Source of the DNA: an uncultured virus (IMG/VR IMGVR_UViG_3300025849_000011)
Lineage: Duplodnaviria > Heunggongvirae > Uroviricota > Caudoviricetes
Direction: 5' to 3' (one strand)
Virus record (IMG/VR): IMGVR_UViG_3300025849_000011
Length of the DNA stretch: 64,000 nt
The notes below the pieces were generated by a model. The model was not told where the DNA came from. It ran no database searches and was given only the letters and a program-made list of their open reading frames with translations. Position numbers and translations under genes: made by a program. Positions 1-64,000 of the stretch are shown here, piece after piece. Position 1 is the first letter of the stretch. Each line of letters begins with the position of its first letter.

Positions 1-459
1 CATTACCACTAATTCATCATTACCATCAACTATTCTACGCATTCTAGCATTTTCAACAGTTTCATCCATACTCATAAATGGGCAAGGGTCCACATTTGAC
101 CAATAAGAGTCATTATGCCCACCTACGACTGCGCCATAACTAGTTCCTGCTGTCATTTTTGGAAGGAATATTGTAAAACCTCCACCAGCCCTGTAAGTAG
201 AAATACTTATTGAAGTTTCATTATTGTTTACTACATTTAAACCAGCATAGCCATAAGCATCCACATGCCAACCTGTTACACCAAACGCCATTTGTGGAAA
301 ACTGTGGGTCTGTTGTAATACTGCTTCTTCAGCCATTATAGGAGCAAGCGTGTTTTTATCATGGGGTTGTTGATACAGATAGATCATAGTACTTCCTGCA
401 TGTGGACTCTCCACTACAGCAAATTTATGTGCTTGGTATCCCTTTTTAATTAGTGCCAT
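1..459 (-). CDS. Hypothetical (probable virion) protein, N-terminal part; runs off the left edge of the window
   Basis: Not in ORF track. ATG at 459 with AGGA SD upstream; reads MALIKKGYQAHKFAVVESPHAG... and appears open to position 1. Confidence 0.7.
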   Translation of the reverse strand, partial: MALIKKGYQAHKFAVVESPHAGSTMIYLYQQPHDKNTLAPIMAEEAVLQQTHSFPQMAFGVTGWHVDAYGYAGLNVVNNNETSISISTYRAGGGFTIFLPKMTAGTSYGAVVGGHNDSYWSNVDPCPFMSMDETVENARMRRIVDGNDELVVM

Positions 460-473
460 ATCTTTATCCTACT

Positions 474-701
474 TTATGCTTGAAGTTTATACCATTCAAT
501 TGCTTCATTTATATCTACCCAATCACTTCTACTTCCATCTGGATTTGTTTTCCAAGGTTGAGTTAGACAAGGTTTTTTTGTACCATCCACAGTTTCTGAA
601 ATTTCCAATGTTGTTCCATTAAGAACCGCATCAAATGTGCGAGTTATTGTTATTGCATTGTCACTATCATCAAAATCTTCATGTGTTTTTGTAAATTGCA
701 T
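474..701 (-). CDS. Small hypothetical protein (75 aa)
   Basis: ORF fills the gap between neighbours; TATAAATA late promoter just upstream. Confidence 0.7.
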   Translation of the reverse strand: MQFTKTHEDFDDSDNAITITRTFDAVLNGTTLEISETVDGTKKPCLTQPWKTNPDGSRSDWVDINEAIEWYKLQA

Positions 702-719
702 TTCAACTCCGTTTTATTT

Positions 720-727
720 TATTTATA
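720..727 (-). promoter_or_regulatory. T4-type late promoter (TATAAATA)
   Basis: Exact consensus on minus strand in the intergenic gap, ~20 nt upstream of ATG 701. Confidence 0.75.
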
Positions 728-733
728 TACAAA

Positions 734-1420
734 TTATACATATGTAAACATAACAGTAAGATCAGAACCCGCTGTAGTGCTTCCAATTTGTGTTATATCT
801 ACCGTTAAATAATCATCTTCTACTAATGATATGCTAGGAGAACTATTAACAACTTTTGTTCCACCATCAGCAATTACCAATGTAGCAGCAGAAGAACCGT
901 TCTTATTCACTGTTACATTTATTCCAGCACCAACTGGTGCTGTGTTAACTCTCGCAACAATTTTGCTTATTGTGTTTGATGTGCTAGGTGAGTACCATCT
1001 TTTTGTACCAGTAGTAACGATCAATGCGCCAGTTTGAACCATACTCACTATGCTTGAAGCAGTATCTTGAACTACTCCAGACGTATTAGTTGTTTCTAAA
1101 GTTCCTGTCGCGGATGCTTTAAGAACTACTGCTGTTGAACCAGAGCCAATCTTCATAGCAGGAATTACCATTTCACCGCTATCACTAGCCGTTAAAGAAA
1201 CTGTATTTGCACCAGTGCCAATTTCTATTGAAGGCAACCCAATTGCACCACCTACGTTTGATGAAATTGATCCACTATCCCCTAGATATAATGTATTACC
1301 GCTTAAATGTAAATCTTTCCACTTTTTAGTGGATGAACCTAAATCATATGCAGAGTCGTTACTAGGATTAAAATTTCCAAACATCTCTCCATTTGCTAAT
1401 GATCTTCCTTTGGTGGGCAT
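734..1420 (-). CDS. Putative tail fibre-associated virion protein (228 aa)
   Basis: Contains the PxxDxxYDLGSxxKKWKDLxLSG fibre module also present twice in the 5746-aa protein; Ser/Thr/Gly-rich. Confidence 0.65.
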   Translation of the reverse strand: MPTKGRSLANGEMFGNFNPSNDSAYDLGSSTKKWKDLHLSGNTLYLGDSGSISSNVGGAIGLPSIEIGTGANTVSLTASDSGEMVIPAMKIGSGSTAVVLKASATGTLETTNTSGVVQDTASSIVSMVQTGALIVTTGTKRWYSPSTSNTISKIVARVNTAPVGAGINVTVNKNGSSAATLVIADGGTKVVNSSPSISLVEDDYLTVDITQIGSTTAGSDLTVMFTYV

Positions 1421-1447
1421 ATTAGGTTATCCTTAGTTATTATCTAC

Positions 1448-1455
1448 TATTTATA
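1448..1455 (-). promoter_or_regulatory. T4-type late promoter (TATAAATA)
   Basis: Exact consensus in the intergenic gap upstream of ATG 1420. Confidence 0.75.
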
Positions 1456-1466
1456 TGATTATCAAT

Positions 1467-4238
1467 TTATATTGGTTTAATAACAAATTTATTTCTTGTG
1501 GTATATACGTCCATCATTCCATTATTACCCAATGTTATAAATTTATCCCCTTCTGGAGTGAAATGAACATCTGCCATATTTTTATTATTTGGACCAGTTA
1601 ATAAATATTCATGGGTATTGAATGTACTACTAGAGAATGGATTTGTAATTGTATATTCTCGCACAAAACCTTTGGTGCTTGGACCACCAACAATTATCAT
1701 TTTATTCTCAGAATCGTTTAATGCCATACCAGTAATCAGACTATAATCAGGTAGTGTTGAAAAAGCAGAATCATATACCGCACTGTAAATTTCATTTGAA
1801 TCTGATAGATTATACCTATGAACTTTCTGAGCGGTAGTGCTTCTATTTTCAATAACATACATCTGTTTTCCATCAGAGGTTAATGTTACATCATGCAGCC
1901 GATTTGATGGAATGTAAGCATCTAAATTTAAATATTTTTGTGTTTGTACCGTAACTGCTGAATTTAAATCCGCACTGTCATTATTTGCTGCACTGCTATT
2001 GGTGAGTTGAAATGATTGTATTTGAGTTTCAGTAGTTTTTGGAAGATAGATAGTAGTTTCATCCTGATTAAGTTCAAACCCAGCACCAGCAGAAACATCT
2101 GTCACACCAAGTGTTGATCTTTCCACATCAAAAGTTGCAGTTGAAACATCGTATGGAATTGACATGCTATATTGTCTTGTTATTGAGGAATTTGATAAAT
2201 AAAATTTTGTTCCAATTCTATTCATTTTAAAATGTTTTAGTCTTGGTGAAGCAATAATTTGAGGTGAACGTCTTGTATATGATCCACTCCAAGGTTGGAT
2301 TATTCCAGCATCATTTTGCACAGTTGTTATATCATATGGTGTAGACATTGTAAATTCATAAACGTAATTTGTATCATTATCCCAAATAAATATAGAACTG
2401 CCATCTGGTTTAAGTTCTATTCCCCAACAACTATATAATTTTGATTCTGTTACATTATCTGTATTTGGACTTTTTTGGCCTATACCATGGCTCACTGTAG
2501 CAGTGGGAGTTGCTGATGATATTAGCCAAGGAGTTGTTAATGTGTATTGTTTTAACTGTCCTTTATCATAAGCACATCCCCATAAAATATATAATTTAGT
2601 ACCATCAGCAGAAATTGTAAAGCATTGAGGATATGCTGAGTGTATAAAATCGTATTGAATTTTATACCCAATAACTCTAAGTACTTGGTTTATCAATATA
2701 AATATTGAGTTTTTGTTAAAATGTGCAGCCCTTCTATATGTTGGAAAGGGACTATACCCTTCTGGTAATATTTCTCTGAAGTGTTGAGTAATTGTGGAAA
2801 ATGTTGAATCAGTTCGTACATATCCATAACCTTCTCTAGTATTACCACCACTACCACCTTTACCTCCAGGCCAATAAAATCTTTTTGTAGATTCAAAAAT
2901 AGAAAACAATCCTACATAATTTGCAGTGCATATTTGATCTTTATGACTTAAATCATGTTGCTTAATTCCATTAGCATCCATAATATAATAATGTTTGCCA
3001 TCTTTTGATAAATGTGTGGTAAAAGTATTATCATATATATTTTGTGTGGGATACCATTTTGTTATAAAGTTTCTAAACCAAGCAACATACGTGTAATCTC
3101 TAATCTGGCTGTTCGCTGATTGAGAAACAGTCACAGGATTTTGAATATTCGCGTTCTCATAATAATCAGTTTTATAATATGCAGAATCATCTAATTCGTA
3201 TGGATTTGTAAGATCGTATTGGTATATATTATTATGACCTTTATCTGCCAAAAATAATCTAGTACCAGAATCATTAAAATCTAAACCAAACAAATTACTT
3301 GAATTTATTGCTTCTGTAATACTGTTTGAAATTCCTAAATTATTATATATTCCTAATGATTTATCTGGAGTAGATGTTGAGAACAATGAATCAACCCCAT
3401 AAGGATTGTTAAGATTATATTGATCAACTGTTCTTCCACTACTTGAGTTATTCACAGCAAATAATTTTTTACCAGATATATTACCAGTTGATAATGAAGA
3501 ATCAACATCATTAAAAACAATTCCTTGGCAATTTGTCAAAAGTCTTAATGGTGATGATACCTTATATTTTACATCTGGTGCGCCTAATCCAATGTAATCG
3601 TAAAAGTCTGGAATATTTCCAAATGTGACATGTGCTTGAGTTGGGGTATATTCAAGTGTAAAATAAAAACTATTTTCAAGATAGTTTGAATCTAAATTGC
3701 TTTTTTTTGGCAACCCACTTTTTCCACTGCCTGTAGCAATTTGTCCAGTAAATTTATAAACATCATTTGTAATTTCTTCTGTATATTCAGAATAATCATA
3801 ATCTCCTGATGTTCTAGAAAGAACTGGTGTTATTGTATATTCGTTTCCAGAACCAACTAATTGTGAAATTGTTGGATTAAGTCTTTGGTTTGATGGACGA
3901 TTTGCTATTGACCCCTTAGATACATGTGCAATCCATTCAGTATCCATGTTAAAAAGATCAACATTATCAAGAATTCCAAGACTTGTACTAGTCAACTGTT
4001 GTACAGTCCAAGTTATAGGATTAGCATCAGAATCGTATTTATTGAGACTTACAATAGGTGTGTATGGGTCTGTATTTGGCGAAAAGGTAGAATCAAATGT
4101 TGAGAGATATATATCGTCTTTATACTCTACTTTTTTAATCTCTTCATGTATAGCACCAACTGTTACATAATTTTGATTAAGGTACATTTTAAATTTTCTT
4201 GCGTCAGAATCATAATATACTTGATATTCTTCTGGCAT
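1467..4238 (-). CDS. Beta-propeller repeat virion protein (923 aa)
   Basis: Recurrent blades such as FNDSGTRLFL...YQYDLTNPY, SADGTKLYI...QYTLTTPW, KPDGSSIFI...YEFTMSTPY. Confidence 0.65.
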   Translation of the reverse strand: MPEEYQVYYDSDARKFKMYLNQNYVTVGAIHEEIKKVEYKDDIYLSTFDSTFSPNTDPYTPIVSLNKYDSDANPITWTVQQLTSTSLGILDNVDLFNMDTEWIAHVSKGSIANRPSNQRLNPTISQLVGSGNEYTITPVLSRTSGDYDYSEYTEEITNDVYKFTGQIATGSGKSGLPKKSNLDSNYLENSFYFTLEYTPTQAHVTFGNIPDFYDYIGLGAPDVKYKVSSPLRLLTNCQGIVFNDVDSSLSTGNISGKKLFAVNNSSSGRTVDQYNLNNPYGVDSLFSTSTPDKSLGIYNNLGISNSITEAINSSNLFGLDFNDSGTRLFLADKGHNNIYQYDLTNPYELDDSAYYKTDYYENANIQNPVTVSQSANSQIRDYTYVAWFRNFITKWYPTQNIYDNTFTTHLSKDGKHYYIMDANGIKQHDLSHKDQICTANYVGLFSIFESTKRFYWPGGKGGSGGNTREGYGYVRTDSTFSTITQHFREILPEGYSPFPTYRRAAHFNKNSIFILINQVLRVIGYKIQYDFIHSAYPQCFTISADGTKLYILWGCAYDKGQLKQYTLTTPWLISSATPTATVSHGIGQKSPNTDNVTESKLYSCWGIELKPDGSSIFIWDNDTNYVYEFTMSTPYDITTVQNDAGIIQPWSGSYTRRSPQIIASPRLKHFKMNRIGTKFYLSNSSITRQYSMSIPYDVSTATFDVERSTLGVTDVSAGAGFELNQDETTIYLPKTTETQIQSFQLTNSSAANNDSADLNSAVTVQTQKYLNLDAYIPSNRLHDVTLTSDGKQMYVIENRSTTAQKVHRYNLSDSNEIYSAVYDSAFSTLPDYSLITGMALNDSENKMIIVGGPSTKGFVREYTITNPFSSSTFNTHEYLLTGPNNKNMADVHFTPEGDKFITLGNNGMMDVYTTRNKFVIKPI

Positions 4239-7200
4239 TATATTATACCCCCTGTTTGAGAAGATACGATAGGATCAAATATCATACTAGTTGAATCAAA
4301 ATCAGGTGGAATACTATCTAAGGTTATATACCTCATAAATTGTATATCGCCAAGCCAAGATATATCTAAACCGCTTGTGCCGTTATATTGAAATGAAATT
4401 TCCATCGGTGTAGCAGATGAATCTGTTGGTCTTGATAAACTATTTACAATTGGCCTCTTATTTTCAGAATCCACAGATTTTCCAATAAAATGTAAATGAG
4501 AGGTTCTATGCATGTTAGATTCTGATATATCATATGCTTTAATATAGAAGGTTTTGTTGTCAGCATCATGACCTATTTGTAGAATAGGAGTTTGATAATT
4601 ATCAACAGAATATGTCCAATCAATACTATCTCCTCTATCATCAGAATCTTTAAGGTGTATCAAAAAACTTGGCCTCGCGAAAGCAAGATTAGAATCTGGT
4701 TGATATATGTATGTGTGATCATCTCCTGTTATAGTTCCAATATATGAACCACTTGATTCTTGAACTAATGGAGAATTAAATCCACCGAAGCCATCAGATT
4801 CATATATAGGCATAGTTTTCCTAATAGGTCTATAGTTTGAATCTTCAACTAATCCCAATGTCATATTTTGTGGTCTTGGTGCAACATCTGCATTAGTGTA
4901 TTGCCAATCAGCGGGTGGCGCACCAGTGGTTTTGAAAGGCATCTTGAAATCAATATTAGCACCTTCACCAAATACTCCAGTGCCATATTGTTCACTTGGA
5001 TTATCATCAACTAATATAGTATAAGCACTTTCTAAAGCATTTGGTAAAATACCTACTTTGCGCCACGATTTAACATCAGCAGTGTATGGACTATTTTCAT
5101 TCGCTAAAATGGATGAACCATCATGAGCCGTTAGGAAAACATCATCTGGGTCTTTTGTAAGTTTGTCACCAAACCCAAATTCTGTTAAAAATTGTGCAGT
5201 GTAATCATTACCATTTCTTTTTTGGTTTCTAGTTAAACGAAATTCTTTTAGCAGAAAATCTCCATATACATCTTCATAAATTCCAAGAGTAGGATTCCAA
5301 GAGTCTTTTTTATTAAACATGATGTTATCTGTACTAATCAGAGAATTTATGTCTAAATTTATTGAACTACTATCTACCTTTATACCATCTATATAAGTTC
5401 TAATTACATTAGAGTCTCCACTGTAGTTTAAAGATGTGGAGAACCAATCACCTAAAGTATAAGGTACATTATGTAATTTACTTTTTGAAATACCGTGTGT
5501 TATAGTACCATCAGTGCCATAACTAAGTACAGTATCTACAATTTGAGGATTTAAGATTAAATGTGTACTACTATCATTTTTTATCGTAGGTGCTGAATCA
5601 ATAGTATATTGGAGAGCATACTTATTACTATCATGGATAATAAAATCTCTAATATAACGAAATTTACTTGCTGCTACATAATCATCTATATACCACTCTG
5701 ACATAGGATTTCCTGTAGTGAAAGTTGTATCTACAGTACTTTGATTTATTAAAAGTTTTCCTTCAAATGTTGGAGAATTAGTGGGATTAAGTAAATCATA
5801 TGTTGGACCAAAATCTTTTTGAAAAATACAATCTTTAATTATAATTTCATTAACATTAACTTTACTGTTTTTATAAGACGAATAATTATTTCTATTTGGA
5901 ACTAACCATGATTTATAGTTTGTAAATATGCATCCTTCAAATTTTATGATATTATCTGATGATCCTGCATCGCGAGAAGATTGATATGTTCTCCACCCAA
6001 TGTCTTTATTATTAAAATCAAAAATGCATTTGAACGCAATACCATGTGCGCTTTTAAAAATAATATCAGGGTTGTAAGAATGATATTCTGCTTTCTTGAT
6101 ATTCATAAATGCAAGTTGAGTATTTGATGTAGTTGCTTCATCAAAAATCCTATGTACTTTAATTTTCAATTCTACATCATTAGGATTATCTGTTGTACCA
6201 CAAATTAAAAATCCTACGTCAAAAAAGATACTAGTCTTGGTGTTATAATGGGTTTGAGTACCAGTTTGTGAAGCCGAAACTTCATATTTTCCAGTAGGTA
6301 GAACTAAAGCGTCACCTTCAGATAATCCAGCCAAAGCCGTTTTTATATCAGTATTTTGACCACCAGAATAATGTACTATAGACCCTCCAGTTTTAGCAAC
6401 ATAGTCTGTTGCATATTGCAATCCAGTTTGTTCACCTCTATTATTTCTTACTGCTTCAGCAATTGTAACAGAACAATCTTTAAAGTCACTATACATTTGA
6501 GGATTATATAATAAACTAGATTTTAAAGTCCCTTGCCAACTATCACCAAGAGAGTCCATACCAAATGCACCATCTCCAGAAGAACTTGAAGCATTTCTAT
6601 CAGCAGAAGGAATAGTTTCTATTAGATCAACTGGATCAAGTTTCCATGAATTAGCACCTATTCTGACCTTTGAATGAGAATGTACACACCATTTTCTATG
6701 TTCAAAATTGTCAAAAAGCCTCCCCCTTCTAAATTTGTGCATCAGTGCTAGAGATGTATGCATCGCCCCTTTGTTTACATCGGACTGATATCCTCTGGTA
6801 TCCTTTGAACTTATGGTGCGAATAAAATATGGATAATCACTGAAAGGCCAAGTCGTGCCTTGGTCTGAAAGATACTCTGCTGGTGCTAAACCTTGAGAAC
6901 CATCAATAGATAACATTATCTGGTGTAATATTCTAAAATTAAAATATCTATCATGATTATCACTCGTTATTCCTGGATACCAAGATTCGTAATATGCTTT
7001 GAATGAAACGGCAATGTTTTGGTTCAAATATGGCGAATAGGCGTCACCTCTATGATCAGGTTCTATGATCATTCCACCTACGTTTACGCCGTTTGAGTTA
7101 TGATTTTGCGGGTAATAACTTGCTGGTGGTCCAGGCCATTGAGATGGTCTAATAGTACCAAACTTGCTGGCTTGTCGGTTATATTGATTTTCAGGTATTT

Positions 7201-10200
7201 GACTATCAGGCATTTCTAAATCATCATTGATCCAATCTATATTAGTTATAACACCCCCCACATTTTTATGTGTACCCAATCGTTCACCTAAACCTCCAAA
7301 TACACCATCAATTATTAGGGCGTCTTTTTTAAGAGTATTAATATATGGTTGAATATTATTAATTACTTTAAATTGATTAAAAGCACCTTCACCATAATCG
7401 CCAGGGTAGTACACACCACGATTCTGACCGCGAGTATCGCTGACAGCATTAATGTTTTTAGTTCCATCCGTAGAAGAAATCTTTTCTCCCTTTTTTAACA
7501 TAATACTATAAGGAGCATCATTCTCAGGAAAATCTACATAACCGATATATGCAGCACTCGCGAATATATAAATTCTACTATCTGGTTCTGATATGATATA
7601 AGATACACGCTCACTTCCAAAATCCTTAACCATAGGATATACATCTGTTTGATATGCCGAAGCACCAAATCCATCATCACCCAATCCCCCTCTAGGGACA
7701 AATTTATCAGGAGCAATTGAACCAAAAGACTGTGGATGAGGGGCTGTTGGAAAACCATCTCCCATATCCCCCTTCCCAGAAGGTTGTTTGTAACGTTGAT
7801 TAGTATTATAAACTTGGGTATCAAGATATGGCGAAACATACCTATAATCTACATAGGTATGGGTGGCTCTGTGCCTTCTAAGTGAGGACCATGCACCTGT
7901 AGAACCAGTTTTAGTCGGATCACCAGAGTATCTATCTATAGGTCTATTAAATTGTGCATTTCCTCCATAATAATCGTCTGAGTTATCATACTGAGATGTT
8001 TTGGAAAGGCCATCAATTCTGAAGTTACTCATTTGTCCATACGTTTCACTAACAAATTGCCCATTAGTATACATATAAGGGTGAACACCAATTTTAGATG
8101 TTTCAAAAAGAGTTAAATATACTGGACAATTTGTTCTATTATATTTATGAGCATTAGTTTTGGCAAGTTCTGGTCCATAAAATACCGATTTTTGAGCAAA
8201 CCACATACCAGTGTAATCAGCAGGATGACCACTTCTATTATCAGCAGGGTCTATTTCAATGTAATAAGTTTTAGTACCACCCTTGTGTATTGATACGTTA
8301 TCAATATAAGTATAATTTCCAGCAGAAAAAACTCTCGCCCCGCCTAATAAATCCCCTCTAGTACCATATCCTGGAATTGCATTTTGATTTTTATTAAGCG
8401 CAACCCCAGCAGTGCCTTCCCGCGCCATTGGCGTAACTGAAGCAGGTGTAAGACAGTCAACTATTTCTTGGTGTGTCCAAGGATCATAGTCACTTCCTAA
8501 ACTAGAATTCCACCTATCTCCCCAATATGTTGTTAATCCACCTACTGGTTGTCCTGGAGTTGATCCAGATTGTAAATACTGCCCTTTATTATTATTATGC
8601 CACTCCTTTATAAAATCAACTGCCCACTTTTCTTGTTTTAGTCCAATATTTTCTGACATTCCATCAGTTTGTTTAGCCTTATATGCAGCCTCTGCACCAA
8701 ATTTAAGACCAGTTCCAAGACTACTAAAAAGACTAGCGTTACCTGTCGCAACACCATCGCGCCGCCAATTAGCAGGTGCGGTATCAAACGCTGCTGCGTT
8801 AATGGTATTGTTGCGGTGTTTGGTAATGTCATCTTCCAGAAAAATTGATCCTAATGGTGCTGGCTTGTTTTCATTACGCAGTGGTGGAGCCGAAAGAAAA
8901 TCCACTGAATTATGGCTTTTATGCCCATTCTCATCGTATCCCGCGAGTGGTAAATAATCATCAGTATACCAACGATCAGGTCTGTGATATCCCAAATCAA
9001 ACGCTTCTGGATATTTTTGAATATGCATATAATATCTAGCGATAAACGAATAAATAAGACCTCTACTGTTGATTGAATACACTTCACCGCTGGGAATGAC
9101 AGCCCCAGTATCATCTAGGTTCCGAATTCCACCACTAAGATAACGATTGTTTCCCACAAACCGAGCAGCGGTGCTTTTTTCCCATTGCGGCATCCACATC
9201 CATTGAAGAGTAATACCGTAATACTGCTTTCTGTGGTCAATATCATAAGCAGGAGTGTAACCATCTGCATGAGTATATCCAGGAATATTTTGCTTACTTG
9301 CGCTGGGAATATTTTCATTTAAATTATCGTAAAAATGTTGTGGTCTATAACCATCAACGGCATTTGCCATAGTATATTTTGCGATTAATCGCGCATTTGC
9401 ATTATCTCCACTGATCCCACCTGACGAACCAAAACACCAAAGAGGAAATCCAACATATCCATTGTTTATGCGGCTATTAATATATTTATAACGTGTATGT
9501 TGTAGATTGAGAGGACGTCTTGTTACTTTACTTATATCTTGTTCACCGTCAACAGTGCAATCTTCATTTGTATATGCTAGTTTGCTTAACTTTTGAACAG
9601 TAGGATAATCATAATAATAGTTCCAAGACCCATCTTGCTCATTATTAAATGTACTATAAGGAAATATATCAGTATTATAATTCTCAGCACCATCTGATCT
9701 ACTTCTAGTGGATGAATCCAACATTGAAGGTGAATTTGTAAATGTTGCATTACTCAAATCTTCAAAAGAAGTCAAAGCCCATTGTCGTGCAGGTAAAGAT
9801 TTATTAATAGAATTAGAACCTTGATAATTACTATCAATCCATAACCTAACTCTTCCTGGATCAGTGTTTACGTCCCAAGAAATTGTATGAATATCATTAT
9901 CTGTTGGTGCTGGAACTATTAATGATGGTCCATCAGCACCACCCGCTGATAACTTTAAATCGGCTCCAGAGTTTATAGTTTGTAATTGTACTCTATTTAC
10001 CGCACCGCCCATGTAAAATAAAGTTTTATCTGTTGGTGACATTGTTGTTTGAACGGTCCATGAAGAAGGAACTTTTCTGTCCATAGTAAAAATATTCATA
10101 AAACCACTATCAATAATATATTTAACAGATGCACCATCATCAGGAGTTCTAGTTAATTCAACAGAATCTCCGTTTTTCCATAATTCATAATTAAATCCAT

Positions 10201-10846
10201 CAAATGTAAGTGCATTATGCGTCCAAGTGTTTGCGTCAAGACTACTGGCACTAGAGGTATACTGAACCCCATTTACAATAATTCCTTCTTCATTTAATAC
10301 TAAAATATCTTTAAATTTATCCATTACAGCAAAAACGGTGTCATTTGTTGCAGAATTTTCTTTACGATACCAAAATTCAATAGTAAATGGCGAAAATAAT
10401 ACCATACTATCAAGGCTACTATCAACAGTAATAAAGTCAAGACTACTATCAAAAAATAATGAAGAATTTCCATTATTATATGGCCCATGTTTAACTGCTT
10501 GAGTACGACCATATTGAGTGATTGTATGGGAATCTGAAGAAAAATCTAAAATAGAAGAAACTCTTGGATTTGCTATATCAAATATTGAAAAATCATCAGC
10601 AATACTTTTATTCATCCAGAATTCTATACTAAAAGAATCTCTTACCCCAGGAGATAAAAAATCAAAAAATGTGCTATCTAACCTTAAATGTGTACCATCA
10701 TCAAAATTATAAGAAAATGATGAGGTAGTGCTTAAATCAAAAAATCTGTAAATAGCATTATTTTTTTTTACTACTGCCTCATCACCTTCAACAACATCAA
10801 CCGAAGATATGTCGGCCTCTGTATTACATATTTGAATATTACTCAT
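4238..10846 (-). CDS. Large virion/receptor-binding protein with LamG/concanavalin A-like motifs (2202 aa)
   Basis: FSIEFWM and FTIEFWY...WTHNALTFDG motifs; long intact ORF coupled to neighbours (TAATG overlap at 4238). Confidence 0.6.
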   Translation of the reverse strand: MSNIQICNTEADISSVDVVEGDEAVVKKNNAIYRFFDLSTTSSFSYNFDDGTHLRLDSTFFDFLSPGVRDSFSIEFWMNKSIADDFSIFDIANPRVSSILDFSSDSHTITQYGRTQAVKHGPYNNGNSSLFFDSSLDFITVDSSLDSMVLFSPFTIEFWYRKENSATNDTVFAVMDKFKDILVLNEEGIIVNGVQYTSSASSLDANTWTHNALTFDGFNYELWKNGDSVELTRTPDDGASVKYIIDSGFMNIFTMDRKVPSSWTVQTTMSPTDKTLFYMGGAVNRVQLQTINSGADLKLSAGGADGPSLIVPAPTDNDIHTISWDVNTDPGRVRLWIDSNYQGSNSINKSLPARQWALTSFEDLSNATFTNSPSMLDSSTRSRSDGAENYNTDIFPYSTFNNEQDGSWNYYYDYPTVQKLSKLAYTNEDCTVDGEQDISKVTRRPLNLQHTRYKYINSRINNGYVGFPLWCFGSSGGISGDNANARLIAKYTMANAVDGYRPQHFYDNLNENIPSASKQNIPGYTHADGYTPAYDIDHRKQYYGITLQWMWMPQWEKSTAARFVGNNRYLSGGIRNLDDTGAVIPSGEVYSINSRGLIYSFIARYYMHIQKYPEAFDLGYHRPDRWYTDDYLPLAGYDENGHKSHNSVDFLSAPPLRNENKPAPLGSIFLEDDITKHRNNTINAAAFDTAPANWRRDGVATGNASLFSSLGTGLKFGAEAAYKAKQTDGMSENIGLKQEKWAVDFIKEWHNNNKGQYLQSGSTPGQPVGGLTTYWGDRWNSSLGSDYDPWTHQEIVDCLTPASVTPMAREGTAGVALNKNQNAIPGYGTRGDLLGGARVFSAGNYTYIDNVSIHKGGTKTYYIEIDPADNRSGHPADYTGMWFAQKSVFYGPELAKTNAHKYNRTNCPVYLTLFETSKIGVHPYMYTNGQFVSETYGQMSNFRIDGLSKTSQYDNSDDYYGGNAQFNRPIDRYSGDPTKTGSTGAWSSLRRHRATHTYVDYRYVSPYLDTQVYNTNQRYKQPSGKGDMGDGFPTAPHPQSFGSIAPDKFVPRGGLGDDGFGASAYQTDVYPMVKDFGSERVSYIISEPDSRIYIFASAAYIGYVDFPENDAPYSIMLKKGEKISSTDGTKNINAVSDTRGQNRGVYYPGDYGEGAFNQFKVINNIQPYINTLKKDALIIDGVFGGLGERLGTHKNVGGVITNIDWINDDLEMPDSQIPENQYNRQASKFGTIRPSQWPGPPASYYPQNHNSNGVNVGGMIIEPDHRGDAYSPYLNQNIAVSFKAYYESWYPGITSDNHDRYFNFRILHQIMLSIDGSQGLAPAEYLSDQGTTWPFSDYPYFIRTISSKDTRGYQSDVNKGAMHTSLALMHKFRRGRLFDNFEHRKWCVHSHSKVRIGANSWKLDPVDLIETIPSADRNASSSSGDGAFGMDSLGDSWQGTLKSSLLYNPQMYSDFKDCSVTIAEAVRNNRGEQTGLQYATDYVAKTGGSIVHYSGGQNTDIKTALAGLSEGDALVLPTGKYEVSASQTGTQTHYNTKTSIFFDVGFLICGTTDNPNDVELKIKVHRIFDEATTSNTQLAFMNIKKAEYHSYNPDIIFKSAHGIAFKCIFDFNNKDIGWRTYQSSRDAGSSDNIIKFEGCIFTNYKSWLVPNRNNYSSYKNSKVNVNEIIIKDCIFQKDFGPTYDLLNPTNSPTFEGKLLINQSTVDTTFTTGNPMSEWYIDDYVAASKFRYIRDFIIHDSNKYALQYTIDSAPTIKNDSSTHLILNPQIVDTVLSYGTDGTITHGISKSKLHNVPYTLGDWFSTSLNYSGDSNVIRTYIDGIKVDSSSINLDINSLISTDNIMFNKKDSWNPTLGIYEDVYGDFLLKEFRLTRNQKRNGNDYTAQFLTEFGFGDKLTKDPDDVFLTAHDGSSILANENSPYTADVKSWRKVGILPNALESAYTILVDDNPSEQYGTGVFGEGANIDFKMPFKTTGAPPADWQYTNADVAPRPQNMTLGLVEDSNYRPIRKTMPIYESDGFGGFNSPLVQESSGSYIGTITGDDHTYIYQPDSNLAFARPSFLIHLKDSDDRGDSIDWTYSVDNYQTPILQIGHDADNKTFYIKAYDISESNMHRTSHLHFIGKSVDSENKRPIVNSLSRPTDSSATPMEISFQYNGTSGLDISWLGDIQFMRYITLDSIPPDFDSTSMIFDPIVSSQTGGII

Positions 10847-13800
10847 TTATTTCTCCGTAAATAACCAACCATTTGCAACATTATAGTACACTAACCCAAA
10901 CGCTGCCCGATCAACATCAATAGTCAAGTCAGAATCACTTGCTTCTATTTTATGACCGTTCCTATTTATAGTAATATTATTAGTGTTTGCATTTCCAGTA
11001 CCATCAATAAATCTAATTTCATCACCCAAATTAGCCGAAACTGGAAGATTAATAGTCTTGGCAGTAGACGTATCAATAATCAATCTTTGATTAGCAGTTG
11101 CGGTTATTGGTGTACTAGTGATTTCTGTCCAATTTGCCGCGCCAGCAGTTGTTCTTGCCGCAACATAAGCACTATCAACAAGGGTAGTAACAGAAGAGAT
11201 GCCTATTCCAGTTGGATTAGATTTTACCCATTGAGAAGTATTATCACTATCAGTATAGTAAACATAAGTTTCAAGGACTTCTGGATCAAACCACATGGAA
11301 CCTACGCTTGGTGATGCAGGAGGATTATCTGAAATTGTTAATCCACCACCACTACTACTTGACCTTGCTGCAACGTATGCACTATCAATCATATTAATAA
11401 TAGATGCACTATCTGTTCCAGCGGTAACCCTCGCAGCAACATAAGCACTATCCACTACAGAACTAACTGCCGAATTTATAGTACTTGTACTAGCACCTAT
11501 TTGACTTAATGCGTTGATAACAATCTCATCACCAGAATTTGCGGCATTAATAAGTGTAATTGTACTTGAACTTGTTGTATTATAGTCCACACCCTTTAAT
11601 AAATTTATACCATTTAAGAATACAGTAACTGAATTAACACTATAGTTAAGTGTATTTGAATTTTGATCTGAGCCAGTAAATACTGTTTGATTTGATGTTG
11701 CTGTATAGTAATAAGATGTGATGGTTGATGTAAACGAACCACTTCCACCGCCAGAAGTTTGTCTTGCTTGAACATAAGCACTATCTACTAACGCTATAAT
11801 AGATGCACTATCTACAGAACCACCACCGCCAGAAGTTTGTCTTGCTTGAACATAAGCACTATCTACAGTAGATGAAATATCATCAAAGTTTGCTAATTTT
11901 ACCCAATTTCCAGCGTGAGCGAAGTAACCTTTTCCAGTACCATGAACGTGAGCAAACATTCCATGATATGTTGATGCGCTTGGAAGATCACCTTCTACCG
12001 AATATACATTTGAGTAAAGCATTTTTCCAGTGGTAGTAATATTGTTACTACCCATGTCAATCGCACCTGTCATAGTGCCACCAGAGAGAGGTAATTTAGC
12101 GGCAATACTATTTGTTAAAGTAGTGGAGAAATTAGCGTCATCTCCAATCGCCGCCGCCAATTCATTGAGCGTATCCAGTGCAGCAGGTGCTGAAGCGACC
12201 AATGCCGCCGCTGCACTATCAGCAATTGATCTTATATCTGAAGTTCTTGCTAATTCATGCCAATCAGCACCAACAGCAATTTTTGGAAGTTGTGCTTGGT
12301 TATCATATACAACCATACCTTTATATGTTGTAGCACTTGGTAATTGATTAGTGAAAGCAAAAGTATTATTATAGTAAATCGTATTACCACCAAAGTCAAC
12401 ATCTCTAGTCCCAATACCAGTAATTGGATTAATATGCGCTGAGTCTATTATACCTCTAATGTAAGGAGTAGAAATAAATCCTTGGATATATCCACTATCT
12501 GCTATACCTTTAACATATTCACTATCAATGAAAGTTTTCACATAATTTGAGTCTGCATGAGTTTTTATGTGACTTGAATCTGCAATTCCTAGAATATGTG
12601 GGATTGTTACTTTATTAAACGGTACTCTGAGATCAACATAAGCACTATCAACAAATCCCAATATCGCATCCGAATCTATTCCTAGAACTTTAGCAGAATT
12701 ACCAGCATTATCTGTAACTTTTAGTCCAGCAGGAGCAGCCGTTATTCTAGTGTTACCTATGTTTATTGTACTACCACTTAGATATAAATCTTTGAATTTC
12801 TTGGTAGGTGAACCAAGATCAAAGGCACTATCTAATTCTGGAAGAATATGACCAGTTGCCGCTAATTTAGCATCAATAACAGTTGTCACATATGCAGAAT
12901 CCGCTGCCGATAAAATGAACGCACTGTCATACTTTGTATCTGTAATATTAAATACATATGCACTGTCCATGAAACCTTTTACATAACTTGAATCCGCAAT
13001 TCCTTTGACATAAGATGAATCTATATGAGTTTTTAGATAATTAGAATCTGCTGCTGATTGAATGTGGTTTGAATCTGCGATTCCTTTAATAAATGCAGAA
13101 TCAATATTATTAGAAGTTTTCACATATGCAGGGGTTATGATGCCTTTAATATATGAAGAATCTATATTAACTTTAAGATAATTAGAGTCTGCAATTCCTA
13201 AGACATAGGCACTATTAATGAAAGTTTTTACATAATTTGAGTCTGCAATTCCTAAGACATAACCAGACGATGCCACAGTTTTTACATAATTTGAGTCTGC
13301 AATTCCTAAGACATAACCAGACGATGCCACAGTTTTTACATAATCTGAATCCGCTGCTGAGAGGAAGAGCGCACTATCATATTTTCCATCAGTAATACTG
13401 AATACATACGCACTATCAATGAAACTTTTTATATAATTTGAATCTGCCTTTGATCTTACATATTCTTGAGTAACTGCTGAGAATATCCAATTAGAGTCAG
13501 CGCGAAGTTGGACATAAGAACTATCAATGAAGTGTGATATCGCATCTGAATCTATTCCACCAAACTTTAAAAGATTTCCAGCACTATCAGAAAGTTCCAA
13601 ACCACTTGCATTAGAAGATATTATGACTTCTCCAAGTGAAATTGAGTTTCCACTTAGATATATATCTCTAAATCTTTCAGTAGGTGATCCTAAATCATAT
13701 ATCGTATCTAAGGCTGGAATTATATCTCCTACTGCTTTGTGAGTTGACATAATATAAGCACTATCAATATTCAATTCAGTTTTTACATAATCTTCAGTTA

Positions 13801-16800
13801 CTGTGGTTTTTACCCAATCTGAGTCATAAATTTCTGATATATTAGTACCATCAATAAAGAAACCACTATCAGCATTTATTTTTCCATTAACATCAAAGGT
13901 AAAACTTGGAGAAAGTTTACCCACACCAATAAATTTACTTGGAGACTTGTATGTGGTGTATGATGCACCTTCATCCCAAGGAGTTTCCAGAACTAATTTT
14001 TCACCGTTTACTTCAATATGACCATTGAAAATTTCTAACGCTGGTTGTTCTGCTGCGCCTGTAATGGGTTCTTGTGTACCATGTATAACAACTTTACCAC
14101 CAACAGCAAGACCAGTACCAGTAGTTAAATTTCCTATAGTTGGACCTAATGTTTCAATTGCTTCTTGTCCAGCAGTTACACCAGTTACTCCACTAGTTCT
14201 AAGTTGAGTTTGAACACCAACTCTTGATGGATTAGAATCCCAATGACTATAAGATATTTTACCAATACCAACTTTAGTACCATGTGTGGCTTCAAAGCCT
14301 GTTGGGTTTGTAAATTGTGCTTCACCGCGACCAAGAGCCTTTTCAAGAGTGGTTAAATCGCCATACTTAGCAGAAAGAATGTGCTTAACTCTAAATGCTA
14401 TAATATCTCCACCAACAACACTATCAAGTTTATCATTAATATAGGCAGAATCAGGCCAAGCAGTGCGAACAAGATCGTTAATATAATCTTCATCAATCAT
14501 TTCAATAATTGCACTAGAGTCCGCACCAGATGGATTAGCACCAAAAGAGTATCTTTCTGCTACATATGCACTATCAAAAAATTCAGTTGCTGAATCTGGT
14601 GTAATTTGATAATTAATAACATTAGTATAATGATTTAGATAGATGTTACTATCAAGTCCACCAGTTGGAAGAATAACATCACCTTGATATGTTAATCCTT
14701 CAAGGTTAACATTACCATTAACATCTAGTGTATAATTTACATTAGTTTTATATACACCATTAGAATCTGGACCATATCTTAAATAACCAGGAGTTAAAGT
14801 TGCAGTACTATTATCTAAATTAATACCAACAAACTCAAAATCATTAGCACCCTTATATACAAGATGTGACGCCCCACCACTTGGACTTTTTTGGAAGAAT
14901 GTATCGTTAGTGCATGTCGTTCTAAGATATTCTTTATTAATTATACCTTCAACATACTCTTGATCAGCCGCTGTCAAAATCCAAGCACTATCTGCTGCAA
15001 CGTATCTGATATAATTGTAAAGTCTCATACCTTGCATATAGAAATCATGCTCATTACCAGCAGCATCAGTTCCATTAACATTAATTGGACCATTTACTTC
15101 AAGAGCATATTTAGTTCCAGCCCTTCCATTTTCATTAACTTTTTCACAAGTAATATCAGTTCCACCATCACCATAGGAACCATATGCTGCCGCACTTTTA
15201 TATTGTATAGCAGTTGCTGGAACAATATTAATTTCATCTTGCTCAATTACAACTTGACCGCCTTGAATGGATAGAGTATTATCAGTTGATACTGTTGTTG
15301 CTGTTGTTCCGAGTCCAATACCAACACTGTTCGCTGCGCTATTTACTGCACCGCCGACTGTAATATTGGTTCCTAATCCCAAAGCATTTTGACCGTATAC
15401 AGTAATATTTCTACCTAAACCAATACCACCTTGATTTCCTGCGGCTCCAGTAGCAGTAACTGTATTACCGATTGCAATAGCACCATGAGTGGCAATATTA
15501 TTTCTACCAAGCGCAATCGCTTCAGTGTCTGAAGTATTACCTCTACCAAATGCTATAGAGTGTGTTGTATTGCTATTACCACTACCAAGATTTACCTCGT
15601 TATCATAACCAAATGCTAAACCTTCTTTTTGAACATCATTTGAAGAACCAAATGCTAGACCATTTAACTCAACAACATTTTGTTTACCAAATGCTAAACC
15701 ACCATTTGCAGTAATTGTGTTTCCTATACCATAGACCATAGCGGTTGAAGGTGTATTTGTACTGCTAGTTGAGGCTCCAGACTGACCACTACCATATACA
15801 GAAACATAACTATTACCTGAGTTATTAGAACCGTAAATATTTGCTTTAGAGTTATTTGTGTTATCAGTTCCAACAGTAATGCCTGGAATAGAACTTGTTC
15901 CAGCACCCATTGTATTATTTTTACCAATAACTACTGATTTGCTTCCAGCATCGTTTGAGTAACCAATAGATACTGCATCTTGCCTTGCGACATTGGGTAA
16001 TGCTGAAGTACCACCACCTATTGCAACTGATCTTGCACCTAAAGTTTTTACATATATACCCATAGCAGCAGTTGCACCCGCCGCTTGTACTGAACGGCCC
16101 ATGGCAACAGCATAATTACCTGTATTTTGAACGTAACTACCAATTGCAACACCACCAGTTTTAGATGTGCTATTAAGACCGAAAATAGTACTATAGTTGG
16201 CTCCACTATTACCTTGACCAACCATAACTGCGCCGGTCTTACCAACCACATTATTACCAATGGCAAATCCACCGCTACCAGAATAAGCATTATATCCTAA
16301 TGCTATTGATCCTTGTGAACCGTGACTTCTAACATTTTTACCAATTGCTACACCATTGCTACCAGCAAAAACAGAACTACCAACCGCGACTGATTTTGAT
16401 GATGCAGTACCTTGTGATCCAACAAAAACACCACCAGTACCTGTCGCTTTACCGTCTGCACCAATAGCAACCGCACCAGTACCACTTGTCACATGAACAT
16501 TTCTGCCCATCGCAACAGCATTTTTCCCATGCACAGTAACTTCTTTACCAACACCAACCGCACCTTTTGCGCTACTTCTCATTATAATATTTTGGCCTAC
16601 AGCGAGAGCATCTTCTTTTTGTAATAAATTATCATTACCAATGGCAATTGTATATTGCTTATCTAACTGATTATTATTACCAATTGAAGTTGTATCTTCT
16701 TTTTTAACTACACTGTTAGCACCAATCATTAACGATCTATCAGATGTTCTATAAGCAAGTAAGTCTCTACCTATTGCTGTAACATTATTGGCAGTACTTG

Positions 16801-19800
16801 GATTCATCAATGGGAATGAGGATTGGTCATTCGCAATACCAACATTATATCCAATCGTAATTCTATTTCCTAATGAAGTATTGAAAGCACCCGCTGAGTT
16901 AATTTTTGACCCAAGTGATACAATTTGTTCTTTGTTATAGATGAATGGATTATTTGGAACTGGAGTGCCGCTGGTATTATTAGTAGGTCTTGCAATAATA
17001 CCAATACCCATAGCAACACTATTGCGCTGTGGCATATCAATACCTTGACCAAGTGCAACACTGTTATTGTTATTTTTAGATGCCGTTGTCGCAGATTTTT
17101 TGACTTCACCAACTTTTACATCAAAGCCCAATGCAGTTGAGAAATGTGATGCTTTGGTGTTATTACCTATTGCAATAGACTGATAGCCGACTTCACTATC
17201 TTCCCAATAATTGGATGCCCCAAAACCATCAAGCGCACCTATTCTGAGCGCACCTCTCTGTGGTATCCACATAAATCTTGCTTCTGCGCCCTTATTAGGA
17301 ACATTTCCACGAATAACAGTACTAACGTCATTATCTGCAATACCAGCACCACCTGCACCAGTAGAAATACCACTTTGGAAATTATTGGATAAGAACATTA
17401 CATTTCCAGAGTCAACAACAAATCTTGTTGCTAAATCACCAGTTAATAAGGTTTTCGGTCCTATAATAACCGCACCTTCATCATCATAGAAGATTTTCTT
17501 TTGAACCCCAAGAGACACATTTTCAATCTTCCAAGGAGTTTGAAGTCTTATACCAATATAATCTGAATCAACGATTCTACCAATATGCGAATCAAGATCA
17601 AGTCTATGAGTTTTTCGGAAAATGTTTAAAGATTTATCCGTATTTACTACATCAAAACTATCTACTAATATATGATGCAAATTACCAGTAGGTGTGGTAA
17701 AGGATTTACCACCAAGAACAGGAGAACCATCAGATTCATATTTGAAAACTACGTTACCAGCATCAACCTTTGTATTATCAAATGTCTGGAAATGATTTGA
17801 TGACCGATCAAAGAAATGTTGAAAGCGTTGATATTTGTGATTTTCATGATTAGGATTAAGAACATTTTCTGGGAATGTTGTTCTATTTCCAGAACCATCA
17901 GATTCATATTTATAGAAGTCTACTGGTTCCCCAACAAACATACGTGACATTGAATCAAGAGTAAAGTCACCATTGGTAAGTTCAAAACTTCCCTTAACAT
18001 GAATTTTGCCAGTGTTAGTTCCAACATCAAGTGGATCAATAGTGATTTCACTTGGTCCTCTAATCAAGGTTTGATAAGAACTATCAATTTTAGCAGTTTT
18101 GATGTATGCACTATCAACATCTAATTGACTAATTCTAGCACTATCAACAAGTAATTGGCTAACATAAGCATCATCAATTTGGGCATATTTGATATATGCA
18201 CTATCAACCACATCCCATTTTAGTTGTTTTATATAGGCACTATCAACATCTAATTGGCCTATGTTAGCACTATCAACAAGTAATTGACTGATATATGTAT
18301 CTAAAATTTGATCTGCTTTAAGAATTTTAATGTAAGCACTGTCAGCATCTAATTGACTAATTCTAGCACTGTCTGAAGTAAATTGTTTAATTGTAGCACT
18401 GTCAGTTACTATCAAATGACCAATTGTGGAACTGTCAACAATTAATTGACTGATATAGGAACTATCAATTCTGGCGTACTTAATATAAGCACTATCAGAA
18501 ATTAACTGATCAATTGAGGCTGAATCAGCATCTACAAATTTAACACTTAAACTGTCTTGCATCACAACAGGTTTTGAGAATGTTACAGGTTTCAGAAAGT
18601 TTAATACTGGTAGTGGTGGATTTTGTAAAATATCAACAACATGAGAATCCAAAGTAACTTGATATTGCACATCAACATAGCGTTGATTACCTGTAATCGT
18701 ACCATTATAACTACCATCAGATTCTACTTTACCTAATAAACCACCTATACCATCACTATCTTGTTTTAATTCTTGTTTTGTCCTTAAAGGTCCAAATAGG
18801 AAATCATTTCCTGGTCTAATCGCTAGATTATTTACTGTAAATGTAACTGCATTAAGTCCAATAGGATCAGTAGTCGCCGTAACATTTTTAACTATATGTG
18901 AATCCATTCCCACTATAAGATGAGAATCAAATGTAGTTTCTGGATTAATATTTTGATAATGACCATATGCGTCTTTAGTTGCGTCAATTAATGATCTTGG
19001 AACTACATGCGTAACTGTTTTCTTAGGACCAAAGAACCAAGTTTTTCCAGAATCAACGTGAACATCTGCATCAAATTGAATTCTTTTTCTATTTACTGGA
19101 TCACCGCTACTTTCAAAATGCATACCACCTTTAACAACAAAACTATCATGTGTTGTTAGTCTAGAACCAGTATGAGGATATCCTGGATAGGCGGCATGTG
19201 CCATAGCCTCACTACCAAGAGTAACATGACCAAATAAATTTGTTGGTCCGACAATTTCTGTTCTGCTTGTAAGTGTAGGAGTTCTATCTTGAATTGTGAT
19301 TTTATCACCAAGAATCATACTCGCTGAATCTGTTACACCATAAGCAGATGGGAATAAACCAGGAACAACATTAAGATCACTAAACACTCTAATTTCAAAT
19401 GAATCTACAATAGTAAAATCGCGGTCTTTTAATAATTGACCTTTTACTGTACCAATAGAGTCTGTGAGTTTAACAATTGGATCAACTACACCAAACAAAG
19501 AAAGTCCAGCATTAATAGCGAGAGAATTGCCAGCATTATCAATAATGTTAGAAACTCTTGGAATAGAAGTGCCACCAACCGCGATAATTCTATCACCAAT
19601 AATAATGGATGGTTTAGAATTAGAATCATTCTGAGGAATAAGTTCTGCCCCATGAAGTTGTGTATCACTATTCAATACTGATGGTTCTTTAATATAAACA
19701 TTTTTAAGTCTATTAGTATTCGTCATTAAGTTATGAGATGGTCCACCATATCCATACTGTGACGAATCAAAGAGTGTTCTGTTGCCTAATGAATCATAAT

Positions 19801-22800
19801 CAATATATCTGTTTAGAAGTACTGTTGCTCCACCAGAAGTGGTTCTTGTAATTCGTAAGAAGTCAAAATTTACAGAATCTGTAAATGATAATACAATATG
19901 AGAATCTGCATCATTGGGTCCAAATGCATTTTGAATTTGAGTATTATTCAAAGATACTGTTTGAGTTTCTTGTACATAGTTGCTATCAATTGTAAATACA
20001 TATGCTTCTTCAAGAACATTATCATGTCCAAGAACTTTTAGACCACCTCTTAAATGAGTGCTATCGCCAACATATAGACCGTTTTTCCCTTTTATTTGAC
20101 TAGCATCATAAACACCAAGACCATCTCCAGAATCTCTGCCATTAAATGATCCAATTTTAACAGCACCACCAATATTAACAAAAGAATCAATATTAAAAAA
20201 TCCAATGGTGGTTAATCCACCACCAATTGTTAAATCACTCTCAACATGTAAATTACCACCAATAAATGCACTGTCAGATGTGGTTAATCTTGTTACACCA
20301 CTTAAACTCCCACCAATTTGCATACTATCGGCAAATGTAACTGGACCAGAAGCATCTAAAGATGTTACACCACTTAAACTTCCAGCAATAGTCACACTAT
20401 CTTCAACTAAAAGATTTTTTTCAAACCTTGCGTTACCGCGAAGATCAAGATTATGAGTTGCCGAGTCGCCTCTTTTGTTAATAGCAACTTTTATACTGCC
20501 ATCATAGTATAATCCACTTGCATGAGTTCCATCATACAGTTGTCCTGGTGCGCCAATGTAAACCGCATTGAAACTATCGTGCTTCCAATAGTAATCAGAA
20601 TCCCAAATACTAATAATATATGCAGAGTCAAGTAAACTTCTAAAGAATGCTTTTGATGCAGCACTCGCGCTGGGGTTTGCTGTAAATGTTTCTTGAAGAA
20701 AATCAGCGTCTATTTTACTTCTAATATATGGTTGGTCAATATAACCAGTTTGTCGCAACCAAGACTTGTTAGGCCAAGCAGTTTGTGAGCCACCATCGCC
20801 GCTAAAGACAATCGGTGGATTACTAAGATAATCATCGCCTTCTTTATCTGTAGTTCTGATATTAATTCTACCTTGAACATCAAGTCCTATAGAATCTCCA
20901 ACACCACTACTAAATGATGTATGTCTAGTATTATAGGAAGCAAGTGTAAGGTTACTATCATCAGTAGCATCATCAATGGTAGTTCCAGTTTTACTTAGAT
21001 TACTAGCGTAAGCAGCATTTCCACCACCATTAATATCTGGATTCCAACCTGTCCATGTTTGGTTATTTGTAAGACCTATTGCTACAGTTTTATGTCCATC
21101 GTTTGGATTGTAAACAAGAGCATCTGGATAAATTACCCAAGAGTTGAATGAATCTACTCTTTGTTGTACATAGTCAGTATCAAAATAACTTACAACAGAA
21201 CTAAGAATTTTACTATTAGGACGTAAAACATAACTATCAAAACTTAAATTACCAATATAAAAACTATCATCAACCGAGTTGTCTAACCAACGAACTGATC
21301 CACCAATTCTAATACTATCAGCAAATGTAATTGGACCAGAAGCAGTTAAAGATGTTACTCCAGAAACTGCCCCAGCAACAGTTAAATCGCCACCAATGGT
21401 CATACTATCCGTTGATTTAAATGTTGTCACAGTTTGTATTGCGCCAGCCATATCAAGATTCGTGACGCCACTTAAACGCCCACCAATGGTCATACTATCC
21501 GTTGATTTAAATGTTGTCGCAGTTTGAATAGCACCCGCCATATCTAAATTAGTAACGCCACTTAAACGTCCACCAATTTGCATACTGTCAGTACCTTTAT
21601 AGGTAGTAACAGTTTCCAAAGCCCCCGCCATTTCCAAATTCGTGACACCGCTTAAACGTCCACCAATTTGCATACTGTCAGTACCTTTATAGGTAGTAAC
21701 AGTTTCTAGAGAACCAGCCATATCTAAATTAGTAACGCCACTTAAACGTCCACCAATTTGCATACTGTCAGTACCTTTATAGGTAGTAACAGTTTCTAGA
21801 GAACCAGCCATATCTAAATTAGTAACGCCACTTAAACGTCCACCAATTTGCATACTGTCAGTACCTTTATAGGTAGTAACAGTTTCTAGAGAACCAGCCA
21901 TATCAAGATTCGTGACACCGCTTAAACGTCCACCAATTTGCATACTGTCCGTTGATTTAAATGTTGTCGCAGTTTTAATTCCACCAGCCATATCTAAATT
22001 AGTAACGCCACTTAAACGTCCACCAATTTGCATACTGTCCGTTGATTTAAATGTTGTCGCAGTTTTAATTCCACCAGATAAAGTTACTGCGCCAGCAACG
22101 GTCAAATCCCCACTAATTTGAACACTATCTCCGATAACTGCTGTTGTACCCACATCTAATGAAGTACCTATAGTAACAGAATCTCCAAATTTACCATGAG
22201 TATTTACATCTAAATATCCACCAGTTTTTAAATATCCAGTAGAAACATCAAGATTACCACCTACAACTAAATCTTTACCAATACCCACAGAATCATTAAG
22301 TGTTACCGTACCTTGAACAATAAGATCACTATCTATAATTACACTAGATTTAAATCTTTTTGGTGCTATAGTACCAGCACCACCAGTAACAATAGGGAGT
22401 GCTTTTAACGATAAGTATTGCCCAAAGACAATTTCAGCAGTTGGTACGCCATTCGCTGCCGTACCAGCAGAATCAAATTGTGATGAATCATATGCTGTAC
22501 CCACATTTGGAGTACCAGTTCCTAGTGTAATATTTCCTACTGCTCCCTTATTGCGAGTTGTCCCTTTTGATGTATTGACCCCTACGCGAGTGGATACATC
22601 AGCAAATGTCGCACCATCATATAATTCAAAACTATCACCTATCCCACCAACAACATTTTTAATCGCAAATATAGAATCGTTTAAGAATTGCCCTATATTA
22701 GTTAAACTTGGTAAATTAAATTCAACAGTTTTACCATCAGTCAAAATACCATTTGTATTTCTTATGATAACAATACCTGGATTAGATTGTTCAATACTTA

Positions 22801-25800
22801 CAACTGTTGCTGTTGGTAACGCTACAGCAGGTTGTTCAATTTCTATTTGTTTATTTGAAGGATCAACTCCAGCAACATAATCTCTAATATCTTGATCATT
22901 AATAAGAATTGATGCTATATAACTATCACCACCTACTTGATTTACACCGTTTACTTTGCTGCCACCAATTCTAAGCGTACCTCTAATATCTAAGGCATAT
23001 TCAGCAGTATGTTTACCAATAGCAACTTTGGTGTTATCAAGATATGTATCAAGTGCTGAATCAGGGTTATTTAAAATAATTTGATTTTCTTGATTTCCAG
23101 TAAGAGTAACATCTCTACCAATGATAAAGTTTCCTTTACCATTTGTGGTATGTATTGTATTTCCTTGACCAAAAATGAAATTTTCTGAAACATTAGTTGC
23201 AGGAGTAACATTTATATAACCAGTACTTCCACCAGCAACAGTATTATTAAAACCAATCCAATAATTTTTTGATTGTGTTCCTAATGATCCAACACCATAA
23301 ACAAGAGGTCCACCAGAATATATTTGATATGTTGAATGTGCAGTAGCAGAATCTTTATTTCCTTCACCAATGAAATACGAATTAGTTGATCGCATTTCAT
23401 TTGGATTACCACTTGCACCACCAATTACAACAGAATTCGCAACAGTTCTGGCACTACTTCCTATTTTATTATCATAACCACCAATATTAATAGAATAACT
23501 AGTGCTTAGATTTCCAGATGCATCTCCAATATCAGTATTATAACCACCAATATTTACCGAATATTCTGCGTCAATATGGGTATTATATCCACCAACATTT
23601 ACTGAATAATTAGCATTTGTACCAATATCGGTATTCTGACCTGCAATATTTGCACTGTAGGAAGCATCAATATCATTATTATATCCACCCAGATTTATAG
23701 AATAGTTGGCATTTGCGGTAATTTGCAGACCGCGACCACCAACAGTTGTGTTCCAACGTCCACCCGTCAAAGTATTTGAGTAACCACCAACACTAACATT
23801 ATTTTCTCCACTAATGTTAATGTTGTATCCACCTAAACTAGCATTACCTGTCGTACTCGCACCAGAAGAAATGGTGACACTTTGACCACCAACAATTACA
23901 CCGTAACTGCCAGAAAGAGAATTAGATACCCCACCAATTATTGCATTATAATCACCACTTATTGCACTTGAATATGATGAGAAAATTCCAGATGTTGTTG
24001 ATGCTGATGTGATATCATTATTATATCCACCTATTATAACACCAATATCGCCAGCAAGATCATTATGCTGACCACCAACAATCGCACCCCACTCTGCATC
24101 AGCAGTCGTTTCATTAATATAACCACCTGCTATAATGTTATAGTTACCAAGCATATTGTTTTGGTAACCACCAACATTTGTGTTATATGTTCCACCAACA
24201 GTTAATGCATATGATCCACCAAAGTTACTACTATAGTTTCCAGTTACATTAGTCCTATTACTAGTAGAATTGGTATAACCACCAATATTTGTAGCGTATT
24301 GTCCATCCGCTTTTAAATATCTACCACCAATAGCAACACTATAGTTTCCATCAACTCTACTCTGATCACCCCCAAGAACAACTCCATAGTCTCCATCAAC
24401 TCTATTAAAGTACCCCATACCAATAGAATGTGCGCCAATAGTATCATTTCTATGATCAGCATTTGCATTAATTTGACCAACTCTAAATACATCACCCAAA
24501 GGATAGTATGCCATAAGAGAAACATTTGAAGAAACATTACTAAAACTAGAAAGTGCTTTAGTAGTATCGGCAGAATCAAAGAATGGTTCACCTTGACCTA
24601 TTTTACTTGTATATGATCCACTGTAATTTCCTCTAAAGATAAATCCACGATTTCCTTCTGCTTCCACAGGTACATTTGGAACCGCGACATGCATACCAAT
24701 AGGCTTATTACCATTTGTATATGTGATTTGAAGTCCATTATCACTCCACGGTGAATTTTGCAGTAGTGTCCCATCTGGTAGTAATTTAAGATTTTCTCCA
24801 CTATAGATAAGATCACCAGTTACATAAAGATTACCAACTCCACTTGAAACAGGCACTGCCATTCTTGTTAAATCAGAATCACTACCAATTGTAACATTAC
24901 CGCCTTGAATAGACATAAAGTTATCATGAGTGTTTGAAAGTGGTATAAATTCTCCAACAGTACCAGCCTGACCAGTACCCAAGTTAATACCAATAGAGCG
25001 GTCACCACCAACATTAACATTTTTACCAAAAGCAAAAGAACCTTGAGCCGTACTAGGGAAAGTTATACCTTCACCGAATGCAAAGTTATAGGAACCTGCA
25101 ATATTATGTGAAAACCCAAGTGCTACTGAATTGGTTGCCGAAACCGTATTTCCAGCAGCACTTGTACCACCTATAGCAATTGATGCACTGCCTGTTATTT
25201 GATTTCCTATACCAATCGCGACTGCACCAGTACCGCTTGTAACTTGAGTGTCACCAATAGAAATTGATTTATCACCAACTCCTGTATTGGCCTTACCAAT
25301 CGCGATTCCTTGCGATGAAGTTATTTGATTACCTTCACCAAAAGCAATACTGGTTAATGCATTGGCACTAACGATATTTTCTTTACCAATCGCAATACTA
25401 GTTGTAGCACCAGCATTAATAATTGACTTAGTTCCAGAAACAAATGAACCATCCGCATACGTTTCAGAAGAATCTCCTTGAGCATATGAAGCAGTTCCTT
25501 TAGCAATGGTATTTTTACCAAATGCTGTGGAATAAGTACCCATTTCAGTATTTTTGATTGTGCCTGTTACGAAATATCCAGCCCTAAATCTTGCTTTAGC
25601 AGGATCAAACATCATTCTGGATTTATCACTATCTAAATCTACAACAATTTGATATTGATCATTTATACTTGGACTTCCAGCCCCCACAGTATTTAAAGCA
25701 TAATATTGTGCTGACGTATTTAATCTTCCAGATACTTGAAAAAGATTACCTATAAGAGTGGTATCTGTTCTGAAATCAAATGCATGTGCTGGTCTATTAG

Positions 25801-28087
25801 TACCAATACCAATTCTGGCTCCGATTTGAAATACGTCAGTAACTCCAGGTTCTCTTATAGTAGGTAAATAGAAAACATCATTAATATCATAAGGAGAGAA
25901 TTGCTTTTCAAAAATACCGCCGCCAATAAACCTTTCACCTTTTCTATACATATTTCCATAGAAATCAATAGAACCATCTTTGTGAAATGATATTAAATTA
26001 CTATCTAAAGCACCTTTTAAAGAAATAAGACTACTTCCTGGAGTACCCACACTATCGTAAAGAACTGCGTGAACACCACCACCAATTGTTGCACTATCAA
26101 AACTATAATCAGATTTGAAAACATTTTTCTGTAGAGTGGATGTTAGTTGAGAGTCATTTAATTCAAGCCCATAGAAATCGTGTGCGTATGAAGTGCCTCT
26201 TCCGGTTTGTGAACCATAATTAAGTGTAAGTGACGCTGATTGTCCAGTAGGTTTATGGTAATCGCCACCAATTCTAAAACCTTCTGCAAATATATTTCCA
26301 GATTTTGTTAGTGTGAGGTGGTAGTAGGAAGAATCTGCTGTTGGGTCTGGACCTTTACCATTAACAGTTTCTTTGCCAAAATGAATACCGTCCAATGATC
26401 CCAAATGATCTTGCCATGTGCGATTTTGTGTTCTTATAAACCCATCATCATTTATAAGCCTACCTTGTCCCGGTTCAGAACTAAGAATACCATGAGGTGT
26501 AAGTTGAAGTGAATACATGCTATCAACAAAAATTTTATCAAAATATCCAAGATCATATACCGCTCTCAAACCTTCAAGTTCAGAAATCATTGCACTATCA
26601 GAAACAAACTGCCCAATACGCCCAGAGTCGTATAAAATTGAAGAACCACTAATACGCGCTATGTGTGCGCTATCAACACCACTTAATTTTCCACCAATAT
26701 GCAATCCACCAGCGATTTCCATAGGCAAACTAGATTTCCACAATCCAGGTGCTGGACTAACTTGCCCTTGAAAACCAGATGCATCTGCTTGATAAGTAAA
26801 ACTTCCTCTACCGTGAATTGGTGAATTGTAACTTCTATTACTGAAAACGGTAATACCAGCACCATCAGCAGCAGCACTATCCATGGCTGAATCTGCTAAA
26901 ATGATATTCTTATCATTTACAGAAACTGTTGTTGAGTTAATAATAGTTTGAATACCATCAACTTGCAAATCACCTTTGATAATAACACGACCACTATTAC
27001 TATCAATCGCAGAAGGATCAATAACGATATCTGCTGGACCAGTGATCAATGGTTGATACGATGTTTCAATATGAGCATATGTAATTTTCGCAGAGTCGGA
27101 CATGAGTTGTCCAACATAAGCACTATCAATATCTGCCCTAGAAATATATGCACTATCAATATCTACTTGACCTATATCCGCACTATCAATATCAGTATGA
27201 TCAATAAGAGCGTATTTAATGTATGCACTGTCAATCGTTACATCATTGATATATGCACTGTCAATATCAGCATATTTGATGTACGCACTGTCAATCGTTA
27301 CATCATTGATATATGCACTGTCAATATCAGCATATTTGATGTACGCACTGTCAATTGATACATTATCAATATGCCCACTATCAATATCGGCATATTTAAT
27401 ATATGCTGAGTCAATTGATACATTATCAATATGTCCACTATCAATATCGGCATATTTGATGTATGCACTGTCAATTGTTAGATTATCAACATGACCACTA
27501 TCAACATCCATAAATTTGATGTGAGCAGAATCGATAGAAACATTATCAATGTGTCCACTATCCATATCAAAATGACGTATATAAGCACTATCAACACGCA
27601 AGTTGTCAATATGGGAACTGTCAATGTCGGCAAATTGTATATAAGCAGAATCGCTACGAAGATCATGAATATAGGCACTGTCTGCCTCCAAAAATGTAAT
27701 ATGCGCGGAATCAGAAATAAGCCCTTTTATAACCGCACTGTCTGCATTGAAAAAACGAATATATGCACTGTCAACACTTAGATTATTAAAACTACCAGAA
27801 TCGCCAACAAGACTTTGGAGTTTTAGATAATCTAATCCGCGACTGTCATCTAGTAATACTAATCTACCATCTTGTGCTATTCCTGGATTATCTGGAAAAA
27901 GTGATGTAAAATATTCACCACCAATCGTAGCAATTCTGGATGCATCACCAGTGACATTTACTTCTGGCCCTATACCAATAAAAAGTTTTTTGGATGTTTC
28001 AGCATATGAATACGCTATTTCACCTACTTTAAGATTTGATGGGGCATCAACATTTGATGATCGTTTTATTCTTATAGTTGCTGGCAT
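10847..28087 (-). CDS. Giant tail fibre/adhesin-like protein (5746 aa) with DS-rich repeats and YadA-head-like repeats
   Basis: 17.2 kb ORF; N-terminal IRIKRS...GEIAY...LFIG fibre motif; (A/S)xAIG repeats; APAALDTLNELAAAIGDD fibre motif; late promoter upstream. Confidence 0.8.
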   Translation of the reverse strand: MPATIRIKRSSNVDAPSNLKVGEIAYSYAETSKKLFIGIGPEVNVTGDASRIATIGGEYFTSLFPDNPGIAQDGRLVLLDDSRGLDYLKLQSLVGDSGSFNNLSVDSAYIRFFNADSAVIKGLISDSAHITFLEADSAYIHDLRSDSAYIQFADIDSSHIDNLRVDSAYIRHFDMDSGHIDNVSIDSAHIKFMDVDSGHVDNLTIDSAYIKYADIDSGHIDNVSIDSAYIKYADIDSGHIDNVSIDSAYIKYADIDSAYINDVTIDSAYIKYADIDSAYINDVTIDSAYIKYALIDHTDIDSADIGQVDIDSAYISRADIDSAYVGQLMSDSAKITYAHIETSYQPLITGPADIVIDPSAIDSNSGRVIIKGDLQVDGIQTIINSTTVSVNDKNIILADSAMDSAAADGAGITVFSNRSYNSPIHGRGSFTYQADASGFQGQVSPAPGLWKSSLPMEIAGGLHIGGKLSGVDSAHIARISGSSILYDSGRIGQFVSDSAMISELEGLRAVYDLGYFDKIFVDSMYSLQLTPHGILSSEPGQGRLINDDGFIRTQNRTWQDHLGSLDGIHFGKETVNGKGPDPTADSSYYHLTLTKSGNIFAEGFRIGGDYHKPTGQSASLTLNYGSQTGRGTSYAHDFYGLELNDSQLTSTLQKNVFKSDYSFDSATIGGGVHAVLYDSVGTPGSSLISLKGALDSNLISFHKDGSIDFYGNMYRKGERFIGGGIFEKQFSPYDINDVFYLPTIREPGVTDVFQIGARIGIGTNRPAHAFDFRTDTTLIGNLFQVSGRLNTSAQYYALNTVGAGSPSINDQYQIVVDLDSDKSRMMFDPAKARFRAGYFVTGTIKNTEMGTYSTAFGKNTIAKGTASYAQGDSSETYADGSFVSGTKSIINAGATTSIAIGKENIVSANALTSIAFGEGNQITSSQGIAIGKANTGVGDKSISIGDTQVTSGTGAVAIGIGNQITGSASIAIGGTSAAGNTVSATNSVALGFSHNIAGSYNFAFGEGITFPSTAQGSFAFGKNVNVGGDRSIGINLGTGQAGTVGEFIPLSNTHDNFMSIQGGNVTIGSDSDLTRMAVPVSSGVGNLYVTGDLIYSGENLKLLPDGTLLQNSPWSDNGLQITYTNGNKPIGMHVAVPNVPVEAEGNRGFIFRGNYSGSYTSKIGQGEPFFDSADTTKALSSFSNVSSNVSLMAYYPLGDVFRVGQINANADHRNDTIGAHSIGMGYFNRVDGDYGVVLGGDQSRVDGNYSVAIGGRYLKADGQYATNIGGYTNSTSNRTNVTGNYSSNFGGSYALTVGGTYNTNVGGYQNNMLGNYNIIAGGYINETTADAEWGAIVGGQHNDLAGDIGVIIGGYNNDITSASTTSGIFSSYSSAISGDYNAIIGGVSNSLSGSYGVIVGGQSVTISSGASTTGNASLGGYNINISGENNVSVGGYSNTLTGGRWNTTVGGRGLQITANANYSINLGGYNNDIDASYSANIAGQNTDIGTNANYSVNVGGYNTHIDAEYSVNIGGYNTDIGDASGNLSTSYSINIGGYDNKIGSSARTVANSVVIGGASGNPNEMRSTNSYFIGEGNKDSATAHSTYQIYSGGPLVYGVGSLGTQSKNYWIGFNNTVAGGSTGYINVTPATNVSENFIFGQGNTIHTTNGKGNFIIGRDVTLTGNQENQIILNNPDSALDTYLDNTKVAIGKHTAEYALDIRGTLRIGGSKVNGVNQVGGDSYIASILINDQDIRDYVAGVDPSNKQIEIEQPAVALPTATVVSIEQSNPGIVIIRNTNGILTDGKTVEFNLPSLTNIGQFLNDSIFAIKNVVGGIGDSFELYDGATFADVSTRVGVNTSKGTTRNKGAVGNITLGTGTPNVGTAYDSSQFDSAGTAANGVPTAEIVFGQYLSLKALPIVTGGAGTIAPKRFKSSVIIDSDLIVQGTVTLNDSVGIGKDLVVGGNLDVSTGYLKTGGYLDVNTHGKFGDSVTIGTSLDVGTTAVIGDSVQISGDLTVAGAVTLSGGIKTATTFKSTDSMQIGGRLSGVTNLDMAGGIKTATTFKSTDSMQIGGRLSGVTNLDMAGSLETVTTYKGTDSMQIGGRLSGVTNLDMAGSLETVTTYKGTDSMQIGGRLSGVTNLDMAGSLETVTTYKGTDSMQIGGRLSGVTNLEMAGALETVTTYKGTDSMQIGGRLSGVTNLDMAGAIQTATTFKSTDSMTIGGRLSGVTNLDMAGAIQTVTTFKSTDSMTIGGDLTVAGAVSGVTSLTASGPITFADSIRIGGSVRWLDNSVDDSFYIGNLSFDSYVLRPNSKILSSVVSYFDTDYVQQRVDSFNSWVIYPDALVYNPNDGHKTVAIGLTNNQTWTGWNPDINGGGNAAYASNLSKTGTTIDDATDDSNLTLASYNTRHTSFSSGVGDSIGLDVQGRINIRTTDKEGDDYLSNPPIVFSGDGGSQTAWPNKSWLRQTGYIDQPYIRSKIDADFLQETFTANPSASAASKAFFRSLLDSAYIISIWDSDYYWKHDSFNAVYIGAPGQLYDGTHASGLYYDGSIKVAINKRGDSATHNLDLRGNARFEKNLLVEDSVTIAGSLSGVTSLDASGPVTFADSMQIGGSLSGVTRLTTSDSAFIGGNLHVESDLTIGGGLTTIGFFNIDSFVNIGGAVKIGSFNGRDSGDGLGVYDASQIKGKNGLYVGDSTHLRGGLKVLGHDNVLEEAYVFTIDSNYVQETQTVSLNNTQIQNAFGPNDADSHIVLSFTDSVNFDFLRITRTTSGGATVLLNRYIDYDSLGNRTLFDSSQYGYGGPSHNLMTNTNRLKNVYIKEPSVLNSDTQLHGAELIPQNDSNSKPSIIIGDRIIAVGGTSIPRVSNIIDNAGNSLAINAGLSLFGVVDPIVKLTDSIGTVKGQLLKDRDFTIVDSFEIRVFSDLNVVPGLFPSAYGVTDSASMILGDKITIQDRTPTLTSRTEIVGPTNLFGHVTLGSEAMAHAAYPGYPHTGSRLTTHDSFVVKGGMHFESSGDPVNRKRIQFDADVHVDSGKTWFFGPKKTVTHVVPRSLIDATKDAYGHYQNINPETTFDSHLIVGMDSHIVKNVTATTDPIGLNAVTFTVNNLAIRPGNDFLFGPLRTKQELKQDSDGIGGLLGKVESDGSYNGTITGNQRYVDVQYQVTLDSHVVDILQNPPLPVLNFLKPVTFSKPVVMQDSLSVKFVDADSASIDQLISDSAYIKYARIDSSYISQLIVDSSTIGHLIVTDSATIKQFTSDSARISQLDADSAYIKILKADQILDTYISQLLVDSANIGQLDVDSAYIKQLKWDVVDSAYIKYAQIDDAYVSQLLVDSARISQLDVDSAYIKTAKIDSSYQTLIRGPSEITIDPLDVGTNTGKIHVKGSFELTNGDFTLDSMSRMFVGEPVDFYKYESDGSGNRTTFPENVLNPNHENHKYQRFQHFFDRSSNHFQTFDNTKVDAGNVVFKYESDGSPVLGGKSFTTPTGNLHHILVDSFDVVNTDKSLNIFRKTHRLDLDSHIGRIVDSDYIGIRLQTPWKIENVSLGVQKKIFYDDEGAVIIGPKTLLTGDLATRFVVDSGNVMFLSNNFQSGISTGAGGAGIADNDVSTVIRGNVPNKGAEARFMWIPQRGALRIGALDGFGASNYWEDSEVGYQSIAIGNNTKASHFSTALGFDVKVGEVKKSATTASKNNNNSVALGQGIDMPQRNSVAMGIGIIARPTNNTSGTPVPNNPFIYNKEQIVSLGSKINSAGAFNTSLGNRITIGYNVGIANDQSSFPLMNPSTANNVTAIGRDLLAYRTSDRSLMIGANSVVKKEDTTSIGNNNQLDKQYTIAIGNDNLLQKEDALAVGQNIIMRSSAKGAVGVGKEVTVHGKNAVAMGRNVHVTSGTGAVAIGADGKATGTGGVFVGSQGTASSKSVAVGSSVFAGSNGVAIGKNVRSHGSQGSIALGYNAYSGSGGFAIGNNVVGKTGAVMVGQGNSGANYSTIFGLNSTSKTGGVAIGSYVQNTGNYAVAMGRSVQAAGATAAMGIYVKTLGARSVAIGGGTSALPNVARQDAVSIGYSNDAGSKSVVIGKNNTMGAGTSSIPGITVGTDNTNNSKANIYGSNNSGNSYVSVYGSGQSGASTSSTNTPSTAMVYGIGNTITANGGLAFGKQNVVELNGLAFGSSNDVQKEGLAFGYDNEVNLGSGNSNTTHSIAFGRGNTSDTEAIALGRNNIATHGAIAIGNTVTATGAAGNQGGIGLGRNITVYGQNALGLGTNITVGGAVNSAANSVGIGLGTTATTVSTDNTLSIQGGQVVIEQDEINIVPATAIQYKSAAAYGSYGDGGTDITCEKVNENGRAGTKYALEVNGPINVNGTDAAGNEHDFYMQGMRLYNYIRYVAADSAWILTAADQEYVEGIINKEYLRTTCTNDTFFQKSPSGGASHLVYKGANDFEFVGINLDNSTATLTPGYLRYGPDSNGVYKTNVNYTLDVNGNVNLEGLTYQGDVILPTGGLDSNIYLNHYTNVINYQITPDSATEFFDSAYVAERYSFGANPSGADSSAIIEMIDEDYINDLVRTAWPDSAYINDKLDSVVGGDIIAFRVKHILSAKYGDLTTLEKALGRGEAQFTNPTGFEATHGTKVGIGKISYSHWDSNPSRVGVQTQLRTSGVTGVTAGQEAIETLGPTIGNLTTGTGLAVGGKVVIHGTQEPITGAAEQPALEIFNGHIEVNGEKLVLETPWDEGASYTTYKSPSKFIGVGKLSPSFTFDVNGKINADSGFFIDGTNISEIYDSDWVKTTVTEDYVKTELNIDSAYIMSTHKAVGDIIPALDTIYDLGSPTERFRDIYLSGNSISLGEVIISSNASGLELSDSAGNLLKFGGIDSDAISHFIDSSYVQLRADSNWIFSAVTQEYVRSKADSNYIKSFIDSAYVFSITDGKYDSALFLSAADSDYVKTVASSGYVLGIADSNYVKTVASSGYVLGIADSNYVKTFINSAYVLGIADSNYLKVNIDSSYIKGIITPAYVKTSNNIDSAFIKGIADSNHIQSAADSNYLKTHIDSSYVKGIADSSYVKGFMDSAYVFNITDTKYDSAFILSAADSAYVTTVIDAKLAATGHILPELDSAFDLGSPTKKFKDLYLSGSTINIGNTRITAAPAGLKVTDNAGNSAKVLGIDSDAILGFVDSAYVDLRVPFNKVTIPHILGIADSSHIKTHADSNYVKTFIDSEYVKGIADSGYIQGFISTPYIRGIIDSAHINPITGIGTRDVDFGGNTIYYNNTFAFTNQLPSATTYKGMVVYDNQAQLPKIAVGADWHELARTSDIRSIADSAAAALVASAPAALDTLNELAAAIGDDANFSTTLTNSIAAKLPLSGGTMTGAIDMGSNNITTTGKMLYSNVYSVEGDLPSASTYHGMFAHVHGTGKGYFAHAGNWVKLANFDDISSTVDSAYVQARQTSGGGGSVDSASIIALVDSAYVQARQTSGGGSGSFTSTITSYYYTATSNQTVFTGSDQNSNTLNYSVNSVTVFLNGINLLKGVDYNTTSSSTITLINAANSGDEIVINALSQIGASTSTINSAVSSVVDSAYVAARVTAGTDSASIINMIDSAYVAARSSSSGGGLTISDNPPASPSVGSMWFDPEVLETYVYYTDSDNTSQWVKSNPTGIGISSVTTLVDSAYVAARTTAGAANWTEITSTPITATANQRLIIDTSTAKTINLPVSANLGDEIRFIDGTGNANTNNITINRNGHKIEASDSDLTIDVDRAAFGLVYYNVANGWLFTEK
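12440..13830 (-). repeat. Coding repeat block with ~9-residue DSxY period, including 54-nt tandem units (ADSNYVKTVASSGYVLGI)
   Basis: Near-identical 54-nt units visible at ~13170-13350; boundaries approximate. Confidence 0.8.
15290..17170 (-). repeat. YadA/Hep_Hag-like head repeats (AVAIG/SVAMG/GLAFG, ~13-14 aa period)
   Basis: Pattern in translation; boundaries approximate; a second smaller block lies at ~24990-25540. Confidence 0.65.
17990..18560 (-). repeat. Second DS decapeptide repeat block, an internal duplicate of the N-terminal module
   Basis: DSAYIKYARI/DSARISQLDV units followed by SYQTLIRGPSEITIDP, matching SYQPLITGPADIVIDP after the first block. Confidence 0.75.
21389..22072 (-). 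repeat. 90-nt (30-aa) coding tandem repeat, 7 full copies plus 1 partial (TDSMQIGGRLSGVTNLDMAGSLETVTTYKG)
   Basis: Near-identical DNA units read directly. Confidence 0.9.
23420..24430 (-). repeat. GGYxN repeat block (~14-16 aa period, beta-solenoid-like)
   Basis: Repeated (S/N)xxxGGYN(N/T)xIxxxY in translation; boundaries approximate. Confidence 0.65.
27090..27805 (-). repeat. DS decapeptide repeat (IDSAYIKYAD/IDSGHIDNVS), 30/60-nt period
   Basis: 20 consecutive DS dipeptides at exact 10-aa spacing by manual count; sequence lines 27241 and 27301 are nearly identical. Confidence 0.9.
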
Positions 28088-28119
28088 AAAATCTGAACCT
28101 TAATTTACACTTCTTTTTG

Positions 28120-28127
28120 TATTTATA
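28120..28127 (-). promoter_or_regulatory. T4-type late promoter (TATAAATA) for the giant fibre gene
   Basis: Exact consensus in the intergenic gap upstream of ATG 28087. Confidence 0.8.
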
Positions 28128-28139
28128 TAATTATACAGA

Positions 28140-28376
28140 TCAAAACCCCTCGCCAGCATCAATAGTTTGTTTATCAAATAATAGTTGTGGTTGAAATTGT
28201 GCGCTTGTCGCATTAAAAACTAACACATCTCCATTCACTGCACCATTACCTGCAACATTTGCAAGTTGCCCAATATCTGAAACTACTTCAATTTGAGCGA
28301 TTTGTGGAACAGGAGTACCCAAGGTAATTTTTTTAATAACCGTATTTGTAGAAATAACCTTTACAGTATCAGTCAT
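28140..28376 (-). CDS. Small virion-associated hypothetical protein (78 aa)
   Basis: AGGAG SD; LANV...NGDVLVFN...F and terminal IDAG motifs typical of phage fibre-region proteins. Confidence 0.7.
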   Translation of the reverse strand: MTDTVKVISTNTVIKKITLGTPVPQIAQIEVVSDIGQLANVAGNGAVNGDVLVFNATSAQFQPQLLFDKQTIDAGEGF

Positions 28377-28543
28377 GATGATCTCCTAATTAATTCTTTT
28401 TTAGTAATAATTGACGGTAGATATATAGAACCATAATGCTGAACTGTAAGTTCAACCTTACTATGTTTTGAAACTACTTTATCTATGAAAATCTTTTTTT
28501 GTATAGTGTTTGAAGAGACAACTTTTATATTCTTGGTAATCAT
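28373..28543 (-). CDS. Unlisted 56-aa ORF (MITKNIKVVSSNTIQKKIF...)
   Basis: Translated by hand; fills the gap exactly; ATGA overlap with the next gene; N-terminus resembles KVISTNTVIKKI of the 78-aa ORF. Confidence 0.6.
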   Translation of the reverse strand: MITKNIKVVSSNTIQKKIFIDKVVSKHSKVELTVQHYGSIYLPSIITKKELIRRSS

Positions 28544-28546
28544 AAT

Positions 28547-28933
28547 TTAATTAACGCTTGGTGATACAGTGAGTGTCCCTTGAAGTATTCTTTCAATTAT
28601 TGTTGTGTTGGTAGCAGAATCTTGATAACTCAACTCAACATCATAAACATATCTTCCTGCTTTCATTGTATCTGTTATAGTATTTGCAAGAGATAGTTGT
28701 AAAACATTTGGATTATCAAGATCAAGAAATGAAGTTTCAAACGATATCGCAGAAGAGTCGCTTGTTGAATACGATTTCTTTATTTTTCCAGTTGCAGCAT
28801 ACGGTGTAATAGTTCCACCACTGTTTGCATCAAGTTTCTTAAATATTTTTTTACTACCATCAGTTTCAAAACATTCAAGTCTAAGTGTTATATCACTTCC
28901 TTGATCAACCATAATATCTTCAGATTGTGCCAT
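28547..28933 (-). CDS. Small virion structural protein typical of aquatic T4-like phages (128 aa)
   Basis: DQGSD...GRYVYDVEL...RILQGTLTVSP motif pattern. Confidence 0.7.
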   Translation of the reverse strand: MAQSEDIMVDQGSDITLRLECFETDGSKKIFKKLDANSGGTITPYAATGKIKKSYSTSDSSAISFETSFLDLDNPNVLQLSLANTITDTMKAGRYVYDVELSYQDSATNTTIIERILQGTLTVSPSVN

Positions 28934-28951
28934 TTTTTTTCTCCAGTATTT

Positions 28952-30238
28952 CTATCCAGCAAATCTTGCTTTTGTTCTATCGTATGTAATTCCAGAAGTA
29001 TATCTAGTAGCATTAGCATCAAAAAACATAATTCTCACAAATCCAGGGCCACCTTGATTAGTACTAGGTGCTACGCTTTGACCACTAGTTCCTTTTGATC
29101 CAGTTCCACCAAACCCATATCCACCACCATTTGACTGTCTAGTGAAAAGATCATTAAAACCCTTCCCTCTTGATCCAATTCCACCACCATGTGTTGTGGT
29201 CACTTCTAATATCCAATCTGCTTGTGATACACGCCATCCAAGACCCTCTCCCCTAATATCATGAGAAATGCCTTCAGTGGTAGGAGAACCTGATGTTTGA
29301 TATCCGGGCGCACCACCACCGCCAAAAATAGATGAACTATAATTAAAACTAGGACTAGTAGTTAATGTTGAGCCATTATTAACTAAACATGCTGATAAAT
29401 ATGAAGTTCCTCCCCAACCACCAGCATAATGTAATTCTAATTTTGAGTTGTCATATATGGTAACTTTATTTCCAGTTCCAGGACCAAATGCATATCCAGA
29501 TAAAGAATAACCTTGAGTTTCTATACTTCTAGTTCCACTATCAAATGTAGATACTCTATGAGTATTAGTGGATTTTGCAGCCCCACCTACTGTAAGTACA
29601 TTGCTTCCATTTTTATAAACGTAAGAATTTCCACCATCACTTGCATTACCACTAACTCCTTGAAATCCCCATTCACCACTATTTGATGATCCACCAAGTG
29701 CTTTACCGCCATTTCCAACTCTAATTGTAATTACATCGCCCTCAGTTACAGGAATTGGATGTGTTTGTGCATAATCGCCACCATTTCCACCAGCGGGTGC
29801 GTTAATGAATGAAGATGAAATTCCACCACGACCAGACCAAGCCCAAGGTCCAATATAACCAGAAGCACCAGCACCTTGTATAAAAATTTTCATATGTGTA
29901 AATCCACAATGCTGTGGAATTGTATATGTGTAATCAGATGTTGTTGTTTGTGTTGATGATGCGACAGTATATACAGCATCAAAATATGGTTTTATCATAA
30001 AATCACTTAAAGATATTTTGCCTGAAGATGGAACACCAGTACTATTAGATATTCCAGAGTTTATAATTAAATTCCCATCAGATTCTGCGACTAAACTACC
30101 ACCTTTATAAAATTCCGATAAAGATACTGATCCAGCATCGCTAAATTGATTCTTGATATCAGAAAAACTAAATGAACTATCACCATCTAAGTGAGGATAA
30201 TTGCTATGTAAACTTGTAGGTTTAAATGTTGTTGGCAT
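28952..30238 (-). CDS. Glycine-rich tail fibre tip/adhesin-like protein (428 aa)
   Basis: Multiple GGxGG motifs; N-terminal SLSEFY...PSSGKISLSDF; directly downstream of a chaperone-bearing fibre gene. Confidence 0.6.
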   Translation of the reverse strand: MPTTFKPTSLHSNYPHLDGDSSFSFSDIKNQFSDAGSVSLSEFYKGGSLVAESDGNLIINSGISNSTGVPSSGKISLSDFMIKPYFDAVYTVASSTQTTTSDYTYTIPQHCGFTHMKIFIQGAGASGYIGPWAWSGRGGISSSFINAPAGGNGGDYAQTHPIPVTEGDVITIRVGNGGKALGGSSNSGEWGFQGVSGNASDGGNSYVYKNGSNVLTVGGAAKSTNTHRVSTFDSGTRSIETQGYSLSGYAFGPGTGNKVTIYDNSKLELHYAGGWGGTSYLSACLVNNGSTLTTSPSFNYSSSIFGGGGAPGYQTSGSPTTEGISHDIRGEGLGWRVSQADWILEVTTTHGGGIGSRGKGFNDLFTRQSNGGGYGFGGTGSKGTSGQSVAPSTNQGGPGFVRIMFFDANATRYTSGITYDRTKARFAG

Positions 30239-31445
30239 TAGACTCTATCTTTTCCCTAAGATATTCAACATCTACTCTTAACTCATTTATTGCCTCTACA
30301 ATAAGACCCATCATATTGCCATAACGAATTGCTTTATTTTCACCATCAAATTCATAAACAACTTCTGGAAGAACTTCAGAAACTTCATCTGCCATAAGAC
30401 CAGACATTTTTTCTTCTCTACCTTTATAGTTAAATGTATATCCAGCCAATGTACCAACTTTATCAAGAGCATTATCAATACGTTCAATATTTTCTTTCAA
30501 TTTCCTATCAGATGCACTATTAAACGCTGTAATATCAGCATTTGATGTAATCGCACCATCAGCATGTAATGTTGATGAGAGAGATAACGAATGACCATTA
30601 TCTAGTACATCAGACCTAAGATATTTTGGATCAGTTATAGTATTAAGTATCAAAGAAGAGTCAACCCCAGCAGATGATCTTGCCAATACATACGCAGAAT
30701 CAACTTGAGTTGATAGATTTGTTTCATCAATTAATTTGTGCCACGCCCCCCCATGAGAAAAATATCCCTTACCAGTTCCATGCACATGAGCAAACATACC
30801 ATGATAAGTTGCTGCTGAAGGAAGATCGCCTTCTGTAGAATACATATTTGCATAAAGAGATTTGCCAGTTGTGATAATATTATTACTTCCCATATTAAGG
30901 TCAGCACTCGTAATATCACTTGTTCTTGCCGCTATATAATCACTATCAACATGGGTAGTTACTCTTGCGTTTGTATAATATAGGTTTGTTGAACCTTCAG
31001 TAATTTCATCAGTATTATCTTTTGTCAGAATACTTGCGTCTACATACGCTTTTACTGATTGCTGAGATGGTACGTGAATGGCACTGTTTGATGCCATCCC
31101 ATCTTCATCAAGTAAATCGCTTGTTTTAAGACCATCATTAATACCATAACCTGCTAATGTAGTTGGTTTAAGTGTGATGTTTGAAAATGCTACAGTAGTA
31201 GGTTTTGTTAGAGTATTTAGAGTAGAACTATTTATTTTAGTGTAAATATAATTGGAATCTACAAGTGCTTGAACTCCGCTACTTGTCAAAGCCCCAGTAT
31301 TATTGTAATGTTGTTCTAAGTTTGCCAAGGTAACTTTTGCTGTAGCGAAACCACCAGATAAATTGGTTCCTGTTACTACCAAAAAATTTAGATTACTATC
31401 TAAATCACTACTTGTGGCAGTTGGTAAATCTACTATTTTAACCAT
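30222..31445 (-). CDS. Tail fibre protein with C-terminal peptidase S74-type intramolecular chaperone (407 aa)
   Basis: SDRKLKENI...ALDKV..L.GYTF...GLMADEV.EVLPE.V...Y...GLIVEAINEL motif. Confidence 0.8.
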   Translation of the reverse strand: MVKIVDLPTATSSDLDSNLNFLVVTGTNLSGGFATAKVTLANLEQHYNNTGALTSSGVQALVDSNYIYTKINSSTLNTLTKPTTVAFSNITLKPTTLAGYGINDGLKTSDLLDEDGMASNSAIHVPSQQSVKAYVDASILTKDNTDEITEGSTNLYYTNARVTTHVDSDYIAARTSDITSADLNMGSNNIITTGKSLYANMYSTEGDLPSAATYHGMFAHVHGTGKGYFSHGGAWHKLIDETNLSTQVDSAYVLARSSAGVDSSLILNTITDPKYLRSDVLDNGHSLSLSSTLHADGAITSNADITAFNSASDRKLKENIERIDNALDKVGTLAGYTFNYKGREEKMSGLMADEVSEVLPEVVYEFDGENKAIRYGNMMGLIVEAINELRVDVEYLREKIESNANNI

Positions 31446-31456
31446 CGTTTATCTTT

Positions 31457-32686
31457 CTATGCTATTATAAATGCTCTTACTTGGAGTTGCCATTTTGTTG
31501 CTGTTAATACACTAGTTCCCCCAGTATTTTTATCTTGATATATACCTGGTCCACTGGATGCAATTCTAAGAGTTACATTTGTAGCATCTACTACCGCACC
31601 GAACCCTTGTTCTGGACCGTCATTGTCCGTACTTGGATGTATATCAATAATATCATTTACAACATATCCACCCTGTGCGTCAATGCATTTAAGTCTATAA
31701 GTTATAATATCAGGTTCTACACCTAAACCATGAGTGAAAACATTTTGACCAGAATTTGAAATTCCGACATAAGAACTTACATACTTTTTTACTAGTTTGC
31801 CAGAAACGTCTGTGGATATTTGTCTTTTTACTTGTAAAGGAGTCATAATTAAATTATTTAAAAGACCACTATCTGCCTCAAAACTATCTGCAATCATATC
31901 GCCAGTAATTGAAGCACCAGATAGTGCGCCACTAAATGTTCCAGTTGTTGCTGTAATTCCACCAGTAGATGTTATAGCCGCTGAATTAATAGTGTTAAAT
32001 GTTACGCTAGATGTTGAATCAACTTCTTGACCAATAGATATAGAATCAGAACTTCCAATAGTAACACCAGTTCCACCCAAAGCATTAAAATTGTTTATTG
32101 ATGCTAGAGTTGCCGCTGATAACGTAAGGCCAATTTTACCATTAGAATCAAGGGTAATATCACTATCGGTACTAAATGATCCACGCGCTCTAGAATCTGT
32201 AAAATATAGATTAGGGCTTCCTTCTGGAACATGTGAAGTAGTAAACCCAACTTGAGAATCTTTTAAAAGACCATCCAGATTGTGGATTACTGGAATTCTT
32301 GCTTTATTAAAAACTCCAGTTGTTATTTTAGTTGTTGGTAGATTTGGAATTCTAGTAGTAGTAAATTGACCACTAGTAATTACACTTGCTGGTAGCGGAT
32401 CAAGATGTGATGGACTTATTGAACTACAATTAAAAGAAAAAAGACCGCTATTCGAATCATAAGACAATGTAGTATGACTACCGTTACCACCTGCTACAAG
32501 ACTTAATGCTGTAGTAACGTAAGTTGAACCAGAACTTGCTTTAATCTCATTAATTGCTTGAACCAAATCGGTTTTATTAGTTGTAGTGAGATTATCAGGT
32601 TCACCTACATATCCAGACATAGTGTTTGTTGCATTACGCCAAGTTTCTATTTTATCAGTTAAGTTTACTGTAATTTTTCTAGTCAT
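31457..32686 (-). CDS. Tail fibre protein (409 aa), paralog of 43097-44299
   Basis: WRxxTN...G..DxLxTT..xxLVxAINEI N-terminus; IPxLxxxKITTG repeats. Confidence 0.7.
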   Translation of the reverse strand: MTRKITVNLTDKIETWRNATNTMSGYVGEPDNLTTTNKTDLVQAINEIKASSGSTYVTTALSLVAGGNGSHTTLSYDSNSGLFSFNCSSISPSHLDPLPASVITSGQFTTTRIPNLPTTKITTGVFNKARIPVIHNLDGLLKDSQVGFTTSHVPEGSPNLYFTDSRARGSFSTDSDITLDSNGKIGLTLSAATLASINNFNALGGTGVTIGSSDSISIGQEVDSTSSVTFNTINSAAITSTGGITATTGTFSGALSGASITGDMIADSFEADSGLLNNLIMTPLQVKRQISTDVSGKLVKKYVSSYVGISNSGQNVFTHGLGVEPDIITYRLKCIDAQGGYVVNDIIDIHPSTDNDGPEQGFGAVVDATNVTLRIASSGPGIYQDKNTGGTSVLTATKWQLQVRAFIIA

Positions 32687-32717
32687 ATGCTCATCTTTGC
32701 TATAGGTTGCTTATGTT

Positions 32718-32725
32718 TATTTATA
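32718..32725 (-). promoter_or_regulatory. T4-type late promoter (TATAAATA) at the downstream edge of the radical SAM cassette
   Basis: Exact consensus overlapping the stop codon of the last cassette gene, ~30 nt upstream of ATG 32686. Confidence 0.75.
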
Positions 32726-33131
32726 AGGTTTCTAAGGCTAGTTTAAACTCATCCTCATAATATTTTCTAACATCTGGAACCATTCCTTTCATTTTTAAAG
32801 GAAATTCTATATTTTTCAATATTTGATCATAAGTATCAATATCTAAATGATATTGAATAAAATGTGGATCGTTTTCCGCTAGTAGATATTTATCATTTAA
32901 TAATTCAAAGAAATTTTCATCAAAATCTTGAGATAACCAATATGCATAACATATAGCAACAAAATATGATTTTGCTGGTCTAATAGTTTCATCAACATAT
33001 TCATTAAAGTGTAGTAAAGCATCCCTTACAATATTTTCTTCACTCCATGTCACATCCATTTTATTCAAATCATCTGAATACTCTCTATTAAGTAAGTGAT
33101 AAACTTGGGACGCTGTTCTCCATTTTCTCAT
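32721..33131 (-). CDS. Hypothetical protein, last gene of the cassette (likely start MRKWRT at 33131)
   Basis: ORF track 32721-33167; the internal ATG shortens the overlap with the upstream gene. Confidence 0.65.
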   Translation of the reverse strand: MRKWRTASQVYHLLNREYSDDLNKMDVTWSEENIVRDALLHFNEYVDETIRPAKSYFVAICYAYWLSQDFDENFFELLNDKYLLAENDPHFIQYHLDIDTYDQILKNIEFPLKMKGMVPDVRKYYEDEFKLALETL

Positions 33132-34017
33132 ACCAATCCAATAGCCCTTTATATCCGTTACATCCATTATCTAAATCCTTGACATATCGGTAATGTTCTG
33201 TTAAACAATTACCGAAATATTTGCATGAAGCGCAAATCGGACTTATCATTTCTTCTTTTTCTTTTTCTGCCCAATCCAAGTAAGATTGAAAAGAATCCAA
33301 CTCTTTAAAGTATTCCCTATCGTGAACATCAAACTCCAATACTCCAAACTTGCCGTTAGGAGTAATGTAAACATGATCATCCGAAAATGCATTGTATAAT
33401 CCACTAAAAGACTCCTCTATCTTGTTTGCATTTACAAATTGAAAATCCATTTGATTTTCTAATTCCATCCACTGAATAACAAACTTTTCAAAATCTAAAT
33501 GCGTCACAGTAAATGCATTTGCTTGATTAATAGAATATGGTTTAATCTCTACTGATTTAACAGCACCACACATATTCAATAATTTTATCATTTCATTTAC
33601 ATTCATCTTTAAAACTTGCGGTGATGCAAGAATAAGAACAGCAATCGGTACTGGACTCATCATCATATTCTGAAATACCAAATTTGATTTCTCTCTTGCT
33701 TCAAAATCGTAAGATACTGATAGATAAACATCGTCATCAAAGAAACCATCATGCATCATAGAATAGTTTGTGTTGATATTTATTTTTTTACCATAATACT
33801 TTTTAATTGTATTTTTAACATCATAAAAATAATTTTTCTTCATAGCACCAATTTCACCACCATATAGATCAACATGCTCTATATCTGGAATTTGTGAAAG
33901 TAATTCATCAAGTCTCTCAATTGAAATTTTTTTCTGATCGCCTAATTGTTCTGAAGTAAGATAACAAAAATCACAGCGAAAATTACAAAAATAAGATGGA
34001 TTTACAGATACAATCAT
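33088..34017 (-). CDS. Radical SAM protein with C-terminal Cys cluster (309 aa)
   Basis: CNFRCDFC (CxxxCxxC), YGGE, C-terminal CASCKYFGNC...C. Confidence 0.9.
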   Translation of the reverse strand: MIVSVNPSYFCNFRCDFCYLTSEQLGDQKKISIERLDELLSQIPDIEHVDLYGGEIGAMKKNYFYDVKNTIKKYYGKKININTNYSMMHDGFFDDDVYLSVSYDFEAREKSNLVFQNMMMSPVPIAVLILASPQVLKMNVNEMIKLLNMCGAVKSVEIKPYSINQANAFTVTHLDFEKFVIQWMELENQMDFQFVNANKIEESFSGLYNAFSDDHVYITPNGKFGVLEFDVHDREYFKELDSFQSYLDWAEKEKEEMISPICASCKYFGNCLTEHYRYVKDLDNGCNGYKGLLDWYEKMENSVPSLSLT

Positions 34018-35048
34018 GCATATTCTCTTACATATTCAGTAACTTTAGTATCCATTCTATTTAAAGAGATTATATCTTTAGCCATAGATTTCATATGTTG
34101 ACAGTGATCTTCAACCATGTTATGTTGTTTCAAATCTTTAATTGTTTTACGGCATCCATTACAAATTTCAAACATAGGACAGGTAAAACACGAATTTTTA
34201 AGACTCATTAAACTCAAATCATTACTGAGAGGTGTCTCAAAACCCCCATTCATTTCATATTCAAAATCTATTGGTTTGTCAAAATCATCACCGAAAGAAC
34301 CACAAGAATAGTAATCACCTTCTGGTTGAATATTACGAATGCCACTATCACAGTTTCTGGACTGAGGACATATGGTTGGTTTTTTTCTTAACCTATTTAA
34401 CATTTGTTGAGTATTATGTTCCCAATCACTAAGTCCTGCTTTCCAAATTTGAATATATCTCTCATAAATTTTTGATAATCTATATGGTGCTGACTGAGAA
34501 CCAGATGCCATAGCATAATTTACCTTACAAACAACATTCATCTTCTTAGCAAGTTGTACAGTCTGTATTACAGTATCTTCATTTTCATCCACAATTACCG
34601 CAATAAATGATGGTCTATAGCCTACATGCTCAAGCATCGCATCAGAACATTTCCAAAAATCTTCTTCTGTAAATTCACTGTAATCTCCCTTGAGCCTACC
34701 ACCGCCATATTGAAATGAAGTCCCAACACCAATTCTATGATGATTAAAGAGTTCTGCCCATTTTTTTGGTTTCATTAAAAAAGGATACAAATTGGTTGTA
34801 AGGGATATTGTCGCTGGCATATCATGTTTATCTAAAAACTCTATTAATTTCCAATAGTAGTTTGGCCTCATCATTAAAGGATCACCACCATTTACGATGA
34901 TAGTTTGCGTTTCAGGAAATCTTTTAAGAAATTTGAATATCTTATTCAAATCAAGTACAGCAGTGTTATCCTCTTGAGTAATTTTAGAGGAAGAACAAAA
35001 TGAACATTTAAAATTGCATAATTCTGTTGGTTTGATAATTAAGTCCAT
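34014..35048 (-). CDS. Radical SAM/SPASM protein (344 aa)
   Basis: IIKPTELCNFKCSFC, NGGDPL, CPQSRNC...YSCG...CFTCPMFEICNGC...C. Confidence 0.92.
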   Translation of the reverse strand: MDLIIKPTELCNFKCSFCSSSKITQEDNTAVLDLNKIFKFLKRFPETQTIIVNGGDPLMMRPNYYWKLIEFLDKHDMPATISLTTNLYPFLMKPKKWAELFNHHRIGVGTSFQYGGGRLKGDYSEFTEEDFWKCSDAMLEHVGYRPSFIAVIVDENEDTVIQTVQLAKKMNVVCKVNYAMASGSQSAPYRLSKIYERYIQIWKAGLSDWEHNTQQMLNRLRKKPTICPQSRNCDSGIRNIQPEGDYYSCGSFGDDFDKPIDFEYEMNGGFETPLSNDLSLMSLKNSCFTCPMFEICNGCRKTIKDLKQHNMVEDHCQHMKSMAKDIISLNRMDTKVTEYVREYA

Positions 35049-35623
35049 GGAGAATTCTTTATATTAAAACCAAAATTCATTGTGATTCTTTGCACATTGG
35101 GTTTTCTAAAATCCTCAACTCTATGTTGAAAATTTAAATCTTGACTACCTAATATTAAATCATATTTTTTTGGTAAGTGATAACAAGTGACACGTTTATT
35201 TTGTCTCATATTTCGGAACATTATTTCACCACCGACTCCTTGTTCCATATCAGTGAAATATAGTAAAAAGAAAACATTTGCACCTTCTCTTAAATCATTA
35301 TGCCAAGAACTAGAACCATCACATGCTCCATTCCAAATATATGAATATATTAATTTTTTGCTCTCATAACAATCGTCATACTTTGATAAGTATGTATCAT
35401 ACAATAAATCAGCAGTTTTCTTTATTTTGTTTCGCATACCATTCAAATGATAATTCCAACAAATGCTATAACTTTTACAATCATCACCATCATTTAACCA
35501 TTTTATTTTTGGAATATTATCACTACTCATATTTAACCACTTTAGTTTTGGCATAGTATCATTGATATGAATAAACATATTTTTATTATTTTCCATAAGA
35601 TATCCTTGGTCTTTCATTTCCAT
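35039..35623 (-). CDS. 2OG-Fe(II) oxygenase, paralog B
   Basis: WHND...GGEI...HRVE...RIT (HxD...H triad plus 2OG-binding Arg); alternative start at 35617. Confidence 0.8.
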   Translation of the reverse strand: MEMKDQGYLMENNKNMFIHINDTMPKLKWLNMSSDNIPKIKWLNDGDDCKSYSICWNYHLNGMRNKIKKTADLLYDTYLSKYDDCYESKKLIYSYIWNGACDGSSSWHNDLREGANVFFLLYFTDMEQGVGGEIMFRNMRQNKRVTCYHLPKKYDLILGSQDLNFQHRVEDFRKPNVQRITMNFGFNIKNSPWT

Positions 35624-36168
35624 GGAGATTCCTTTACTTTAAATCTAAAAAGCATTGTTATTCTTTCTTGCTTCAATTCTCTTGTATGCTCAACTCTATG
35701 CTGAAACTTTAAATCATCACCTACACTTCCCATTACTATATCATATTTTTTAGGTAGATGAAAAGCAGTTATTCTTTTATTTTGTTTCATATTTCTGTAC
35801 ATTATCTCACCACCATTATTCGGTTCTGAGTCTGTAAAATACAAATTAAATTGTAAGTTGCCACCTTCAGTATCATGATGCCACTCACACGAACCAGTGT
35901 CCGTCCCATTCCACATAGTATAATAATCCAAGTGTTTTTCGGTTTCCCACGGCAAGTAGGTTTCCCAAAGTAAATCGGCAGTTTTTAGCATCTTACTTTT
36001 CATGGAGTGGAAATAATAATTCCACGCGACGCTTTGCCATCTGTCAGATTTATCAGAATTACTTCTCTTTAAGTATAACCATTTTAATTTTGGTAATGTA
36101 TCTTTTATATGAATAAACATATCAGGATTATTTTCAATAAAACATCCAGAATTTTTATCAATATTCAT
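35614..36168 (-). CDS. 2OG-Fe(II) oxygenase, paralog A (likely start MNIDKNSG)
   Basis: WHHD...GGEI...HRVE...RIT; ATG 36168 lies just after the upstream stop. Confidence 0.8.
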   Translation of the reverse strand: MNIDKNSGCFIENNPDMFIHIKDTLPKLKWLYLKRSNSDKSDRWQSVAWNYYFHSMKSKMLKTADLLWETYLPWETEKHLDYYTMWNGTDTGSCEWHHDTEGGNLQFNLYFTDSEPNNGGEIMYRNMKQNKRITAFHLPKKYDIVMGSVGDDLKFQHRVEHTRELKQERITMLFRFKVKESPWK

Positions 36169-36169
36169 T

Positions 36170-36700
36170 TTATTCCCAGCCCACACTTACAGTCATTCTT
36201 GGTTTAGAGCCAAAATAAGGTCTAATACAATGTACCATAGAACTATTAAAAACTACTAACCTACCCACTTTTGGTTGTATTCTAGTCTTATTTTTTGGAT
36301 ATTGAAAAATATCAAGAGAATCATAAATATCCAACTCACCACCTTGCCAACCATTATTATCTATATCTATAAAAAATAATGTAATGATTTTAGACTCTGT
36401 TCCATCATGATGTGGTTCCCAAATCATATTTTCATTATTATCTTTTTCATACTTGACAATTTTTATCAAATGTGATATAGCAATTTTTTTTACATTTGAA
36501 TCTTTCACCATCGCAATAGTTTTTGCTTTATTCAGATTTGGAAAGTCATCCATATTATCTTTAATATTTATCGCCATATTTTTTTGCATGTTAAATCTTG
36601 GCAAATCCTCAATAGAGGGATTGGCAAAAGAAAACTTGCTTTGTATTCTTTCAAGTTCTTTTTTATTCAAAAAATCATCATAAATTTCTACAGAATTCAT
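36170..36700 (-). CDS. 2OG-Fe(II) oxygenase, prolyl-4-hydroxylase-like (176 aa)
   Basis: PHHD...WQGGEL...PKVGRLVVF...HCIRP...RMTV. Confidence 0.85.
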   Translation of the reverse strand: MNSVEIYDDFLNKKELERIQSKFSFANPSIEDLPRFNMQKNMAINIKDNMDDFPNLNKAKTIAMVKDSNVKKIAISHLIKIVKYEKDNNENMIWEPHHDGTESKIITLFFIDIDNNGWQGGELDIYDSLDIFQYPKNKTRIQPKVGRLVVFNSSMVHCIRPYFGSKPRMTVSVGWE

Positions 36701-38345
36701 CTAATCTTTCCTTTATCATTTCTTCATTTTTATTTAATAATATTTTCATTTCATTGACAATATCTTTACCTTTAAAGCGTCCCACATCAAACTTATCTAT
36801 GCTATGTGGATTTTTATCATAAAATATATTTCTTATTAATTCTTTGTAAACAAAAAACATAGGAATATCATTCAATATATTCCACAATTCTTTTGCTACC
36901 TCGGAAACATTTTCATATGTAGTATATTCACTTATAAAACTTAAACCTATATGTGGTGTAAACAAATTCATTATAAACATTTCTAGATATTCTTCAAACG
37001 TATATGAAAAACACTCAATTATAGTATCATATTCATATGCAACATCCCCATATATTGGATTTACTTCAACATCATCCCATTTTCCGCTATAGTTACCATC
37101 AAATTGTGTTAATACTTTTGAAGTTTTTATTTTATACTTTTCTTGATATTCTTTACTGGCAGTTTCAGTCGCTGGTAAAACCATGTAAGGATATCTAGTG
37201 TCTGCCCATACGTCAAGACCTTTCCATTCTTCCCAATCTTTTCCTTCATTATACCCAACTCTATAGTATACTTTAAATTCCTCGTAAAAATCTTTTAGTG
37301 TAGATCCCGGCATCGCTAAAATTAATTCTAAGTCTAACCATAATTCTTTTTCTTTAAAATTATTCCATTTATTAGTTAAATGATCCACCAACTCATAAGT
37401 TTCCTCAACATTAAGGTCTCTCCTGTTCGCAATTTTTCTCGCTTCTGGTGATATTGATTGTAAACTGATACTGATAACTTGACGAGTAATATCATGCTCA
37501 ATCATAAAATCAAGCATTTCTTTTTTCTGTTCCAATTTTAAAGTTTTTAATACCGATAGATTTTCACCAATTTGAACCCCATTATCCACCATGTGCATCA
37601 TCATTTCTCTATCACGTTCTTTAAACATTCCTGTATTAGCATCACACAAATCAATATGTACACCTTTGAACCGCCCTATAAATTCCATTTCATCCTTTAT
37701 CACAGCCATAGGTTTTTTTAGAACTTTTGTTCCAGTACCGCCACCCCACTCACAATAAGAACACTTAAATGGGCATCCTCTAGTACTTTCATATATCAAT
37801 GTTATTCGCTCATATAAGTCTATATTTTTAATGAAATGCTTATATTCTTTGGTAAAATAATCTTCACATCTCTTATATACATTCGTATGTCCAAATGGAA
37901 GAGGAATTTTTAAAGAACTACCCAAATAAAATGGAATCTTTTTCTTATCAACAGAATCCTCTAAATACATATCAAGAAAGTATTGAACGAATATTTCTCC
38001 TGGAGCAAGAGGGTCTGCAACATAGTCATAATCTTTTATTATATCAGGGTCTTGTTGAGGACCACCCATAACTACTATGGTATCTGAGTCAAGGCCATTT
38101 CGTATCCTTTGGTTAATTTTATAATTCCAAACATAATTGGTAAAAAATACAATAGAACACCCTTTAACATTATCCAAACAATCTTGTATTGTAACTTCAT
38201 TCCATTTGAATATTGGCTCCACCCAAGTAACTTTTTCTGGATATTTACCGTAATCTTCATAAAAACATTTAAAAAGCATCCAATGATAATTAAATTCGGC
38301 CCTTGAAGGTATTCCTGTTGGATTTATATAACCTACTTTAATCAC
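36678..38345 (-). CDS. Cobalamin-binding-type (class B-like) radical SAM protein (555 aa)
   Basis: N-terminal FTNYVWN...VVMGGPQ (B12-binding-like), ESTRGCPFKCSYCEWG, DANTG, SLQS, ELILAMPG. Confidence 0.8.
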   Translation of the reverse strand: MIKVGYINPTGIPSRAEFNYHWMLFKCFYEDYGKYPEKVTWVEPIFKWNEVTIQDCLDNVKGCSIVFFTNYVWNYKINQRIRNGLDSDTIVVMGGPQQDPDIIKDYDYVADPLAPGEIFVQYFLDMYLEDSVDKKKIPFYLGSSLKIPLPFGHTNVYKRCEDYFTKEYKHFIKNIDLYERITLIYESTRGCPFKCSYCEWGGGTGTKVLKKPMAVIKDEMEFIGRFKGVHIDLCDANTGMFKERDREMMMHMVDNGVQIGENLSVLKTLKLEQKKEMLDFMIEHDITRQVISISLQSISPEARKIANRRDLNVEETYELVDHLTNKWNNFKEKELWLDLELILAMPGSTLKDFYEEFKVYYRVGYNEGKDWEEWKGLDVWADTRYPYMVLPATETASKEYQEKYKIKTSKVLTQFDGNYSGKWDDVEVNPIYGDVAYEYDTIIECFSYTFEEYLEMFIMNLFTPHIGLSFISEYTTYENVSEVAKELWNILNDIPMFFVYKELIRNIFYDKNPHSIDKFDVGRFKGKDIVNEMKILLNKNEEMIKERLDEFCRNL

Positions 38346-38976
38346 CTTTATAGAACTCCATATTCATAAATTGTATCTTTGTGAACCCTTTTAAAACCTT
38401 AGACGTATATGGAGTTTCCATTATAGCACTGTCTGGATGGGTAGACATTTTTTTCATTTGAGTGTATAGTGTTTTGGCTGTAGGAACGTAAATAGGTCTA
38501 TTCTCAATTTCAGTTTTGCAAAATTTCACCATGATTTTATAAAAGTCTATTTCTTGCCTTCTGGTTAAGCAATCTCTATAAATTCCATTTATTTGAATAT
38601 TTGACATTATTGTATAATTTTTAGTTTTCTCTGTACCAATCCACCCTAACTCATAATCATTATTCACTGCTGTTTTGGGTGACCCAGTAAATTGAGTAGT
38701 GTAATCTTCTATCATAGATTTACTATTAACTTCAGATAATAAATTACTTGATAATGGAACACTAAAAACGTACACTTCACTACTCAAAAAATTATCTAAA
38801 AAATGAATACATGGGGGTAATTCTATATCAACTGAATAATCAAATACTGTACGGCACACATTATAGTCTATATCAATTTCTTTTATTGGAGTAATTAATC
38901 TTTTCGCTCTTGTTGGAAACCTATTTATAAAAGATTGACTTATTGGAGATTTATCACCATTTCCATAAAAAAACAT
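38338..38976 (-). CDS. Hypothetical protein (212 aa)
   Basis: ORF tightly packed within the cassette; no recognisable motif. Confidence 0.65.
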   Translation of the reverse strand: MFFYGNGDKSPISQSFINRFPTRAKRLITPIKEIDIDYNVCRTVFDYSVDIELPPCIHFLDNFLSSEVYVFSVPLSSNLLSEVNSKSMIEDYTTQFTGSPKTAVNNDYELGWIGTEKTKNYTIMSNIQINGIYRDCLTRRQEIDFYKIMVKFCKTEIENRPIYVPTAKTLYTQMKKMSTHPDSAIMETPYTSKVLKGFTKIQFMNMEFYKGD

Positions 38977-38977
38977 C

Positions 38978-40018
38978 TCATCTTAATCCTTGATTTTCAA
39001 TATATCTATGTGTCATCTTATAAACACATTCATCAAAAATTTCCTCTGCATATTTGTAATCGTGTGCCATGAAACACCCAAGAGTACATCTATGGAAATA
39101 TTCACAAGTAGAGCAATTGTACTTCTCAAGAAATGCTTTCTCAATAGGCTTATTATTGGCCTTTTGTATATCAGTTTTATACATTGCTTTATCTCTTGGC
39201 TCTTGAACAAGATTTCCACACAAACACATAGTCCCATCCTCAAGAACTAATTTAGATGATCTGCATGAAACAACATTACGTTCATTTTCTATCCAAGAAC
39301 GAATAGGTTCAATCTTAGGATAATTATCTATAAAATGTGTAAAAATATCGTAATGTTCTTTATCTGTCGGCATACTTCTTTCTGCTTGACAATCGGGCAT
39401 GTAGTAATCAGCATAAACCTTAACACCTTTATGATATAGATCATGCATAAAATCTTTTGGATCAGTAAGCCAATATCTTATATTTGATTTAGTTAGAAGA
39501 ACACCTATACCTTCTAAATCATCCCAAAAATCATATACATTCTCTTTGAAAATTTCTAAGTTTGGTTTGTTAAATCTACCTCTAGGATCATATGAGGTTA
39601 CAAGTTTTGTAGCACATCCCATATCCCTACACGCTTTTAATATTTCTCTCACATAATCCTTTTTACTAATAACAAGATTAGTTACCCAATTAATACTCAC
39701 TTCATCAAAGTTATATTTTTTTCCTAAGTTTACTATTCCTTGAGCAAGAGAAATGTAGTCATTCTTCAATTTTTCATCAAAAATTTCATCGGCAAATATT
39801 TCGCCACCCATAATATTTAAAACAACACGTTTTCTCATTTCTTTCTCAAAGAATTTTTCTATTGATTCTAATTTATCTAAAACTGTATCAATACCCACAA
39901 TGTTGTCATGGTCTTGCCAGCAAAATGGGCAAGATAGATTACAAAACTCAAACAAATGAATTGTATATTCTTGCTGCTTATCTCTTTTATCTCTTAAAAT
40001 AAAATCTACTAAATCCAA
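38978..40018 (-). CDS. Radical SAM protein with SPASM/twitch-like C-terminus (346 aa, TTG start)
   Basis: CNLSCPFC, MGGE, C...CLCG...CSTCEYFHRCTLGC...C. Confidence 0.9.
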   Translation of the reverse strand: MDLVDFILRDKRDKQQEYTIHLFEFCNLSCPFCWQDHDNIVGIDTVLDKLESIEKFFEKEMRKRVVLNIMGGEIFADEIFDEKLKNDYISLAQGIVNLGKKYNFDEVSINWVTNLVISKKDYVREILKACRDMGCATKLVTSYDPRGRFNKPNLEIFKENVYDFWDDLEGIGVLLTKSNIRYWLTDPKDFMHDLYHKGVKVYADYYMPDCQAERSMPTDKEHYDIFTHFIDNYPKIEPIRSWIENERNVVSCRSSKLVLEDGTMCLCGNLVQEPRDKAMYKTDIQKANNKPIEKAFLEKYNCSTCEYFHRCTLGCFMAHDYKYAEEIFDECVYKMTHRYIENQGLR

Positions 40019-40672
40019 TCAAACTTCTCCTGCACCAACTCCCCAAGTTAATAGGAAAAGTGGATTTTTTTCATAGGACCAATAATCAAATAAACCCTTT
40101 CCATTAAACATATATTCATTAAAATATTTAGAATAATAGGTCAAGTTTTTTTCATCTAATCCATTGTAGTAATAATAAAAATCTTCATGTTTTAATAAAG
40201 ATACAAAATTAATACCTTTTATATCATCAGTATCATCTTCTTCATGTGATATTACCCAATCTTTCATCTCATCATCTTGGATAATATACATATTATAAAG
40301 TGTCAATGAATCTAACTTTTTAATCCAAGTATCAATGACTTCTTTGTTATCATCAATGAAATCTTGATAGCAACCTAAACATTCTAAAGATAGATTTTTT
40401 TTCACCAAAAGAACCTCAATAATAAATTCTTCTAAAACTTTAATATTTAATATTTGTGGAAACTGAAGATATATTTTTGCAAGGTTCTCTAAATCATTTC
40501 CTTCAACTTTAATATCACAAGGTAACTCTAAGTTGCTTAAATAAACGAGTAATTTCTCACCTTGTAACTCACTATTTTCATAATCAATAATAAAATTAAT
40601 ACTATCATCAGAAAAATATTTTTGTAAATCATCAATACCTAGTGGTGCAGTCACTGTAACATAATTATTCAT
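40019..40672 (-). CDS. Acidic hypothetical protein (217 aa), possible accessory factor
   Basis: ORF between the candidate substrate and a radical SAM gene; no catalytic motif recognised. Confidence 0.7.
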   Translation of the reverse strand: MNNYVTVTAPLGIDDLQKYFSDDSINFIIDYENSELQGEKLLVYLSNLELPCDIKVEGNDLENLAKIYLQFPQILNIKVLEEFIIEVLLVKKNLSLECLGCYQDFIDDNKEVIDTWIKKLDSLTLYNMYIIQDDEMKDWVISHEEDDTDDIKGINFVSLLKHEDFYYYYNGLDEKNLTYYSKYFNEYMFNGKGLFDYWSYEKNPLFLLTWGVGAGEV

Positions 40673-40679
40673 AATAAAA

Positions 40680-41507
40680 TTATCTCCTATTTCTTGATGA
40701 ATGGCAATTAGAGTGGCAATTAGAATGGCATACAGATTCAGTATATCCTGCTATATTTCCATCTATAGCAACAGTTTTCCATGCCTCATATAGATTATTG
40801 AATAATGTTTCCATATCACCATCATCAATTAAATCTCCAGCGACTATCATTGAATGATCAACATCAGAAGAATCAATGGTGAAACTATGTCTAGGAGTTA
40901 AAACGCCCACTCCACTAACACTTATTGCTTTACCTATAACAGCACCACTTCGTAAACTAACTGCATATTTTTGTGTCGCTGATGTACAAGCCGATTGAGC
41001 GTCTGAACGTAAGGTCTCTGCTTCTTGTTTTGTGGAAGGTTTTCCACCAATACCATATGAATTCCAATTTGTAAAAAACTCTGAGATAAATCCACCAAAA
41101 GTAACACCAGCCCCAGCAGATACTTCGTTGTCTAAAGCATCTCTCCATTCACAAGCAAAGTTTTTTTCCTTTTCTGCATTTTCGGTAGATGCCGTATTGC
41201 GTGACGGTATTGGTATATTTCCACCTGGAATACCAGTTACAGTTCTTGTGGCAGTAAATTTTCTAACTCTAGTATATTGGTTAATATCCTTTAATAGAAC
41301 AGCAAAAATATTTGATGCTGTTATTGGCCCATCCAACAAATCAGGATTTGTTGTCACACCAGTTGTATTTCCATGAAAATAACTTGCTACTGATGCAAAT
41401 GGTAGATTATCATCACCAAACACAATAGCATCATTAATTTTATCAGTCACAAACTGTCTGTATTTTGTAATTACAGGGTTTTCTGTAATAGGGTCTGATA
41501 TTGCCAT
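40680..41507 (-). CDS. Candidate substrate/precursor protein with C-terminal CHSNCHSNCHSSRNRR (275 aa)
   Basis: Strong AGGAG SD; Thr/Gly/Ser/Ala-rich body like virion proteins; Cys-His repeat tail encoded by a 12-nt repeat. Confidence 0.75.
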   Translation of the reverse strand: MAISDPITENPVITKYRQFVTDKINDAIVFGDDNLPFASVASYFHGNTTGVTTNPDLLDGPITASNIFAVLLKDINQYTRVRKFTATRTVTGIPGGNIPIPSRNTASTENAEKEKNFACEWRDALDNEVSAGAGVTFGGFISEFFTNWNSYGIGGKPSTKQEAETLRSDAQSACTSATQKYAVSLRSGAVIGKAISVSGVGVLTPRHSFTIDSSDVDHSMIVAGDLIDDGDMETLFNNLYEAWKTVAIDGNIAGYTESVCHSNCHSNCHSSRNRR

Positions 41508-41517
41508 TCTTTATCTC

Positions 41518-42537
41518 CTAGACATTCTTTGCCAATTCCATCATTAAACTTTTAGGTGCGCCACACACATCACCTTCCCATCCTAATTGGTGACAATCAC
41601 CACCACAATATTTTGCAACAGGACAAGAAAGGCAATTGGGGTTTCTCATTTTTTCTTCAATAATAGTTCGTATTCTTCTAGGACTATTTATAAGAGTTTT
41701 AATAGAATCATCCAAAGTTCCGAATTGAAATTCTGGTGCTGAATTCGGACAACCACTTATTGTACCATCTCCATTTATTGTAAATAATTTTGTTTCACAA
41801 TCTCTACAAAAAGTGCCACACGTAGTAAGAGTTTTCTCAAACTTAGCATATACATTTTCAAGAAAGTCATTTTCAAACCAATCTCGCGCACCATATTTTT
41901 CACTTTGTTGATGCATTTTCAAAAAATAAGCATCTAATTCTTTATTAGATGGAAATATCTCTGATGCTTCTCTAGCATTACCATTATTAGTTAATCTCTC
42001 TAAGGATACTTCTTGAACCCCTAATCTTCTACACCATCTCAATAATACAATAGGGTCTTTTTCTAAAGTATCTTTAGTAAGACTAATAAACAAACGTATA
42101 GTTACACCATCTGCTAAAAGAGACTTGACGTTTTTATGCCATAAGTTATATTGTCTTTGATTATCAAATCTTATCTTACGGTCCCATGAAGTTCCTAACC
42201 TATTCCTAAGTGGGCCTTTTATAAATTCTCTATGCTGATCTTTTAATTTATATACTAAATTGGTTGTGGCTCCCCAACTCATATTATCCCAAAGACCATC
42301 ACAAGCATCATACACTTTTCTCATTTGCCCTACAGGTACAAGAAATGGTTCGCCACCATGAAACTCTAAATGAATACCATCATCCTTCGCAGGTTTTTCT
42401 TCACGAAATCTATGTATCCAATCAACTATCTTATCAGTATTCCAATAAATTTTAGCACCGTTGCTACCAGAGGTAAAACAGTGCTTACAGTTTAATTGAC
42501 AAGTTTCTGTGGTTTTAAGATATACTGACCAAAACAC
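41518..42537 (-). CDS. Radical SAM/SPASM protein (339 aa, GTG start)
   Basis: YLKTTETCQLNCKHC, FHGGEP, CGTFCRDC...GCP...CLSCPVAKYCGGDC...C. Confidence 0.92.
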   Translation of the reverse strand: MFWSVYLKTTETCQLNCKHCFTSGSNGAKIYWNTDKIVDWIHRFREEKPAKDDGIHLEFHGGEPFLVPVGQMRKVYDACDGLWDNMSWGATTNLVYKLKDQHREFIKGPLRNRLGTSWDRKIRFDNQRQYNLWHKNVKSLLADGVTIRLFISLTKDTLEKDPIVLLRWCRRLGVQEVSLERLTNNGNAREASEIFPSNKELDAYFLKMHQQSEKYGARDWFENDFLENVYAKFEKTLTTCGTFCRDCETKLFTINGDGTISGCPNSAPEFQFGTLDDSIKTLINSPRRIRTIIEEKMRNPNCLSCPVAKYCGGDCHQLGWEGDVCGAPKSLMMELAKNV

Positions 42538-43033
42538 TATTCATTTTATCCTCTATAAATTTTTCTAAGCCAAAACTCAAAGTAAGTGCTTCATGTTCAT
42601 TAAATGCTTGGTGAGGGGTATTCGCAGGAATATGTAGTGTTGCACCTTCCTTCAAAGTAAATACTGGTTCACCACCCATAGTATGACCTTCCATTGCTAT
42701 CGTTTTCATTCCTTCACAACAATATATAACGACATTATCTGGATCAGTATGTTTTTTGAATGAATGAGCATTTTTTTCAGCATAAAATAAATGACATGTT
42801 ATTGGGCCATTATGATCATACATATCTTCTAGTTCTAAACAATAAGAAAAAATCTCCGAGTTATATGCTTCCATTCTTTCAATTTTTATTGAATTTGTAT
42901 TTTTATTTGCAAGAGTATCCGCAAAATTTTTCATTAGATGTTCTCTGCCATTTTCATCTATTGCATAAACCATATTTTGTTCATACGCAAGATCACTCGC
43001 AATTATTTTTAAGAATTGACTCTTAGTAAGCAT
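42515..43033 (-). CDS. JmjC/cupin-type Fe(II)/2OG hydroxylase (172 aa)
   Basis: SFKKHTD...VIYCCEGMK...LHIPANTPHQA...LSFG (HxD...H), Cupin_4/YcfD-like pattern. Confidence 0.8.
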   Translation of the reverse strand: MLTKSQFLKIIASDLAYEQNMVYAIDENGREHLMKNFADTLANKNTNSIKIERMEAYNSEIFSYCLELEDMYDHNGPITCHLFYAEKNAHSFKKHTDPDNVVIYCCEGMKTIAMEGHTMGGEPVFTLKEGATLHIPANTPHQAFNEHEALTLSFGLEKFIEDKMNSVLVSIS

Positions 43034-43059
43034 AACAAAATCCTTTAATGACTAAGACT

Positions 43060-43088
43060 ATTATAAACTACATAGCCTAAAATGTCAA
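43060..43088 (-). promoter_or_regulatory. Perfect sigma70 consensus promoter upstream of the radical SAM cassette
   Basis: TTGACA (43088-43083), 17-bp spacer, TATAAT (43065-43060), then AGGA SD and ATG 43033. Confidence 0.9.
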
Positions 43089-43096
43089 TATGTAAT

Positions 43097-44299
43097 TTAG
43101 AGTTTAAGGACACACTCAATCATTTTTTCACCCTCAAAATCATTACTTTCAAGAGCGAGACCTACTAATTCTGCACCATTAAACTCTGAACTAGCAACAC
43201 CATCACGCCAAGTATATACTGCCTCACCTTTTCTAATTTGACCATTTACTCTTACGGGAACCCTACCTTTAAGTGCAAGTGCTTGTCCTTCTGCTTCTGC
43301 ATTCATAAGAAATGCTGGCTCTGCTGAAACGACTCCAATTGGAATACCAGAAGTGGTACATCTTGTAGTTTCACCAGTTGGCCCAAAATTTACCATCATA
43401 ACAGTGCCTATTGGATAATCTTCATCTGTGGTATATTTTTCCGCAAGGTCAGCAAAATTAGCAGATGTAGCATTACCATGAAAAGTTGTTGCGTACATAT
43501 TTGCGTATTTAAACGATGAACTACCCACACTGTAAGAGTTATCTGTGTCTGGAACAATATGCCCACCGTGATTTATTTGACCATTAAATGTTGATGTAAC
43601 AGAAAGAGCGGAAGTCCCAACAGTAACCGTATTGTAAAAAGTACTAGTTCCATTATATACTCTTGTACCAGTGTATGATGTGGAAACATTATTTCTTACA
43701 AGAGATGGGTCCATTGCTTCTAATGGTATTGTAGTACCATCAGTCACTATTTTACTAGCAGGAATATCAGGTATTCTTCCTATTAGAAAAGTTCCCCTAT
43801 TAATTTTACTAGTATGTAAAGATGGAATACGATCACTATCAAATTGCCCAGCAGTGGTTTGATTTGCAGATAGATATGGTAATCTAGCAGTTGCTAATGT
43901 TCCAGTTGTTATAACCCCAGCATCTATTGCTGGTATTAATGATGGATTAATAGTTCCAGTTGTTAATTTTCCAGCATCTAAATTAGGAATATCGTTTGCC
44001 GTGAGTGGATTACATGTGAATGTAAATACCCCACCACCAATACCTGCTGAATCTGTATAAGATAAACTTGAATATGTACCAGACCCACCAGTTGATAATG
44101 CTAATGCAGTTCTTGCTAATCCTTGCACTTCACCATTAACAGCAAATTTACTTTCAATTGAATTTACTGCACCGACAATACTTCCACTATCAGTTGTATT
44201 TAAATCATCTAAATCACCTATATAAGTTGCAGTAAGGTTTGTTTTCATTCTCCAAGCATTTACTGAATTACTGAGATCAACATTTTCTAATCTAGCCAT
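43097..44299 (-). CDS. Tail fibre protein with C-terminal peptidase G2/IMC-like autocleavage domain (likely start MARLENV)
   Basis: IPxLDAxKxTTG repeats; ADLAEKY...GTV...IGVVS.EPAFLMN...ALKGRVPV motif. Confidence 0.75.
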   Translation of the reverse strand: MARLENVDLSNSVNAWRMKTNLTATYIGDLDDLNTTDSGSIVGAVNSIESKFAVNGEVQGLARTALALSTGGSGTYSSLSYTDSAGIGGGVFTFTCNPLTANDIPNLDAGKLTTGTINPSLIPAIDAGVITTGTLATARLPYLSANQTTAGQFDSDRIPSLHTSKINRGTFLIGRIPDIPASKIVTDGTTIPLEAMDPSLVRNNVSTSYTGTRVYNGTSTFYNTVTVGTSALSVTSTFNGQINHGGHIVPDTDNSYSVGSSSFKYANMYATTFHGNATSANFADLAEKYTTDEDYPIGTVMMVNFGPTGETTRCTTSGIPIGVVSAEPAFLMNAEAEGQALALKGRVPVRVNGQIRKGEAVYTWRDGVASSEFNGAELVGLALESNDFEGEKMIECVLKL

Positions 44300-44519
44300 T
44301 AGTGTCACCTAACTTTCTGGAAATTTCTACAAGCAGATTTTTCATATCCGCTACTTCTGATTTTAATACTTGAAATTCTTCTTTTTCTTCTCGCATTTTT
44401 TTCTTTCTTGCCTTCGCTTTTTCAATTTCTACAAGATCACTATTAATTATAGCACCAGATTCTAAATCTTTGACATAATTTTTTTCACCTTGAATTTTAG
44501 AAAATAACATATTAATCAC
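44292..44519 (-). CDS. Small coiled-coil hypothetical protein (75 aa)
   Basis: KDLESGAIIN...LKSEVADMKNLL; overlaps both neighbours in operon style. Confidence 0.7.
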   Translation of the reverse strand: MINMLFSKIQGEKNYVKDLESGAIINSDLVEIEKAKARKKKMREEKEEFQVLKSEVADMKNLLVEISRKLGDTNG

Positions 44520-47500
44520 CTAAACTTATTGCTCTTAAATCACGGATGGCTGGAACTCTAGAAGAATTTGTTGACTTCATTACTATTTTTAATTTAAATT
44601 TAGTAAAATCTGGCATTGTGCCTGTATCACCGCCAATAGTGTAAATATATTCTCTAAAAGTAACAAAGTCATTATCACTTGGCATAGGAGTATCTATCTT
44701 TGCTAAACTCCAAGGAACACTATCAAATTCAACATCACCCATTTGTGCCTTATAATACAACTCAACTTCGCAAACTGATGGCCTATTAATACCAGCAAAA
44801 ACTTTCAAACCATTTGCTGGAGAGAGTAATCTTACAGATTTTGTGATATGTTTTGCTGATGCTGAACCGTTCAAGGGATCAGTCTCTGCCTTATATGTTT
44901 CATATCCAGAAGTGGCTACATCAAGAACAACCTTACTTCCACCACTAGTTGCTTGTGAAACTGGACTATCAATAATATTTTCAATTAAATTAACAGATGC
45001 TCTTTGCAAATCAATAACAGGAGAAACAAAATTAGATGTTGTTTCCATATTACCGTACACAAGAAGTGAAGAATGTCCCATACTACCTTCTCTAGTTGAG
45101 TGTGCAATTGATCTTGGCGCAGCATAATAATTATTAGTTTTTGTTATGAATGGCTCTGTATTATATTGCACGTATGGGGATTCACTACCAGCATAAGATT
45201 TTCCACTAATACCTTTATGTGTAAAATTAATAGATGAACTTATAGGAGATAAGGTTTCAATATTAGGCCAAGCCAAATTGTAAGAATATTGTGGCGTTAT
45301 TGTTACGTTAGTTCCACCAGTTATAATTGGGGATAATGGTGTACCAACCGCTGCCGTTCCAGCAGGTGTGGTTATTGTAGAAGCGGCAGAAACAAATGCA
45401 AAACTATTCGCATCAACTTCTGTTACAGTATGTGCTGTTCCACCATTATTAATAGCAGCACCGTATGTTGCATTGACTACTCCAGATATTACAACACTAT
45501 CACCAACAATTAAACCGTGATTAGGAGCATTTACCTTAACTGTTGTTTTATCAATAACTGATGTTGGTGCGCCCTTACCAAATAAGGTAATAGGATTGTT
45601 ACTTAAAACTCTTACAGGAACATTGGCATTTTTGAGAGTAGCGATACCGCCAGTTGTATCAAAAGATGCTCTTTCCAATTTGAATTTCATATCTTCCCAT
45701 TGCGCTGCTTCCCAAGTTACACTGTTTTGTGATTTAAATAGTGATCCTAAAAATGGTTGTCTGTTTATTTTTTCTTCTGTAGTACCTAAAACGAATTCAC
45801 CAACCTTTGAAGTATACAGTAAATAATCAGTATTATCCGTTAAACAAACTATAGCATAGTCAGTACTATTACCTTTTAAATAAACTGGTTCATCAAACGT
45901 AAATACTGTTCCAACAGTAGCATCAGCACTTATAGAGACTTGAGCAGATGTTAGTAGTTTTTGAGAACCAGGAAGAATTACGTCAGAAGATGGATAACCA
46001 TTTACCATTGGTCTTATTTGAACCCAAACAGGCATATCAGAACTTTTTTGTTTAAAGTACAATGTGACTCTACTAACGAATACTCCAGTTTGTTCATGAA
46101 CTGTAAATGATTGTGCAAGAGGATCAATTCTTACAGTATTTTGTCCAGTGACTTCTCTGGTAACAGTTTCAGATGATGTGCCAACAACTTCTAATACTCT
46201 AGTTGTTTCAACATCCTCTTGTCTGGTATCCAATATACCAGTAGAAGTAAATACTCCAGATGCAGTGGTTATTGCTTTACTATCGTCTATGCTTGTTATA
46301 TCGGTTAATTTAAATTCTACACTACCAGTTTTAAATCTAATAGTATTTGTACTTGGAATAAAAAATGATCCTTCAATTTGACCATTTCCATCACTATATA
46401 ACTTGGATGAAGTATTAGGATGAGATGTTGAGTTAACTTGACTGTTGCCATATTCTGTTTGTTTATGCGAGTTATACGAATTAAATGATTCTTGCTTAAC
46501 CCAATCAGCAACAGAAACCCCATCAAAAAATGCGAACATTTCAGTATTTGGTTGAAGACCAGATGCTCTGAAGAAAATCATTTTAGAACGCATAAATGGA
46601 ATAAATGCCCATTGTACGAGTCTATCTCCAACAACTTCATTAACAGTACTGCTTCCAACAATCCTATTTACGACTGTGGTGTTCGTTCTTGCAATTCCTG
46701 TAGTAGTTCTTCTCCAATGTCTACGACTTGTACCAAATGCTCCACTGCGAGTAGTAAATTGACTTACATCAGTAAATGCTTCTTCACCTGTGACATTTGA
46801 TTGTGATGTTTGTGCGCCAACTTCAAGCCCATTTAGGTCAGAACCACCCCAATTCCATTCCCATTCATTCCAAAGAACTGCTGCATCAGTATTAAGTCTT
46901 GTACCACCATCAATCATATTATCAGCAAGATATTCAATTTCTTTCCAATCATCACTGGCTGGAGACATTTTAACATGCCCTCTAAATCCTATAACCATAA
47001 ATGGATTAACATTTTCAGTTCCAGATGCCAAACTCTGTTCTAAATAATCAGTATGTGTGTAATCTAAATAAATATTATCACCAACTATAGTAGTTCTAGT
47101 AGAAAGCGCATCATCATAAACTAAACCAATATTATTTGCGCTAAATTTTGGTCTTGCAAATTGTTCTTGGGGATCAATTGACCCTTTATATTCTTGATTT
47201 TTTACATCTATATGACTTTGATCAGAGAAGTTATCTGCAACGAAACCAGTTTTGGTTCTAGGGTTTCCATTTTCATCAAACACTTGAATATTTTTAGTAT
47301 CAACTTCAAGTAAAGAAAGTGTTACTTGTTCTTCTAAGTCATCCACTCTCTTATCAATTTTACCAATATCGCGCATAGTGTATCGTTTGTTTTCAATCAT
47401 GCTGAAAGTTAAATCTTTACTATTCAATGTGTATGGATTAACCCTCACGCGATAAATTTCCATAGAGTTTGATGGAACATCTGGAAATTTTGGTTCAAAT

Positions 47501-48846
47501 GATGGAGTTCCTTCAATATACTTAAATTCTCCAGATTGTTGAATTATTAATTTATCATATCTTGGTAAATAATATTCAATATCTCCTGTCATAAGAGATA
47601 TTGGTTTTGGAATTGCTGGAACTCTTGCAGACGAATGAGTGAAATTATTACCACTTTGACCTTTAGATGGTCTTAGATCAATAATATCTTTTAAATCAAC
47701 TTCTGAACCATCTTCCATAACATATGTTGGAATATTATCATAGGTAAACCCAGCACCAACATAGGAATTAGGTGCAAAGTAATCTCCTTGACCATGTTCA
47801 AAATATGTAAATGAAACCCAAATTGTAGTGTTATCTAAAGAGTGACCATTTTTTAATCTTAATTTTCCAGTTTCATAAAAGGCATCTCTCTGCCCGTTAT
47901 CCAATATAAATTTATCAGTAATAATATCACCAGTTGCATCACCATATCTAATTTCTGGAACAGATATAATATCAACTTCATTTAAATCCACTGAGACATT
48001 AGTAGCACCAGCAGTCCAAGCAACCGTATAATTTCTTGTTCCAGTTTGTTTTGTTTTTGGTGCAAGAGTGGCAGATGCTTTATATACATAAGCAATGATC
48101 GTGAATGTTTCATCTACACTTGTATCGGTAGCAACTAAACTATTAACTGTTGCTGATGAAGAGTTAAGGCTTCCACTAGTCACACCATGCGATTGAATAG
48201 TACCAGAACTATTAGATACAATCCAATCAGATATATCAGAGAAAACTTCACCAGATGCACAAGTGAATGTTAATGTTGTAGAACCAGCAGACAGTGTTGC
48301 TGCAAATTTCTTCTGCTGATAAATTGATAAATTTGTTACCGCTTTCGCTCTTGGATTTGATACTGAAAAAAGAAGTCCTTTATTGTTTGCACCATGAATA
48401 ATAGACCTAGAGTTTTGTTGATATATGTTAGCATAATCGCTAGTAGTTAAACCAACACTCTTTGCGTCAGTGGAAAAGAATTTTGTAGAGTTCATTTGAA
48501 CATCAAAAATATAAAGTTTATACGCCACCAAAGCAACACCAGAAGAGTCTACTATTTCATCATATTTTTCAATTGCTCTAACTCTACAACTACCAACAGT
48601 ATTACCACCCCAATCAACACTATCCTTAATGTGTACAACACCAAGTTCTGATATATTTGGAATACCTTTTAGACCAGAAACCGAAATAATAACATAATGC
48701 CCATATGCGGCCCCGACACTATCGTTTGTAACAGTTTCAGTTGTGGTTGATTTACTTACAGATAAAAATGTAGGGAGATTTTTCTGTATCTTGTAACCAT
48801 TAACATATGCTTTACCGGGAGAAACCCTTAGTTTAATATTCGCCAT
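44512..48846 (-). CDS. Large virion structural protein, DUF4815/VrlC-like, C-terminal part (1444 aa)
   Basis: SPGKAYVNGY, LDNGQRD.FY, YYLPRYDK, RYTMRDIGK, DPLAQSF, GSLFKSQN motifs. Confidence 0.8.
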   Translation of the reverse strand: MANIKLRVSPGKAYVNGYKIQKNLPTFLSVSKSTTTETVTNDSVGAAYGHYVIISVSGLKGIPNISELGVVHIKDSVDWGGNTVGSCRVRAIEKYDEIVDSSGVALVAYKLYIFDVQMNSTKFFSTDAKSVGLTTSDYANIYQQNSRSIIHGANNKGLLFSVSNPRAKAVTNLSIYQQKKFAATLSAGSTTLTFTCASGEVFSDISDWIVSNSSGTIQSHGVTSGSLNSSSATVNSLVATDTSVDETFTIIAYVYKASATLAPKTKQTGTRNYTVAWTAGATNVSVDLNEVDIISVPEIRYGDATGDIITDKFILDNGQRDAFYETGKLRLKNGHSLDNTTIWVSFTYFEHGQGDYFAPNSYVGAGFTYDNIPTYVMEDGSEVDLKDIIDLRPSKGQSGNNFTHSSARVPAIPKPISLMTGDIEYYLPRYDKLIIQQSGEFKYIEGTPSFEPKFPDVPSNSMEIYRVRVNPYTLNSKDLTFSMIENKRYTMRDIGKIDKRVDDLEEQVTLSLLEVDTKNIQVFDENGNPRTKTGFVADNFSDQSHIDVKNQEYKGSIDPQEQFARPKFSANNIGLVYDDALSTRTTIVGDNIYLDYTHTDYLEQSLASGTENVNPFMVIGFRGHVKMSPASDDWKEIEYLADNMIDGGTRLNTDAAVLWNEWEWNWGGSDLNGLEVGAQTSQSNVTGEEAFTDVSQFTTRSGAFGTSRRHWRRTTTGIARTNTTVVNRIVGSSTVNEVVGDRLVQWAFIPFMRSKMIFFRASGLQPNTEMFAFFDGVSVADWVKQESFNSYNSHKQTEYGNSQVNSTSHPNTSSKLYSDGNGQIEGSFFIPSTNTIRFKTGSVEFKLTDITSIDDSKAITTASGVFTSTGILDTRQEDVETTRVLEVVGTSSETVTREVTGQNTVRIDPLAQSFTVHEQTGVFVSRVTLYFKQKSSDMPVWVQIRPMVNGYPSSDVILPGSQKLLTSAQVSISADATVGTVFTFDEPVYLKGNSTDYAIVCLTDNTDYLLYTSKVGEFVLGTTEEKINRQPFLGSLFKSQNSVTWEAAQWEDMKFKLERASFDTTGGIATLKNANVPVRVLSNNPITLFGKGAPTSVIDKTTVKVNAPNHGLIVGDSVVISGVVNATYGAAINNGGTAHTVTEVDANSFAFVSAASTITTPAGTAAVGTPLSPIITGGTNVTITPQYSYNLAWPNIETLSPISSSINFTHKGISGKSYAGSESPYVQYNTEPFITKTNNYYAAPRSIAHSTREGSMGHSSLLVYGNMETTSNFVSPVIDLQRASVNLIENIIDSPVSQATSGGSKVVLDVATSGYETYKAETDPLNGSASAKHITKSVRLLSPANGLKVFAGINRPSVCEVELYYKAQMGDVEFDSVPWSLAKIDTPMPSDNDFVTFREYIYTIGGDTGTMPDFTKFKLKIVMKSTNSSRVPAIRDLRAISLGD

Positions 48847-49799
48847 TATGCGCTATCCTCGAATCTTATGAAAAACGGTGTAACTGTGTAATCTCCAGAC
48901 TCATCATTTGTTCTAACCGCCATTAAATCATTAATTAAATTATATTGATCTAATCCAGTAACTCTTTCTGCTATTTTTGAATTCACAACATTAGCAACAT
49001 ACACGAATGTTTGTCCTGATGTTATAAGGTCTTGAGTCGTAAGTACTAATTTAATTCTAAATCTATCTGCACCAGGCGCAGTTTGGTTTGGGACACTACC
49101 TTGATTATCATATAAAGTAACATCATCATCTACTGTGACGATATCTTGTTCTACCTTAAAGCCAACAACCTTTGAAATATCATTGGTATATTTTGAAAGT
49201 ATTATTTCTTGTTGAGGTGCGTGAACAAAAAAACCTTGTGTAAAAAAGTCTTGATTTCCACTTGAAAATTTGGTTCCAAAACCATATGCTGGATTAATTG
49301 TTGTATTAGTTGTTTGTACTATCAAACGAGTTGATCCATTATTCTCAACTAATTCTTCTGATGGAGAAATATTAATAGTTTCAGTTGAAGATGTGCCACT
49401 AAGTGTATTTGTATACTGAACATATAATGTGTCAGGGTCTGGAGATGATGCTAAAACAACCTCTAATATTTTTATAGTTACTCCAGAAGTTTGTCCTACA
49501 AAGGATTTACCAACTAAAGAACTTGAATTGGCTGGTAGTGCATTTGTAGATGTATCCAATTTAATAAATCGGTATCTATTATTAATTGCAACACCACCAG
49601 CAGAAACCGCTGCACCTTCTTTGAAGATGTTTTTACCAAAGCGATTGACTCCTTCTTGGATAATCGTTTGGAGTTGGGTCAGTTCTCTTGCTTGTAATGC
49701 CTTTTTATTGTTAAAGAGAATACGTTGAAAACTTTTATCTTCATCGTAGTCATCCCTATAAACATTTGCAAAAGTATTTGTGGTGAATGTCTTAACCAT
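48846..49799 (-). CDS. DUF4815/VrlC-like virion protein, N-terminal part (317 aa)
   Basis: YRDDYD..K.F.RILF...LQARELTQLQ, APGADRF, RT.DESGDY.V.PF motifs. Confidence 0.8.
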   Translation of the reverse strand: MVKTFTTNTFANVYRDDYDEDKSFQRILFNNKKALQARELTQLQTIIQEGVNRFGKNIFKEGAAVSAGGVAINNRYRFIKLDTSTNALPANSSSLVGKSFVGQTSGVTIKILEVVLASSPDPDTLYVQYTNTLSGTSSTETINISPSEELVENNGSTRLIVQTTNTTINPAYGFGTKFSSGNQDFFTQGFFVHAPQQEIILSKYTNDISKVVGFKVEQDIVTVDDDVTLYDNQGSVPNQTAPGADRFRIKLVLTTQDLITSGQTFVYVANVVNSKIAERVTGLDQYNLINDLMAVRTNDESGDYTVTPFFIRFEDSA

Positions 49800-49814
49800 T
49801 ATAGTTTCTTTCTA

Positions 49815-51191
49815 TCAAGTACAATTGTCTAGTTTAATAACTATTTTAATATCTTCAGTTTGATTGGCAACTCTAGCCACCGCTGCTCTATTATCTATGT
49901 ATAAAACATCACCAGACCTTGGATGTACCTCTGGTTTAATTTTAGAAGAGTTGGAAGATATGACTCCACTTCCAGACCCACCATCTTCATTAACAGTTTC
50001 ACCATCAACAAACGAAACATAGCCCGTTGAATCAAATTGATGATAAAATAGATTGCTATCAACTACGTTGTCAAGAAATGCTCTCGCCCCACTTGTAGCA
50101 CCTACAACATATCTATCTTTAGTAAATCCCACACTTGGTGTTACTTTCATTTGATATAGAGTATTTCCAGAATTGGAATTAAAGTGTTTACCAGTTGATC
50201 CATGAGAATCTTTTAAGTTTTTCATAATTCCAATTTGTCTGAAGTCTTGTCCAGTTATGAAGTCTGTTTGATTTCCAGTAATTTTTGAATTTATCATTAT
50301 AGACTTAGCACGTAAATCAACAGAAGCATTCGCACCAATACCTCTTGCATTTGAAAATACAGGTCTAATTGAGGCTGTTGAACCTGTAGCATGTATAGTT
50401 GTTAATATTGCACCATCTAAATCATCTTGGGTATGGAAGGTGCTAGAGTCTGATGCAAACATTACTTTCTTTATCACACCACCACTAGTTGTTACCAATA
50501 TGTTACCGTCAAGTACACCATTAACTTGTACTCTACAAGAATCTGTATAATTTAAACCACCACTATCTACAATAAATGAAGTAATTTCGCTACGTCTTGC
50601 GGTTTGTTGGATAGCGTATTGTTTATTCTCAGCCCCAGTTGAATTCGAATCAACACTCTCTATGTGTCTGATGGGCATCCAATCTTGGGTCATATAATAA
50701 TTAGCCTCTAAAGGAGAGACACTGTATAAAAATTTCCATCTATATCCATCGGATGTGCCAATTACATGATTATTTTGTCCAGTTGGTTTTATAGTAGATG
50801 GTACTGTTGCACCAACAGAATTTCTACCTGTTACCAAACAAATATAAACATCTTGAGCATCAGTCATAACATAATATGGAATGCCATCAGAATCATATTG
50901 ATTCATAGTTCTTTCATCATCATATTGAGCATAAGTCACACCACTTGTCCAATTTTGTCTTTTAACAACAAGTGATGCGGAATTGATTTTTATTATACTC
51001 TGTAATCCTTTTCGGAAATCATTTTCTTCATCAACATCTTGTCTTGGTGCTGGTGCTAAATCACCACCGTTACCCCAAGATTGAGATTTTGATAATCCTA
51101 GATAAAAAGATGGACTAACACCAGTAGTAATATTTTTCAACACTGGTTGAATTAGTTCTTGCTTGAGGGTTTCCGTTACAATTGATGCCAT
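49815..51191 (-). CDS. gp8: Baseplate wedge protein gp8-like
   Basis: WTSGVTY..YD, YYVMT...VYICL, PTG, DGYRWKFLY, SGDVLYIDNR...QTEDIKIV; synteny. Confidence 0.85.
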   Translation of the reverse strand: MASIVTETLKQELIQPVLKNITTGVSPSFYLGLSKSQSWGNGGDLAPAPRQDVDEENDFRKGLQSIIKINSASLVVKRQNWTSGVTYAQYDDERTMNQYDSDGIPYYVMTDAQDVYICLVTGRNSVGATVPSTIKPTGQNNHVIGTSDGYRWKFLYSVSPLEANYYMTQDWMPIRHIESVDSNSTGAENKQYAIQQTARRSEITSFIVDSGGLNYTDSCRVQVNGVLDGNILVTTSGGVIKKVMFASDSSTFHTQDDLDGAILTTIHATGSTASIRPVFSNARGIGANASVDLRAKSIMINSKITGNQTDFITGQDFRQIGIMKNLKDSHGSTGKHFNSNSGNTLYQMKVTPSVGFTKDRYVVGATSGARAFLDNVVDSNLFYHQFDSTGYVSFVDGETVNEDGGSGSGVISSNSSKIKPEVHPRSGDVLYIDNRAAVARVANQTEDIKIVIKLDNCT

Positions 51192-51204
51192 ATTATTTCC
51201 TACT

Positions 51205-52410
51205 TTAGATTAAAGCGTCCTTAGTTTGCTGTATTGTTTTTCCCTTAATATCACTTATAAGAGTTGAACCTATACTATACTTTGTATTTATATAGTTAGA
51301 ATCACCTTTACAGTCACAAAACTCTTTAATTGTTCTATATCTTGGTGATGGGAAATTAATAGTATTTCCTACGCTGTCATAAGGAGCATTTGCCGCCGCT
51401 GATTGAAAACAAAAGTTTTGAACAGTAAGTGTTCCGATATTAATACTGTCTAAACTATGATCTCTAAAATGATTACTAGATGAATAATAATCTGAATCTA
51501 TAGATGATTTTATTTTTGTTAATGGTCTATTATTTACTCTTTCATGAGTAATAAGACTTGGACTAAATCCAGTTGGCCCATACATATTACCAATAGAAGC
51601 GTCATACGACAACCCCCACTCCAACATTCCAGACGAGTCATCTATGTAAAGAATTTTATCTGGATCAAACGCACCACTACTTGCTTCTATTACAACACAG
51701 TTTCCAGAAGGCACAATCGCAGTGCAACTTAAAGGAATATGTTCCATAGAAAATTTATGACTTGAATCCTCTATTGCCAGATCAGGATCAATTGTGGGTG
51801 TTGGAGTCTCCGACTTTATAGTTACTGAATTATCAGTATTAATTTCCATTTCTGCTGCAAGATGAAATCCTGCTGGATGTACAAATTTTCTATAAAAATC
51901 TTCATATTCTCCAAGTGATGTTTTTGATTTAATTAGAACCGAAAGTACTTGATAAACTCCACCATCTTGAATTACTTTTGTTGAGTGTGGCCCGATTTCA
52001 GAAGCACTATCCCCAACCATAAATAAATCTTTTTTAGGATATATAATTTCACTAGTATTATCATTATAAAATGATCTGAAAAATCCTTTCGCAGAGTACA
52101 GTGAACCTTTAACTCTAAAAAATTTTGCAAAGTTTCTTAAAACTTCTCTTGGTTCATTGAAAAATTCTTGGCCCATACCCAAAGCAAATTCTTTAAACAT
52201 ATTATCAATATATAAGAGATTAGTTGTTCCTATATCTCTAATATCATATAAGTCTTTGATAACATCATTAAACTGACCATCAGAGTCCATATAATCATAA
52301 TAGGTCTCTATAAATGTTATAAGGTTTGGATAAGAACTAGCAAAATATTCTGGCAAAATGTCTTTTACCAAACTAGATTTTATGATATGATCAATTCTAT
52401 TTTCTTTCAT
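51205..52410 (-). CDS. gp7: Baseplate wedge protein gp7-like (short form)
   Basis: F.ETYYDY, FFRVKGS....FFR, VHPAGF motifs; lies between gp6 and gp8. Confidence 0.7.
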   Translation of the reverse strand: MKENRIDHIIKSSLVKDILPEYFASSYPNLITFIETYYDYMDSDGQFNDVIKDLYDIRDIGTTNLLYIDNMFKEFALGMGQEFFNEPREVLRNFAKFFRVKGSLYSAKGFFRSFYNDNTSEIIYPKKDLFMVGDSASEIGPHSTKVIQDGGVYQVLSVLIKSKTSLGEYEDFYRKFVHPAGFHLAAEMEINTDNSVTIKSETPTPTIDPDLAIEDSSHKFSMEHIPLSCTAIVPSGNCVVIEASSGAFDPDKILYIDDSSGMLEWGLSYDASIGNMYGPTGFSPSLITHERVNNRPLTKIKSSIDSDYYSSSNHFRDHSLDSINIGTLTVQNFCFQSAAANAPYDSVGNTINFPSPRYRTIKEFCDCKGDSNYINTKYSIGSTLISDIKGKTIQQTKDALI

Positions 52411-52411
52411 T

Positions 52412-54229
52412 TTATAATACTATCTTTTGGTCTGTATTTTCTATATTTCCATAAGACCGTGATACACCCGTATCCAATGTAAGGATATAATTTCTTAAAG
52501 GGGATATGACTGCTTGATCTTGTGGGACTACTGATACTTTGATTTCTGACAAGCCACCAACAATGGATGTTGGAGCAAAGGTATTAATTGTTAGTACGCC
52601 ATTAAGATTATCATATGAACCTATGCCAGTTTCAAGAATAGTTCCAGTAGCGGGAACAAAAATTTCTATTTTATTTGAAGATAACTTATTTCTAAAAATG
52701 CAAACGCTGTTTCTATAAACAAATTGTGAAGATTGTATAGTATGTGTAGTATCGTTAAATGATGCTAACGGAATTGGAAAATTCAAAGAATATGAATTGA
52801 TGCTCCCTAAAATTGGTGAGAATCTTTGTTGAACTTTAATATCCATTTTAGAAGATAATATGGAACGATCAACACTATCAATACCTGTTAGTAATGGAGA
52901 CCTTCTAAATTTATTTTCAAATTTACCTAAATTGTTTGTAAAATATGTTGAAATATAACTATCAACTAATGTTTCTAAGGTTGATAATGTTGATGATGTT
53001 AAACCATTATTATAATAAAATTCTGTGGTTGTTTCAACATATGTGATTTGTGGTTCTACGAATACGTTGCCTATAGACATAATGGATAAATTATCAGTAA
53101 ACGATGTTTTTATTTGATTTTGTGTAGATGTTTTTATGTCATCGCTGGTTCCATCTGGAAACTTTAATGACATATAAACTTTTCCATAATCTTTTGGAAT
53201 ATTCTGTTCTCCACCCCAAACTGCTGCGTCTGTAACAGTAGGAAACTTAGATAATATCATACCTTTATAATCTAAAGGTGTAACTAATCTTTGCTGAGAA
53301 GAAAATTGTATAGGTGCAAGTTTTTTAATTGTCTCAATAGATTCTCTGTCTGTTCCAGAATGTGATGCTATTTGAGTACCAACGCTAATGTTATAACTAA
53401 CACTGTTTACCACTAAAGACCCTATCGCAGAAAATGTAGTAGAGCCGTTTGCATCTGGTCCAGAAACTACATTATATGTCACTAATATTTTTCCACCAAC
53501 AGGCGGTGCTTTTCCAAAAGACACTCCATCTCCAAAATTAAGTTCATAATGACCATTAGGAGATTCTTTTATATCGTAATATTCTGTTGTTGCTGTGACT
53601 TCAATAGCATCCTCTAAAAAAGTGTAAGTAGTGTAGAGTGATGTTGTTGGTGTATCATACACTCTAACATCAAGAGTGCTTGTATCTATATTTTCATCTG
53701 GAATGACGTATGTTTGATTTGTTGACAGAGAGTCAACTAAGAAGGTTTTTGTTTTTGTTGTGCCTTCATAAACTAATACATTTTCAAATGTATAAAGACC
53801 ACTTAGATCATTTGCTGTTACTGCTGCCCTACTAGAAAATTCGTATGATCCTGTGTCATTTGAGGCTGTGAATGATGTTCCTATAGGTAAAGTTATTGAG
53901 GACGGTCTGCCCCCAACCCCCGATAAATCTATGGATGCTGTTATTGTTGATTTTGACGCATTTTTTGATTTTGGTCTATACCCAAGACCTTCAGCATGAG
54001 ATACTACAGATGATCTTAATTGTGCAGTGTTTAGAAAAGACTCATTAGTAGCAAAGTTTGCTATCAATCCATTAAAATGTGTATTATATGCCAAAACATC
54101 TAAAATATTTGATAAGCCTGATGTTTCAAAATCATAGTCACTAAACTCAGTACTATTCGCAAGATAAGTTTTTAATGATGATTTTATTTGATCAAAATCT
54201 AATTGAGTTGATGTAATATTTGTTGCCAT
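52412..54229 (-). CDS. gp6: Baseplate wedge protein gp6
   Basis: LDFDQIKSSLK.YL...EFSDYDFE.SGLS..LDVLAYNTH, FGDG, QQRLVT..DY, WGGE. Confidence 0.92.
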   Translation of the reverse strand: MATNITSTQLDFDQIKSSLKTYLANSTEFSDYDFETSGLSNILDVLAYNTHFNGLIANFATNESFLNTAQLRSSVVSHAEGLGYRPKSKNASKSTITASIDLSGVGGRPSSITLPIGTSFTASNDTGSYEFSSRAAVTANDLSGLYTFENVLVYEGTTKTKTFLVDSLSTNQTYVIPDENIDTSTLDVRVYDTPTTSLYTTYTFLEDAIEVTATTEYYDIKESPNGHYELNFGDGVSFGKAPPVGGKILVTYNVVSGPDANGSTTFSAIGSLVVNSVSYNISVGTQIASHSGTDRESIETIKKLAPIQFSSQQRLVTPLDYKGMILSKFPTVTDAAVWGGEQNIPKDYGKVYMSLKFPDGTSDDIKTSTQNQIKTSFTDNLSIMSIGNVFVEPQITYVETTTEFYYNNGLTSSTLSTLETLVDSYISTYFTNNLGKFENKFRRSPLLTGIDSVDRSILSSKMDIKVQQRFSPILGSINSYSLNFPIPLASFNDTTHTIQSSQFVYRNSVCIFRNKLSSNKIEIFVPATGTILETGIGSYDNLNGVLTINTFAPTSIVGGLSEIKVSVVPQDQAVISPLRNYILTLDTGVSRSYGNIENTDQKIVL

Positions 54230-54670
54230 TTATCTTAACCTTGCAATATCTGTTTCTAGTGTTAATATTTCTTTATTATTGATAACTTGAAAAGTAATAA
54301 TTACTGAACAAGAATTATATTGACCTCTTATACTAGCAGATATATCTAAAACTCTTACTCTTGGTTCATAATTCTCAATCACATCTCTTATTTGATTTTC
54401 AATATCAGTTGCATTAATATCATCCGCTAAATCAAACAAGAGCCTTACAATATTTCCACCGTAAAACATATTAAATGGTTTCTCATAATGATTGGTCATA
54501 ATCAAATTTTTTACTGCTTGTTTTACAGCCGCCGCATCATTTTTTTTGAAAATATCACCGTTTTTTCTTTTAGTAAAGGATAAATCAATATCACTATAAG
54601 AAGAAGTTTTCAAAGTTATTTGAGATAGTACTCCTAAATTTTTGTCTTCCAGTGATAAGTTTTTTGCCAT
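54230..54670 (-). CDS. gp25: Baseplate wedge subunit gp25
   Basis: YSDIDLSF...AVKQAVKNL.MTN.YEKPF...YEPRV. Confidence 0.9.
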   Translation of the reverse strand: MAKNLSLEDKNLGVLSQITLKTSSYSDIDLSFTKRKNGDIFKKNDAAAVKQAVKNLIMTNHYEKPFNMFYGGNIVRLLFDLADDINATDIENQIRDVIENYEPRVRVLDISASIRGQYNSCSVIITFQVINNKEILTLETDIARLR

Positions 54671-54697
54671 CTAATTTCTCTTTGTTTTCTTTTATAG

Positions 54698-54705
54698 TAT
54701 TTATA
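54698..54705 (-). promoter_or_regulatory. T4-type late promoter (TATAAATA) upstream of gp25
   Basis: Exact consensus in the intergenic gap. Confidence 0.8.
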
Positions 54706-54715
54706 AAGTTTTCAT

Positions 54716-56833
54716 CTAACTTGAAGTGTAATCCTCACCATACGCATCAACAATATTCATTGAATCTGCTATTTTTCCAACATCTTGTTCTGGAATTTCT
54801 ACTAAATCTGTTGAACTAAGAACATTATTGTTCCATAGTGTTTCTAAATCCATTTTAAAAAATGCTTTATAGTTGGATGGTATTTTTGGAGTACTTATTG
54901 CAATTTGGGCATGATGTGACTCATTATTTGGGTCTAATTTATCATAGTATAACGACATTTTATCGTACTGAATATTATCTTTAAGATATACCGCCAAATC
55001 ATACGTCTTACTTAATGCTACTTTTCCAGTTGTAACAGAAATTAATTCATAAACTATTGCTCTACCAGTTTGTTTTAAGTCATTAATACTTTCGCTCTCT
55101 ACAACTTCTTCTGGTCCTAGTTTGTAAATACCTTCTGCGACATTTAAAGAATAACCATCAAACTGATCAAGAGTTTGATATAGATCAATAATTCTAGCAT
55201 GAGGAATAAGATTCCTTGCGATTGCTCTCCTATCCTCTAAGGCAACTATGTGTGAAATAGTTATTGGGTCACCTTCAGTTGCAGAAAATTTTGATATTGA
55301 GGTATTATTTGATAATTTTGTACTTGAGTTAATTACAGTTAGTGTTGATGGATTAAATAATGGATTTGGTATCAACTGGTGATGCTTATCTTTTTCTGCG
55401 GCCTCTGAATGTAATGTTCTAGTAATTCTAGACTCTCTTCCATGCGGCCCAATATCTTTAGAACCCGATACTGTATTTTCTTTTTTATTCACCATTCTTC
55501 CTAATTCGGTTGGTGCGGGATCACTATATGTAGGAGATAAAACTCCTTTACTCACTTGCCTTAAAATAAATTTACTGTTTTGTAAATTATTAGAGTTTTT
55601 AAGTTTTGATCTTACAGAACTTATTGTTAAATTGTTTTCAGTAATCCCACCAGTTGGAACAGATAAGTCTATTGAATTATTAATACCACCATCAGCATCA
55701 ACGCTACATTGTCTAATTCCAAATCGAGTTTCTGATAATATTCTTTTTATTTCAGAGTCTACTGGCTGTGCAGTTTCGTCTAAATTTGCTGAAAAATTTG
55801 TTTGCCTTTCAAATTTTTGATCAGATGGTTTCGCACCTCTACCAGGAGTTGCAACTCCTGCCTTATTTGCAAATTCTGCACCAGAAGCATTCCCAGCCAA
55901 ATAACCTACAAATTTTCCGTCTGCTTTGGCGTTATTGGTTATGTATAAATTTTTAGTTTGAACAGTTTCATTAACAAAAATATTCTTAGAGTAAGTTATC
56001 ATATCTTTACCACCAATGGTTCCAGCAGTACCAATACAAGTCATATTTTCGGCAATCATATTAATATTTGGAGAACTTATCGCTAAATCTGTTTCTGAGG
56101 TAAACGTCAAAGAACCTTTATGTGAATAATCACTAGAACCGTCTATAATATTTGTTAAACTACCTTTTATAGCATTTGTCACATTACCTAACAAAGTATT
56201 AGTAGATTGTTTAAGAACTGTCACTGATTTGGATTTTTTTATATATTCTCTCATCACACCACCAATAGTTTTTGTGAAGGAACCCACAATATCTAAAACT
56301 TTTTTACCACCTACATTGATATTATAGTCACCTTTTACATTTAAATTGTAATCACCAGTAACTGTCATATTCAAATTTCCAGTATACAAAACTGTACCGT
56401 CACCCTCAATCGTCATCGTGTGTTCGCCACTACAAATATCAATTCTATTACCAGTACTATTGATAATTATAGTACCATCTGGTTGTATGTCAACTCCAGC
56501 ACCACAAGCATGTTTCAAAAGTATTCTCTCTCCACCCGGCGTATCATTTACTTCAATTACGTGACCACATAAAGACTCATCAACTTGAACTTTGGAGTAA
56601 TCATAATCATGAACTGGTTGGTAACCCATACCTTTTCCAGGAATACCATTTTTAATATTTAAATTATTTGTATTTTCACCTCTAGCAGATTCATTTATAG
56701 AACTTTTTCCAGTATATTCTGCTTTTGGAAACTGATTTGAGGGATCAAGAAAACCTTTTCCAACGCCTTGATTTTCATTGGCAAATGGAAAATTCTTTTC
56801 TCTGGTTATAATATCATCTATCTCTGTTGTCAT
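54716..56833 (-). CDS. gp5: gp5 C-terminal-like spike protein (beta-helix) with long C-terminal extension (705 aa)
   Basis: ES..GHVIEVNDTPGGERI...H..G motif; 8-residue VxGDYNL repeats. Confidence 0.75.
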   Translation of the reverse strand: MTTEIDDIITREKNFPFANENQGVGKGFLDPSNQFPKAEYTGKSSINESARGENTNNLNIKNGIPGKGMGYQPVHDYDYSKVQVDESLCGHVIEVNDTPGGERILLKHACGAGVDIQPDGTIIINSTGNRIDICSGEHTMTIEGDGTVLYTGNLNMTVTGDYNLNVKGDYNINVGGKKVLDIVGSFTKTIGGVMREYIKKSKSVTVLKQSTNTLLGNVTNAIKGSLTNIIDGSSDYSHKGSLTFTSETDLAISSPNINMIAENMTCIGTAGTIGGKDMITYSKNIFVNETVQTKNLYITNNAKADGKFVGYLAGNASGAEFANKAGVATPGRGAKPSDQKFERQTNFSANLDETAQPVDSEIKRILSETRFGIRQCSVDADGGINNSIDLSVPTGGITENNLTISSVRSKLKNSNNLQNSKFILRQVSKGVLSPTYSDPAPTELGRMVNKKENTVSGSKDIGPHGRESRITRTLHSEAAEKDKHHQLIPNPLFNPSTLTVINSSTKLSNNTSISKFSATEGDPITISHIVALEDRRAIARNLIPHARIIDLYQTLDQFDGYSLNVAEGIYKLGPEEVVESESINDLKQTGRAIVYELISVTTGKVALSKTYDLAVYLKDNIQYDKMSLYYDKLDPNNESHHAQIAISTPKIPSNYKAFFKMDLETLWNNNVLSSTDLVEIPEQDVGKIADSMNIVDAYGEDYTSS

Positions 56834-56836
56834 ATT

Positions 56837-58747
56837 TTACCCTCTATTAAGTTTTGCCATGCTGCCTTGACTCCGTTCCATTTCAGCATATCTTGCTACA
56901 GTTGCTGGATCACTAATTTGAACTAGTATTCTTCTGCTTGTGCCACCCACTATATGTTCCCATATTTGATAAACATTTGTGTCAAACCCCTTTTCGTAGA
57001 ACTGGTGTCCAGTATATTCAGTGAATTTTTTTCCAATTGGATATCGGCTTGCATCTTTCCAATCTTCAGTTACATATTGAAAATCATACATTTCTGGATA
57101 GGATGCGTGTTGAGAAAATCCTTTTGATTCTGCAAGATACTGTGAACCCACAAAAGGACCATCTCGCGCATTCGCTTTAGGTTCAATAACTTCTTGAGTC
57201 TGTGGAGCAACTGCATTTGATACTGAAACATCTCTTATACCAGTTGCAATTACTGATGGACTTATAGAACTTTTTCGTCCTTCAATGCTTAGATTTCTTT
57301 TTTTAAAATGTTTAAATACGAAATTTTCCATAGATATTCCCGGATCAATTTTATTATCTGGATCAGTGTCGTTATGACCCCAGACTTGACCTCCTGAGTG
57401 AATTGAATAAAACGCCCTTAAAAAGTTTTTGAGTGAAGCCCATTGTGCGTTATTTATTGATGAACTATTTGCGAACTTATCTGGATTTTTAGTTCCACTG
57501 GCGCAATTATATCCACCAACAAGACATATACCGACACTAAAATTATTATGCCCCCCAGTTTTAGCATGTGCGCCAACTTCGTTTAATGGTCTACCCCTTT
57601 GTAATGACCCATCTCTACGAATAACATAATGATATCCTATACCAGAAAAATCTCTAGCCTTGTGCCACTGATCAATTTCTTCTGCACCGATATTTTGATT
57701 AATATATGTGGCACTCCAATGAACAACAACCTCACTGATTTCCCTTGTAGCACCTCTAAATTCTGATATTATTTCTTCATAAGAATGAATTCTTGTGAAA
57801 GTATATTTTTCATCTGGGTTTTTCCATGCTTGTTCAGTCTTAGTTGATACCCTATTACCCAAAGTTTTCTTTTGTACTGATAAACTACCAGAATTAACCA
57901 TATTTGTAATAGATGGGTCTAGCAAACCAATCGTGTCTTGTAAAATTGATATGTTATCAAGGGGGAACGCTTTTGAAATCTTTTCTGATATTAGTCGCGA
58001 CACTATATCGTTTCTTCCATCTAAAACATTTTGTAATGTTTCTAATTGTTCTGATGCATTCAATAGACCTTTAGATAATGAAGTTATTTCATTACTAATA
58101 ACAGGATTGGTATTTTCTAACAATCTATTTATAATTCCACCCTTTACATCTGCTAAATTATTATTAATTTGAGATTCAAAATCGGAAGCGGCATTTTTAA
58201 ACTTATCTTCAATTCCACCAATCCCTTGTGCGACTGTACTTAAACTACTCAACATATCAGTTACTGATGAAAGAGCATCTATAGAATTTCCAGTTAGTTC
58301 ACTTAAAGCACTAGCATTAGGTAGTTTTCCTATTACGGACTCTAAATTGGCGGCAATTGATGCTGGCGCAGGTGAAGTTATTATTTGGTTTAATTGTATT
58401 GGAGTAGAAGATAAATCCGAACTCAACCCAGTAAGAGCCTCAAGTATAACAGGCCCAGAAGGAATTTTTTGTAAATCTGAAAATCCTTCAAGTTCTGAAG
58501 TTATTTTAGCAACACCCAAATTCTCAACTAAAGAGTTTGGGTCTAAGTAATCAACCTCTTGAACTAAAGATTGAATTCCACCTACAATCTCATCAACCTT
58601 ACCCCCAAGTGGTGTAGACCTAACATTTGTTATATTTTTAGCAGAAGTTAAAATATTATCAGCAGTCGCAGATAGATCAGAAACATTTTTTAAATTACTT
58701 AACGCTTGATTTACTTGAGAAAAATCTATACTATTTGTTAATGGCAT
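56837..58747 (-). CDS. Tail-associated N-acetylmuramoyl-L-alanine amidase (Amidase_2, T7 lysozyme/AmpD-like) with a long N-terminal region
   Basis: VVVHWSAT...IGYHYVIRRDG...GAH...GICLVGG...GHND...DPG. Confidence 0.85.
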   Translation of the reverse strand: MPLTNSIDFSQVNQALSNLKNVSDLSATADNILTSAKNITNVRSTPLGGKVDEIVGGIQSLVQEVDYLDPNSLVENLGVAKITSELEGFSDLQKIPSGPVILEALTGLSSDLSSTPIQLNQIITSPAPASIAANLESVIGKLPNASALSELTGNSIDALSSVTDMLSSLSTVAQGIGGIEDKFKNAASDFESQINNNLADVKGGIINRLLENTNPVISNEITSLSKGLLNASEQLETLQNVLDGRNDIVSRLISEKISKAFPLDNISILQDTIGLLDPSITNMVNSGSLSVQKKTLGNRVSTKTEQAWKNPDEKYTFTRIHSYEEIISEFRGATREISEVVVHWSATYINQNIGAEEIDQWHKARDFSGIGYHYVIRRDGSLQRGRPLNEVGAHAKTGGHNNFSVGICLVGGYNCASGTKNPDKFANSSSINNAQWASLKNFLRAFYSIHSGGQVWGHNDTDPDNKIDPGISMENFVFKHFKKRNLSIEGRKSSISPSVIATGIRDVSVSNAVAPQTQEVIEPKANARDGPFVGSQYLAESKGFSQHASYPEMYDFQYVTEDWKDASRYPIGKKFTEYTGHQFYEKGFDTNVYQIWEHIVGGTSRRILVQISDPATVARYAEMERSQGSMAKLNRG

Positions 58748-58750
58748 CTA

Positions 58751-59629
58751 TTATTCTCCTGCTTGCGGTTCATATTCATCAACTGTTGTTATATAAGTAG
58801 CAAAAACTTCTCTTGCAAACTTAAATCTTTCTGGATGTGAACCCAACTTTGGTATTTCATATTTTCTTTCCCATACCCATGCAGAATCTTTTATAGTTTT
58901 GGCATTTTTCATTGCAGTATAAACATGCTTGTGAGTTCCCCGTAATTCCACCATAACAAATTGAAGTTGTGTATCTAAATCATCCCAAGTTAATCCATTT
59001 GTATCTGCAAAAGAATGAAGTGCTTTTGCTCTCACAGAATTCCATTGGGCGATACCTATACTATCACTACCATCTCTACCGTCACCTGCATTTCTTGCCT
59101 TAGTACTCATTTTTGGTGTAGATTCAACCATAAAATTTCCAACTATTCCTGCTGATTGTTCTGGGGAAAATCCTTGACTTAAAAAATAATGATATGATAT
59201 CTCTGGATTACTACCACCAGGTAAGTTCAACTTTTTAACTTTTCCATCATAATAGTCTTTCGGTTGATAATTTTCAATGTAACCTTCATCATAACCATGT
59301 ATCGGTGGGCTATTCCATTCAGATTCCATAGTAGGGATTGATCCTATAACAAGTGGATTTTGAGAATTAGTACCATCAGTAAAAAAACCAACTACCATTG
59401 CACCAGGCTGAAGTCTAGGCATTTTCCCTATGCCAGAAATACCACCTTCTGTTGTTGGAAGCATTACTTGCGACCAAGGAAGATCATTTAAAGGAATGTC
59501 TGTTAATCTTTCACTATGGAGACCTTGTATCCTTACTCTAACTCTTCCTAGTTTTAAAGGGTCTAAGTTATCTTCAACAATACCTACAAACCAACGCATC
59601 GTGTCACCATAAAAATCTTGTGGTTGCAT
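58751..59629 (-). CDS. gp5: gp5 N-terminal OB-fold fused to a phage tail lysozyme (Phage_lysozyme2-like); likely start MQPQDF
   Basis: WFVGIVED..DPLKLGRVRVR..GLH...LPW; GFSPEQSAGIVGNFMVES...GIAQW...QLQF...EL. Confidence 0.8.
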   Translation of the reverse strand: MQPQDFYGDTMRWFVGIVEDNLDPLKLGRVRVRIQGLHSERLTDIPLNDLPWSQVMLPTTEGGISGIGKMPRLQPGAMVVGFFTDGTNSQNPLVIGSIPTMESEWNSPPIHGYDEGYIENYQPKDYYDGKVKKLNLPGGSNPEISYHYFLSQGFSPEQSAGIVGNFMVESTPKMSTKARNAGDGRDGSDSIGIAQWNSVRAKALHSFADTNGLTWDDLDTQLQFVMVELRGTHKHVYTAMKNAKTIKDSAWVWERKYEIPKLGSHPERFKFAREVFATYITTVDEYEPQAGE

Positions 59630-59634
59630 AATAA

Positions 59635-60969
59635 TTATCCTCTTTCTGGAGTTTTTTGTGACAAGCGACTGCACCCAACTGTTGCCATATATTTCGGTCC
59701 AGAGAATACATGCCGTACTGCATGAATCATATAAGTTCCAGATTTTTTTGGGTCATGCTGAATTTCTTTTTCAAACTCCAACATTCTTGAAAAATCTAAA
59801 TTTATGGTATTACCAATGCTAACATTTTTATTTGTTTGACAGAAATTTCTTCCAGCAACTGATATATCTATAGAAGATTTATTTAATACACCTCTTAAAG
59901 ATATAGCCTTTGCTTTTAGCATATGTGCAGAAACATCATTTGCTTCACTATAATTTTTATATTCGTTTTCATATGAATTTGTTGGAGTAATTCTAGTAAT
60001 TTGCCTTGTATCATATTCTTGAATTTTTTTACTATTAAAAGTATTCGTAGTATCAATAACCAATTCTTTTTGACCTGATTTAAAAACACTACTTTTCAAG
60101 TCTTTAAGAACATCTGCCATAATATGTTTATTTTCTAATTTAGAACCTTTTACCGTATCAATGTGTGTGTATGTGCTAGACATAAAACCTAACTGACATA
60201 ACATTATAGTATTTTCGGCGTTAGACTGTGCAGTATCATTGATTATAAATGATTGTCCGTTTTCATCCAAATTATTGTTCGCAATTCCTTGATTATAAAA
60301 GTATGGTGAATCAAGTGCGTTCAATGGTTTAGATGTTAGTATAGTTTCTAGATCAACATATCTTATCTTATCATCAGCCAATGTTGAAAAAAGATAAAAT
60401 GGCATACCACTTTTTGTTACTGCGCGTCTTTGTATCCATTCACATGCACCTAATGGTGTCAAATTTGGAACAATTATTTTCATAGGACCATCATTATGAT
60501 TTTGAGATGATATATTAAACATATCTCTGTTAAGGTGTTCCTTTAAAATATTTTTTATTATAATATCTGGAGAGCCGCTGTATGATTTAGAAACTCTTAT
60601 TAATTTAGATAAAAATGAAATATCTTCTAAAACTTGTAATAAAATTACTTTGTCTTTACCATTTGTACTTAATGTGTTAATAACTTCAGTAACAATAAAA
60701 TTCTTTCTTATATTTGCAAATTCAGTTTCAATCTCTACTAATAATTTTTCTGTACCAGAAAACCCTATTCTATTCATCAAGTCATCATTATCTAGTATAG
60801 CGATTTCGCCACTAATAAATGGATTATTAATGTTTTCAAATAATTTAATTTCAATGGAAACTGCACTCAACTCAATTGAGCCTGACATTCTTTCTCCACT
60901 GATTTCACATTTTTTTAGATTATAACTGAAAGGTGATCTATTTTCTGGTTCAATACTACGAGTTTTCAT
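59635..60969 (-). CDS. Putative baseplate hub protein (444 aa)
   Basis: Position between gp53 and gp5; C-terminal SG.YMI.AVRH.F pattern; identity uncertain. Confidence 0.5.
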   Translation of the reverse strand: MKTRSIEPENRSPFSYNLKKCEISGERMSGSIELSAVSIEIKLFENINNPFISGEIAILDNDDLMNRIGFSGTEKLLVEIETEFANIRKNFIVTEVINTLSTNGKDKVILLQVLEDISFLSKLIRVSKSYSGSPDIIIKNILKEHLNRDMFNISSQNHNDGPMKIIVPNLTPLGACEWIQRRAVTKSGMPFYLFSTLADDKIRYVDLETILTSKPLNALDSPYFYNQGIANNNLDENGQSFIINDTAQSNAENTIMLCQLGFMSSTYTHIDTVKGSKLENKHIMADVLKDLKSSVFKSGQKELVIDTTNTFNSKKIQEYDTRQITRITPTNSYENEYKNYSEANDVSAHMLKAKAISLRGVLNKSSIDISVAGRNFCQTNKNVSIGNTINLDFSRMLEFEKEIQHDPKKSGTYMIHAVRHVFSGPKYMATVGCSRLSQKTPERG

Positions 60970-60972
60970 AAT

Positions 60973-61692
60973 TTAGTCCACCAATAATGATAGTTTATAA
61001 TTATCATATATCTCTAAAATATTATCTGCTTTTATGACACGTATTACTTTAGTTTCATTATTTAATTTTTGATAATAATCAAGATGTGTGACCTCAGTGT
61101 TTGAACCACCTCCGACTGTCGGATCAATATCAACTTGATCACCAGAGGCATTAGTAAAATATCTGGCTGCAAGATGTTCACTTGAATGTGATTGTAGAGT
61201 TATTGATTGAGTAGAATCTCCAGTTTTCTGAATAGTTTCGCCGTTAGTAAACGATTTAGTACCTTTTACAACAATATGACCTAAGTTCACATCTCTGTCA
61301 ATAATCTCAGCAACTGTAGTAGAAGTAACTCCTGTAATGCTATCACCTATTTGCATTTTGGTAAAAAAGTAATCTCTTGTAACCAAAGTTGTATTTGGAT
61401 GTTTTTTCTTTGACCAAGTAACCACATCATTTGACCGTATTGGAAATCCATTTCTACGAATTTTATCATTCATAAGATAAAATGTCCAGTAATATTTGGT
61501 TGATCCATATAATTTTTGTGAAAGAGTATCTGGCCTTTCGCCTTCAATAATTTCATATTTTTCATATATAGAAATATTATTTTTTAACTCATCTATAACA
61601 TCTACATATGCCGATATATTTTGAATTATGGAAGGATCAGTTTCATCCCCAAAGTTATACAACTCTATTGGAAATCTGTTAAAAAATGTCAT
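60973..61692 (-). CDS. gp53: Baseplate wedge protein gp53
   Basis: FF..FP...Y, GERPDTLSQKLYGS.KYYW, N...K.I.VI. Confidence 0.85.
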   Translation of the reverse strand: MTFFNRFPIELYNFGDETDPSIIQNISAYVDVIDELKNNISIYEKYEIIEGERPDTLSQKLYGSTKYYWTFYLMNDKIRRNGFPIRSNDVVTWSKKKHPNTTLVTRDYFFTKMQIGDSITGVTSTTVAEIIDRDVNLGHIVVKGTKSFTNGETIQKTGDSTQSITLQSHSSEHLAARYFTNASGDQVDIDPTVGGGSNTEVTHLDYYQKLNNETKVIRVIKADNILEIYDNYKLSLLVD

Positions 61693-62684
61693 TATCCTAC
61701 CCCCATTCCATCAAACATCGTCCTAGCATTTGTCTGATCAAAATCTTGTCTGGTGAATGTTTCACTTTCAACAAACGACATACTAATATCAACTTCAGAA
61801 TAATCACCCCCAGCATGAAAACCAGAACTTCCAGAATTATAGGTAGCATTAAATGATTTCATATGCATATCTTTAAATATAAATGCTTCATTAGTGTGGT
61901 CCATTTCTTTTGTATCATAAAGTAAGTGGATTCTAAACATAGGTGGAAACCTGTATCCGACAACAATACCACCTCTAACTATTCCTTCTGGATATAAATT
62001 TTTTCTGAACCAATTAATGATATCCTTAATTTCTTCTGCCTCAATTTTTGAGTTTGGGATAAGTTTAAATGACCAAGAAAATTCTCTTAAATTAACAGAT
62101 TTAAATATTGCTCTCATATTAGGATTTGGTGTTGTTTGCAAAGATGATCTTACTGCACCACCCGCTGAACCAAATTTATTTACGAGTTTTGAAATTCCTA
62201 CTCTTGCTAAGTCTTGGCTTTCAAATTCACTTCTCATAATTTTTGCAGCATCTGTAAAAATACTAGATTCTTTAAGTGCCTTACCAACTGCTGCAACACC
62301 ACCAGAACCACTATTTAAAATGTCATTTAAACCAGTAGCAAATGTTCCGAACTCCATATTTTCATACGCAACACCGTCTTGTATCTGAATTGATGGTGGC
62401 ATATATAAATGACAAGTTTCACCACTTCTTCTTTTTACTTGTCTTTTCAGTATTTCTTTAGTATTAAATGATAATTTTTGTGAAAAACTTCCACCTAAAT
62501 CAAGAAAATTCTGAAATTCTTCTGGAGCAATCGCTCCAAAATTAGAAGCATCAGTAGAATTTGCAGCGTGAGCATTTATGACACTTCCCACCTCAATAGG
62601 ATCAATCACTAATGTTTCAAACCGTATTCTCGCTTTATAACGATCTCTCTCATGGATTGGGAATTCTAGTCTATTTCCTGGCAT
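61692..62684 (-). CDS. gp48: Baseplate tail-tube cap gp48 (likely start MPGNRLEFP)
   Basis: LYMP, NPN...IF..V.LREFSWSFKLIP.S..EA..I..II.WF, F.E motifs. Confidence 0.8.
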   Translation of the reverse strand: MPGNRLEFPIHERDRYKARIRFETLVIDPIEVGSVINAHAANSTDASNFGAIAPEEFQNFLDLGGSFSQKLSFNTKEILKRQVKRRSGETCHLYMPPSIQIQDGVAYENMEFGTFATGLNDILNSGSGGVAAVGKALKESSIFTDAAKIMRSEFESQDLARVGISKLVNKFGSAGGAVRSSLQTTPNPNMRAIFKSVNLREFSWSFKLIPNSKIEAEEIKDIINWFRKNLYPEGIVRGGIVVGYRFPPMFRIHLLYDTKEMDHTNEAFIFKDMHMKSFNATYNSGSSGFHAGGDYSEVDISMSFVESETFTRQDFDQTNARTMFDGMGVG

Positions 62685-62694
62685 GTTTTTTTTC

Positions 62695-62725
62695 CATAAA
62701 TACATTAATACTACCATTATTTATA
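62695..62725. promoter_or_regulatory. Divergent late promoters: TATAAATA on minus (62718-62725) and variant CATAAATA on plus (62695-62702)
   Basis: Both lie in the short gap between divergent gp48 and gp4. Confidence 0.65.
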
Positions 62726-62733
62726 TGAGAAAA

Positions 62734-63216
62734 ATGAGAACACACAAAGGCAAATATAAAATAAAAAATCGTAAAAAGTACAAAGGTGATGCTGATAATA
62801 TTATATATCGTTCTGGATGGGAAAGATATGCATTTCAGTGGTGTGACACTCAACCACAAATTACTGAATGGTCATCCGAGGAAGTAGTAGTACCCTACTA
62901 CTATGAAGTTGATAAAAAGTATCATAGATACTTCATGGACTTAAAAATAAAACTCAACGGTAAAATTTATCTCATAGAAATAAAACCAGATTCACAAACT
63001 AAACCACCTAAAGTGCCATCTCGCAAAACTAAGCGTTATATTAATGAAGGCATGACTTATGTAAAAAATATGAATAAGTGGAAAGCAGCAGACCAATATG
63101 CTAAAGATAGAGGGTGGACATTTGAAATCTGGACTGAAAAAACATTGACGAAGATGGGTATTATGCCTAAACAACCGAAACCGCTTCCAAAGTTGAAAAA
63201 ATTAAAACGTCTATAA
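62734..63216 (+). CDS. gp4: Head completion nuclease gp4 (likely start MRTHKGKY; alternative 62725)
   Basis: KYKGD...IYRSGWE...W.SEE...YFMD...IEIKP..QT...N..KW.AA. Confidence 0.9.
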   Translation: MRTHKGKYKIKNRKKYKGDADNIIYRSGWERYAFQWCDTQPQITEWSSEEVVVPYYYEVDKKYHRYFMDLKIKLNGKIYLIEIKPDSQTKPPKVPSRKTKRYINEGMTYVKNMNKWKAADQYAKDRGWTFEIWTEKTLTKMGIMPKQPKPLPKLKKLKRL

Positions 63217-63221
63217 ATTGA

Positions 63222-63229
63222 TATAAATA
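63222..63229 (+). promoter_or_regulatory. T4-type late promoter (TATAAATA) upstream of gp2
   Basis: Exact consensus in the intergenic gap. Confidence 0.8.
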
Positions 63230-63254
63230 ACAGTGAATAACTTTGGGAATATAA

Positions 63255-63839
63255 ATGTCTAATCTGTTTCAAAATTTAGAAGTACAAGCGTTCAGAGCGG
63301 GAATTACGCCTAGAACTAAGGAGTCAATTTCTTGGTTCAAAGATAAAGCATCTAAAATGGGAAAAATAAATAGAAATGAACTCATGAAAGATGAGACTCT
63401 TAGACTTCAAAATCGGCAAGCAGTCGGCAAGATGTTTATGTACTTCTATGACCCAAAAGGCAAAGATACACTACCGTACTACGATAGTTTTCCGCTCACT
63501 ATAATTGTTGGTAAAGCAAAGGGTGGATTCGCTGGACTAAATCTACACTATCTACCCATGACTTTAAGAGCAAAATTTCTTGATAGTTTATTAGAAATTA
63601 CAAATAATAAAAAATATAATGATACAACCAAATTTAAAATGTCGTATGAATTACTTCAAGGGGCGGCAAAATTTAAATACTTCAAACCTTGCTATAAGCA
63701 CTATTTAGCAAATCATGTAAGAAGTCGTTTTGCTTTGGTTCCAGCACCAGAATGGGAAATCGCGACCTTTTTACCAACTGCTGATTTTCAGAAAATGTCT
63801 CAAGCAAAAGTACATAAAATATCAAGAGGTATGATCTAA
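63255..63839 (+). CDS. gp2: DNA end protector protein gp2
   Basis: GKMFMYFYDPK.KDTLPYYD.FPL...GLNLHYLP...KPCYKHYL. Confidence 0.92.
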   Translation: MSNLFQNLEVQAFRAGITPRTKESISWFKDKASKMGKINRNELMKDETLRLQNRQAVGKMFMYFYDPKGKDTLPYYDSFPLTIIVGKAKGGFAGLNLHYLPMTLRAKFLDSLLEITNNKKYNDTTKFKMSYELLQGAAKFKYFKPCYKHYLANHVRSRFALVPAPEWEIATFLPTADFQKMSQAKVHKISRGMI

Positions 63840-64000
63840 TGCAAGCACAAACTATAGAAAATTTCAAAAGTGGCATCAGAGAAGGAATTTCAAGATCAAA
63901 CCTTTTTCATGTAGAATTACCTTCAATTTCTGGCGTAAATATAGATGCTAATGATTTGAATATACTTTGTAAAAATGTTGCTCTACCATCAAGACAAATC
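63839..64000 (+). CDS. gp54: Tail tube initiator gp54-like (gp19 family), N-terminal part, truncated by the window edge
   Basis: Not in ORF track. TAATG overlap; MQAQTIENFKS...GISRSNLFHVELP...LCKNVALPSRQI. Confidence 0.6.
   Translation, partial: MQAQTIENFKSGIREGISRSNLFHVELPSISGVNIDANDLNILCKNVALPSRQI

Follow-up and report, generated by a model that had tools for sequence, protein, structure and literature searches.

The ranthipeptide freyrasin is made from PapA by PapB, a single SPASM enzyme of about 330 aa that turns every one of the tandem CX3D repeats into a small thioether ring. The precursors of mycofactocin and PQQ have an invariant C-terminal core beside a SPASM enzyme, and in the long-tail-fiber tip of phage T4, His residues hold iron. 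A whole protein is matured in the anti-phage system HXS, which consists of HxsA (an effector with His-Xaa-Ser repeats), the radical-SAM enzymes HxsB and HxsC, and the small HxsD; according to the available part of the report, HxsB and HxsC mature HxsA, and a +8 Da change was mapped to SHRSS (PMC13128918). In Methanococcus voltae, CrpA acquires thioethers at C-x-x-Q/D-type motifs through the action of CrpC, as described in the accessible sections of that study (PMC13692751). QhpD-type thioether cross-links lie in QhpC, the small subunit of quinohemoprotein amine dehydrogenase (in part from PMC13692751).

Here, we analyzed a 64,000-nt stretch of DNA (the window) from a marine, T4-like phage. On its minus strand (32721-43033), 13 co-oriented ORFs (g1-g13), each abutting or overlapping its neighbor with spacings of -80 to +10 nt, encode five CX3CX2C radical-SAM proteins (one class-B-like, the others having SPASM-like Cys motifs), one JmjC-like cupin, three 2OG-oxygenase-like proteins, three unknowns, and the 275-aa protein g3, as a sequence-only reading of the same DNA had described. 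The last 16 residues of g3 (the tail) comprise three Cys-His repeats and an Arg-rich end and are near-constant among homologues. We consider it probable (roughly 0.6) that the substrate of the radical-SAM enzymes is this invariant tail of a variable virion protein.

Judging from sequence comparison, the nearest known systems appear to be HxsA/HxsBC, CrpA/CrpC, and QhpC/QhpD, although the cassette misses every curated-family threshold tested for them. As far as the available text on HXS goes, both systems have several radical-SAM enzymes, a small accessory protein, and a whole-protein (here candidate) substrate with short tandem repeats and a basic modifiable region (the HxsA site is S-H-R-S-S); the repeat His is invariant, followed by Ser in HxsA, and many tails here read C-H-x-S and thus contain H-x-S (PMC13128918). 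Unlike in HXS, each His here follows an invariant Cys, the three repeats lie at the extreme C-terminus followed by RxRR, at least four radical-SAM enzymes and a cupin are present, neither a signal peptide nor a peptidoglycan-binding domain could be detected, and the owner is a phage or predatory bacterium rather than the defending host. With 33.6 bits for g2 against the HxsB model (cut-off 370) and 31.7 bits for g11 against that of HxsC (cut-off 267.9), the two are not members of these families.

Like CrpA/CrpC, the cassette would combine a SPASM enzyme with RiPP-like (ranthionine) thioethers on a large Cys-rich protein that has C-x-x-acceptor motifs in its C-terminal part; a further link is that the top NCBIfam match of g2, TIGR04083 (50 vs a 300-bit cut-off), is a peptide-modifying radical-SAM family of methanogens, the available part of the CrpC paper naming no family (PMC13692751). 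In CrpA, however, the repeats number ten, each of 17 residues, and an RRE in CrpC recognizes a conserved N-terminal leader (PMC13692751), whereas here we find a 16-residue tail, several enzymes, co-invariant His, and no detectable RRE. As in QhpC/QhpD, a SPASM enzyme would put several Cys cross-links into a subunit retained in a larger assembly, but in QhpC the acceptors are Asp and Glu, a single enzyme acts, and the context is a periplasmic enzyme (in part from PMC13692751). Against the QhpD model TIGR03906, g2 scored 21.6 bits (cut-off 453).

With PapA/PapB, the cassette shares tandem short Cys repeats and an enzyme that aligns end to end (residues 4-317 of g2 to positions 4-318 of 330), but g2 scored 42.7 vs the 340-bit cut-off, the acceptor Asp is absent, and a protein takes the place of the secreted peptide as candidate substrate. 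Because the radical-SAM family matches lie this far under the curated cut-offs, the chemistry is unreadable from homology. The tail also recalls the His-boxes of the T4 tip, which are repeated His motifs in the host-recognition protein of a T4-like phage; the T4 metal sites, however, need no enzymes and have no Cys, and no sequence or fold similarity was found between g3 and this tip.

Cassette organization

The cassette is flanked by tail-fiber and baseplate genes (Table 1), in agreement with its earlier placement within a tail-fiber locus, and this location in the baseplate/fiber module is the same in the window phage and in isolate phages. The upstream 403-aa tail-fiber-like protein is syntenic in relatives, and the downstream 407-aa protein carries an S74 intramolecular chaperone domain (Peptidase_S74, E 8e-14). 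The promoter-like site upstream of g1 is the only 12/12 match within 32000-45000; because the total of promoter-like sites in this interval was no higher than in shuffles, its putative function is suggested by position only. Pfam, NCBIfam, and PHROGs searches detected no protease or exporter family among the 13 products, as had been noted before.

Table 1. Features of the cassette and its flanks in the window
Feature	Position	Strand	Evidence
g1, 172 aa, JmjC-like cupin (HxD...H), semi-core	42515..43033	-	Cupin_2 28.2 vs 27.2, JmjC_2 27.3 vs 22 bits
g2, 339 aa, radical-SAM/SPASM, core, directly upstream of tail protein	41518..42537	-	CX3CX2C at 13, CX2CX5CX3C at 302
g3, 275 aa, variable alpha/beta protein, candidate substrate	40680..41507	-	ends CHSNCHSNCHSSRNRR
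Tail codons, CHSNCHSNCHSSRNRR = residues 260-275 of g3	40683..40730	-	sequence
g4, 217 aa, acidic, always adjoins tail protein, core	40019..40672	-	phrog_20767, unknown function, E 7e-53
g5, 346 aa, radical-SAM/SPASM-like, TTG start, core	38978..40018	-	CX3CX2C at 26, CX2CX5CX3C at 302
g6, 212 aa, accessory	38338..38976	-	no Pfam/NCBIfam/PHROGs family found
g7, 555 aa, class-B-like (B12-type) radical-SAM, accessory	36678..38345	-	Radical_SAM 36.4 bits
g8, 176 aa, 2OG-Fe(II) oxygenase, accessory	36170..36700	-	2OG-FeII_Oxy_3 32.3 vs 27 bits
g9, 190 aa, 2OG-oxygenase-like, accessory	35614..36186	-	2OG-FeII_Oxy_3 20.8 bits, below cut-off; HxD at 103
g10, 194 aa, g9 paralogue, accessory	35039..35623	-	51% identical to g9 over 193 residues, E 5e-62
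g11, 344 aa, radical-SAM/SPASM-like, core	34014..35048	-	Radical_SAM 41.1 bits
g12, 309 aa, radical-SAM, short C-terminal Cys set, core	33088..34017	-	Radical_SAM 33.2 bits
g13, 148 aa, core, overlaps g12 by 80 nt	32721..33167	-	phrog_20737, unknown function, E 2e-31
Promoter-like site, sigma-70-type, TTGACA-17-TATAAT, 12/12	43060..43088	-	in 63-nt gap upstream of g1
Tail-fiber-like protein, 403 aa, upstream context	43097..44308	-	phrog_22593 + phrog_19602 'tail fiber protein', C-terminal 140 aa
Two fiber-like proteins, 409 aa + 407 aa, downstream context	30222..32686	-	tail-fiber PHROGs

Enzymes and accessory proteins

The CX3CX2C motif is present in g2, g5, g7, g11, and g12. The four CxxxCxxC proteins with Cys-rich C-termini recognized earlier correspond to g2 and g5 (CX2CX5CX3C), g11 (CX2CX5CX2C), and g12, which has its CX3CX2C at residue 11 and a shorter C-terminal set (Cys 262, 265, 271, and 286); SPASM-type auxiliary-cluster motifs occur in three of these four core enzymes. 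The SPASM model TIGR04085 was passed by g2 (35.1 vs cut-off 27 bits), which also gave full-length, sub-threshold matches to TIGR04083, PapB, DynA, and anSME. Both g2 (E 2e-61) and g5 (E 2e-41) matched phrog_1802, g5 scoring 23.8 bits against Radical_SAM, under the 29.5 cut-off. The best-conserved cassette member, g11 (53-59% identity to isolate phages), matched the DynA model along its full length (E 2e-15, sub-threshold). Cyclophane-forming families were likewise matched at full length and sub-threshold by the cassette radical-SAM proteins, and the viperin and MoaA models at the N-terminus only. The enzymes thus resemble peptide/protein maturases, these full-length matches being sub-threshold and the SPASM match of g2 above its cut-off.

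The B12-type enzyme of the sequence-only reading, g7, is class-B-like, with the KedN5-family B12 radical-SAM model as its best match (E 1e-23, 83 vs 700 bits, radical-SAM core only) and TIGR04013 (B12-domain/rSAM) at E 2e-5, but Pfam reported no B12-binding domain in it. Its homologues occur in 22 of the 122 tail-pattern viral loci described below. The cupin assignment of g1 held, as both Cupin_2 and JmjC_2 were passed; g1 is similar to phrog_8014 and has homologues in 54/122 tail-pattern viral loci, in most loci found with g2 or BLAST, and in some Bdellovibrionota loci. An HxD motif with later His residues is present in all of g1, g8 (HxD at residue 97, His157), g9, and g10. Three 2OG-Fe(II) oxygenases had been proposed, of which g8 exceeded the Pfam cut-off and g10 is a paralogue of g9, but g9 itself fell below the cut-off and g10 had no Pfam match.

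No Pfam or NCBIfam family was found for g4, g6, or g13, nor any Pfam family in 65 members of the g4 family. Of the 122 tail-pattern loci, for many of which the flank is limited to about 300 nt, 81 contain a g4 homologue; the AF2 model of g4 (pLDDT 95.2) had no PDB match (best Z 4.4). Homologues of g6 were found in close relatives (L003-L005, L007, L027, and L028) and in four of the 122 loci (L053, L103, L104, and L106), and those of g13 sit at the cassette end in phage and Bdellovibrionota loci.

The tail protein and its conservation

The Cys/His end reported earlier for the 275-aa protein is present in g3. Among 68 g3 homologues, the only invariant columns were C260, H261, C264, H265, C268, H269, R272, R274, and R275; the rows of this alignment were largely pattern-selected, and the 29 rows found via g2 agree. 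The body of the protein ranges from 124 to 402 aa, and residues 101-190 of g3 are hypervariable. Between the window and locus L003, the neighboring enzymes are 95-99% identical, whereas g3 is 51% identical overall and 28% over residues 101-190. Going by such identities, the g3 body evolves much faster than the adjoining enzymes. The AF2 model of g3 (pLDDT 85.3 overall, about 54 in the tail) contains a short helix at residues 267-273 and had no fold match in the PDB. Cys/His at i, i+1 with i+4 spacing also suits a metal site.

The ORF right after the g2 homologue ended with CHxxCHxxCHxxRxRR in all 29 judgeable loci (the g2/BLAST search gave 32 loci, three of which end too early to judge). The tail DNA pattern alone (51 nt, estimated chance about 1e-13 per position) occurred in at least 123 stretches of the viral collection, which excludes chance, and in 39 family-like loci of prokaryote assemblies, 27 of them labelled Bdellovibrionota. 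A g11 homologue was present in 10 of 301 sampled Bdellovibrionota genomes; eight of these have the exact tail pattern and two have variant Cys/His ...SRxRR tails adjoining g4 or g2. Homologous clusters thus keep a Cys/His-tailed partner, canonical or variant, as the earlier interpretation implied (29/29 and 10/10). In tail-pattern viral loci of at least 9 kb (n = 63), a CX3CX2C ORF was present in 63/63 and two or more in 62, whereas none was present in four 12-kb control segments taken from the rest of the window.

The Bdellovibrionota cassettes are chromosomal, among housekeeping genes, so that the system, although phage-encoded as proposed, is not phage-specific. The linkage between enzymes and tail persists through gene-order shuffling, strand changes, and transfer across unrelated phage lineages and a bacterial phylum. 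The cassette is a conserved system with a core of the cupin, four radical-SAM enzymes (g2, g5, g11, and g12), tail protein, g4, and g13. The earlier view of the enzymes as one cassette applies to this core, which travels with the tail, but not to the B12-type g7, g6, and the 2OG genes g8-g10, which are accessory. Tail composition did not clearly follow the presence of accessory oxygenases; five loci combine an Asn-rich tail with three 2OG genes, and these are close relatives of one another. In RSL2-type cassettes, a dihydrofolate reductase sits between radical-SAM genes. RSL2 ORF068 and RSF1 ORF071 carry no annotation beyond hypothetical protein, while a neighboring gene is labelled a virion structural protein. 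We found no paper describing this system.

Virion association in phage Atu_ph07

Gp170 of Atu_ph07 (31.89 kDa), taken as the tail protein by position and size, was detected in purified virions by mass spectrometry (8 unique peptides, 35% coverage), in line with the proposed virion component. The enzymes gp164, 165, 168, and 171, the g4 homologue gp169, and the cupin gp172 are absent from the virion list. Because the preparation included some non-structural proteins (RNR, topoisomerase, RecA-like), the virion association of Gp170 is good but not proof. Gp170 occurred in gel slices 1-9 and, although only 32 kDa in size, mostly in the top one (slice 1), the slice with the maximum for proteins of 88-139 kDa. 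The sample buffer, as written, was without reductant, so oligomers held by disulfides or stable in SDS, and not enzymatic cross-links, could account for this migration. Since Bdellovibrionota have no virion, a role as virion protein cannot be general.

Proposed maturation and alternative explanations

What follows on tail modification, its sites and chemistry, and the function in the particle is inferred. The cassette would be a maturation system dedicated to a single protein, g3, a folded, fast-diversifying, virion-associated protein of the baseplate/tail-fiber module, with the flexible C-terminal tail [VIL]-C-H-x-x-C-H-x-x-C-H-x-x-R-x-R-R-COOH as substrate. The enzymes g2, g5, g11, and g12 would take H atoms from tail residues, leading to covalent cross-links, preferably small ranthionine-type thioether rings within the motif, each joining a Cys to position +3 (mostly Ser/Asn), and possibly His-centered C-C or C-N links, as implied for HxsA S-H-R-S-S. 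The JmjC-like cupin g1 may hydroxylate tail His, Arg, or Asn, and in the window's clade g7 and g8-g10 may introduce methyl or hydroxyl groups. The proteins g4 and g13 could be accessory factors, possibly substrate chaperones, and the modified g3 would then be incorporated into the particle. The earlier comparison with a RiPP-type system needs correction: strictly, this is no RiPP, as the putative substrate is a folded protein of 124-402 aa that seems to stay intact. Overall, the earlier interpretation of the cassette is partly supported.

It is unlikely, in our estimate, that the tail is a metal- or Fe-S-binding motif without covalent modification, with three Cys-His pairs on one helix face, possibly along an oligomer axis, and with radical-SAM enzymes that act elsewhere or need the tail as cluster donor or scaffold. 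In its favor, the invariant residues, spaced i/i+4, are classic metal ligands, a short helix is modelled there, and SDS-stable high-mass migration is typical of fiber oligomers; in the available text, the CrpA authors also consider metal binding for their modified Cys-rich protein (PMC13692751). However, the model confidence of this region is low, and such a motif leaves unexplained why at least four maturase-type radical-SAM/SPASM enzymes always accompany the tail, with no other conserved candidate substrate. Modification and metal binding may also coexist. Quite unlikely is a tail that forms the core of a released modified peptide or cofactor, the variable body being a discarded leader or carrier. 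Its position next to a SPASM enzyme matches the mycofactocin/PQQ precursor layout, a Bdellovibrionota g11 homologue weakly matches mycofactocin maturase (E 8e-6), and the system also occurs in cells without a virion; yet no protease, peptidase, or exporter family is found among the 13 products or conserved neighbors, the g3 body is confidently folded in the AF2 model, and the Atu_ph07 protein was recovered from virions. Moreover, known leaders are the conserved part of their precursors, unlike this recombining hypervariable body.

Very improbable, finally, are DNA, nucleotides, sugars, or a cofactor as targets (e.g., in phage DNA hypermodification or on a surface glycan), with the tail protein merely a linked structural gene. 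Nucleotide/DNA modification by phage radical-SAM and 2OG enzymes is known, g8 is weakly similar to phrog_274 (labelled DNA endonuclease V), and the dihydrofolate reductase of RSL2-type cassettes and the viperin and MoaA matches would fit such targets, but the viperin and MoaA matches do not extend beyond the generic radical-SAM core at the N-terminus. C-termini of the SPASM type are characteristic of peptide/protein maturases, and the persistent linkage would be difficult to account for unless the enzymes and the tail were functionally connected. For the preferred reading, in which the tail of g3 is the substrate, the cassette set shared with other giant phages and predatory bacteria suggests an undescribed chemical modification of a particle protein.

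Gene content of the cassette

Thirteen open reading frames, all on the minus strand and spaced from -80 to +10 nt from their neighbours, occupy 32721-43033, and every gene element that the sequence-only reading had claimed for this segment, from the radical-SAM and oxygenase genes to the Cys/His-tailed protein, was found there again. Numbering from g1 to g13 follows the order of transcription.

Positions of the cassette genes, promoter-like and late-type motifs, and neighbouring giant ORFs in the window
Feature	Position	Strand	Assignment
g1	42515-43033	-	cupin / JmjC_2
g2	41518-42537	-	radical SAM + SPASM domain
g3	40680-41507	-	275 aa, C-terminal end CHSNCHSNCHSSRNRR
g4	40019-40672	-	no assigned function
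g5	38978-40018	-	radical SAM
g6	38338-38976	-	no assigned function
g7	36678-38345	-	radical SAM, 555 aa
g8	36170-36700	-	2OG-oxygenase type
g9	35614-36186	-	2OG-oxygenase type
g10	35039-35623	-	2OG-oxygenase type
g11	34014-35048	-	radical SAM
g12	33088-34017	-	radical SAM
g13	32721-33167	-	no assigned function
TTGACA-17-TATAAT	43088-43060	-	sigma-70 consensus
TATAAATA	1448-1455	-	T4-type late motif
TATAAATA	28120-28127	-	T4-type late motif
TATAAATA	32718-32725	-	T4-type late motif, precedes the fibre gene that comes after the cassette
TATAAATA	54698-54705	-	T4-type late motif
TATAAATA	63222-63229	+	T4-type late motif
Giant ORF	10847-28087	-	5746 aa, downstream of fibre genes
Giant ORF	4238-10846	-	2202 aa, downstream of fibre genes
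Next ORF	1467-4238		923 aa

The radical-SAM signature CX3CX2C, sought near the N-terminus of the core, was present in all five proteins concerned (g2, g5, g7, g11, and g12). The gathering cut-off of PF04055 (29.5 bits) was exceeded by g7 (36.4 bits), g11 (41.1 bits), and g12 (33.2 bits). Scores of g5 (23.8 bits) and g2 (18.5 bits) fell below it, and these two proteins matched phrog_1802, "radical SAM domain-containing protein", at E 2e-41 and 2e-61, respectively. By motif and profile, the five proteins can be assigned to the radical SAM superfamily. The SPASM/twitch group was defined by a C-terminal CX2CX5CX3C with flanking Cys residues and at least 27 bits against TIGR04085. Both features were found in g2 (35.1 bits; motif at residue 302), and g5 (CX2CX5CX3C), g11 (CX2CX5CX2C), and g12 (a shorter, twitch-like four-Cys set) were placed there by the Cys motif alone.

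Known maturase systems were compared as possible identities of these enzymes. Equivalogs of the HXS system were missed, with alignments limited to the N-terminal part: g2 reached 33.6 bits against HxsB (TIGR03978, cut-off 370) and g11 reached 31.7 bits against HxsC (TIGR03977, cut-off 267.9). The substrates differ as well, because HxsA carries HxS repeats, whereas the repeat here is C-H-x-x, often C-H-x-S. The ranthipeptide maturase PapB (NF047865) was missed by g2 (42.7 bits versus 340), although the alignment was full-length, and anSME (TIGR03942, cut-off 349) was missed by both g2 (38.8 bits) and g11 (46.7 bits). Compared with the anSME target motif C/S-x-P/A-x-R, the last tail repeat C-H-x-S-R has the same Cys/Arg spacing but lacks the Pro/Ala, and no sulfatase was found among the 13 cassette products. 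In addition, g2 scored 50 bits against TIGR04083 (cut-off 300) and E 4.5e-11 against the DynA model, which g11 matched with 56.8 bits (cut-off 450); cyclophane-forming families matched g11 too. The alignments of g2 and g11 to these maturase models (TIGR04083, PapB, DynA, and anSME) were full-length, with scores far under the curated cut-offs, so the chemistry is not readable from homology. The enzymes represent new families within the SPASM group.

Class B radical-SAM enzymes combine an N-terminal B12-binding Rossmann domain with the radical-SAM core. The best family match of g7 was the B12-dependent methyltransferase KedN5 (NF033712; E 1e-23, 83 bits versus a cut-off of 700), covering only residues 184-356 of the core. 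TIGR04013 (B12-domain/rSAM) aligned with residues 90-208 (E 2e-5), and Pfam reported no B12-binding domain in g7 at E ≤0.01. The 180-aa N-terminal extension of g7 would fit a class B layout. For the 2OG-Fe(II) oxygenases, we used PF13640 (at least 27 bits) and the HxD...H iron triad. The profile was passed by g8 (32.3 bits), failed by g9 (20.8 bits), and not matched by g10; g9 and g10 are paralogues (51% identical), and HxD with a later His occurs in all three. The g1 product passed both PF08007 JmjC_2 (27.3 bits, cut-off 22, with a match of only 34 residues) and PF07883 Cupin_2 (28.2 bits, cut-off 27.2), and its H95-x-D97 is followed by further His residues downstream, as in the HxD...H pattern of JmjC/cupin proteins.

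The fold of g4 was predicted very confidently (pLDDT 95.2). Foldseek found no PDB counterpart, the best VIA match reached Z 4.4 over residues 1-57, the g4 profile had no sequence relative with a solved structure, and no Pfam family was found across 65 members. Searches of the ESM Atlas with g4 and g13 returned no usable match. The predicted g3+g4 complex scored 0.00, which is uninformative for or against binding.

The tail protein and its invariant C-terminus

Among 68 aligned homologues of the tail protein g3, the invariant columns were exactly C260, H261, C264, H265, C268, H269, R272, R274, and R275. Many of these rows were pattern-selected; the 29 rows found via g2 were not, and they have the same invariant residues. 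The fourth position of the tail repeat is Ser or Asn in most homologues, and a hydrophobic residue usually precedes the first Cys. A relaxed search pattern was used, as one that requires Ser at the second repeat misses the window's own tail. Four-repeat tails occur in a few homologous loci (L185, L193).

The bodies of the family span 124-402 aa and share a moderately conserved N-terminal helix. Between the window and the homologous locus L003, the enzymes are 95-99% identical and g4 96%, with g3 at 51% overall and 28% over residues 101-190. Among close relatives, the g3 body diverges far faster than the neighbouring genes. Tail proteins of 187 aa lack a segment matching residues 101-190. A confident AF2 model of g3 (pLDDT 85.3) shows an alpha/beta fold in which the variable segment forms a long helical hairpin and the tail is flexible (pLDDT ~54). 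The g3 profile found no relative among sequences of solved structures (best E 0.08), Foldseek gave no PDB match at E ≤0.001, and VIA-align recovered the helical hairpin only (residues 97-187, Z ≤7.4). In BFVD, only uncharacterised family members were matched, and a word-index homology search returned 12 proteins with no functional name, one labelled "hypothetical protein". Neither the tail protein nor g4 is covered by an NCBIfam model. The correlation of the accessory genes with tail composition was inseparable from common ancestry.

Distribution among phages and viral contigs

Searches of 50,697 phage records by tblastn with g2, g4, and g11 retrieved the identical 15 records each time. These include Atu_ph07 and Phosso, T4-like giants of Agrobacterium and Sinorhizobium, the phiKZ-related Ralstonia/Burkholderia phages RSL2, RSF1, FLC4/6/8, RsoM3USA, and SURPRISE13, and Pseudomonas phage pPa_SNUABM_DT01. 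Whole-cassette megablast and g3 tblastn against the isolate-phage collection, from which records of the window's own genome may be missing, gave no match. Both RSL2 and Atu_ph07 have the order cupin, g2-like, tail protein, g4-like, and g5-like, then g11-like and g12-like genes, and their tail proteins end in ...CHSSCHTSCHGSRGRR (RSL2, 186 aa) and ...CHSSCHASCHNSRSRR (Atu_ph07, 296 aa). The Campylobacter phages CP220 and CPt10, with their 11-12 radical-SAM genes (PMC2853527), were considered as members and excluded because they were missing among the g2 and g11 tblastn matches.

A scan of IMG/VR with g2 yielded 30 loci. The sequence-only reading had proposed co-occurrence with a Cys/His-tailed partner, and this held: in 29 of 32 loci (the 30 from IMG/VR and two from isolates), the ORF directly after the g2 homologue ends in CHxxCHxxCHxxRxRR, and the remaining three loci end before the tail gene could appear. 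The genes g1, g2, g3, g4, g5, g11, g12, and g13 recur across loci, and the presence of g6, g7, and the 2OG genes varies. When the back-translated tail alone was used, at least 123 IMG/VR stretches were found; the estimated chance of the pattern is ~1e-13 per position. Among the matches listed, 148 tail-ended ORFs lay in 122 of 123 loci, and all 63 loci of at least 9 kb contained CX3CX2C ORFs (two or more in 62). Four 12-kb pieces taken as controls from elsewhere in the window contained no such ORF.

In a second architecture, two tandem tail proteins of 124-140 aa lie directly behind a large fibre gene, followed by four to five divergent radical-SAM genes (CxxxCxGCF), a g4-like gene, and sometimes homologues of the cupin, g2, or g11. 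It was seen in the viral loci L058, L066, L076, L101, and L110, as well as in L173, L183, and L200; the fibre gene encodes up to 1850 aa, with collagen-like repeats in one case. Other genes also accompany the cassettes. Dihydrofolate reductase and a DHFR-like gene lie between radical-SAM genes in RSL2 (L001, 15042-16191), and also in the FLC phages and SURPRISE13. Many cassettes, though not that of the window, encode a family of ~350 aa, phrog_36207 (N-terminus M-x-N-L-F...), in the interval from the tail-protein gene to the radical-SAM genes (L001:10642-11709, L168:4239-5276, L176:8785-9879). In pPa_SNUABM_DT01 (L204, 10491-14987), at least six annotated radical-SAM genes in series adjoin a Mu gp45-like central spike gene.

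Cassettes in Bdellovibrionota

The tail-pattern scan of prokaryotes, with one genome per species, gave 47 stretches. Of these, 36 were ORFs of >100 aa with a terminal tail, three were truncated or short family-like ORFs, three were low-complexity CHCHCH runs, and five lay away from any ORF end. Stretches labelled Bdellovibrionota in their record titles (Bdellovibrio-, Bacteriovorax-, Halobacteriovorax-, and Pseudobdellovibrio-like) accounted for 27 of the 47, some on contigs of 1.3-2.8 Mb. Their loci contain g2, the tail protein, g4, g5, g11, g12, g13, and sometimes the cupin, in shuffled order and on both strands. The 20-kb flanks on each side, inspected in two genomes, carry housekeeping genes (for PNPase, dUTPase, a sigma-70 factor, SMC, Pth, PRPP synthetase, Lgt, and a PBP) together with CRISPR-Cas, and no phage structural genes were seen in them. 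The system is not confined to phages.

A g11 homologue (E ≤1e-40) was present in 10 of 301 (3%) sampled Bdellovibrionota genomes. Eight of the ten also match the tail pattern exactly; in seven of these, the match is on the same contig, no more than ~14 kb away. The other two have variant tails adjoining g4 or g2, both with the ...SRxRR end kept: ...CHSNHCSHSNHGSRGRR (L206:8562-9170, genome G151), with two Cys and four His, and the degenerate 104-aa form ...CNSNFICHSNCYTPPPKSRSRR (L205:15294-15608, genome G146). When one Bdellovibrionota cassette was scanned with NCBIfam, the tail protein matched no curated family, and neither did the homologue of g4, the radical-SAM protein resembling g5, or another CX3CX2C protein encoded in the same locus; the g2, g11, and g12 homologues had sub-threshold maturase matches only.

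In the one case of this kind examined, a Halobacteriovoraceae MAG locus (L176) encodes a 408-aa protein (169-1395, minus strand) ~2 kb from the cassette, with a C-terminal phage-fibre S74-chaperone-type domain (tail-fibre PHROGs, E down to 6e-23). Judged by eye, its N-terminus looks like a pilin-type hydrophobic segment, and the protein resembles the fibre gene product adjoining the window's cassette. Within 20 kb of another Bdellovibrionota cassette, that of genome G002, there are five FGE-sulfatase-domain paralogues, four of them in tandem (L207, G002:C2:2188047-2208046), and a type I-C-like CRISPR-Cas locus (L208) lies on the opposite side of it.

For 75 g11 homologues, a quick maximum-likelihood tree rooted at the midpoint only was built after matches of <300 aligned residues and exact duplicates were left out; RSL2 and pPa_SNUABM_DT01 are the only isolate-phage rows left after filtering. 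One clade (SH-aLRT 96) comprises 19 genome rows, of which 18 bear a Bdellovibrionota label and the last is a Flavobacteriaceae MAG. The adjoining clade of 49 rows (SH-aLRT 98) holds 40 of the 42 viral rows, the window, RSL2, pPa_SNUABM_DT01, and six MAG rows from other phyla, probably phage contigs drawn in by binning. One of its viral rows, L063, is the IMG/VR copy of Atu_ph07. T4-like and phiKZ-like phages are intermingled inside this clade. The topology fits an old bacterial/phage split with exchange among phage lineages, although a quick tree is no proof of direction.

Surroundings, expression, and virion evidence

The cassette is surrounded by a T4-type baseplate/fibre module with gp5-, gp6-, gp25-, gp48-, and gp53-like PHROGs, a DUF4815 protein, several fibre proteins, and an S74 chaperone domain. 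BLASTP revealed no similarity between the 403-aa fibre-like protein of the window and the 195-aa ORF beside the cassette of locus L199. The 2202-aa and 923-aa products had no PHROG match at E ≤1e-5.

A perfect 12/12 sigma-70 consensus lies inside the 63-nt gap before g1, and the T4-type late motif is located 26-33 nt ahead of several structural-gene start codons. The sigma-70 site hints that host RNA polymerase may transcribe the cassette in its unmodified form, in contrast to the adjoining late-type genes. As the counts of sigma-70-like sequences and of the late motif (15 versus 13.3 expected) are at chance level, it is the positions alone that are suggestive. Contigs from two marine metatranscriptome runs (X1 and X2) of one study span 30 of 30 bins of 28000-47000 and are near-identical to the window, with 0-9 differing letters per listed piece and about two-thirds of the pieces ≥99% alike. 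These contigs indicate presence in the libraries; transcription and the start points of transcripts cannot be read from them, and they may stem from DNA carry-over.

Table S5 of the Atu_ph07 study lists Gp 170 at 31.89 kDa, with 8 unique peptides and 35.16% coverage, in gel slices 1-9 with peak abundance in slice 1 (PMC6102473). Gp 170 is taken to be the tail protein because the numbering matches RefSeq (in the paper, as in RefSeq, CDS 180 is the 13,350-bp structural gene; PMC6102473) and 296 aa fits 31.9 kDa. The earlier suggestion that the tail protein is a virion component is supported for this homologue. The virion list includes neither the radical-SAM products gp171, 168, 165, and 164 nor the homologue of g4 (gp169) or the cupin (gp172) (PMC6102473). 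Judged from the masses of other proteins, slice 1 would be the top of the gel, since proteins of 88-139 kDa peak there and those of 8-12 kDa in slice 13 (PMC6102473). The sample was treated at 95 °C in SDS, in a buffer that, as written, contains no reductant (PMC6102473), so that the high apparent mass could reflect disulfides, SDS-stable oligomers, or enzymatic cross-links.

Proposed modification of the tail

The cassette ties four maturase-type radical-SAM enzymes and a cupin to a protein that is constant only in its 16-residue Cys/His/Arg tail. From this we infer, with a probability of about 0.6, that the tail is the substrate modified by the cassette's enzymes. A RiPP cluster in the strict sense has a short precursor with a conserved leader and a variable core, removal of the leader by a protease, a small exported product, and often an RRE. 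This identity was rejected: the precursor candidate is a folded protein of 124-402 aa whose conserved part is the presumed modified end while the remainder varies, and a family member, the Atu_ph07 homologue, was recovered from virions. In agreement with the initial observation that a protease and an exporter were missing, family searches detected neither among the 13 products, and no RRE family was detected there either.

JmjC_2-type cupins belong to a group with protein His and Arg hydroxylases among its members, so the invariant His or Arg residues of the tail would be likely targets of g1. In the window's clade, g7-g10 may add methyl or hydroxyl decorations. The nearest parallels come from two reports: CrpC introduces ranthionine thioethers into C-x-x-acceptor motifs of the protein CrpA (PMC13692751, 2026), and HxsB/HxsC with HxsD mature HxsA, where +8 Da was mapped to S-H-R-S-S in the His-x-Ser repeats (PMC13128918, 2026). 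Because the tail repeat C-H-x-[S/N] unites the CrpA and HxsA motifs, thioether rings closed within the motif, from Cys to position +3, and/or cross-links centred on His would be the preferred, still doubtful, products by analogy.

A wider and quite improbable reading is that of an attack-apparatus maturation system common to jumbo phages (at least three lineages) and predatory Bdellovibrionota. The radical-SAM set would turn the (Cys-His-x-x)3-Arg-x-Arg-Arg end into a rigid, cross-linked, cationic tip, perhaps metal-binding, on a hypervariable surface or baseplate protein. At the victim's envelope, this tip might serve adhesion, penetration, or DNA escort. The system would then be the offensive counterpart of the HXS defence effector, whose His-x-Ser repeats, modified by radical-SAM enzymes, block phage DNA entry, and its product the first enzymatically cross-linked structural protein known from a virus particle.

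Novelty and implications

Radical-SAM/SPASM maturation of protein substrates is already known; most cases of radical-SAM/SPASM chemistry concern small secreted peptides, and a few concern cellular proteins. The new aspects here are the substrate family and the invariance of its tail, a core of several enzymes, the virion context, and the occurrence of one system in both giant phages and predatory bacteria. Literature searches returned no description of this system. In their accessible parts, the genome papers of FLC6 (PMC8066314), SURPRISE13 (PMC11898562), and RP12/RP31 (PMC5468394) merely list the genes, and the available text of phage genome papers offered no explanation for the radical-SAM genes of these phages; a text search of a jumbo-phage comparative review (PMC7824862) found rSAM, SPASM, and JmjC unmentioned.

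The system would provide a concrete, testable hypothesis on why radical-SAM genes, so far unexplained, occur in the RSL2/RSF1, FLC, and SURPRISE13 genomes. For enzymology, the invariant tail of 16 residues offers a ready substrate, with four distinct enzymes outside all curated families tested. If our reading is right, this would be the first radical-SAM/SPASM maturation system directed at a virion protein, and a widespread one (at least 123 viral stretches, 15 isolate phage records, and 10 of 301 Bdellovibrionota genomes). It would connect phage particles and bacterial predators through a common, ancient gene set and may represent an offensive counterpart to HXS defence.

Follow-up and report, generated by a model that had tools for sequence, protein, structure and literature searches.

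A conserved Cys-His repeat tail on a phage protein encoded beside radical SAM enzymes, a candidate site of post-translational modification

Small peptides and a few cellular proteins are known to be matured by radical SAM (rSAM) enzymes. In QhpD/QhpC an rSAM/SPASM enzyme forms Cys thioethers within a subunit of a protein, and the substrate motif of the sulfatases is C/S-x-P/A-x-R. The CXXX-repeat system comprises a target (TIGR04114), a maturase (TIGR04115) and an associated protein (TIGR04116; PF27846 in Pfam 38.1). The rSAM/SPASM enzymes of the three-residue cyclophane (triceptide) RiPPs include XyeB, FxsB and GrrM as well as the His-acting HaaB and HtkB (PMC11499958). In the bacterial HXS antiphage system, the effector HxsA with its His-Xaa-Ser repeats is matured by the rSAM enzymes HxsB and HxsC plus HxsD, and a +8 Da modification maps to an S-H-R-S-S unit of HxsA (PMC13128918). 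Many unexplained radical SAM 'cassettes' have been reported in the host-recognition clusters of pelagimyophages (PMC7029224). In the literature that we searched, radical SAM maturation of a phage structural protein was not described and the C-H tail presented below was not mentioned.

The locus lies in a window of 64,000 nucleotides, that is the whole stretch of DNA analysed, from an uncultured virus (IMG/VR IMGVR_UViG_3300025849_000011), where it forms part of the tail-fibre module; the virus is a marine T4-like myovirus. The gene of interest has the following features:

40680..41507, minus strand: open reading frame of the tail protein (275 aa, 29.7 kDa), with a core alpha/beta domain, a helical hairpin and the tail
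40683..40730, minus strand: C-terminal tail C-H-S-N-C-H-S-N-C-H-S-S-R-N-R-R (16 residues, 260-275), followed by the stop codon (40680-40682)
40932..41210, minus strand: hypervariable inserted helical hairpin (residues ~100-192), delimited by identity profile, model helices and alignment

The protein ends with E-S-V-C-H-S-N-C-H-S-N-C-H-S-S-R-N-R-R-stop, which confirms the Cys-His repeat tail (CHSN-CHSN-CHSS-RNRR) noticed in an initial annotation of the window. The 12-nt DNA repeat coding for three C-H-S-x units and a basic terminus, described there as well, is present in the gene: the units are TGCCATTCTAAT, TGCCACTCTAAT and TGCCATTCATCA, followed by AGA AAT AGG AGA TAA. Since the protein has only five cysteines, three within the tail plus C119 and C174, it was also fair to call it otherwise Cys-poor. 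Without the tail the carrier body comprises 259 aa.

The window protein belongs to no Pfam or NCBIfam family. The function-unannotated profile phrog_35144 (186 positions) matched it weakly and only over residues 217-275 (E 9.8e-4), short of the full-length match required for membership; ORF068 of Ralstonia phage RSL2 matches the profile over its full length (E 4e-128). A whole-protein profile search (E<=1e-3) yielded a tail family of 465 clusters at 50% identity. Conservation of the motif in homologues, on which the initial annotation had made its reading depend beforehand, was evident. The motif is invariant in the first homologues (12/12, 31-78% identity), and among 160 members examined from the whole-protein profile, 156 keep the three C-H dyads and 140 show the strict tail pattern. 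The family consensus reads [VI]-C-H-[SA]-S-C-H-x-[SN]-C-H-[GSN]-S-R-G-R-R-COOH. The fourth position of each unit is almost exclusively Ser or Asn; within the 140 strict members the third position of H-x-S/N is Ser or Asn in 138 cases for unit 1 and in 135 for unit 2, and the Ser found in 140/140 for unit 3 is imposed by the search pattern itself. Cysteines outside the tail are absent in 89 of these 140 proteins. Family members compared with Pfam and NCBIfam at E<=10 gave no meaningful family. Among cultured phages no match was obtained by tblastn with the window protein and P0011 as queries or by megablast with the 12-kb region; the cultured-phage homologues were found via rSAM_A, the enzyme encoded next to the tail gene.

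We considered chance or low complexity as the origin of the tail, and a function of the repeat at the DNA level. Both were ruled out by the conservation of the tail together with synonymous codon variation. The 12-nt repeat is not conserved across 89 distinct genes, in which synonymous changes are found (TGT/TGC, CAT/CAC, AGA/CGN, TCN/AGY). Because the codons vary in this manner, selection acts on the peptide and not on the DNA repeat.

The neighbourhood of the tail gene consists of the following genes:

43097..44308, minus strand: tail-fibre protein TF403 (403 aa), matching phrog_19602 and phrog_25848, both tail fibre
42515..43033, minus strand: cupin/JmjC-type Fe(II) oxygenase (172 aa), matching Cupin_2 and JmjC_2
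41518..42537, minus strand: rSAM_A, a radical SAM/SPASM enzyme (339 aa) with a SPASM domain, phrog_1802; candidate tail maturase
40019..40672, minus strand: p20767, accessory protein (217 aa), phrog_20767
38978..40018, minus strand: rSAM_B (346 aa), another radical SAM enzyme, which has a Cys cluster motif in its C-terminal part
33088..38976, minus strand: lineage-specific module extension, conserved in the close relatives L002-L005

The tail gene starts 10 nt past the end of the rSAM/SPASM gene at 41518-42537, directly downstream of it as annotated. In rSAM_A the radical SAM motif CX3CX2C is found at residues 13-20 and the SPASM domain TIGR04085 at residues 247-317 (35.1 bits, cut-off 27); an N-terminal RRE domain is absent. 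The best full-length solved relative is the anSME 4K36. Against the curated maturase families rSAM_A stays far below every cut-off, and its chemistry is therefore not readable from homology. The triad H95-x-D97...H141 of the cupin is invariant in all 47 distinct homologues, and a cupin gene was found at 50 of the 77 distinct tail-bearing viral loci surveyed. Among its partners, the tail gene is most constantly accompanied by p20767, present at 70 of these loci, the other 7 being cut by contig ends; a profile comparison with PDB sequences gave no solved relative of p20767 and an Atlas search no usable match. rSAM_B is retained in the module across phages, and the TF403 gene lies immediately upstream of the module. 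The extension codes for an uncharacterised 212-aa protein, a B12-binding rSAM (KedN5-like), three 2OG-Fe(II) oxygenase-like proteins, rSAM_C (SPASM-type) and rSAM_D.

The initial annotation would have lost its footing with a tail occurring mostly apart from rSAM genes. An rSAM-family open reading frame was found within 4 kb of the tail gene at 77/77 loci. The immediate upstream neighbour is an rSAM gene at 56 loci, the immediate downstream neighbour p20767 at 51 and an rSAM gene at 14, and a fibre gene lies inside the locus at 54. The reverse survey started from the best 80 of 388 rSAM_A relatives, which had been gathered without reference to the tail. A tail open reading frame lies beside 75 of these 80, and the remaining 5 are cut by contig ends; in 60 of 63 cases the strict tail open reading frame is within 60 nt of the rSAM_A relative. 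The order cupin, rSAM_A, tail protein, p20767, rSAM_B of the locus recurs in Agrobacterium phage Atu_ph07 and in Ralstonia phage RSL2, where recognisable conservation is limited to the tail and the enzymes. The module ranges from marine T4-like phages to jumbo phages of Agrobacterium, Ralstonia, Burkholderia, Sinorhizobium and Pseudomonas, and occurs near S74 fibre genes in chromosomes of metagenome-assembled genomes labelled Bdellovibrionota. For two examined loci of the latter kind a prophage origin was unsupported, as housekeeping genes are found in the flanks within 20 kb.

On balance we lean towards the reading that the adjacent rSAM enzymes modify the C-terminal tail of a virion protein associated with the fibre. 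The fibre gene likewise accompanies the tail gene constantly, and its product could be the true rSAM substrate instead of the tail. For a predicted complex of rSAM_A with the tail protein, SAM and three 4Fe-4S clusters the scores were 0.02 and 0.00 (mark 0.32), values that have no bearing on binding either way.

The structure model of the tail protein is confident (pLDDT 90). It places residues 1-99 and 193-260 in the core alpha/beta domain and predicts helices H105-130, H139-148 and H160-186 in the hairpin, and the tail region is flexible in the model with a pLDDT of ~55. The hairpin is missing from the common ~190-aa forms (189-aa forms without it are seen in the alignment), and its identity is 0.21-0.65 per 10-residue block versus at least 0.9 at both protein ends. 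Between close relatives, identity is 94-99% for the enzymes, 73-90% for the fibre and 51-76% for the tail protein, with the variation of the tail protein concentrated in the hairpin. The hairpin thus evolves like an exposed structural part, and the carrier varies like a host-range determinant. Structural searches offered no characterised relative: Foldseek against the PDB with both tail-protein models gave nothing at E<=1e-3; VIA-align against 48,161 chains reached a best Z of 5.4, nearly all rows covering hairpin residues 100-192 only; and the BFVD search returned uncharacterised family members only, the Atu_ph07 protein among them. Profile searches against PDB sequences gave only noise for the tail family, and likewise for u370.

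Evidence for a place in the phage particle comes from Atu_ph07, whose homologue gp170 was detected in purified virions with 8 unique peptides and 35% coverage (PMC6102473, Supplementary Table S5). Its listed mass of 31.89 kDa (PMC6102473) equals the computed mass. The enzymes and p20767 of this phage (gp168, 169, 171 and 172) are absent from the virion list (PMC6102473, Supplementary Table S5). gp170 and the window protein are distant, BLASTP aligning only the last 53 residues at 36% identity; virion presence is shown for this one homologue and not for the window protein itself. The initial annotation, for which a carrier of ~260 aa was far too large for a typical RiPP leader, had spoken of a folded protein bearing a modified tag. 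This reading fits the confident model of the carrier and the presence of gp170 in virions; the tail as substrate, the enzyme that acts on it and the chemistry are inferred. The proteomic data contain no mass of a C-terminal peptide of gp170 (PMC6102473). In the gel, gp170 was most abundant in fragment 1, the top slice (PMC6102473, Supplementary Table S5), and the loading buffer lists no reductant (PMC6102473), so that the high-mass species could be disulfide-linked.

The gel position is one argument for an unmodified tail that serves as a metal or disulfide clasp with 3 Cys and 3 His per chain, the strongest of the alternatives, to which we give a minor but real share of probability. A metal site had also been named in the initial annotation. 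The clasp would hold an oligomer together or load a metal at the tip of the fibre-associated protein; the rSAM enzymes would then act on the fibre, on another residue of the tail protein or on a small molecule. Metal binding by three Cys and three His, both classic ligands, requires no enzyme, and phage fibres and spikes with His-lined iron or zinc sites are known. The 4-residue spacing, combined with the helical propensity at H265-274 in the model, would put the Cys on one face. However, a clasp leaves unexplained the two-way pairing of tail and rSAM genes (77/77 loci; 75/80 of the best 80 relatives), the limitation to Ser or Asn at the fourth unit position and the S-R-x-R-R of the last unit, and a strongly basic end beside a cation site would be unusual.

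We think it very improbable that the body acts as the very long leader of a classical RiPP precursor, with the tail cleaved away as a small modified peptide, for instance an antibiotic, signal or metallophore. The rSAM/SPASM-type enzymes and the likeness of the C-terminal motif to a core peptide would fit, but the body is a confidently folded, conserved domain in a structural module with a variable hairpin of the exposed kind, gp170 is found in virions with 35% coverage, and neither a protease nor an exporter was recognised within the module. Least credible of all is covalent binding of haem or another tetrapyrrole: the tail contains two overlapping C-x-x-x-C-H words, which can be taken as variant haem-c sites since C-x3-C-H is capable of haem binding, and the rSAM enzymes weakly match the haem-modifying families NirJ1 and AhbC, but these matches are far below cut-off and generic, the module is without cytochrome c maturation genes, virion proteins assemble in the cytoplasm, and the conserved Ser/Asn and the basic end would be left unexplained.

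Returning to modification of the tail by the phage's own enzymes, the course of events may be pictured as follows. The 275-aa protein would be built into the phage particle as a structural part associated with the fibre, and it would be modified post-translationally in its tail, which consists of (Cys-His-x-Ser/Asn)x3 and a terminal Arg-x-Arg-Arg-COOH. rSAM_A would install this modification, probably together with rSAM_B; p20767 as the obligate accessory protein probably assists, and in many lineages the JmjC-type oxygenase may do so too. The enzymes would act inside the infected cell and stay unpackaged, and the modified protein would enter the particle. The modification would most likely cross-link or rigidify the tail. 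Candidate chemistries are a C-C bridge from His to Ser/Asn, as in three-residue cyclophanes or of Hxs type, a Cys thioether, and, for the last C-H-x-S-R unit, conversion of Cys to formylglycine; hydroxylation is a further candidate for the modification. The tail would thereby become a chemically robust end, possibly metal-binding or covalently linking, borne by a protein whose exposed helical hairpin appears to vary with the host. In its widest form the proposal is tentative, and we would put it at rather under an even chance: phages and predatory Bdellovibrionota would use their own rSAM enzymes to equip the universal (Cys-His-x-Ser)x3 tail of a fibre-associated particle protein with a reactive group or cross-link not described before, and the host-recognition apparatus would depend on this modified end for its assembly or function.

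The module is placed in the host-recognition region and is widespread. If true, the proposal in this widest form would be the first case of a virion structural protein modified enzymatically by radical SAM chemistry, and would provide a chemical counterpart of the His-x-Ser effector in the bacterial HXS defence against phage DNA entry. A modified tail would be new protein chemistry that is directly testable in cultured phages, would tie phage particle biology to the newly described HXS defence, and would offer an explanation for the radical SAM 'cassettes' of pelagimyophages (PMC7029224).

How does the tail system compare with the described ones? QhpD/QhpC is comparable in that its SPASM enzyme introduces cross-links at several Cys of a protein retained in a larger assembly, but the phage tail is without Asp or Glu acceptor residues, and the QhpD model TIGR03906 (cut-off 453) gave 21.6 bits. 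The CXXX-repeat system also has Cys at four-residue intervals and a neighbouring rSAM peptide maturase. Its maturase model TIGR04115 (cut-off 350) reached 37.9 bits with rSAM_A over residues 4-66 only. In the nearest record G001 no match was found for TIGR04116, nor for TIGR04114, an 18-position model (cut-off 20 bits) that HMMER filters may lose. PF27846 was seen on 25% of the members of an Atlas neighbour cluster (score 0.76), which we take as a lead only.

The cyclophane-forming systems resemble the locus in that the His-x-Ser/Asn of the tail fits the pattern of an aromatic, any residue and a residue with a beta-carbon, with SPASM enzymes encoded adjacently. They differ in that the substrate here would be a virion protein of 125-430 aa and in that the invariant tail Cys has no counterpart; the models XyeB, FxsB, GrrM/OscB, YhhB and AmcB scored 18-31 bits against cut-offs of 310-450.

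With anSME, which acts on whole proteins, rSAM_A shares the rSAM+SPASM architecture without RRE and a similar size, and its residues 12-318 align over the full length with 13-333 of 4K36, at an E of only 4e-8; the anSME model TIGR03942 (cut-off 349) gave 38.8 bits. The last tail unit C-H-x-[S/A/N]-R resembles the sulfatase motif in that position 1 is Cys and position 5 is Arg, but as C-H-[G/S/N]-S-R it departs from C/S-x-P/A-x-R: at the Pro/Ala position, Pro is outside the six commonest tail residues and Ala occurs in a few variants (e.g. P0135, P0154). Moreover, the first two units are without Arg and the body is unrelated to sulfatases.

The HXS system differs from the phage locus in several respects. 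An invariant Cys precedes each tail His, and the repeats stand at the extreme C-terminus, ending in R-x-R-R; the tail protein belongs to a phage particle, whereas HxsA is a bacterial periplasmic defence effector. rSAM_A scored 33.6 bits against HxsB TIGR03978 (cut-off 370) and rSAM_C 31.7 bits against HxsC TIGR03977 (cut-off 267.9). The HxsA family gave no match in 6 tail-family members at E<=10, and neither HxsA nor TIGR04114 is among the 25 listed of the 64 families matched by 150 members, no family being matched by more than 3. The tandem His-Xaa-Ser units of HXS are nevertheless found in the tail as three H-x-S/N units. In both systems a folded protein with tandem His-x-Ser units is encoded together with two rSAM enzymes and an accessory protein, the repeats stand in a basic context, and the S-H-R-S-S unit of HxsA resembles the C-H-x-S-R/C units of the tail. 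Although these family models place the phage proteins outside it, the bacterial HXS system is the closest analogue of the tail system.

The tail protein, a 275-aa ORF, ends in C-H-S-N-C-H-S-N-C-H-S-S-R-N-R-R, which is encoded in three imperfect 12-nt DNA units. The initial annotation had described a Cys-His repeat tail on a Cys-poor protein beside a radical SAM (rSAM) gene with a SPASM domain, and this was confirmed: there are only two Cys outside the tail, and 10 nt separate its gene from that of the enzyme, rSAM_A. A word-indexed search yielded 11 homologues with 26-78% identity, all with the tail unchanged. A profile built from the first homologues was searched against 1.84 billion representatives; at a threshold of E<=1e-3 the matches came to 465 clusters, and at E<=1e-10 to 165. 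The usual length is about 190 aa.

We inspected 160 members, namely the best 150 of the profile search, the first homologues and the window protein. The strict pattern (C-H-x-x)x2-C-H-x-[ST]-R-x-R-R was found at the extreme C-terminus of 140 members, and 14 others deviate from it solely by Ala or Asn preceding Arg or by one added residue. The middle Cys is absent in two members, the last His is replaced by Tyr in one and the first Arg by Gly in one, and two ends are truncated or divergent. In the family representatives P0071 and P0089 the middle Cys is lost (C-H-S-N-H-x-N-T-C-H), but the two outer C-H dyads remain, as does the basic end. A 434-aa member (L028:2747-4051) carries a fourth C-H unit, together with an altered gene order and an rSAM_B-like gene upstream.

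The family consensus of the tail is [VI]-C-H-[SA]-S-C-H-x-[SN]-C-H-[GSN]-S-R-G-R-R. Among the 160 members position 4 of each unit is nearly exclusively Ser or Asn, so that an equally valid description of the tail is a series of three His-x-Ser/Asn units with a Cys in front of each. No Cys beyond the tail is present in 89 of the 140 strict members. The tail codons differ synonymously across 89 distinct genes; it is thus the peptide that is under selection, and the window's 12-nt repeat at the DNA level is incidental.

The window covers the structural region of a T4-like myovirus. By the baseplate wedge protein the closest cultured phages are remote (Phage C48C1, 39%; Methylophilales phage Melnitz, 35%; Pelagibacter phage HTVC008M, 33%). 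The tail gene belongs to a compact, co-directional minus-strand block situated between the fibre gene TF403 and more fibre genes:

Features of the window
49.8-62.7 kb: baseplate hub, wedge and tube-cap genes (PHROG matches)
44.5-48.8 kb: giant DUF4815 protein (phrog_358)
28.9-32.7 kb and 43.1-44.3 kb: tail-fibre genes (PHROG matches)
43097-44308, minus: fibre gene TF403, immediately before the block
42515-43033, minus: cupin/JmjC oxygenase
41518-42537, minus: rSAM_A with SPASM domain
40680-41507, minus: tail protein
40019-40672, minus: p20767 (phrog_20767 protein)
38978-40018, minus: rSAM_B
33088-38976, minus: 212-aa protein, B12-binding rSAM, three 2OG-oxygenase-like proteins, rSAM_C, rSAM_D
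4238-28087, minus: two giant ORFs of 2202 and 5746 aa, more than one third of the window

On its other side the tail gene is 7 nt from p20767. The window lineage enlarges the core module at 33088-38976 with the B12-binding rSAM, the three paralogous 2OG-oxygenase-like proteins and two further rSAMs, giving five rSAM genes within 9.5 kb of the structural region. The B12-binding rSAM matched the KedN5-like C-methyltransferase family at 83 bits, under the cut-off.

At least 123 loci in viral contigs matched a degenerate nucleotide pattern of the tail; 80 were fetched and, after removal of three same-contig duplicates, 77 were analysed. An rSAM-family ORF lies within 4 kb of the tail in all 77. 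The p20767 gene is present in 70, contig ends cutting the other seven, and further partners are u370, an unnamed protein of about 370 aa (62 loci), a fibre gene (54) and the cupin (50). The commonest order is fibre, cupin, rSAM_A, tail protein, p20767, u370, rSAM_B. Because these loci had been picked by the tail, the reverse test was made from rSAM_A: 388 relatives were collected from rSAM motifs alone and the best 80 were fetched. Of these 80, 75 have a tail ORF. It follows the strict pattern in 63, in 60 of which it is no more than 60 nt away from the rSAM gene, and in 12 Ala or Asn precedes Arg. The other five have at most 282 nt of downstream sequence, or their contig ends inside the rSAM gene. 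The initial annotation had made its reading depend on conservation of the motif in homologues and on rSAM neighbours; with three C-H dyads retained in 156 of the 160 members and the linkage seen from both sides, it stands on both counts. Only an rSAM enzyme and p20767 always adjoin family members.

In a second architecture a fibre gene of large size, up to about 1200 aa, precedes a tandem pair of tail proteins (about 126 aa; range about 125-140 aa), a different rSAM family of about 400 aa, u367 and a p20767 relative, without cupin and without rSAM_A (L009, L031, L038, L039, L043, L048, L058, L063, L066, L069, L070, L076, L079, L081, L082). The fibres upstream of the module (window 43097-44308; L009-L088) are alike at the extreme C-terminus, where a short hydrophobic-Gly-Ala-Leu-acidic stretch is followed by a beta-like V/I-K-V/L end.

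An AlphaFold2 model of the tail protein was mediocre with 12 sequences (pLDDT 70.5) and confident with 150 (pLDDT 90.0, pTM 0.87). The latter predicts an alpha/beta core (residues 1-99 and 193-260) that is interrupted at residues 100-192 by a long hairpin of helices; the pLDDT of the tail is about 55. Fold and profile searches with the whole protein found no known fold. Forms of about 190 aa lack the hairpin, which is also the variable part among close relatives, and what all members have in common is limited to the tail, the small core and a short helix region at the N-terminus. In the related loci L001-L005 identity to the window is 94-99% for the enzymes, 51-76% for the tail protein and 73-90% for the fibre, a pattern expected of exposed, host-facing parts. 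Among close relatives the fibres co-vary with the tail protein, and the enzymes are almost constant.

rSAM_A lacks an N-terminal peptide-recognition domain, as it starts straight at the CX3CX2C motif, and bears a full SPASM domain. It scored far below the cut-offs of all curated maturase families. Among solved structures, the best match over its full length is the anaerobic sulfatase-maturating enzyme, which is of equally bare architecture and has whole proteins as substrates. The cupin matches JmjC_2, and its H-x-D...H iron triad is invariant in 47 of 47 distinct homologues, features compatible with side-chain hydroxylation. No recognisable relatives of p20767 or u370 were found.

Relatives of rSAM_A with 38-50% identity occur in 15 jumbo-phage records (Agrobacterium, Sinorhizobium, Ralstonia, Burkholderia, Pseudomonas). 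In Atu_ph07 (gp170, 296 aa) and RSL2 (ORF068, 186 aa) the tail again ends the gene next after the rSAM_A orthologue, and relatives of the cupin, p20767 and rSAM_B follow the unchanged order. RSL2 ORF068 defines phrog_35144 ('unknown function'), and other members of the tail-protein family match this profile through the tail only. According to Supplementary Table S5 of the Atu_ph07 study (PMC6102473), purified virions contain gp170 with 8 unique peptides and 35% coverage, as well as the fibre gp176; the neighbouring gp168, gp169, gp171 and gp172 are absent from this list, suggesting that the enzymes are not packaged. The listed mass of gp170, 31.89 kDa, equals that computed from the translated gene. 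In the gel, gp170 is reported over fragments 1-9 with its peak in fragment 1, the top of the lane. For comparison, fragment 2 holds the peak of the 117-kDa sheath, fragment 6 that of the 43.5-kDa capsid protein, and fragments 7-8 normally those of 30-34-kDa proteins (PMC6102473). The homologue is thus a particle protein found largely as high-mass species after boiling in SDS. As the loading buffer described there contains no reductant, disulfides are a possible cause.

We considered two alternatives for the role of the tail. First, it could be an unmodified metal or disulfide clasp, which would account for its ligand-like residues and for the gel behaviour of gp170. This leaves unexplained the two-way linkage of tail and rSAM genes and the constraints on Ser/Asn and S-R-x-R-R, and we regard it as the less likely of the two. 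Second, and most simply, the tail of the particle protein would be the rSAM substrate, with p20767 acting as adaptor or chaperone. Candidate chemistries would be a carbon-carbon bridge from His to Ser/Asn, of the kind made in three-residue cyclophanes, or an HxsA-type change; Cys thioethers; or formylglycine in the last C-H-x-S-R unit. The modified peptide proposed in the initial annotation thus has partial support, from conservation and rSAM pairing, the modification itself being predicted. Together, the proteins make up a sizeable family of particle proteins, as yet without a name, in which the tail is invariant and pairing with rSAM enzymes is obligate.

Outside phages, the tail DNA pattern was found in a prokaryote genome collection at 32 loci (L132-L163), in MAGs only, 20 of them labelled Bdellovibrionota. 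Our ORF rule recovered the tail ORF in 29 of the 32, most with adjoining rSAM and p20767 relatives. In two of them, located on contigs 1.29 Mb and 382 kb long, a stretch of 40 kb was surveyed:

Surveyed MAG loci
G002:C1, about 299-314 kb (L164, L165)
G003:C7, about 252-266 kb (L166, L167)

Both modules sit amid housekeeping genes (serine dehydratase, ETF, acyl-CoA dehydrogenase, YchF, PBP1, catalase-peroxidase) and look like chromosomal islands of predatory bacteria, not prophages. Each also has a Peptidase_S74 fibre gene, at a distance from the tail gene of about 6 kb in the first and about 1 kb in the second, which together with the housekeeping flanks suggests that predatory bacteria employ the module with their own fibres.

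In our literature search we found neither this Cys-His tail described nor any virion protein reported to be modified by rSAM enzymes. Within the host-recognition cluster, a pelagimyophage survey mentions radical SAM 'cassettes', which it leaves unexplained in the part available (PMC7029224). For the CXXX-repeat target system (TIGRFAMs), rSAM_A scored far below the cut-off of the maturase model, and the nearest genome record gave no match to the model of the associated protein or to that of the target, a short profile that search filters may miss. As a lead only, Pfam 38.1 PF27846 (rSAM target, Cxxx repeat) is found on 25% of a neighbouring Atlas cluster of 194 mostly viral members. Membership in the HXS antiphage system failed on all models tested; nevertheless, HXS is the closest analogue (Nat Commun 2026, PMC13128918). 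There, too, two rSAM enzymes and a small partner accompany a folded protein that carries His-x-Ser repeats, and its HxsA is reported to have a +8 Da change at S-H-R-S-S (PMC13128918).
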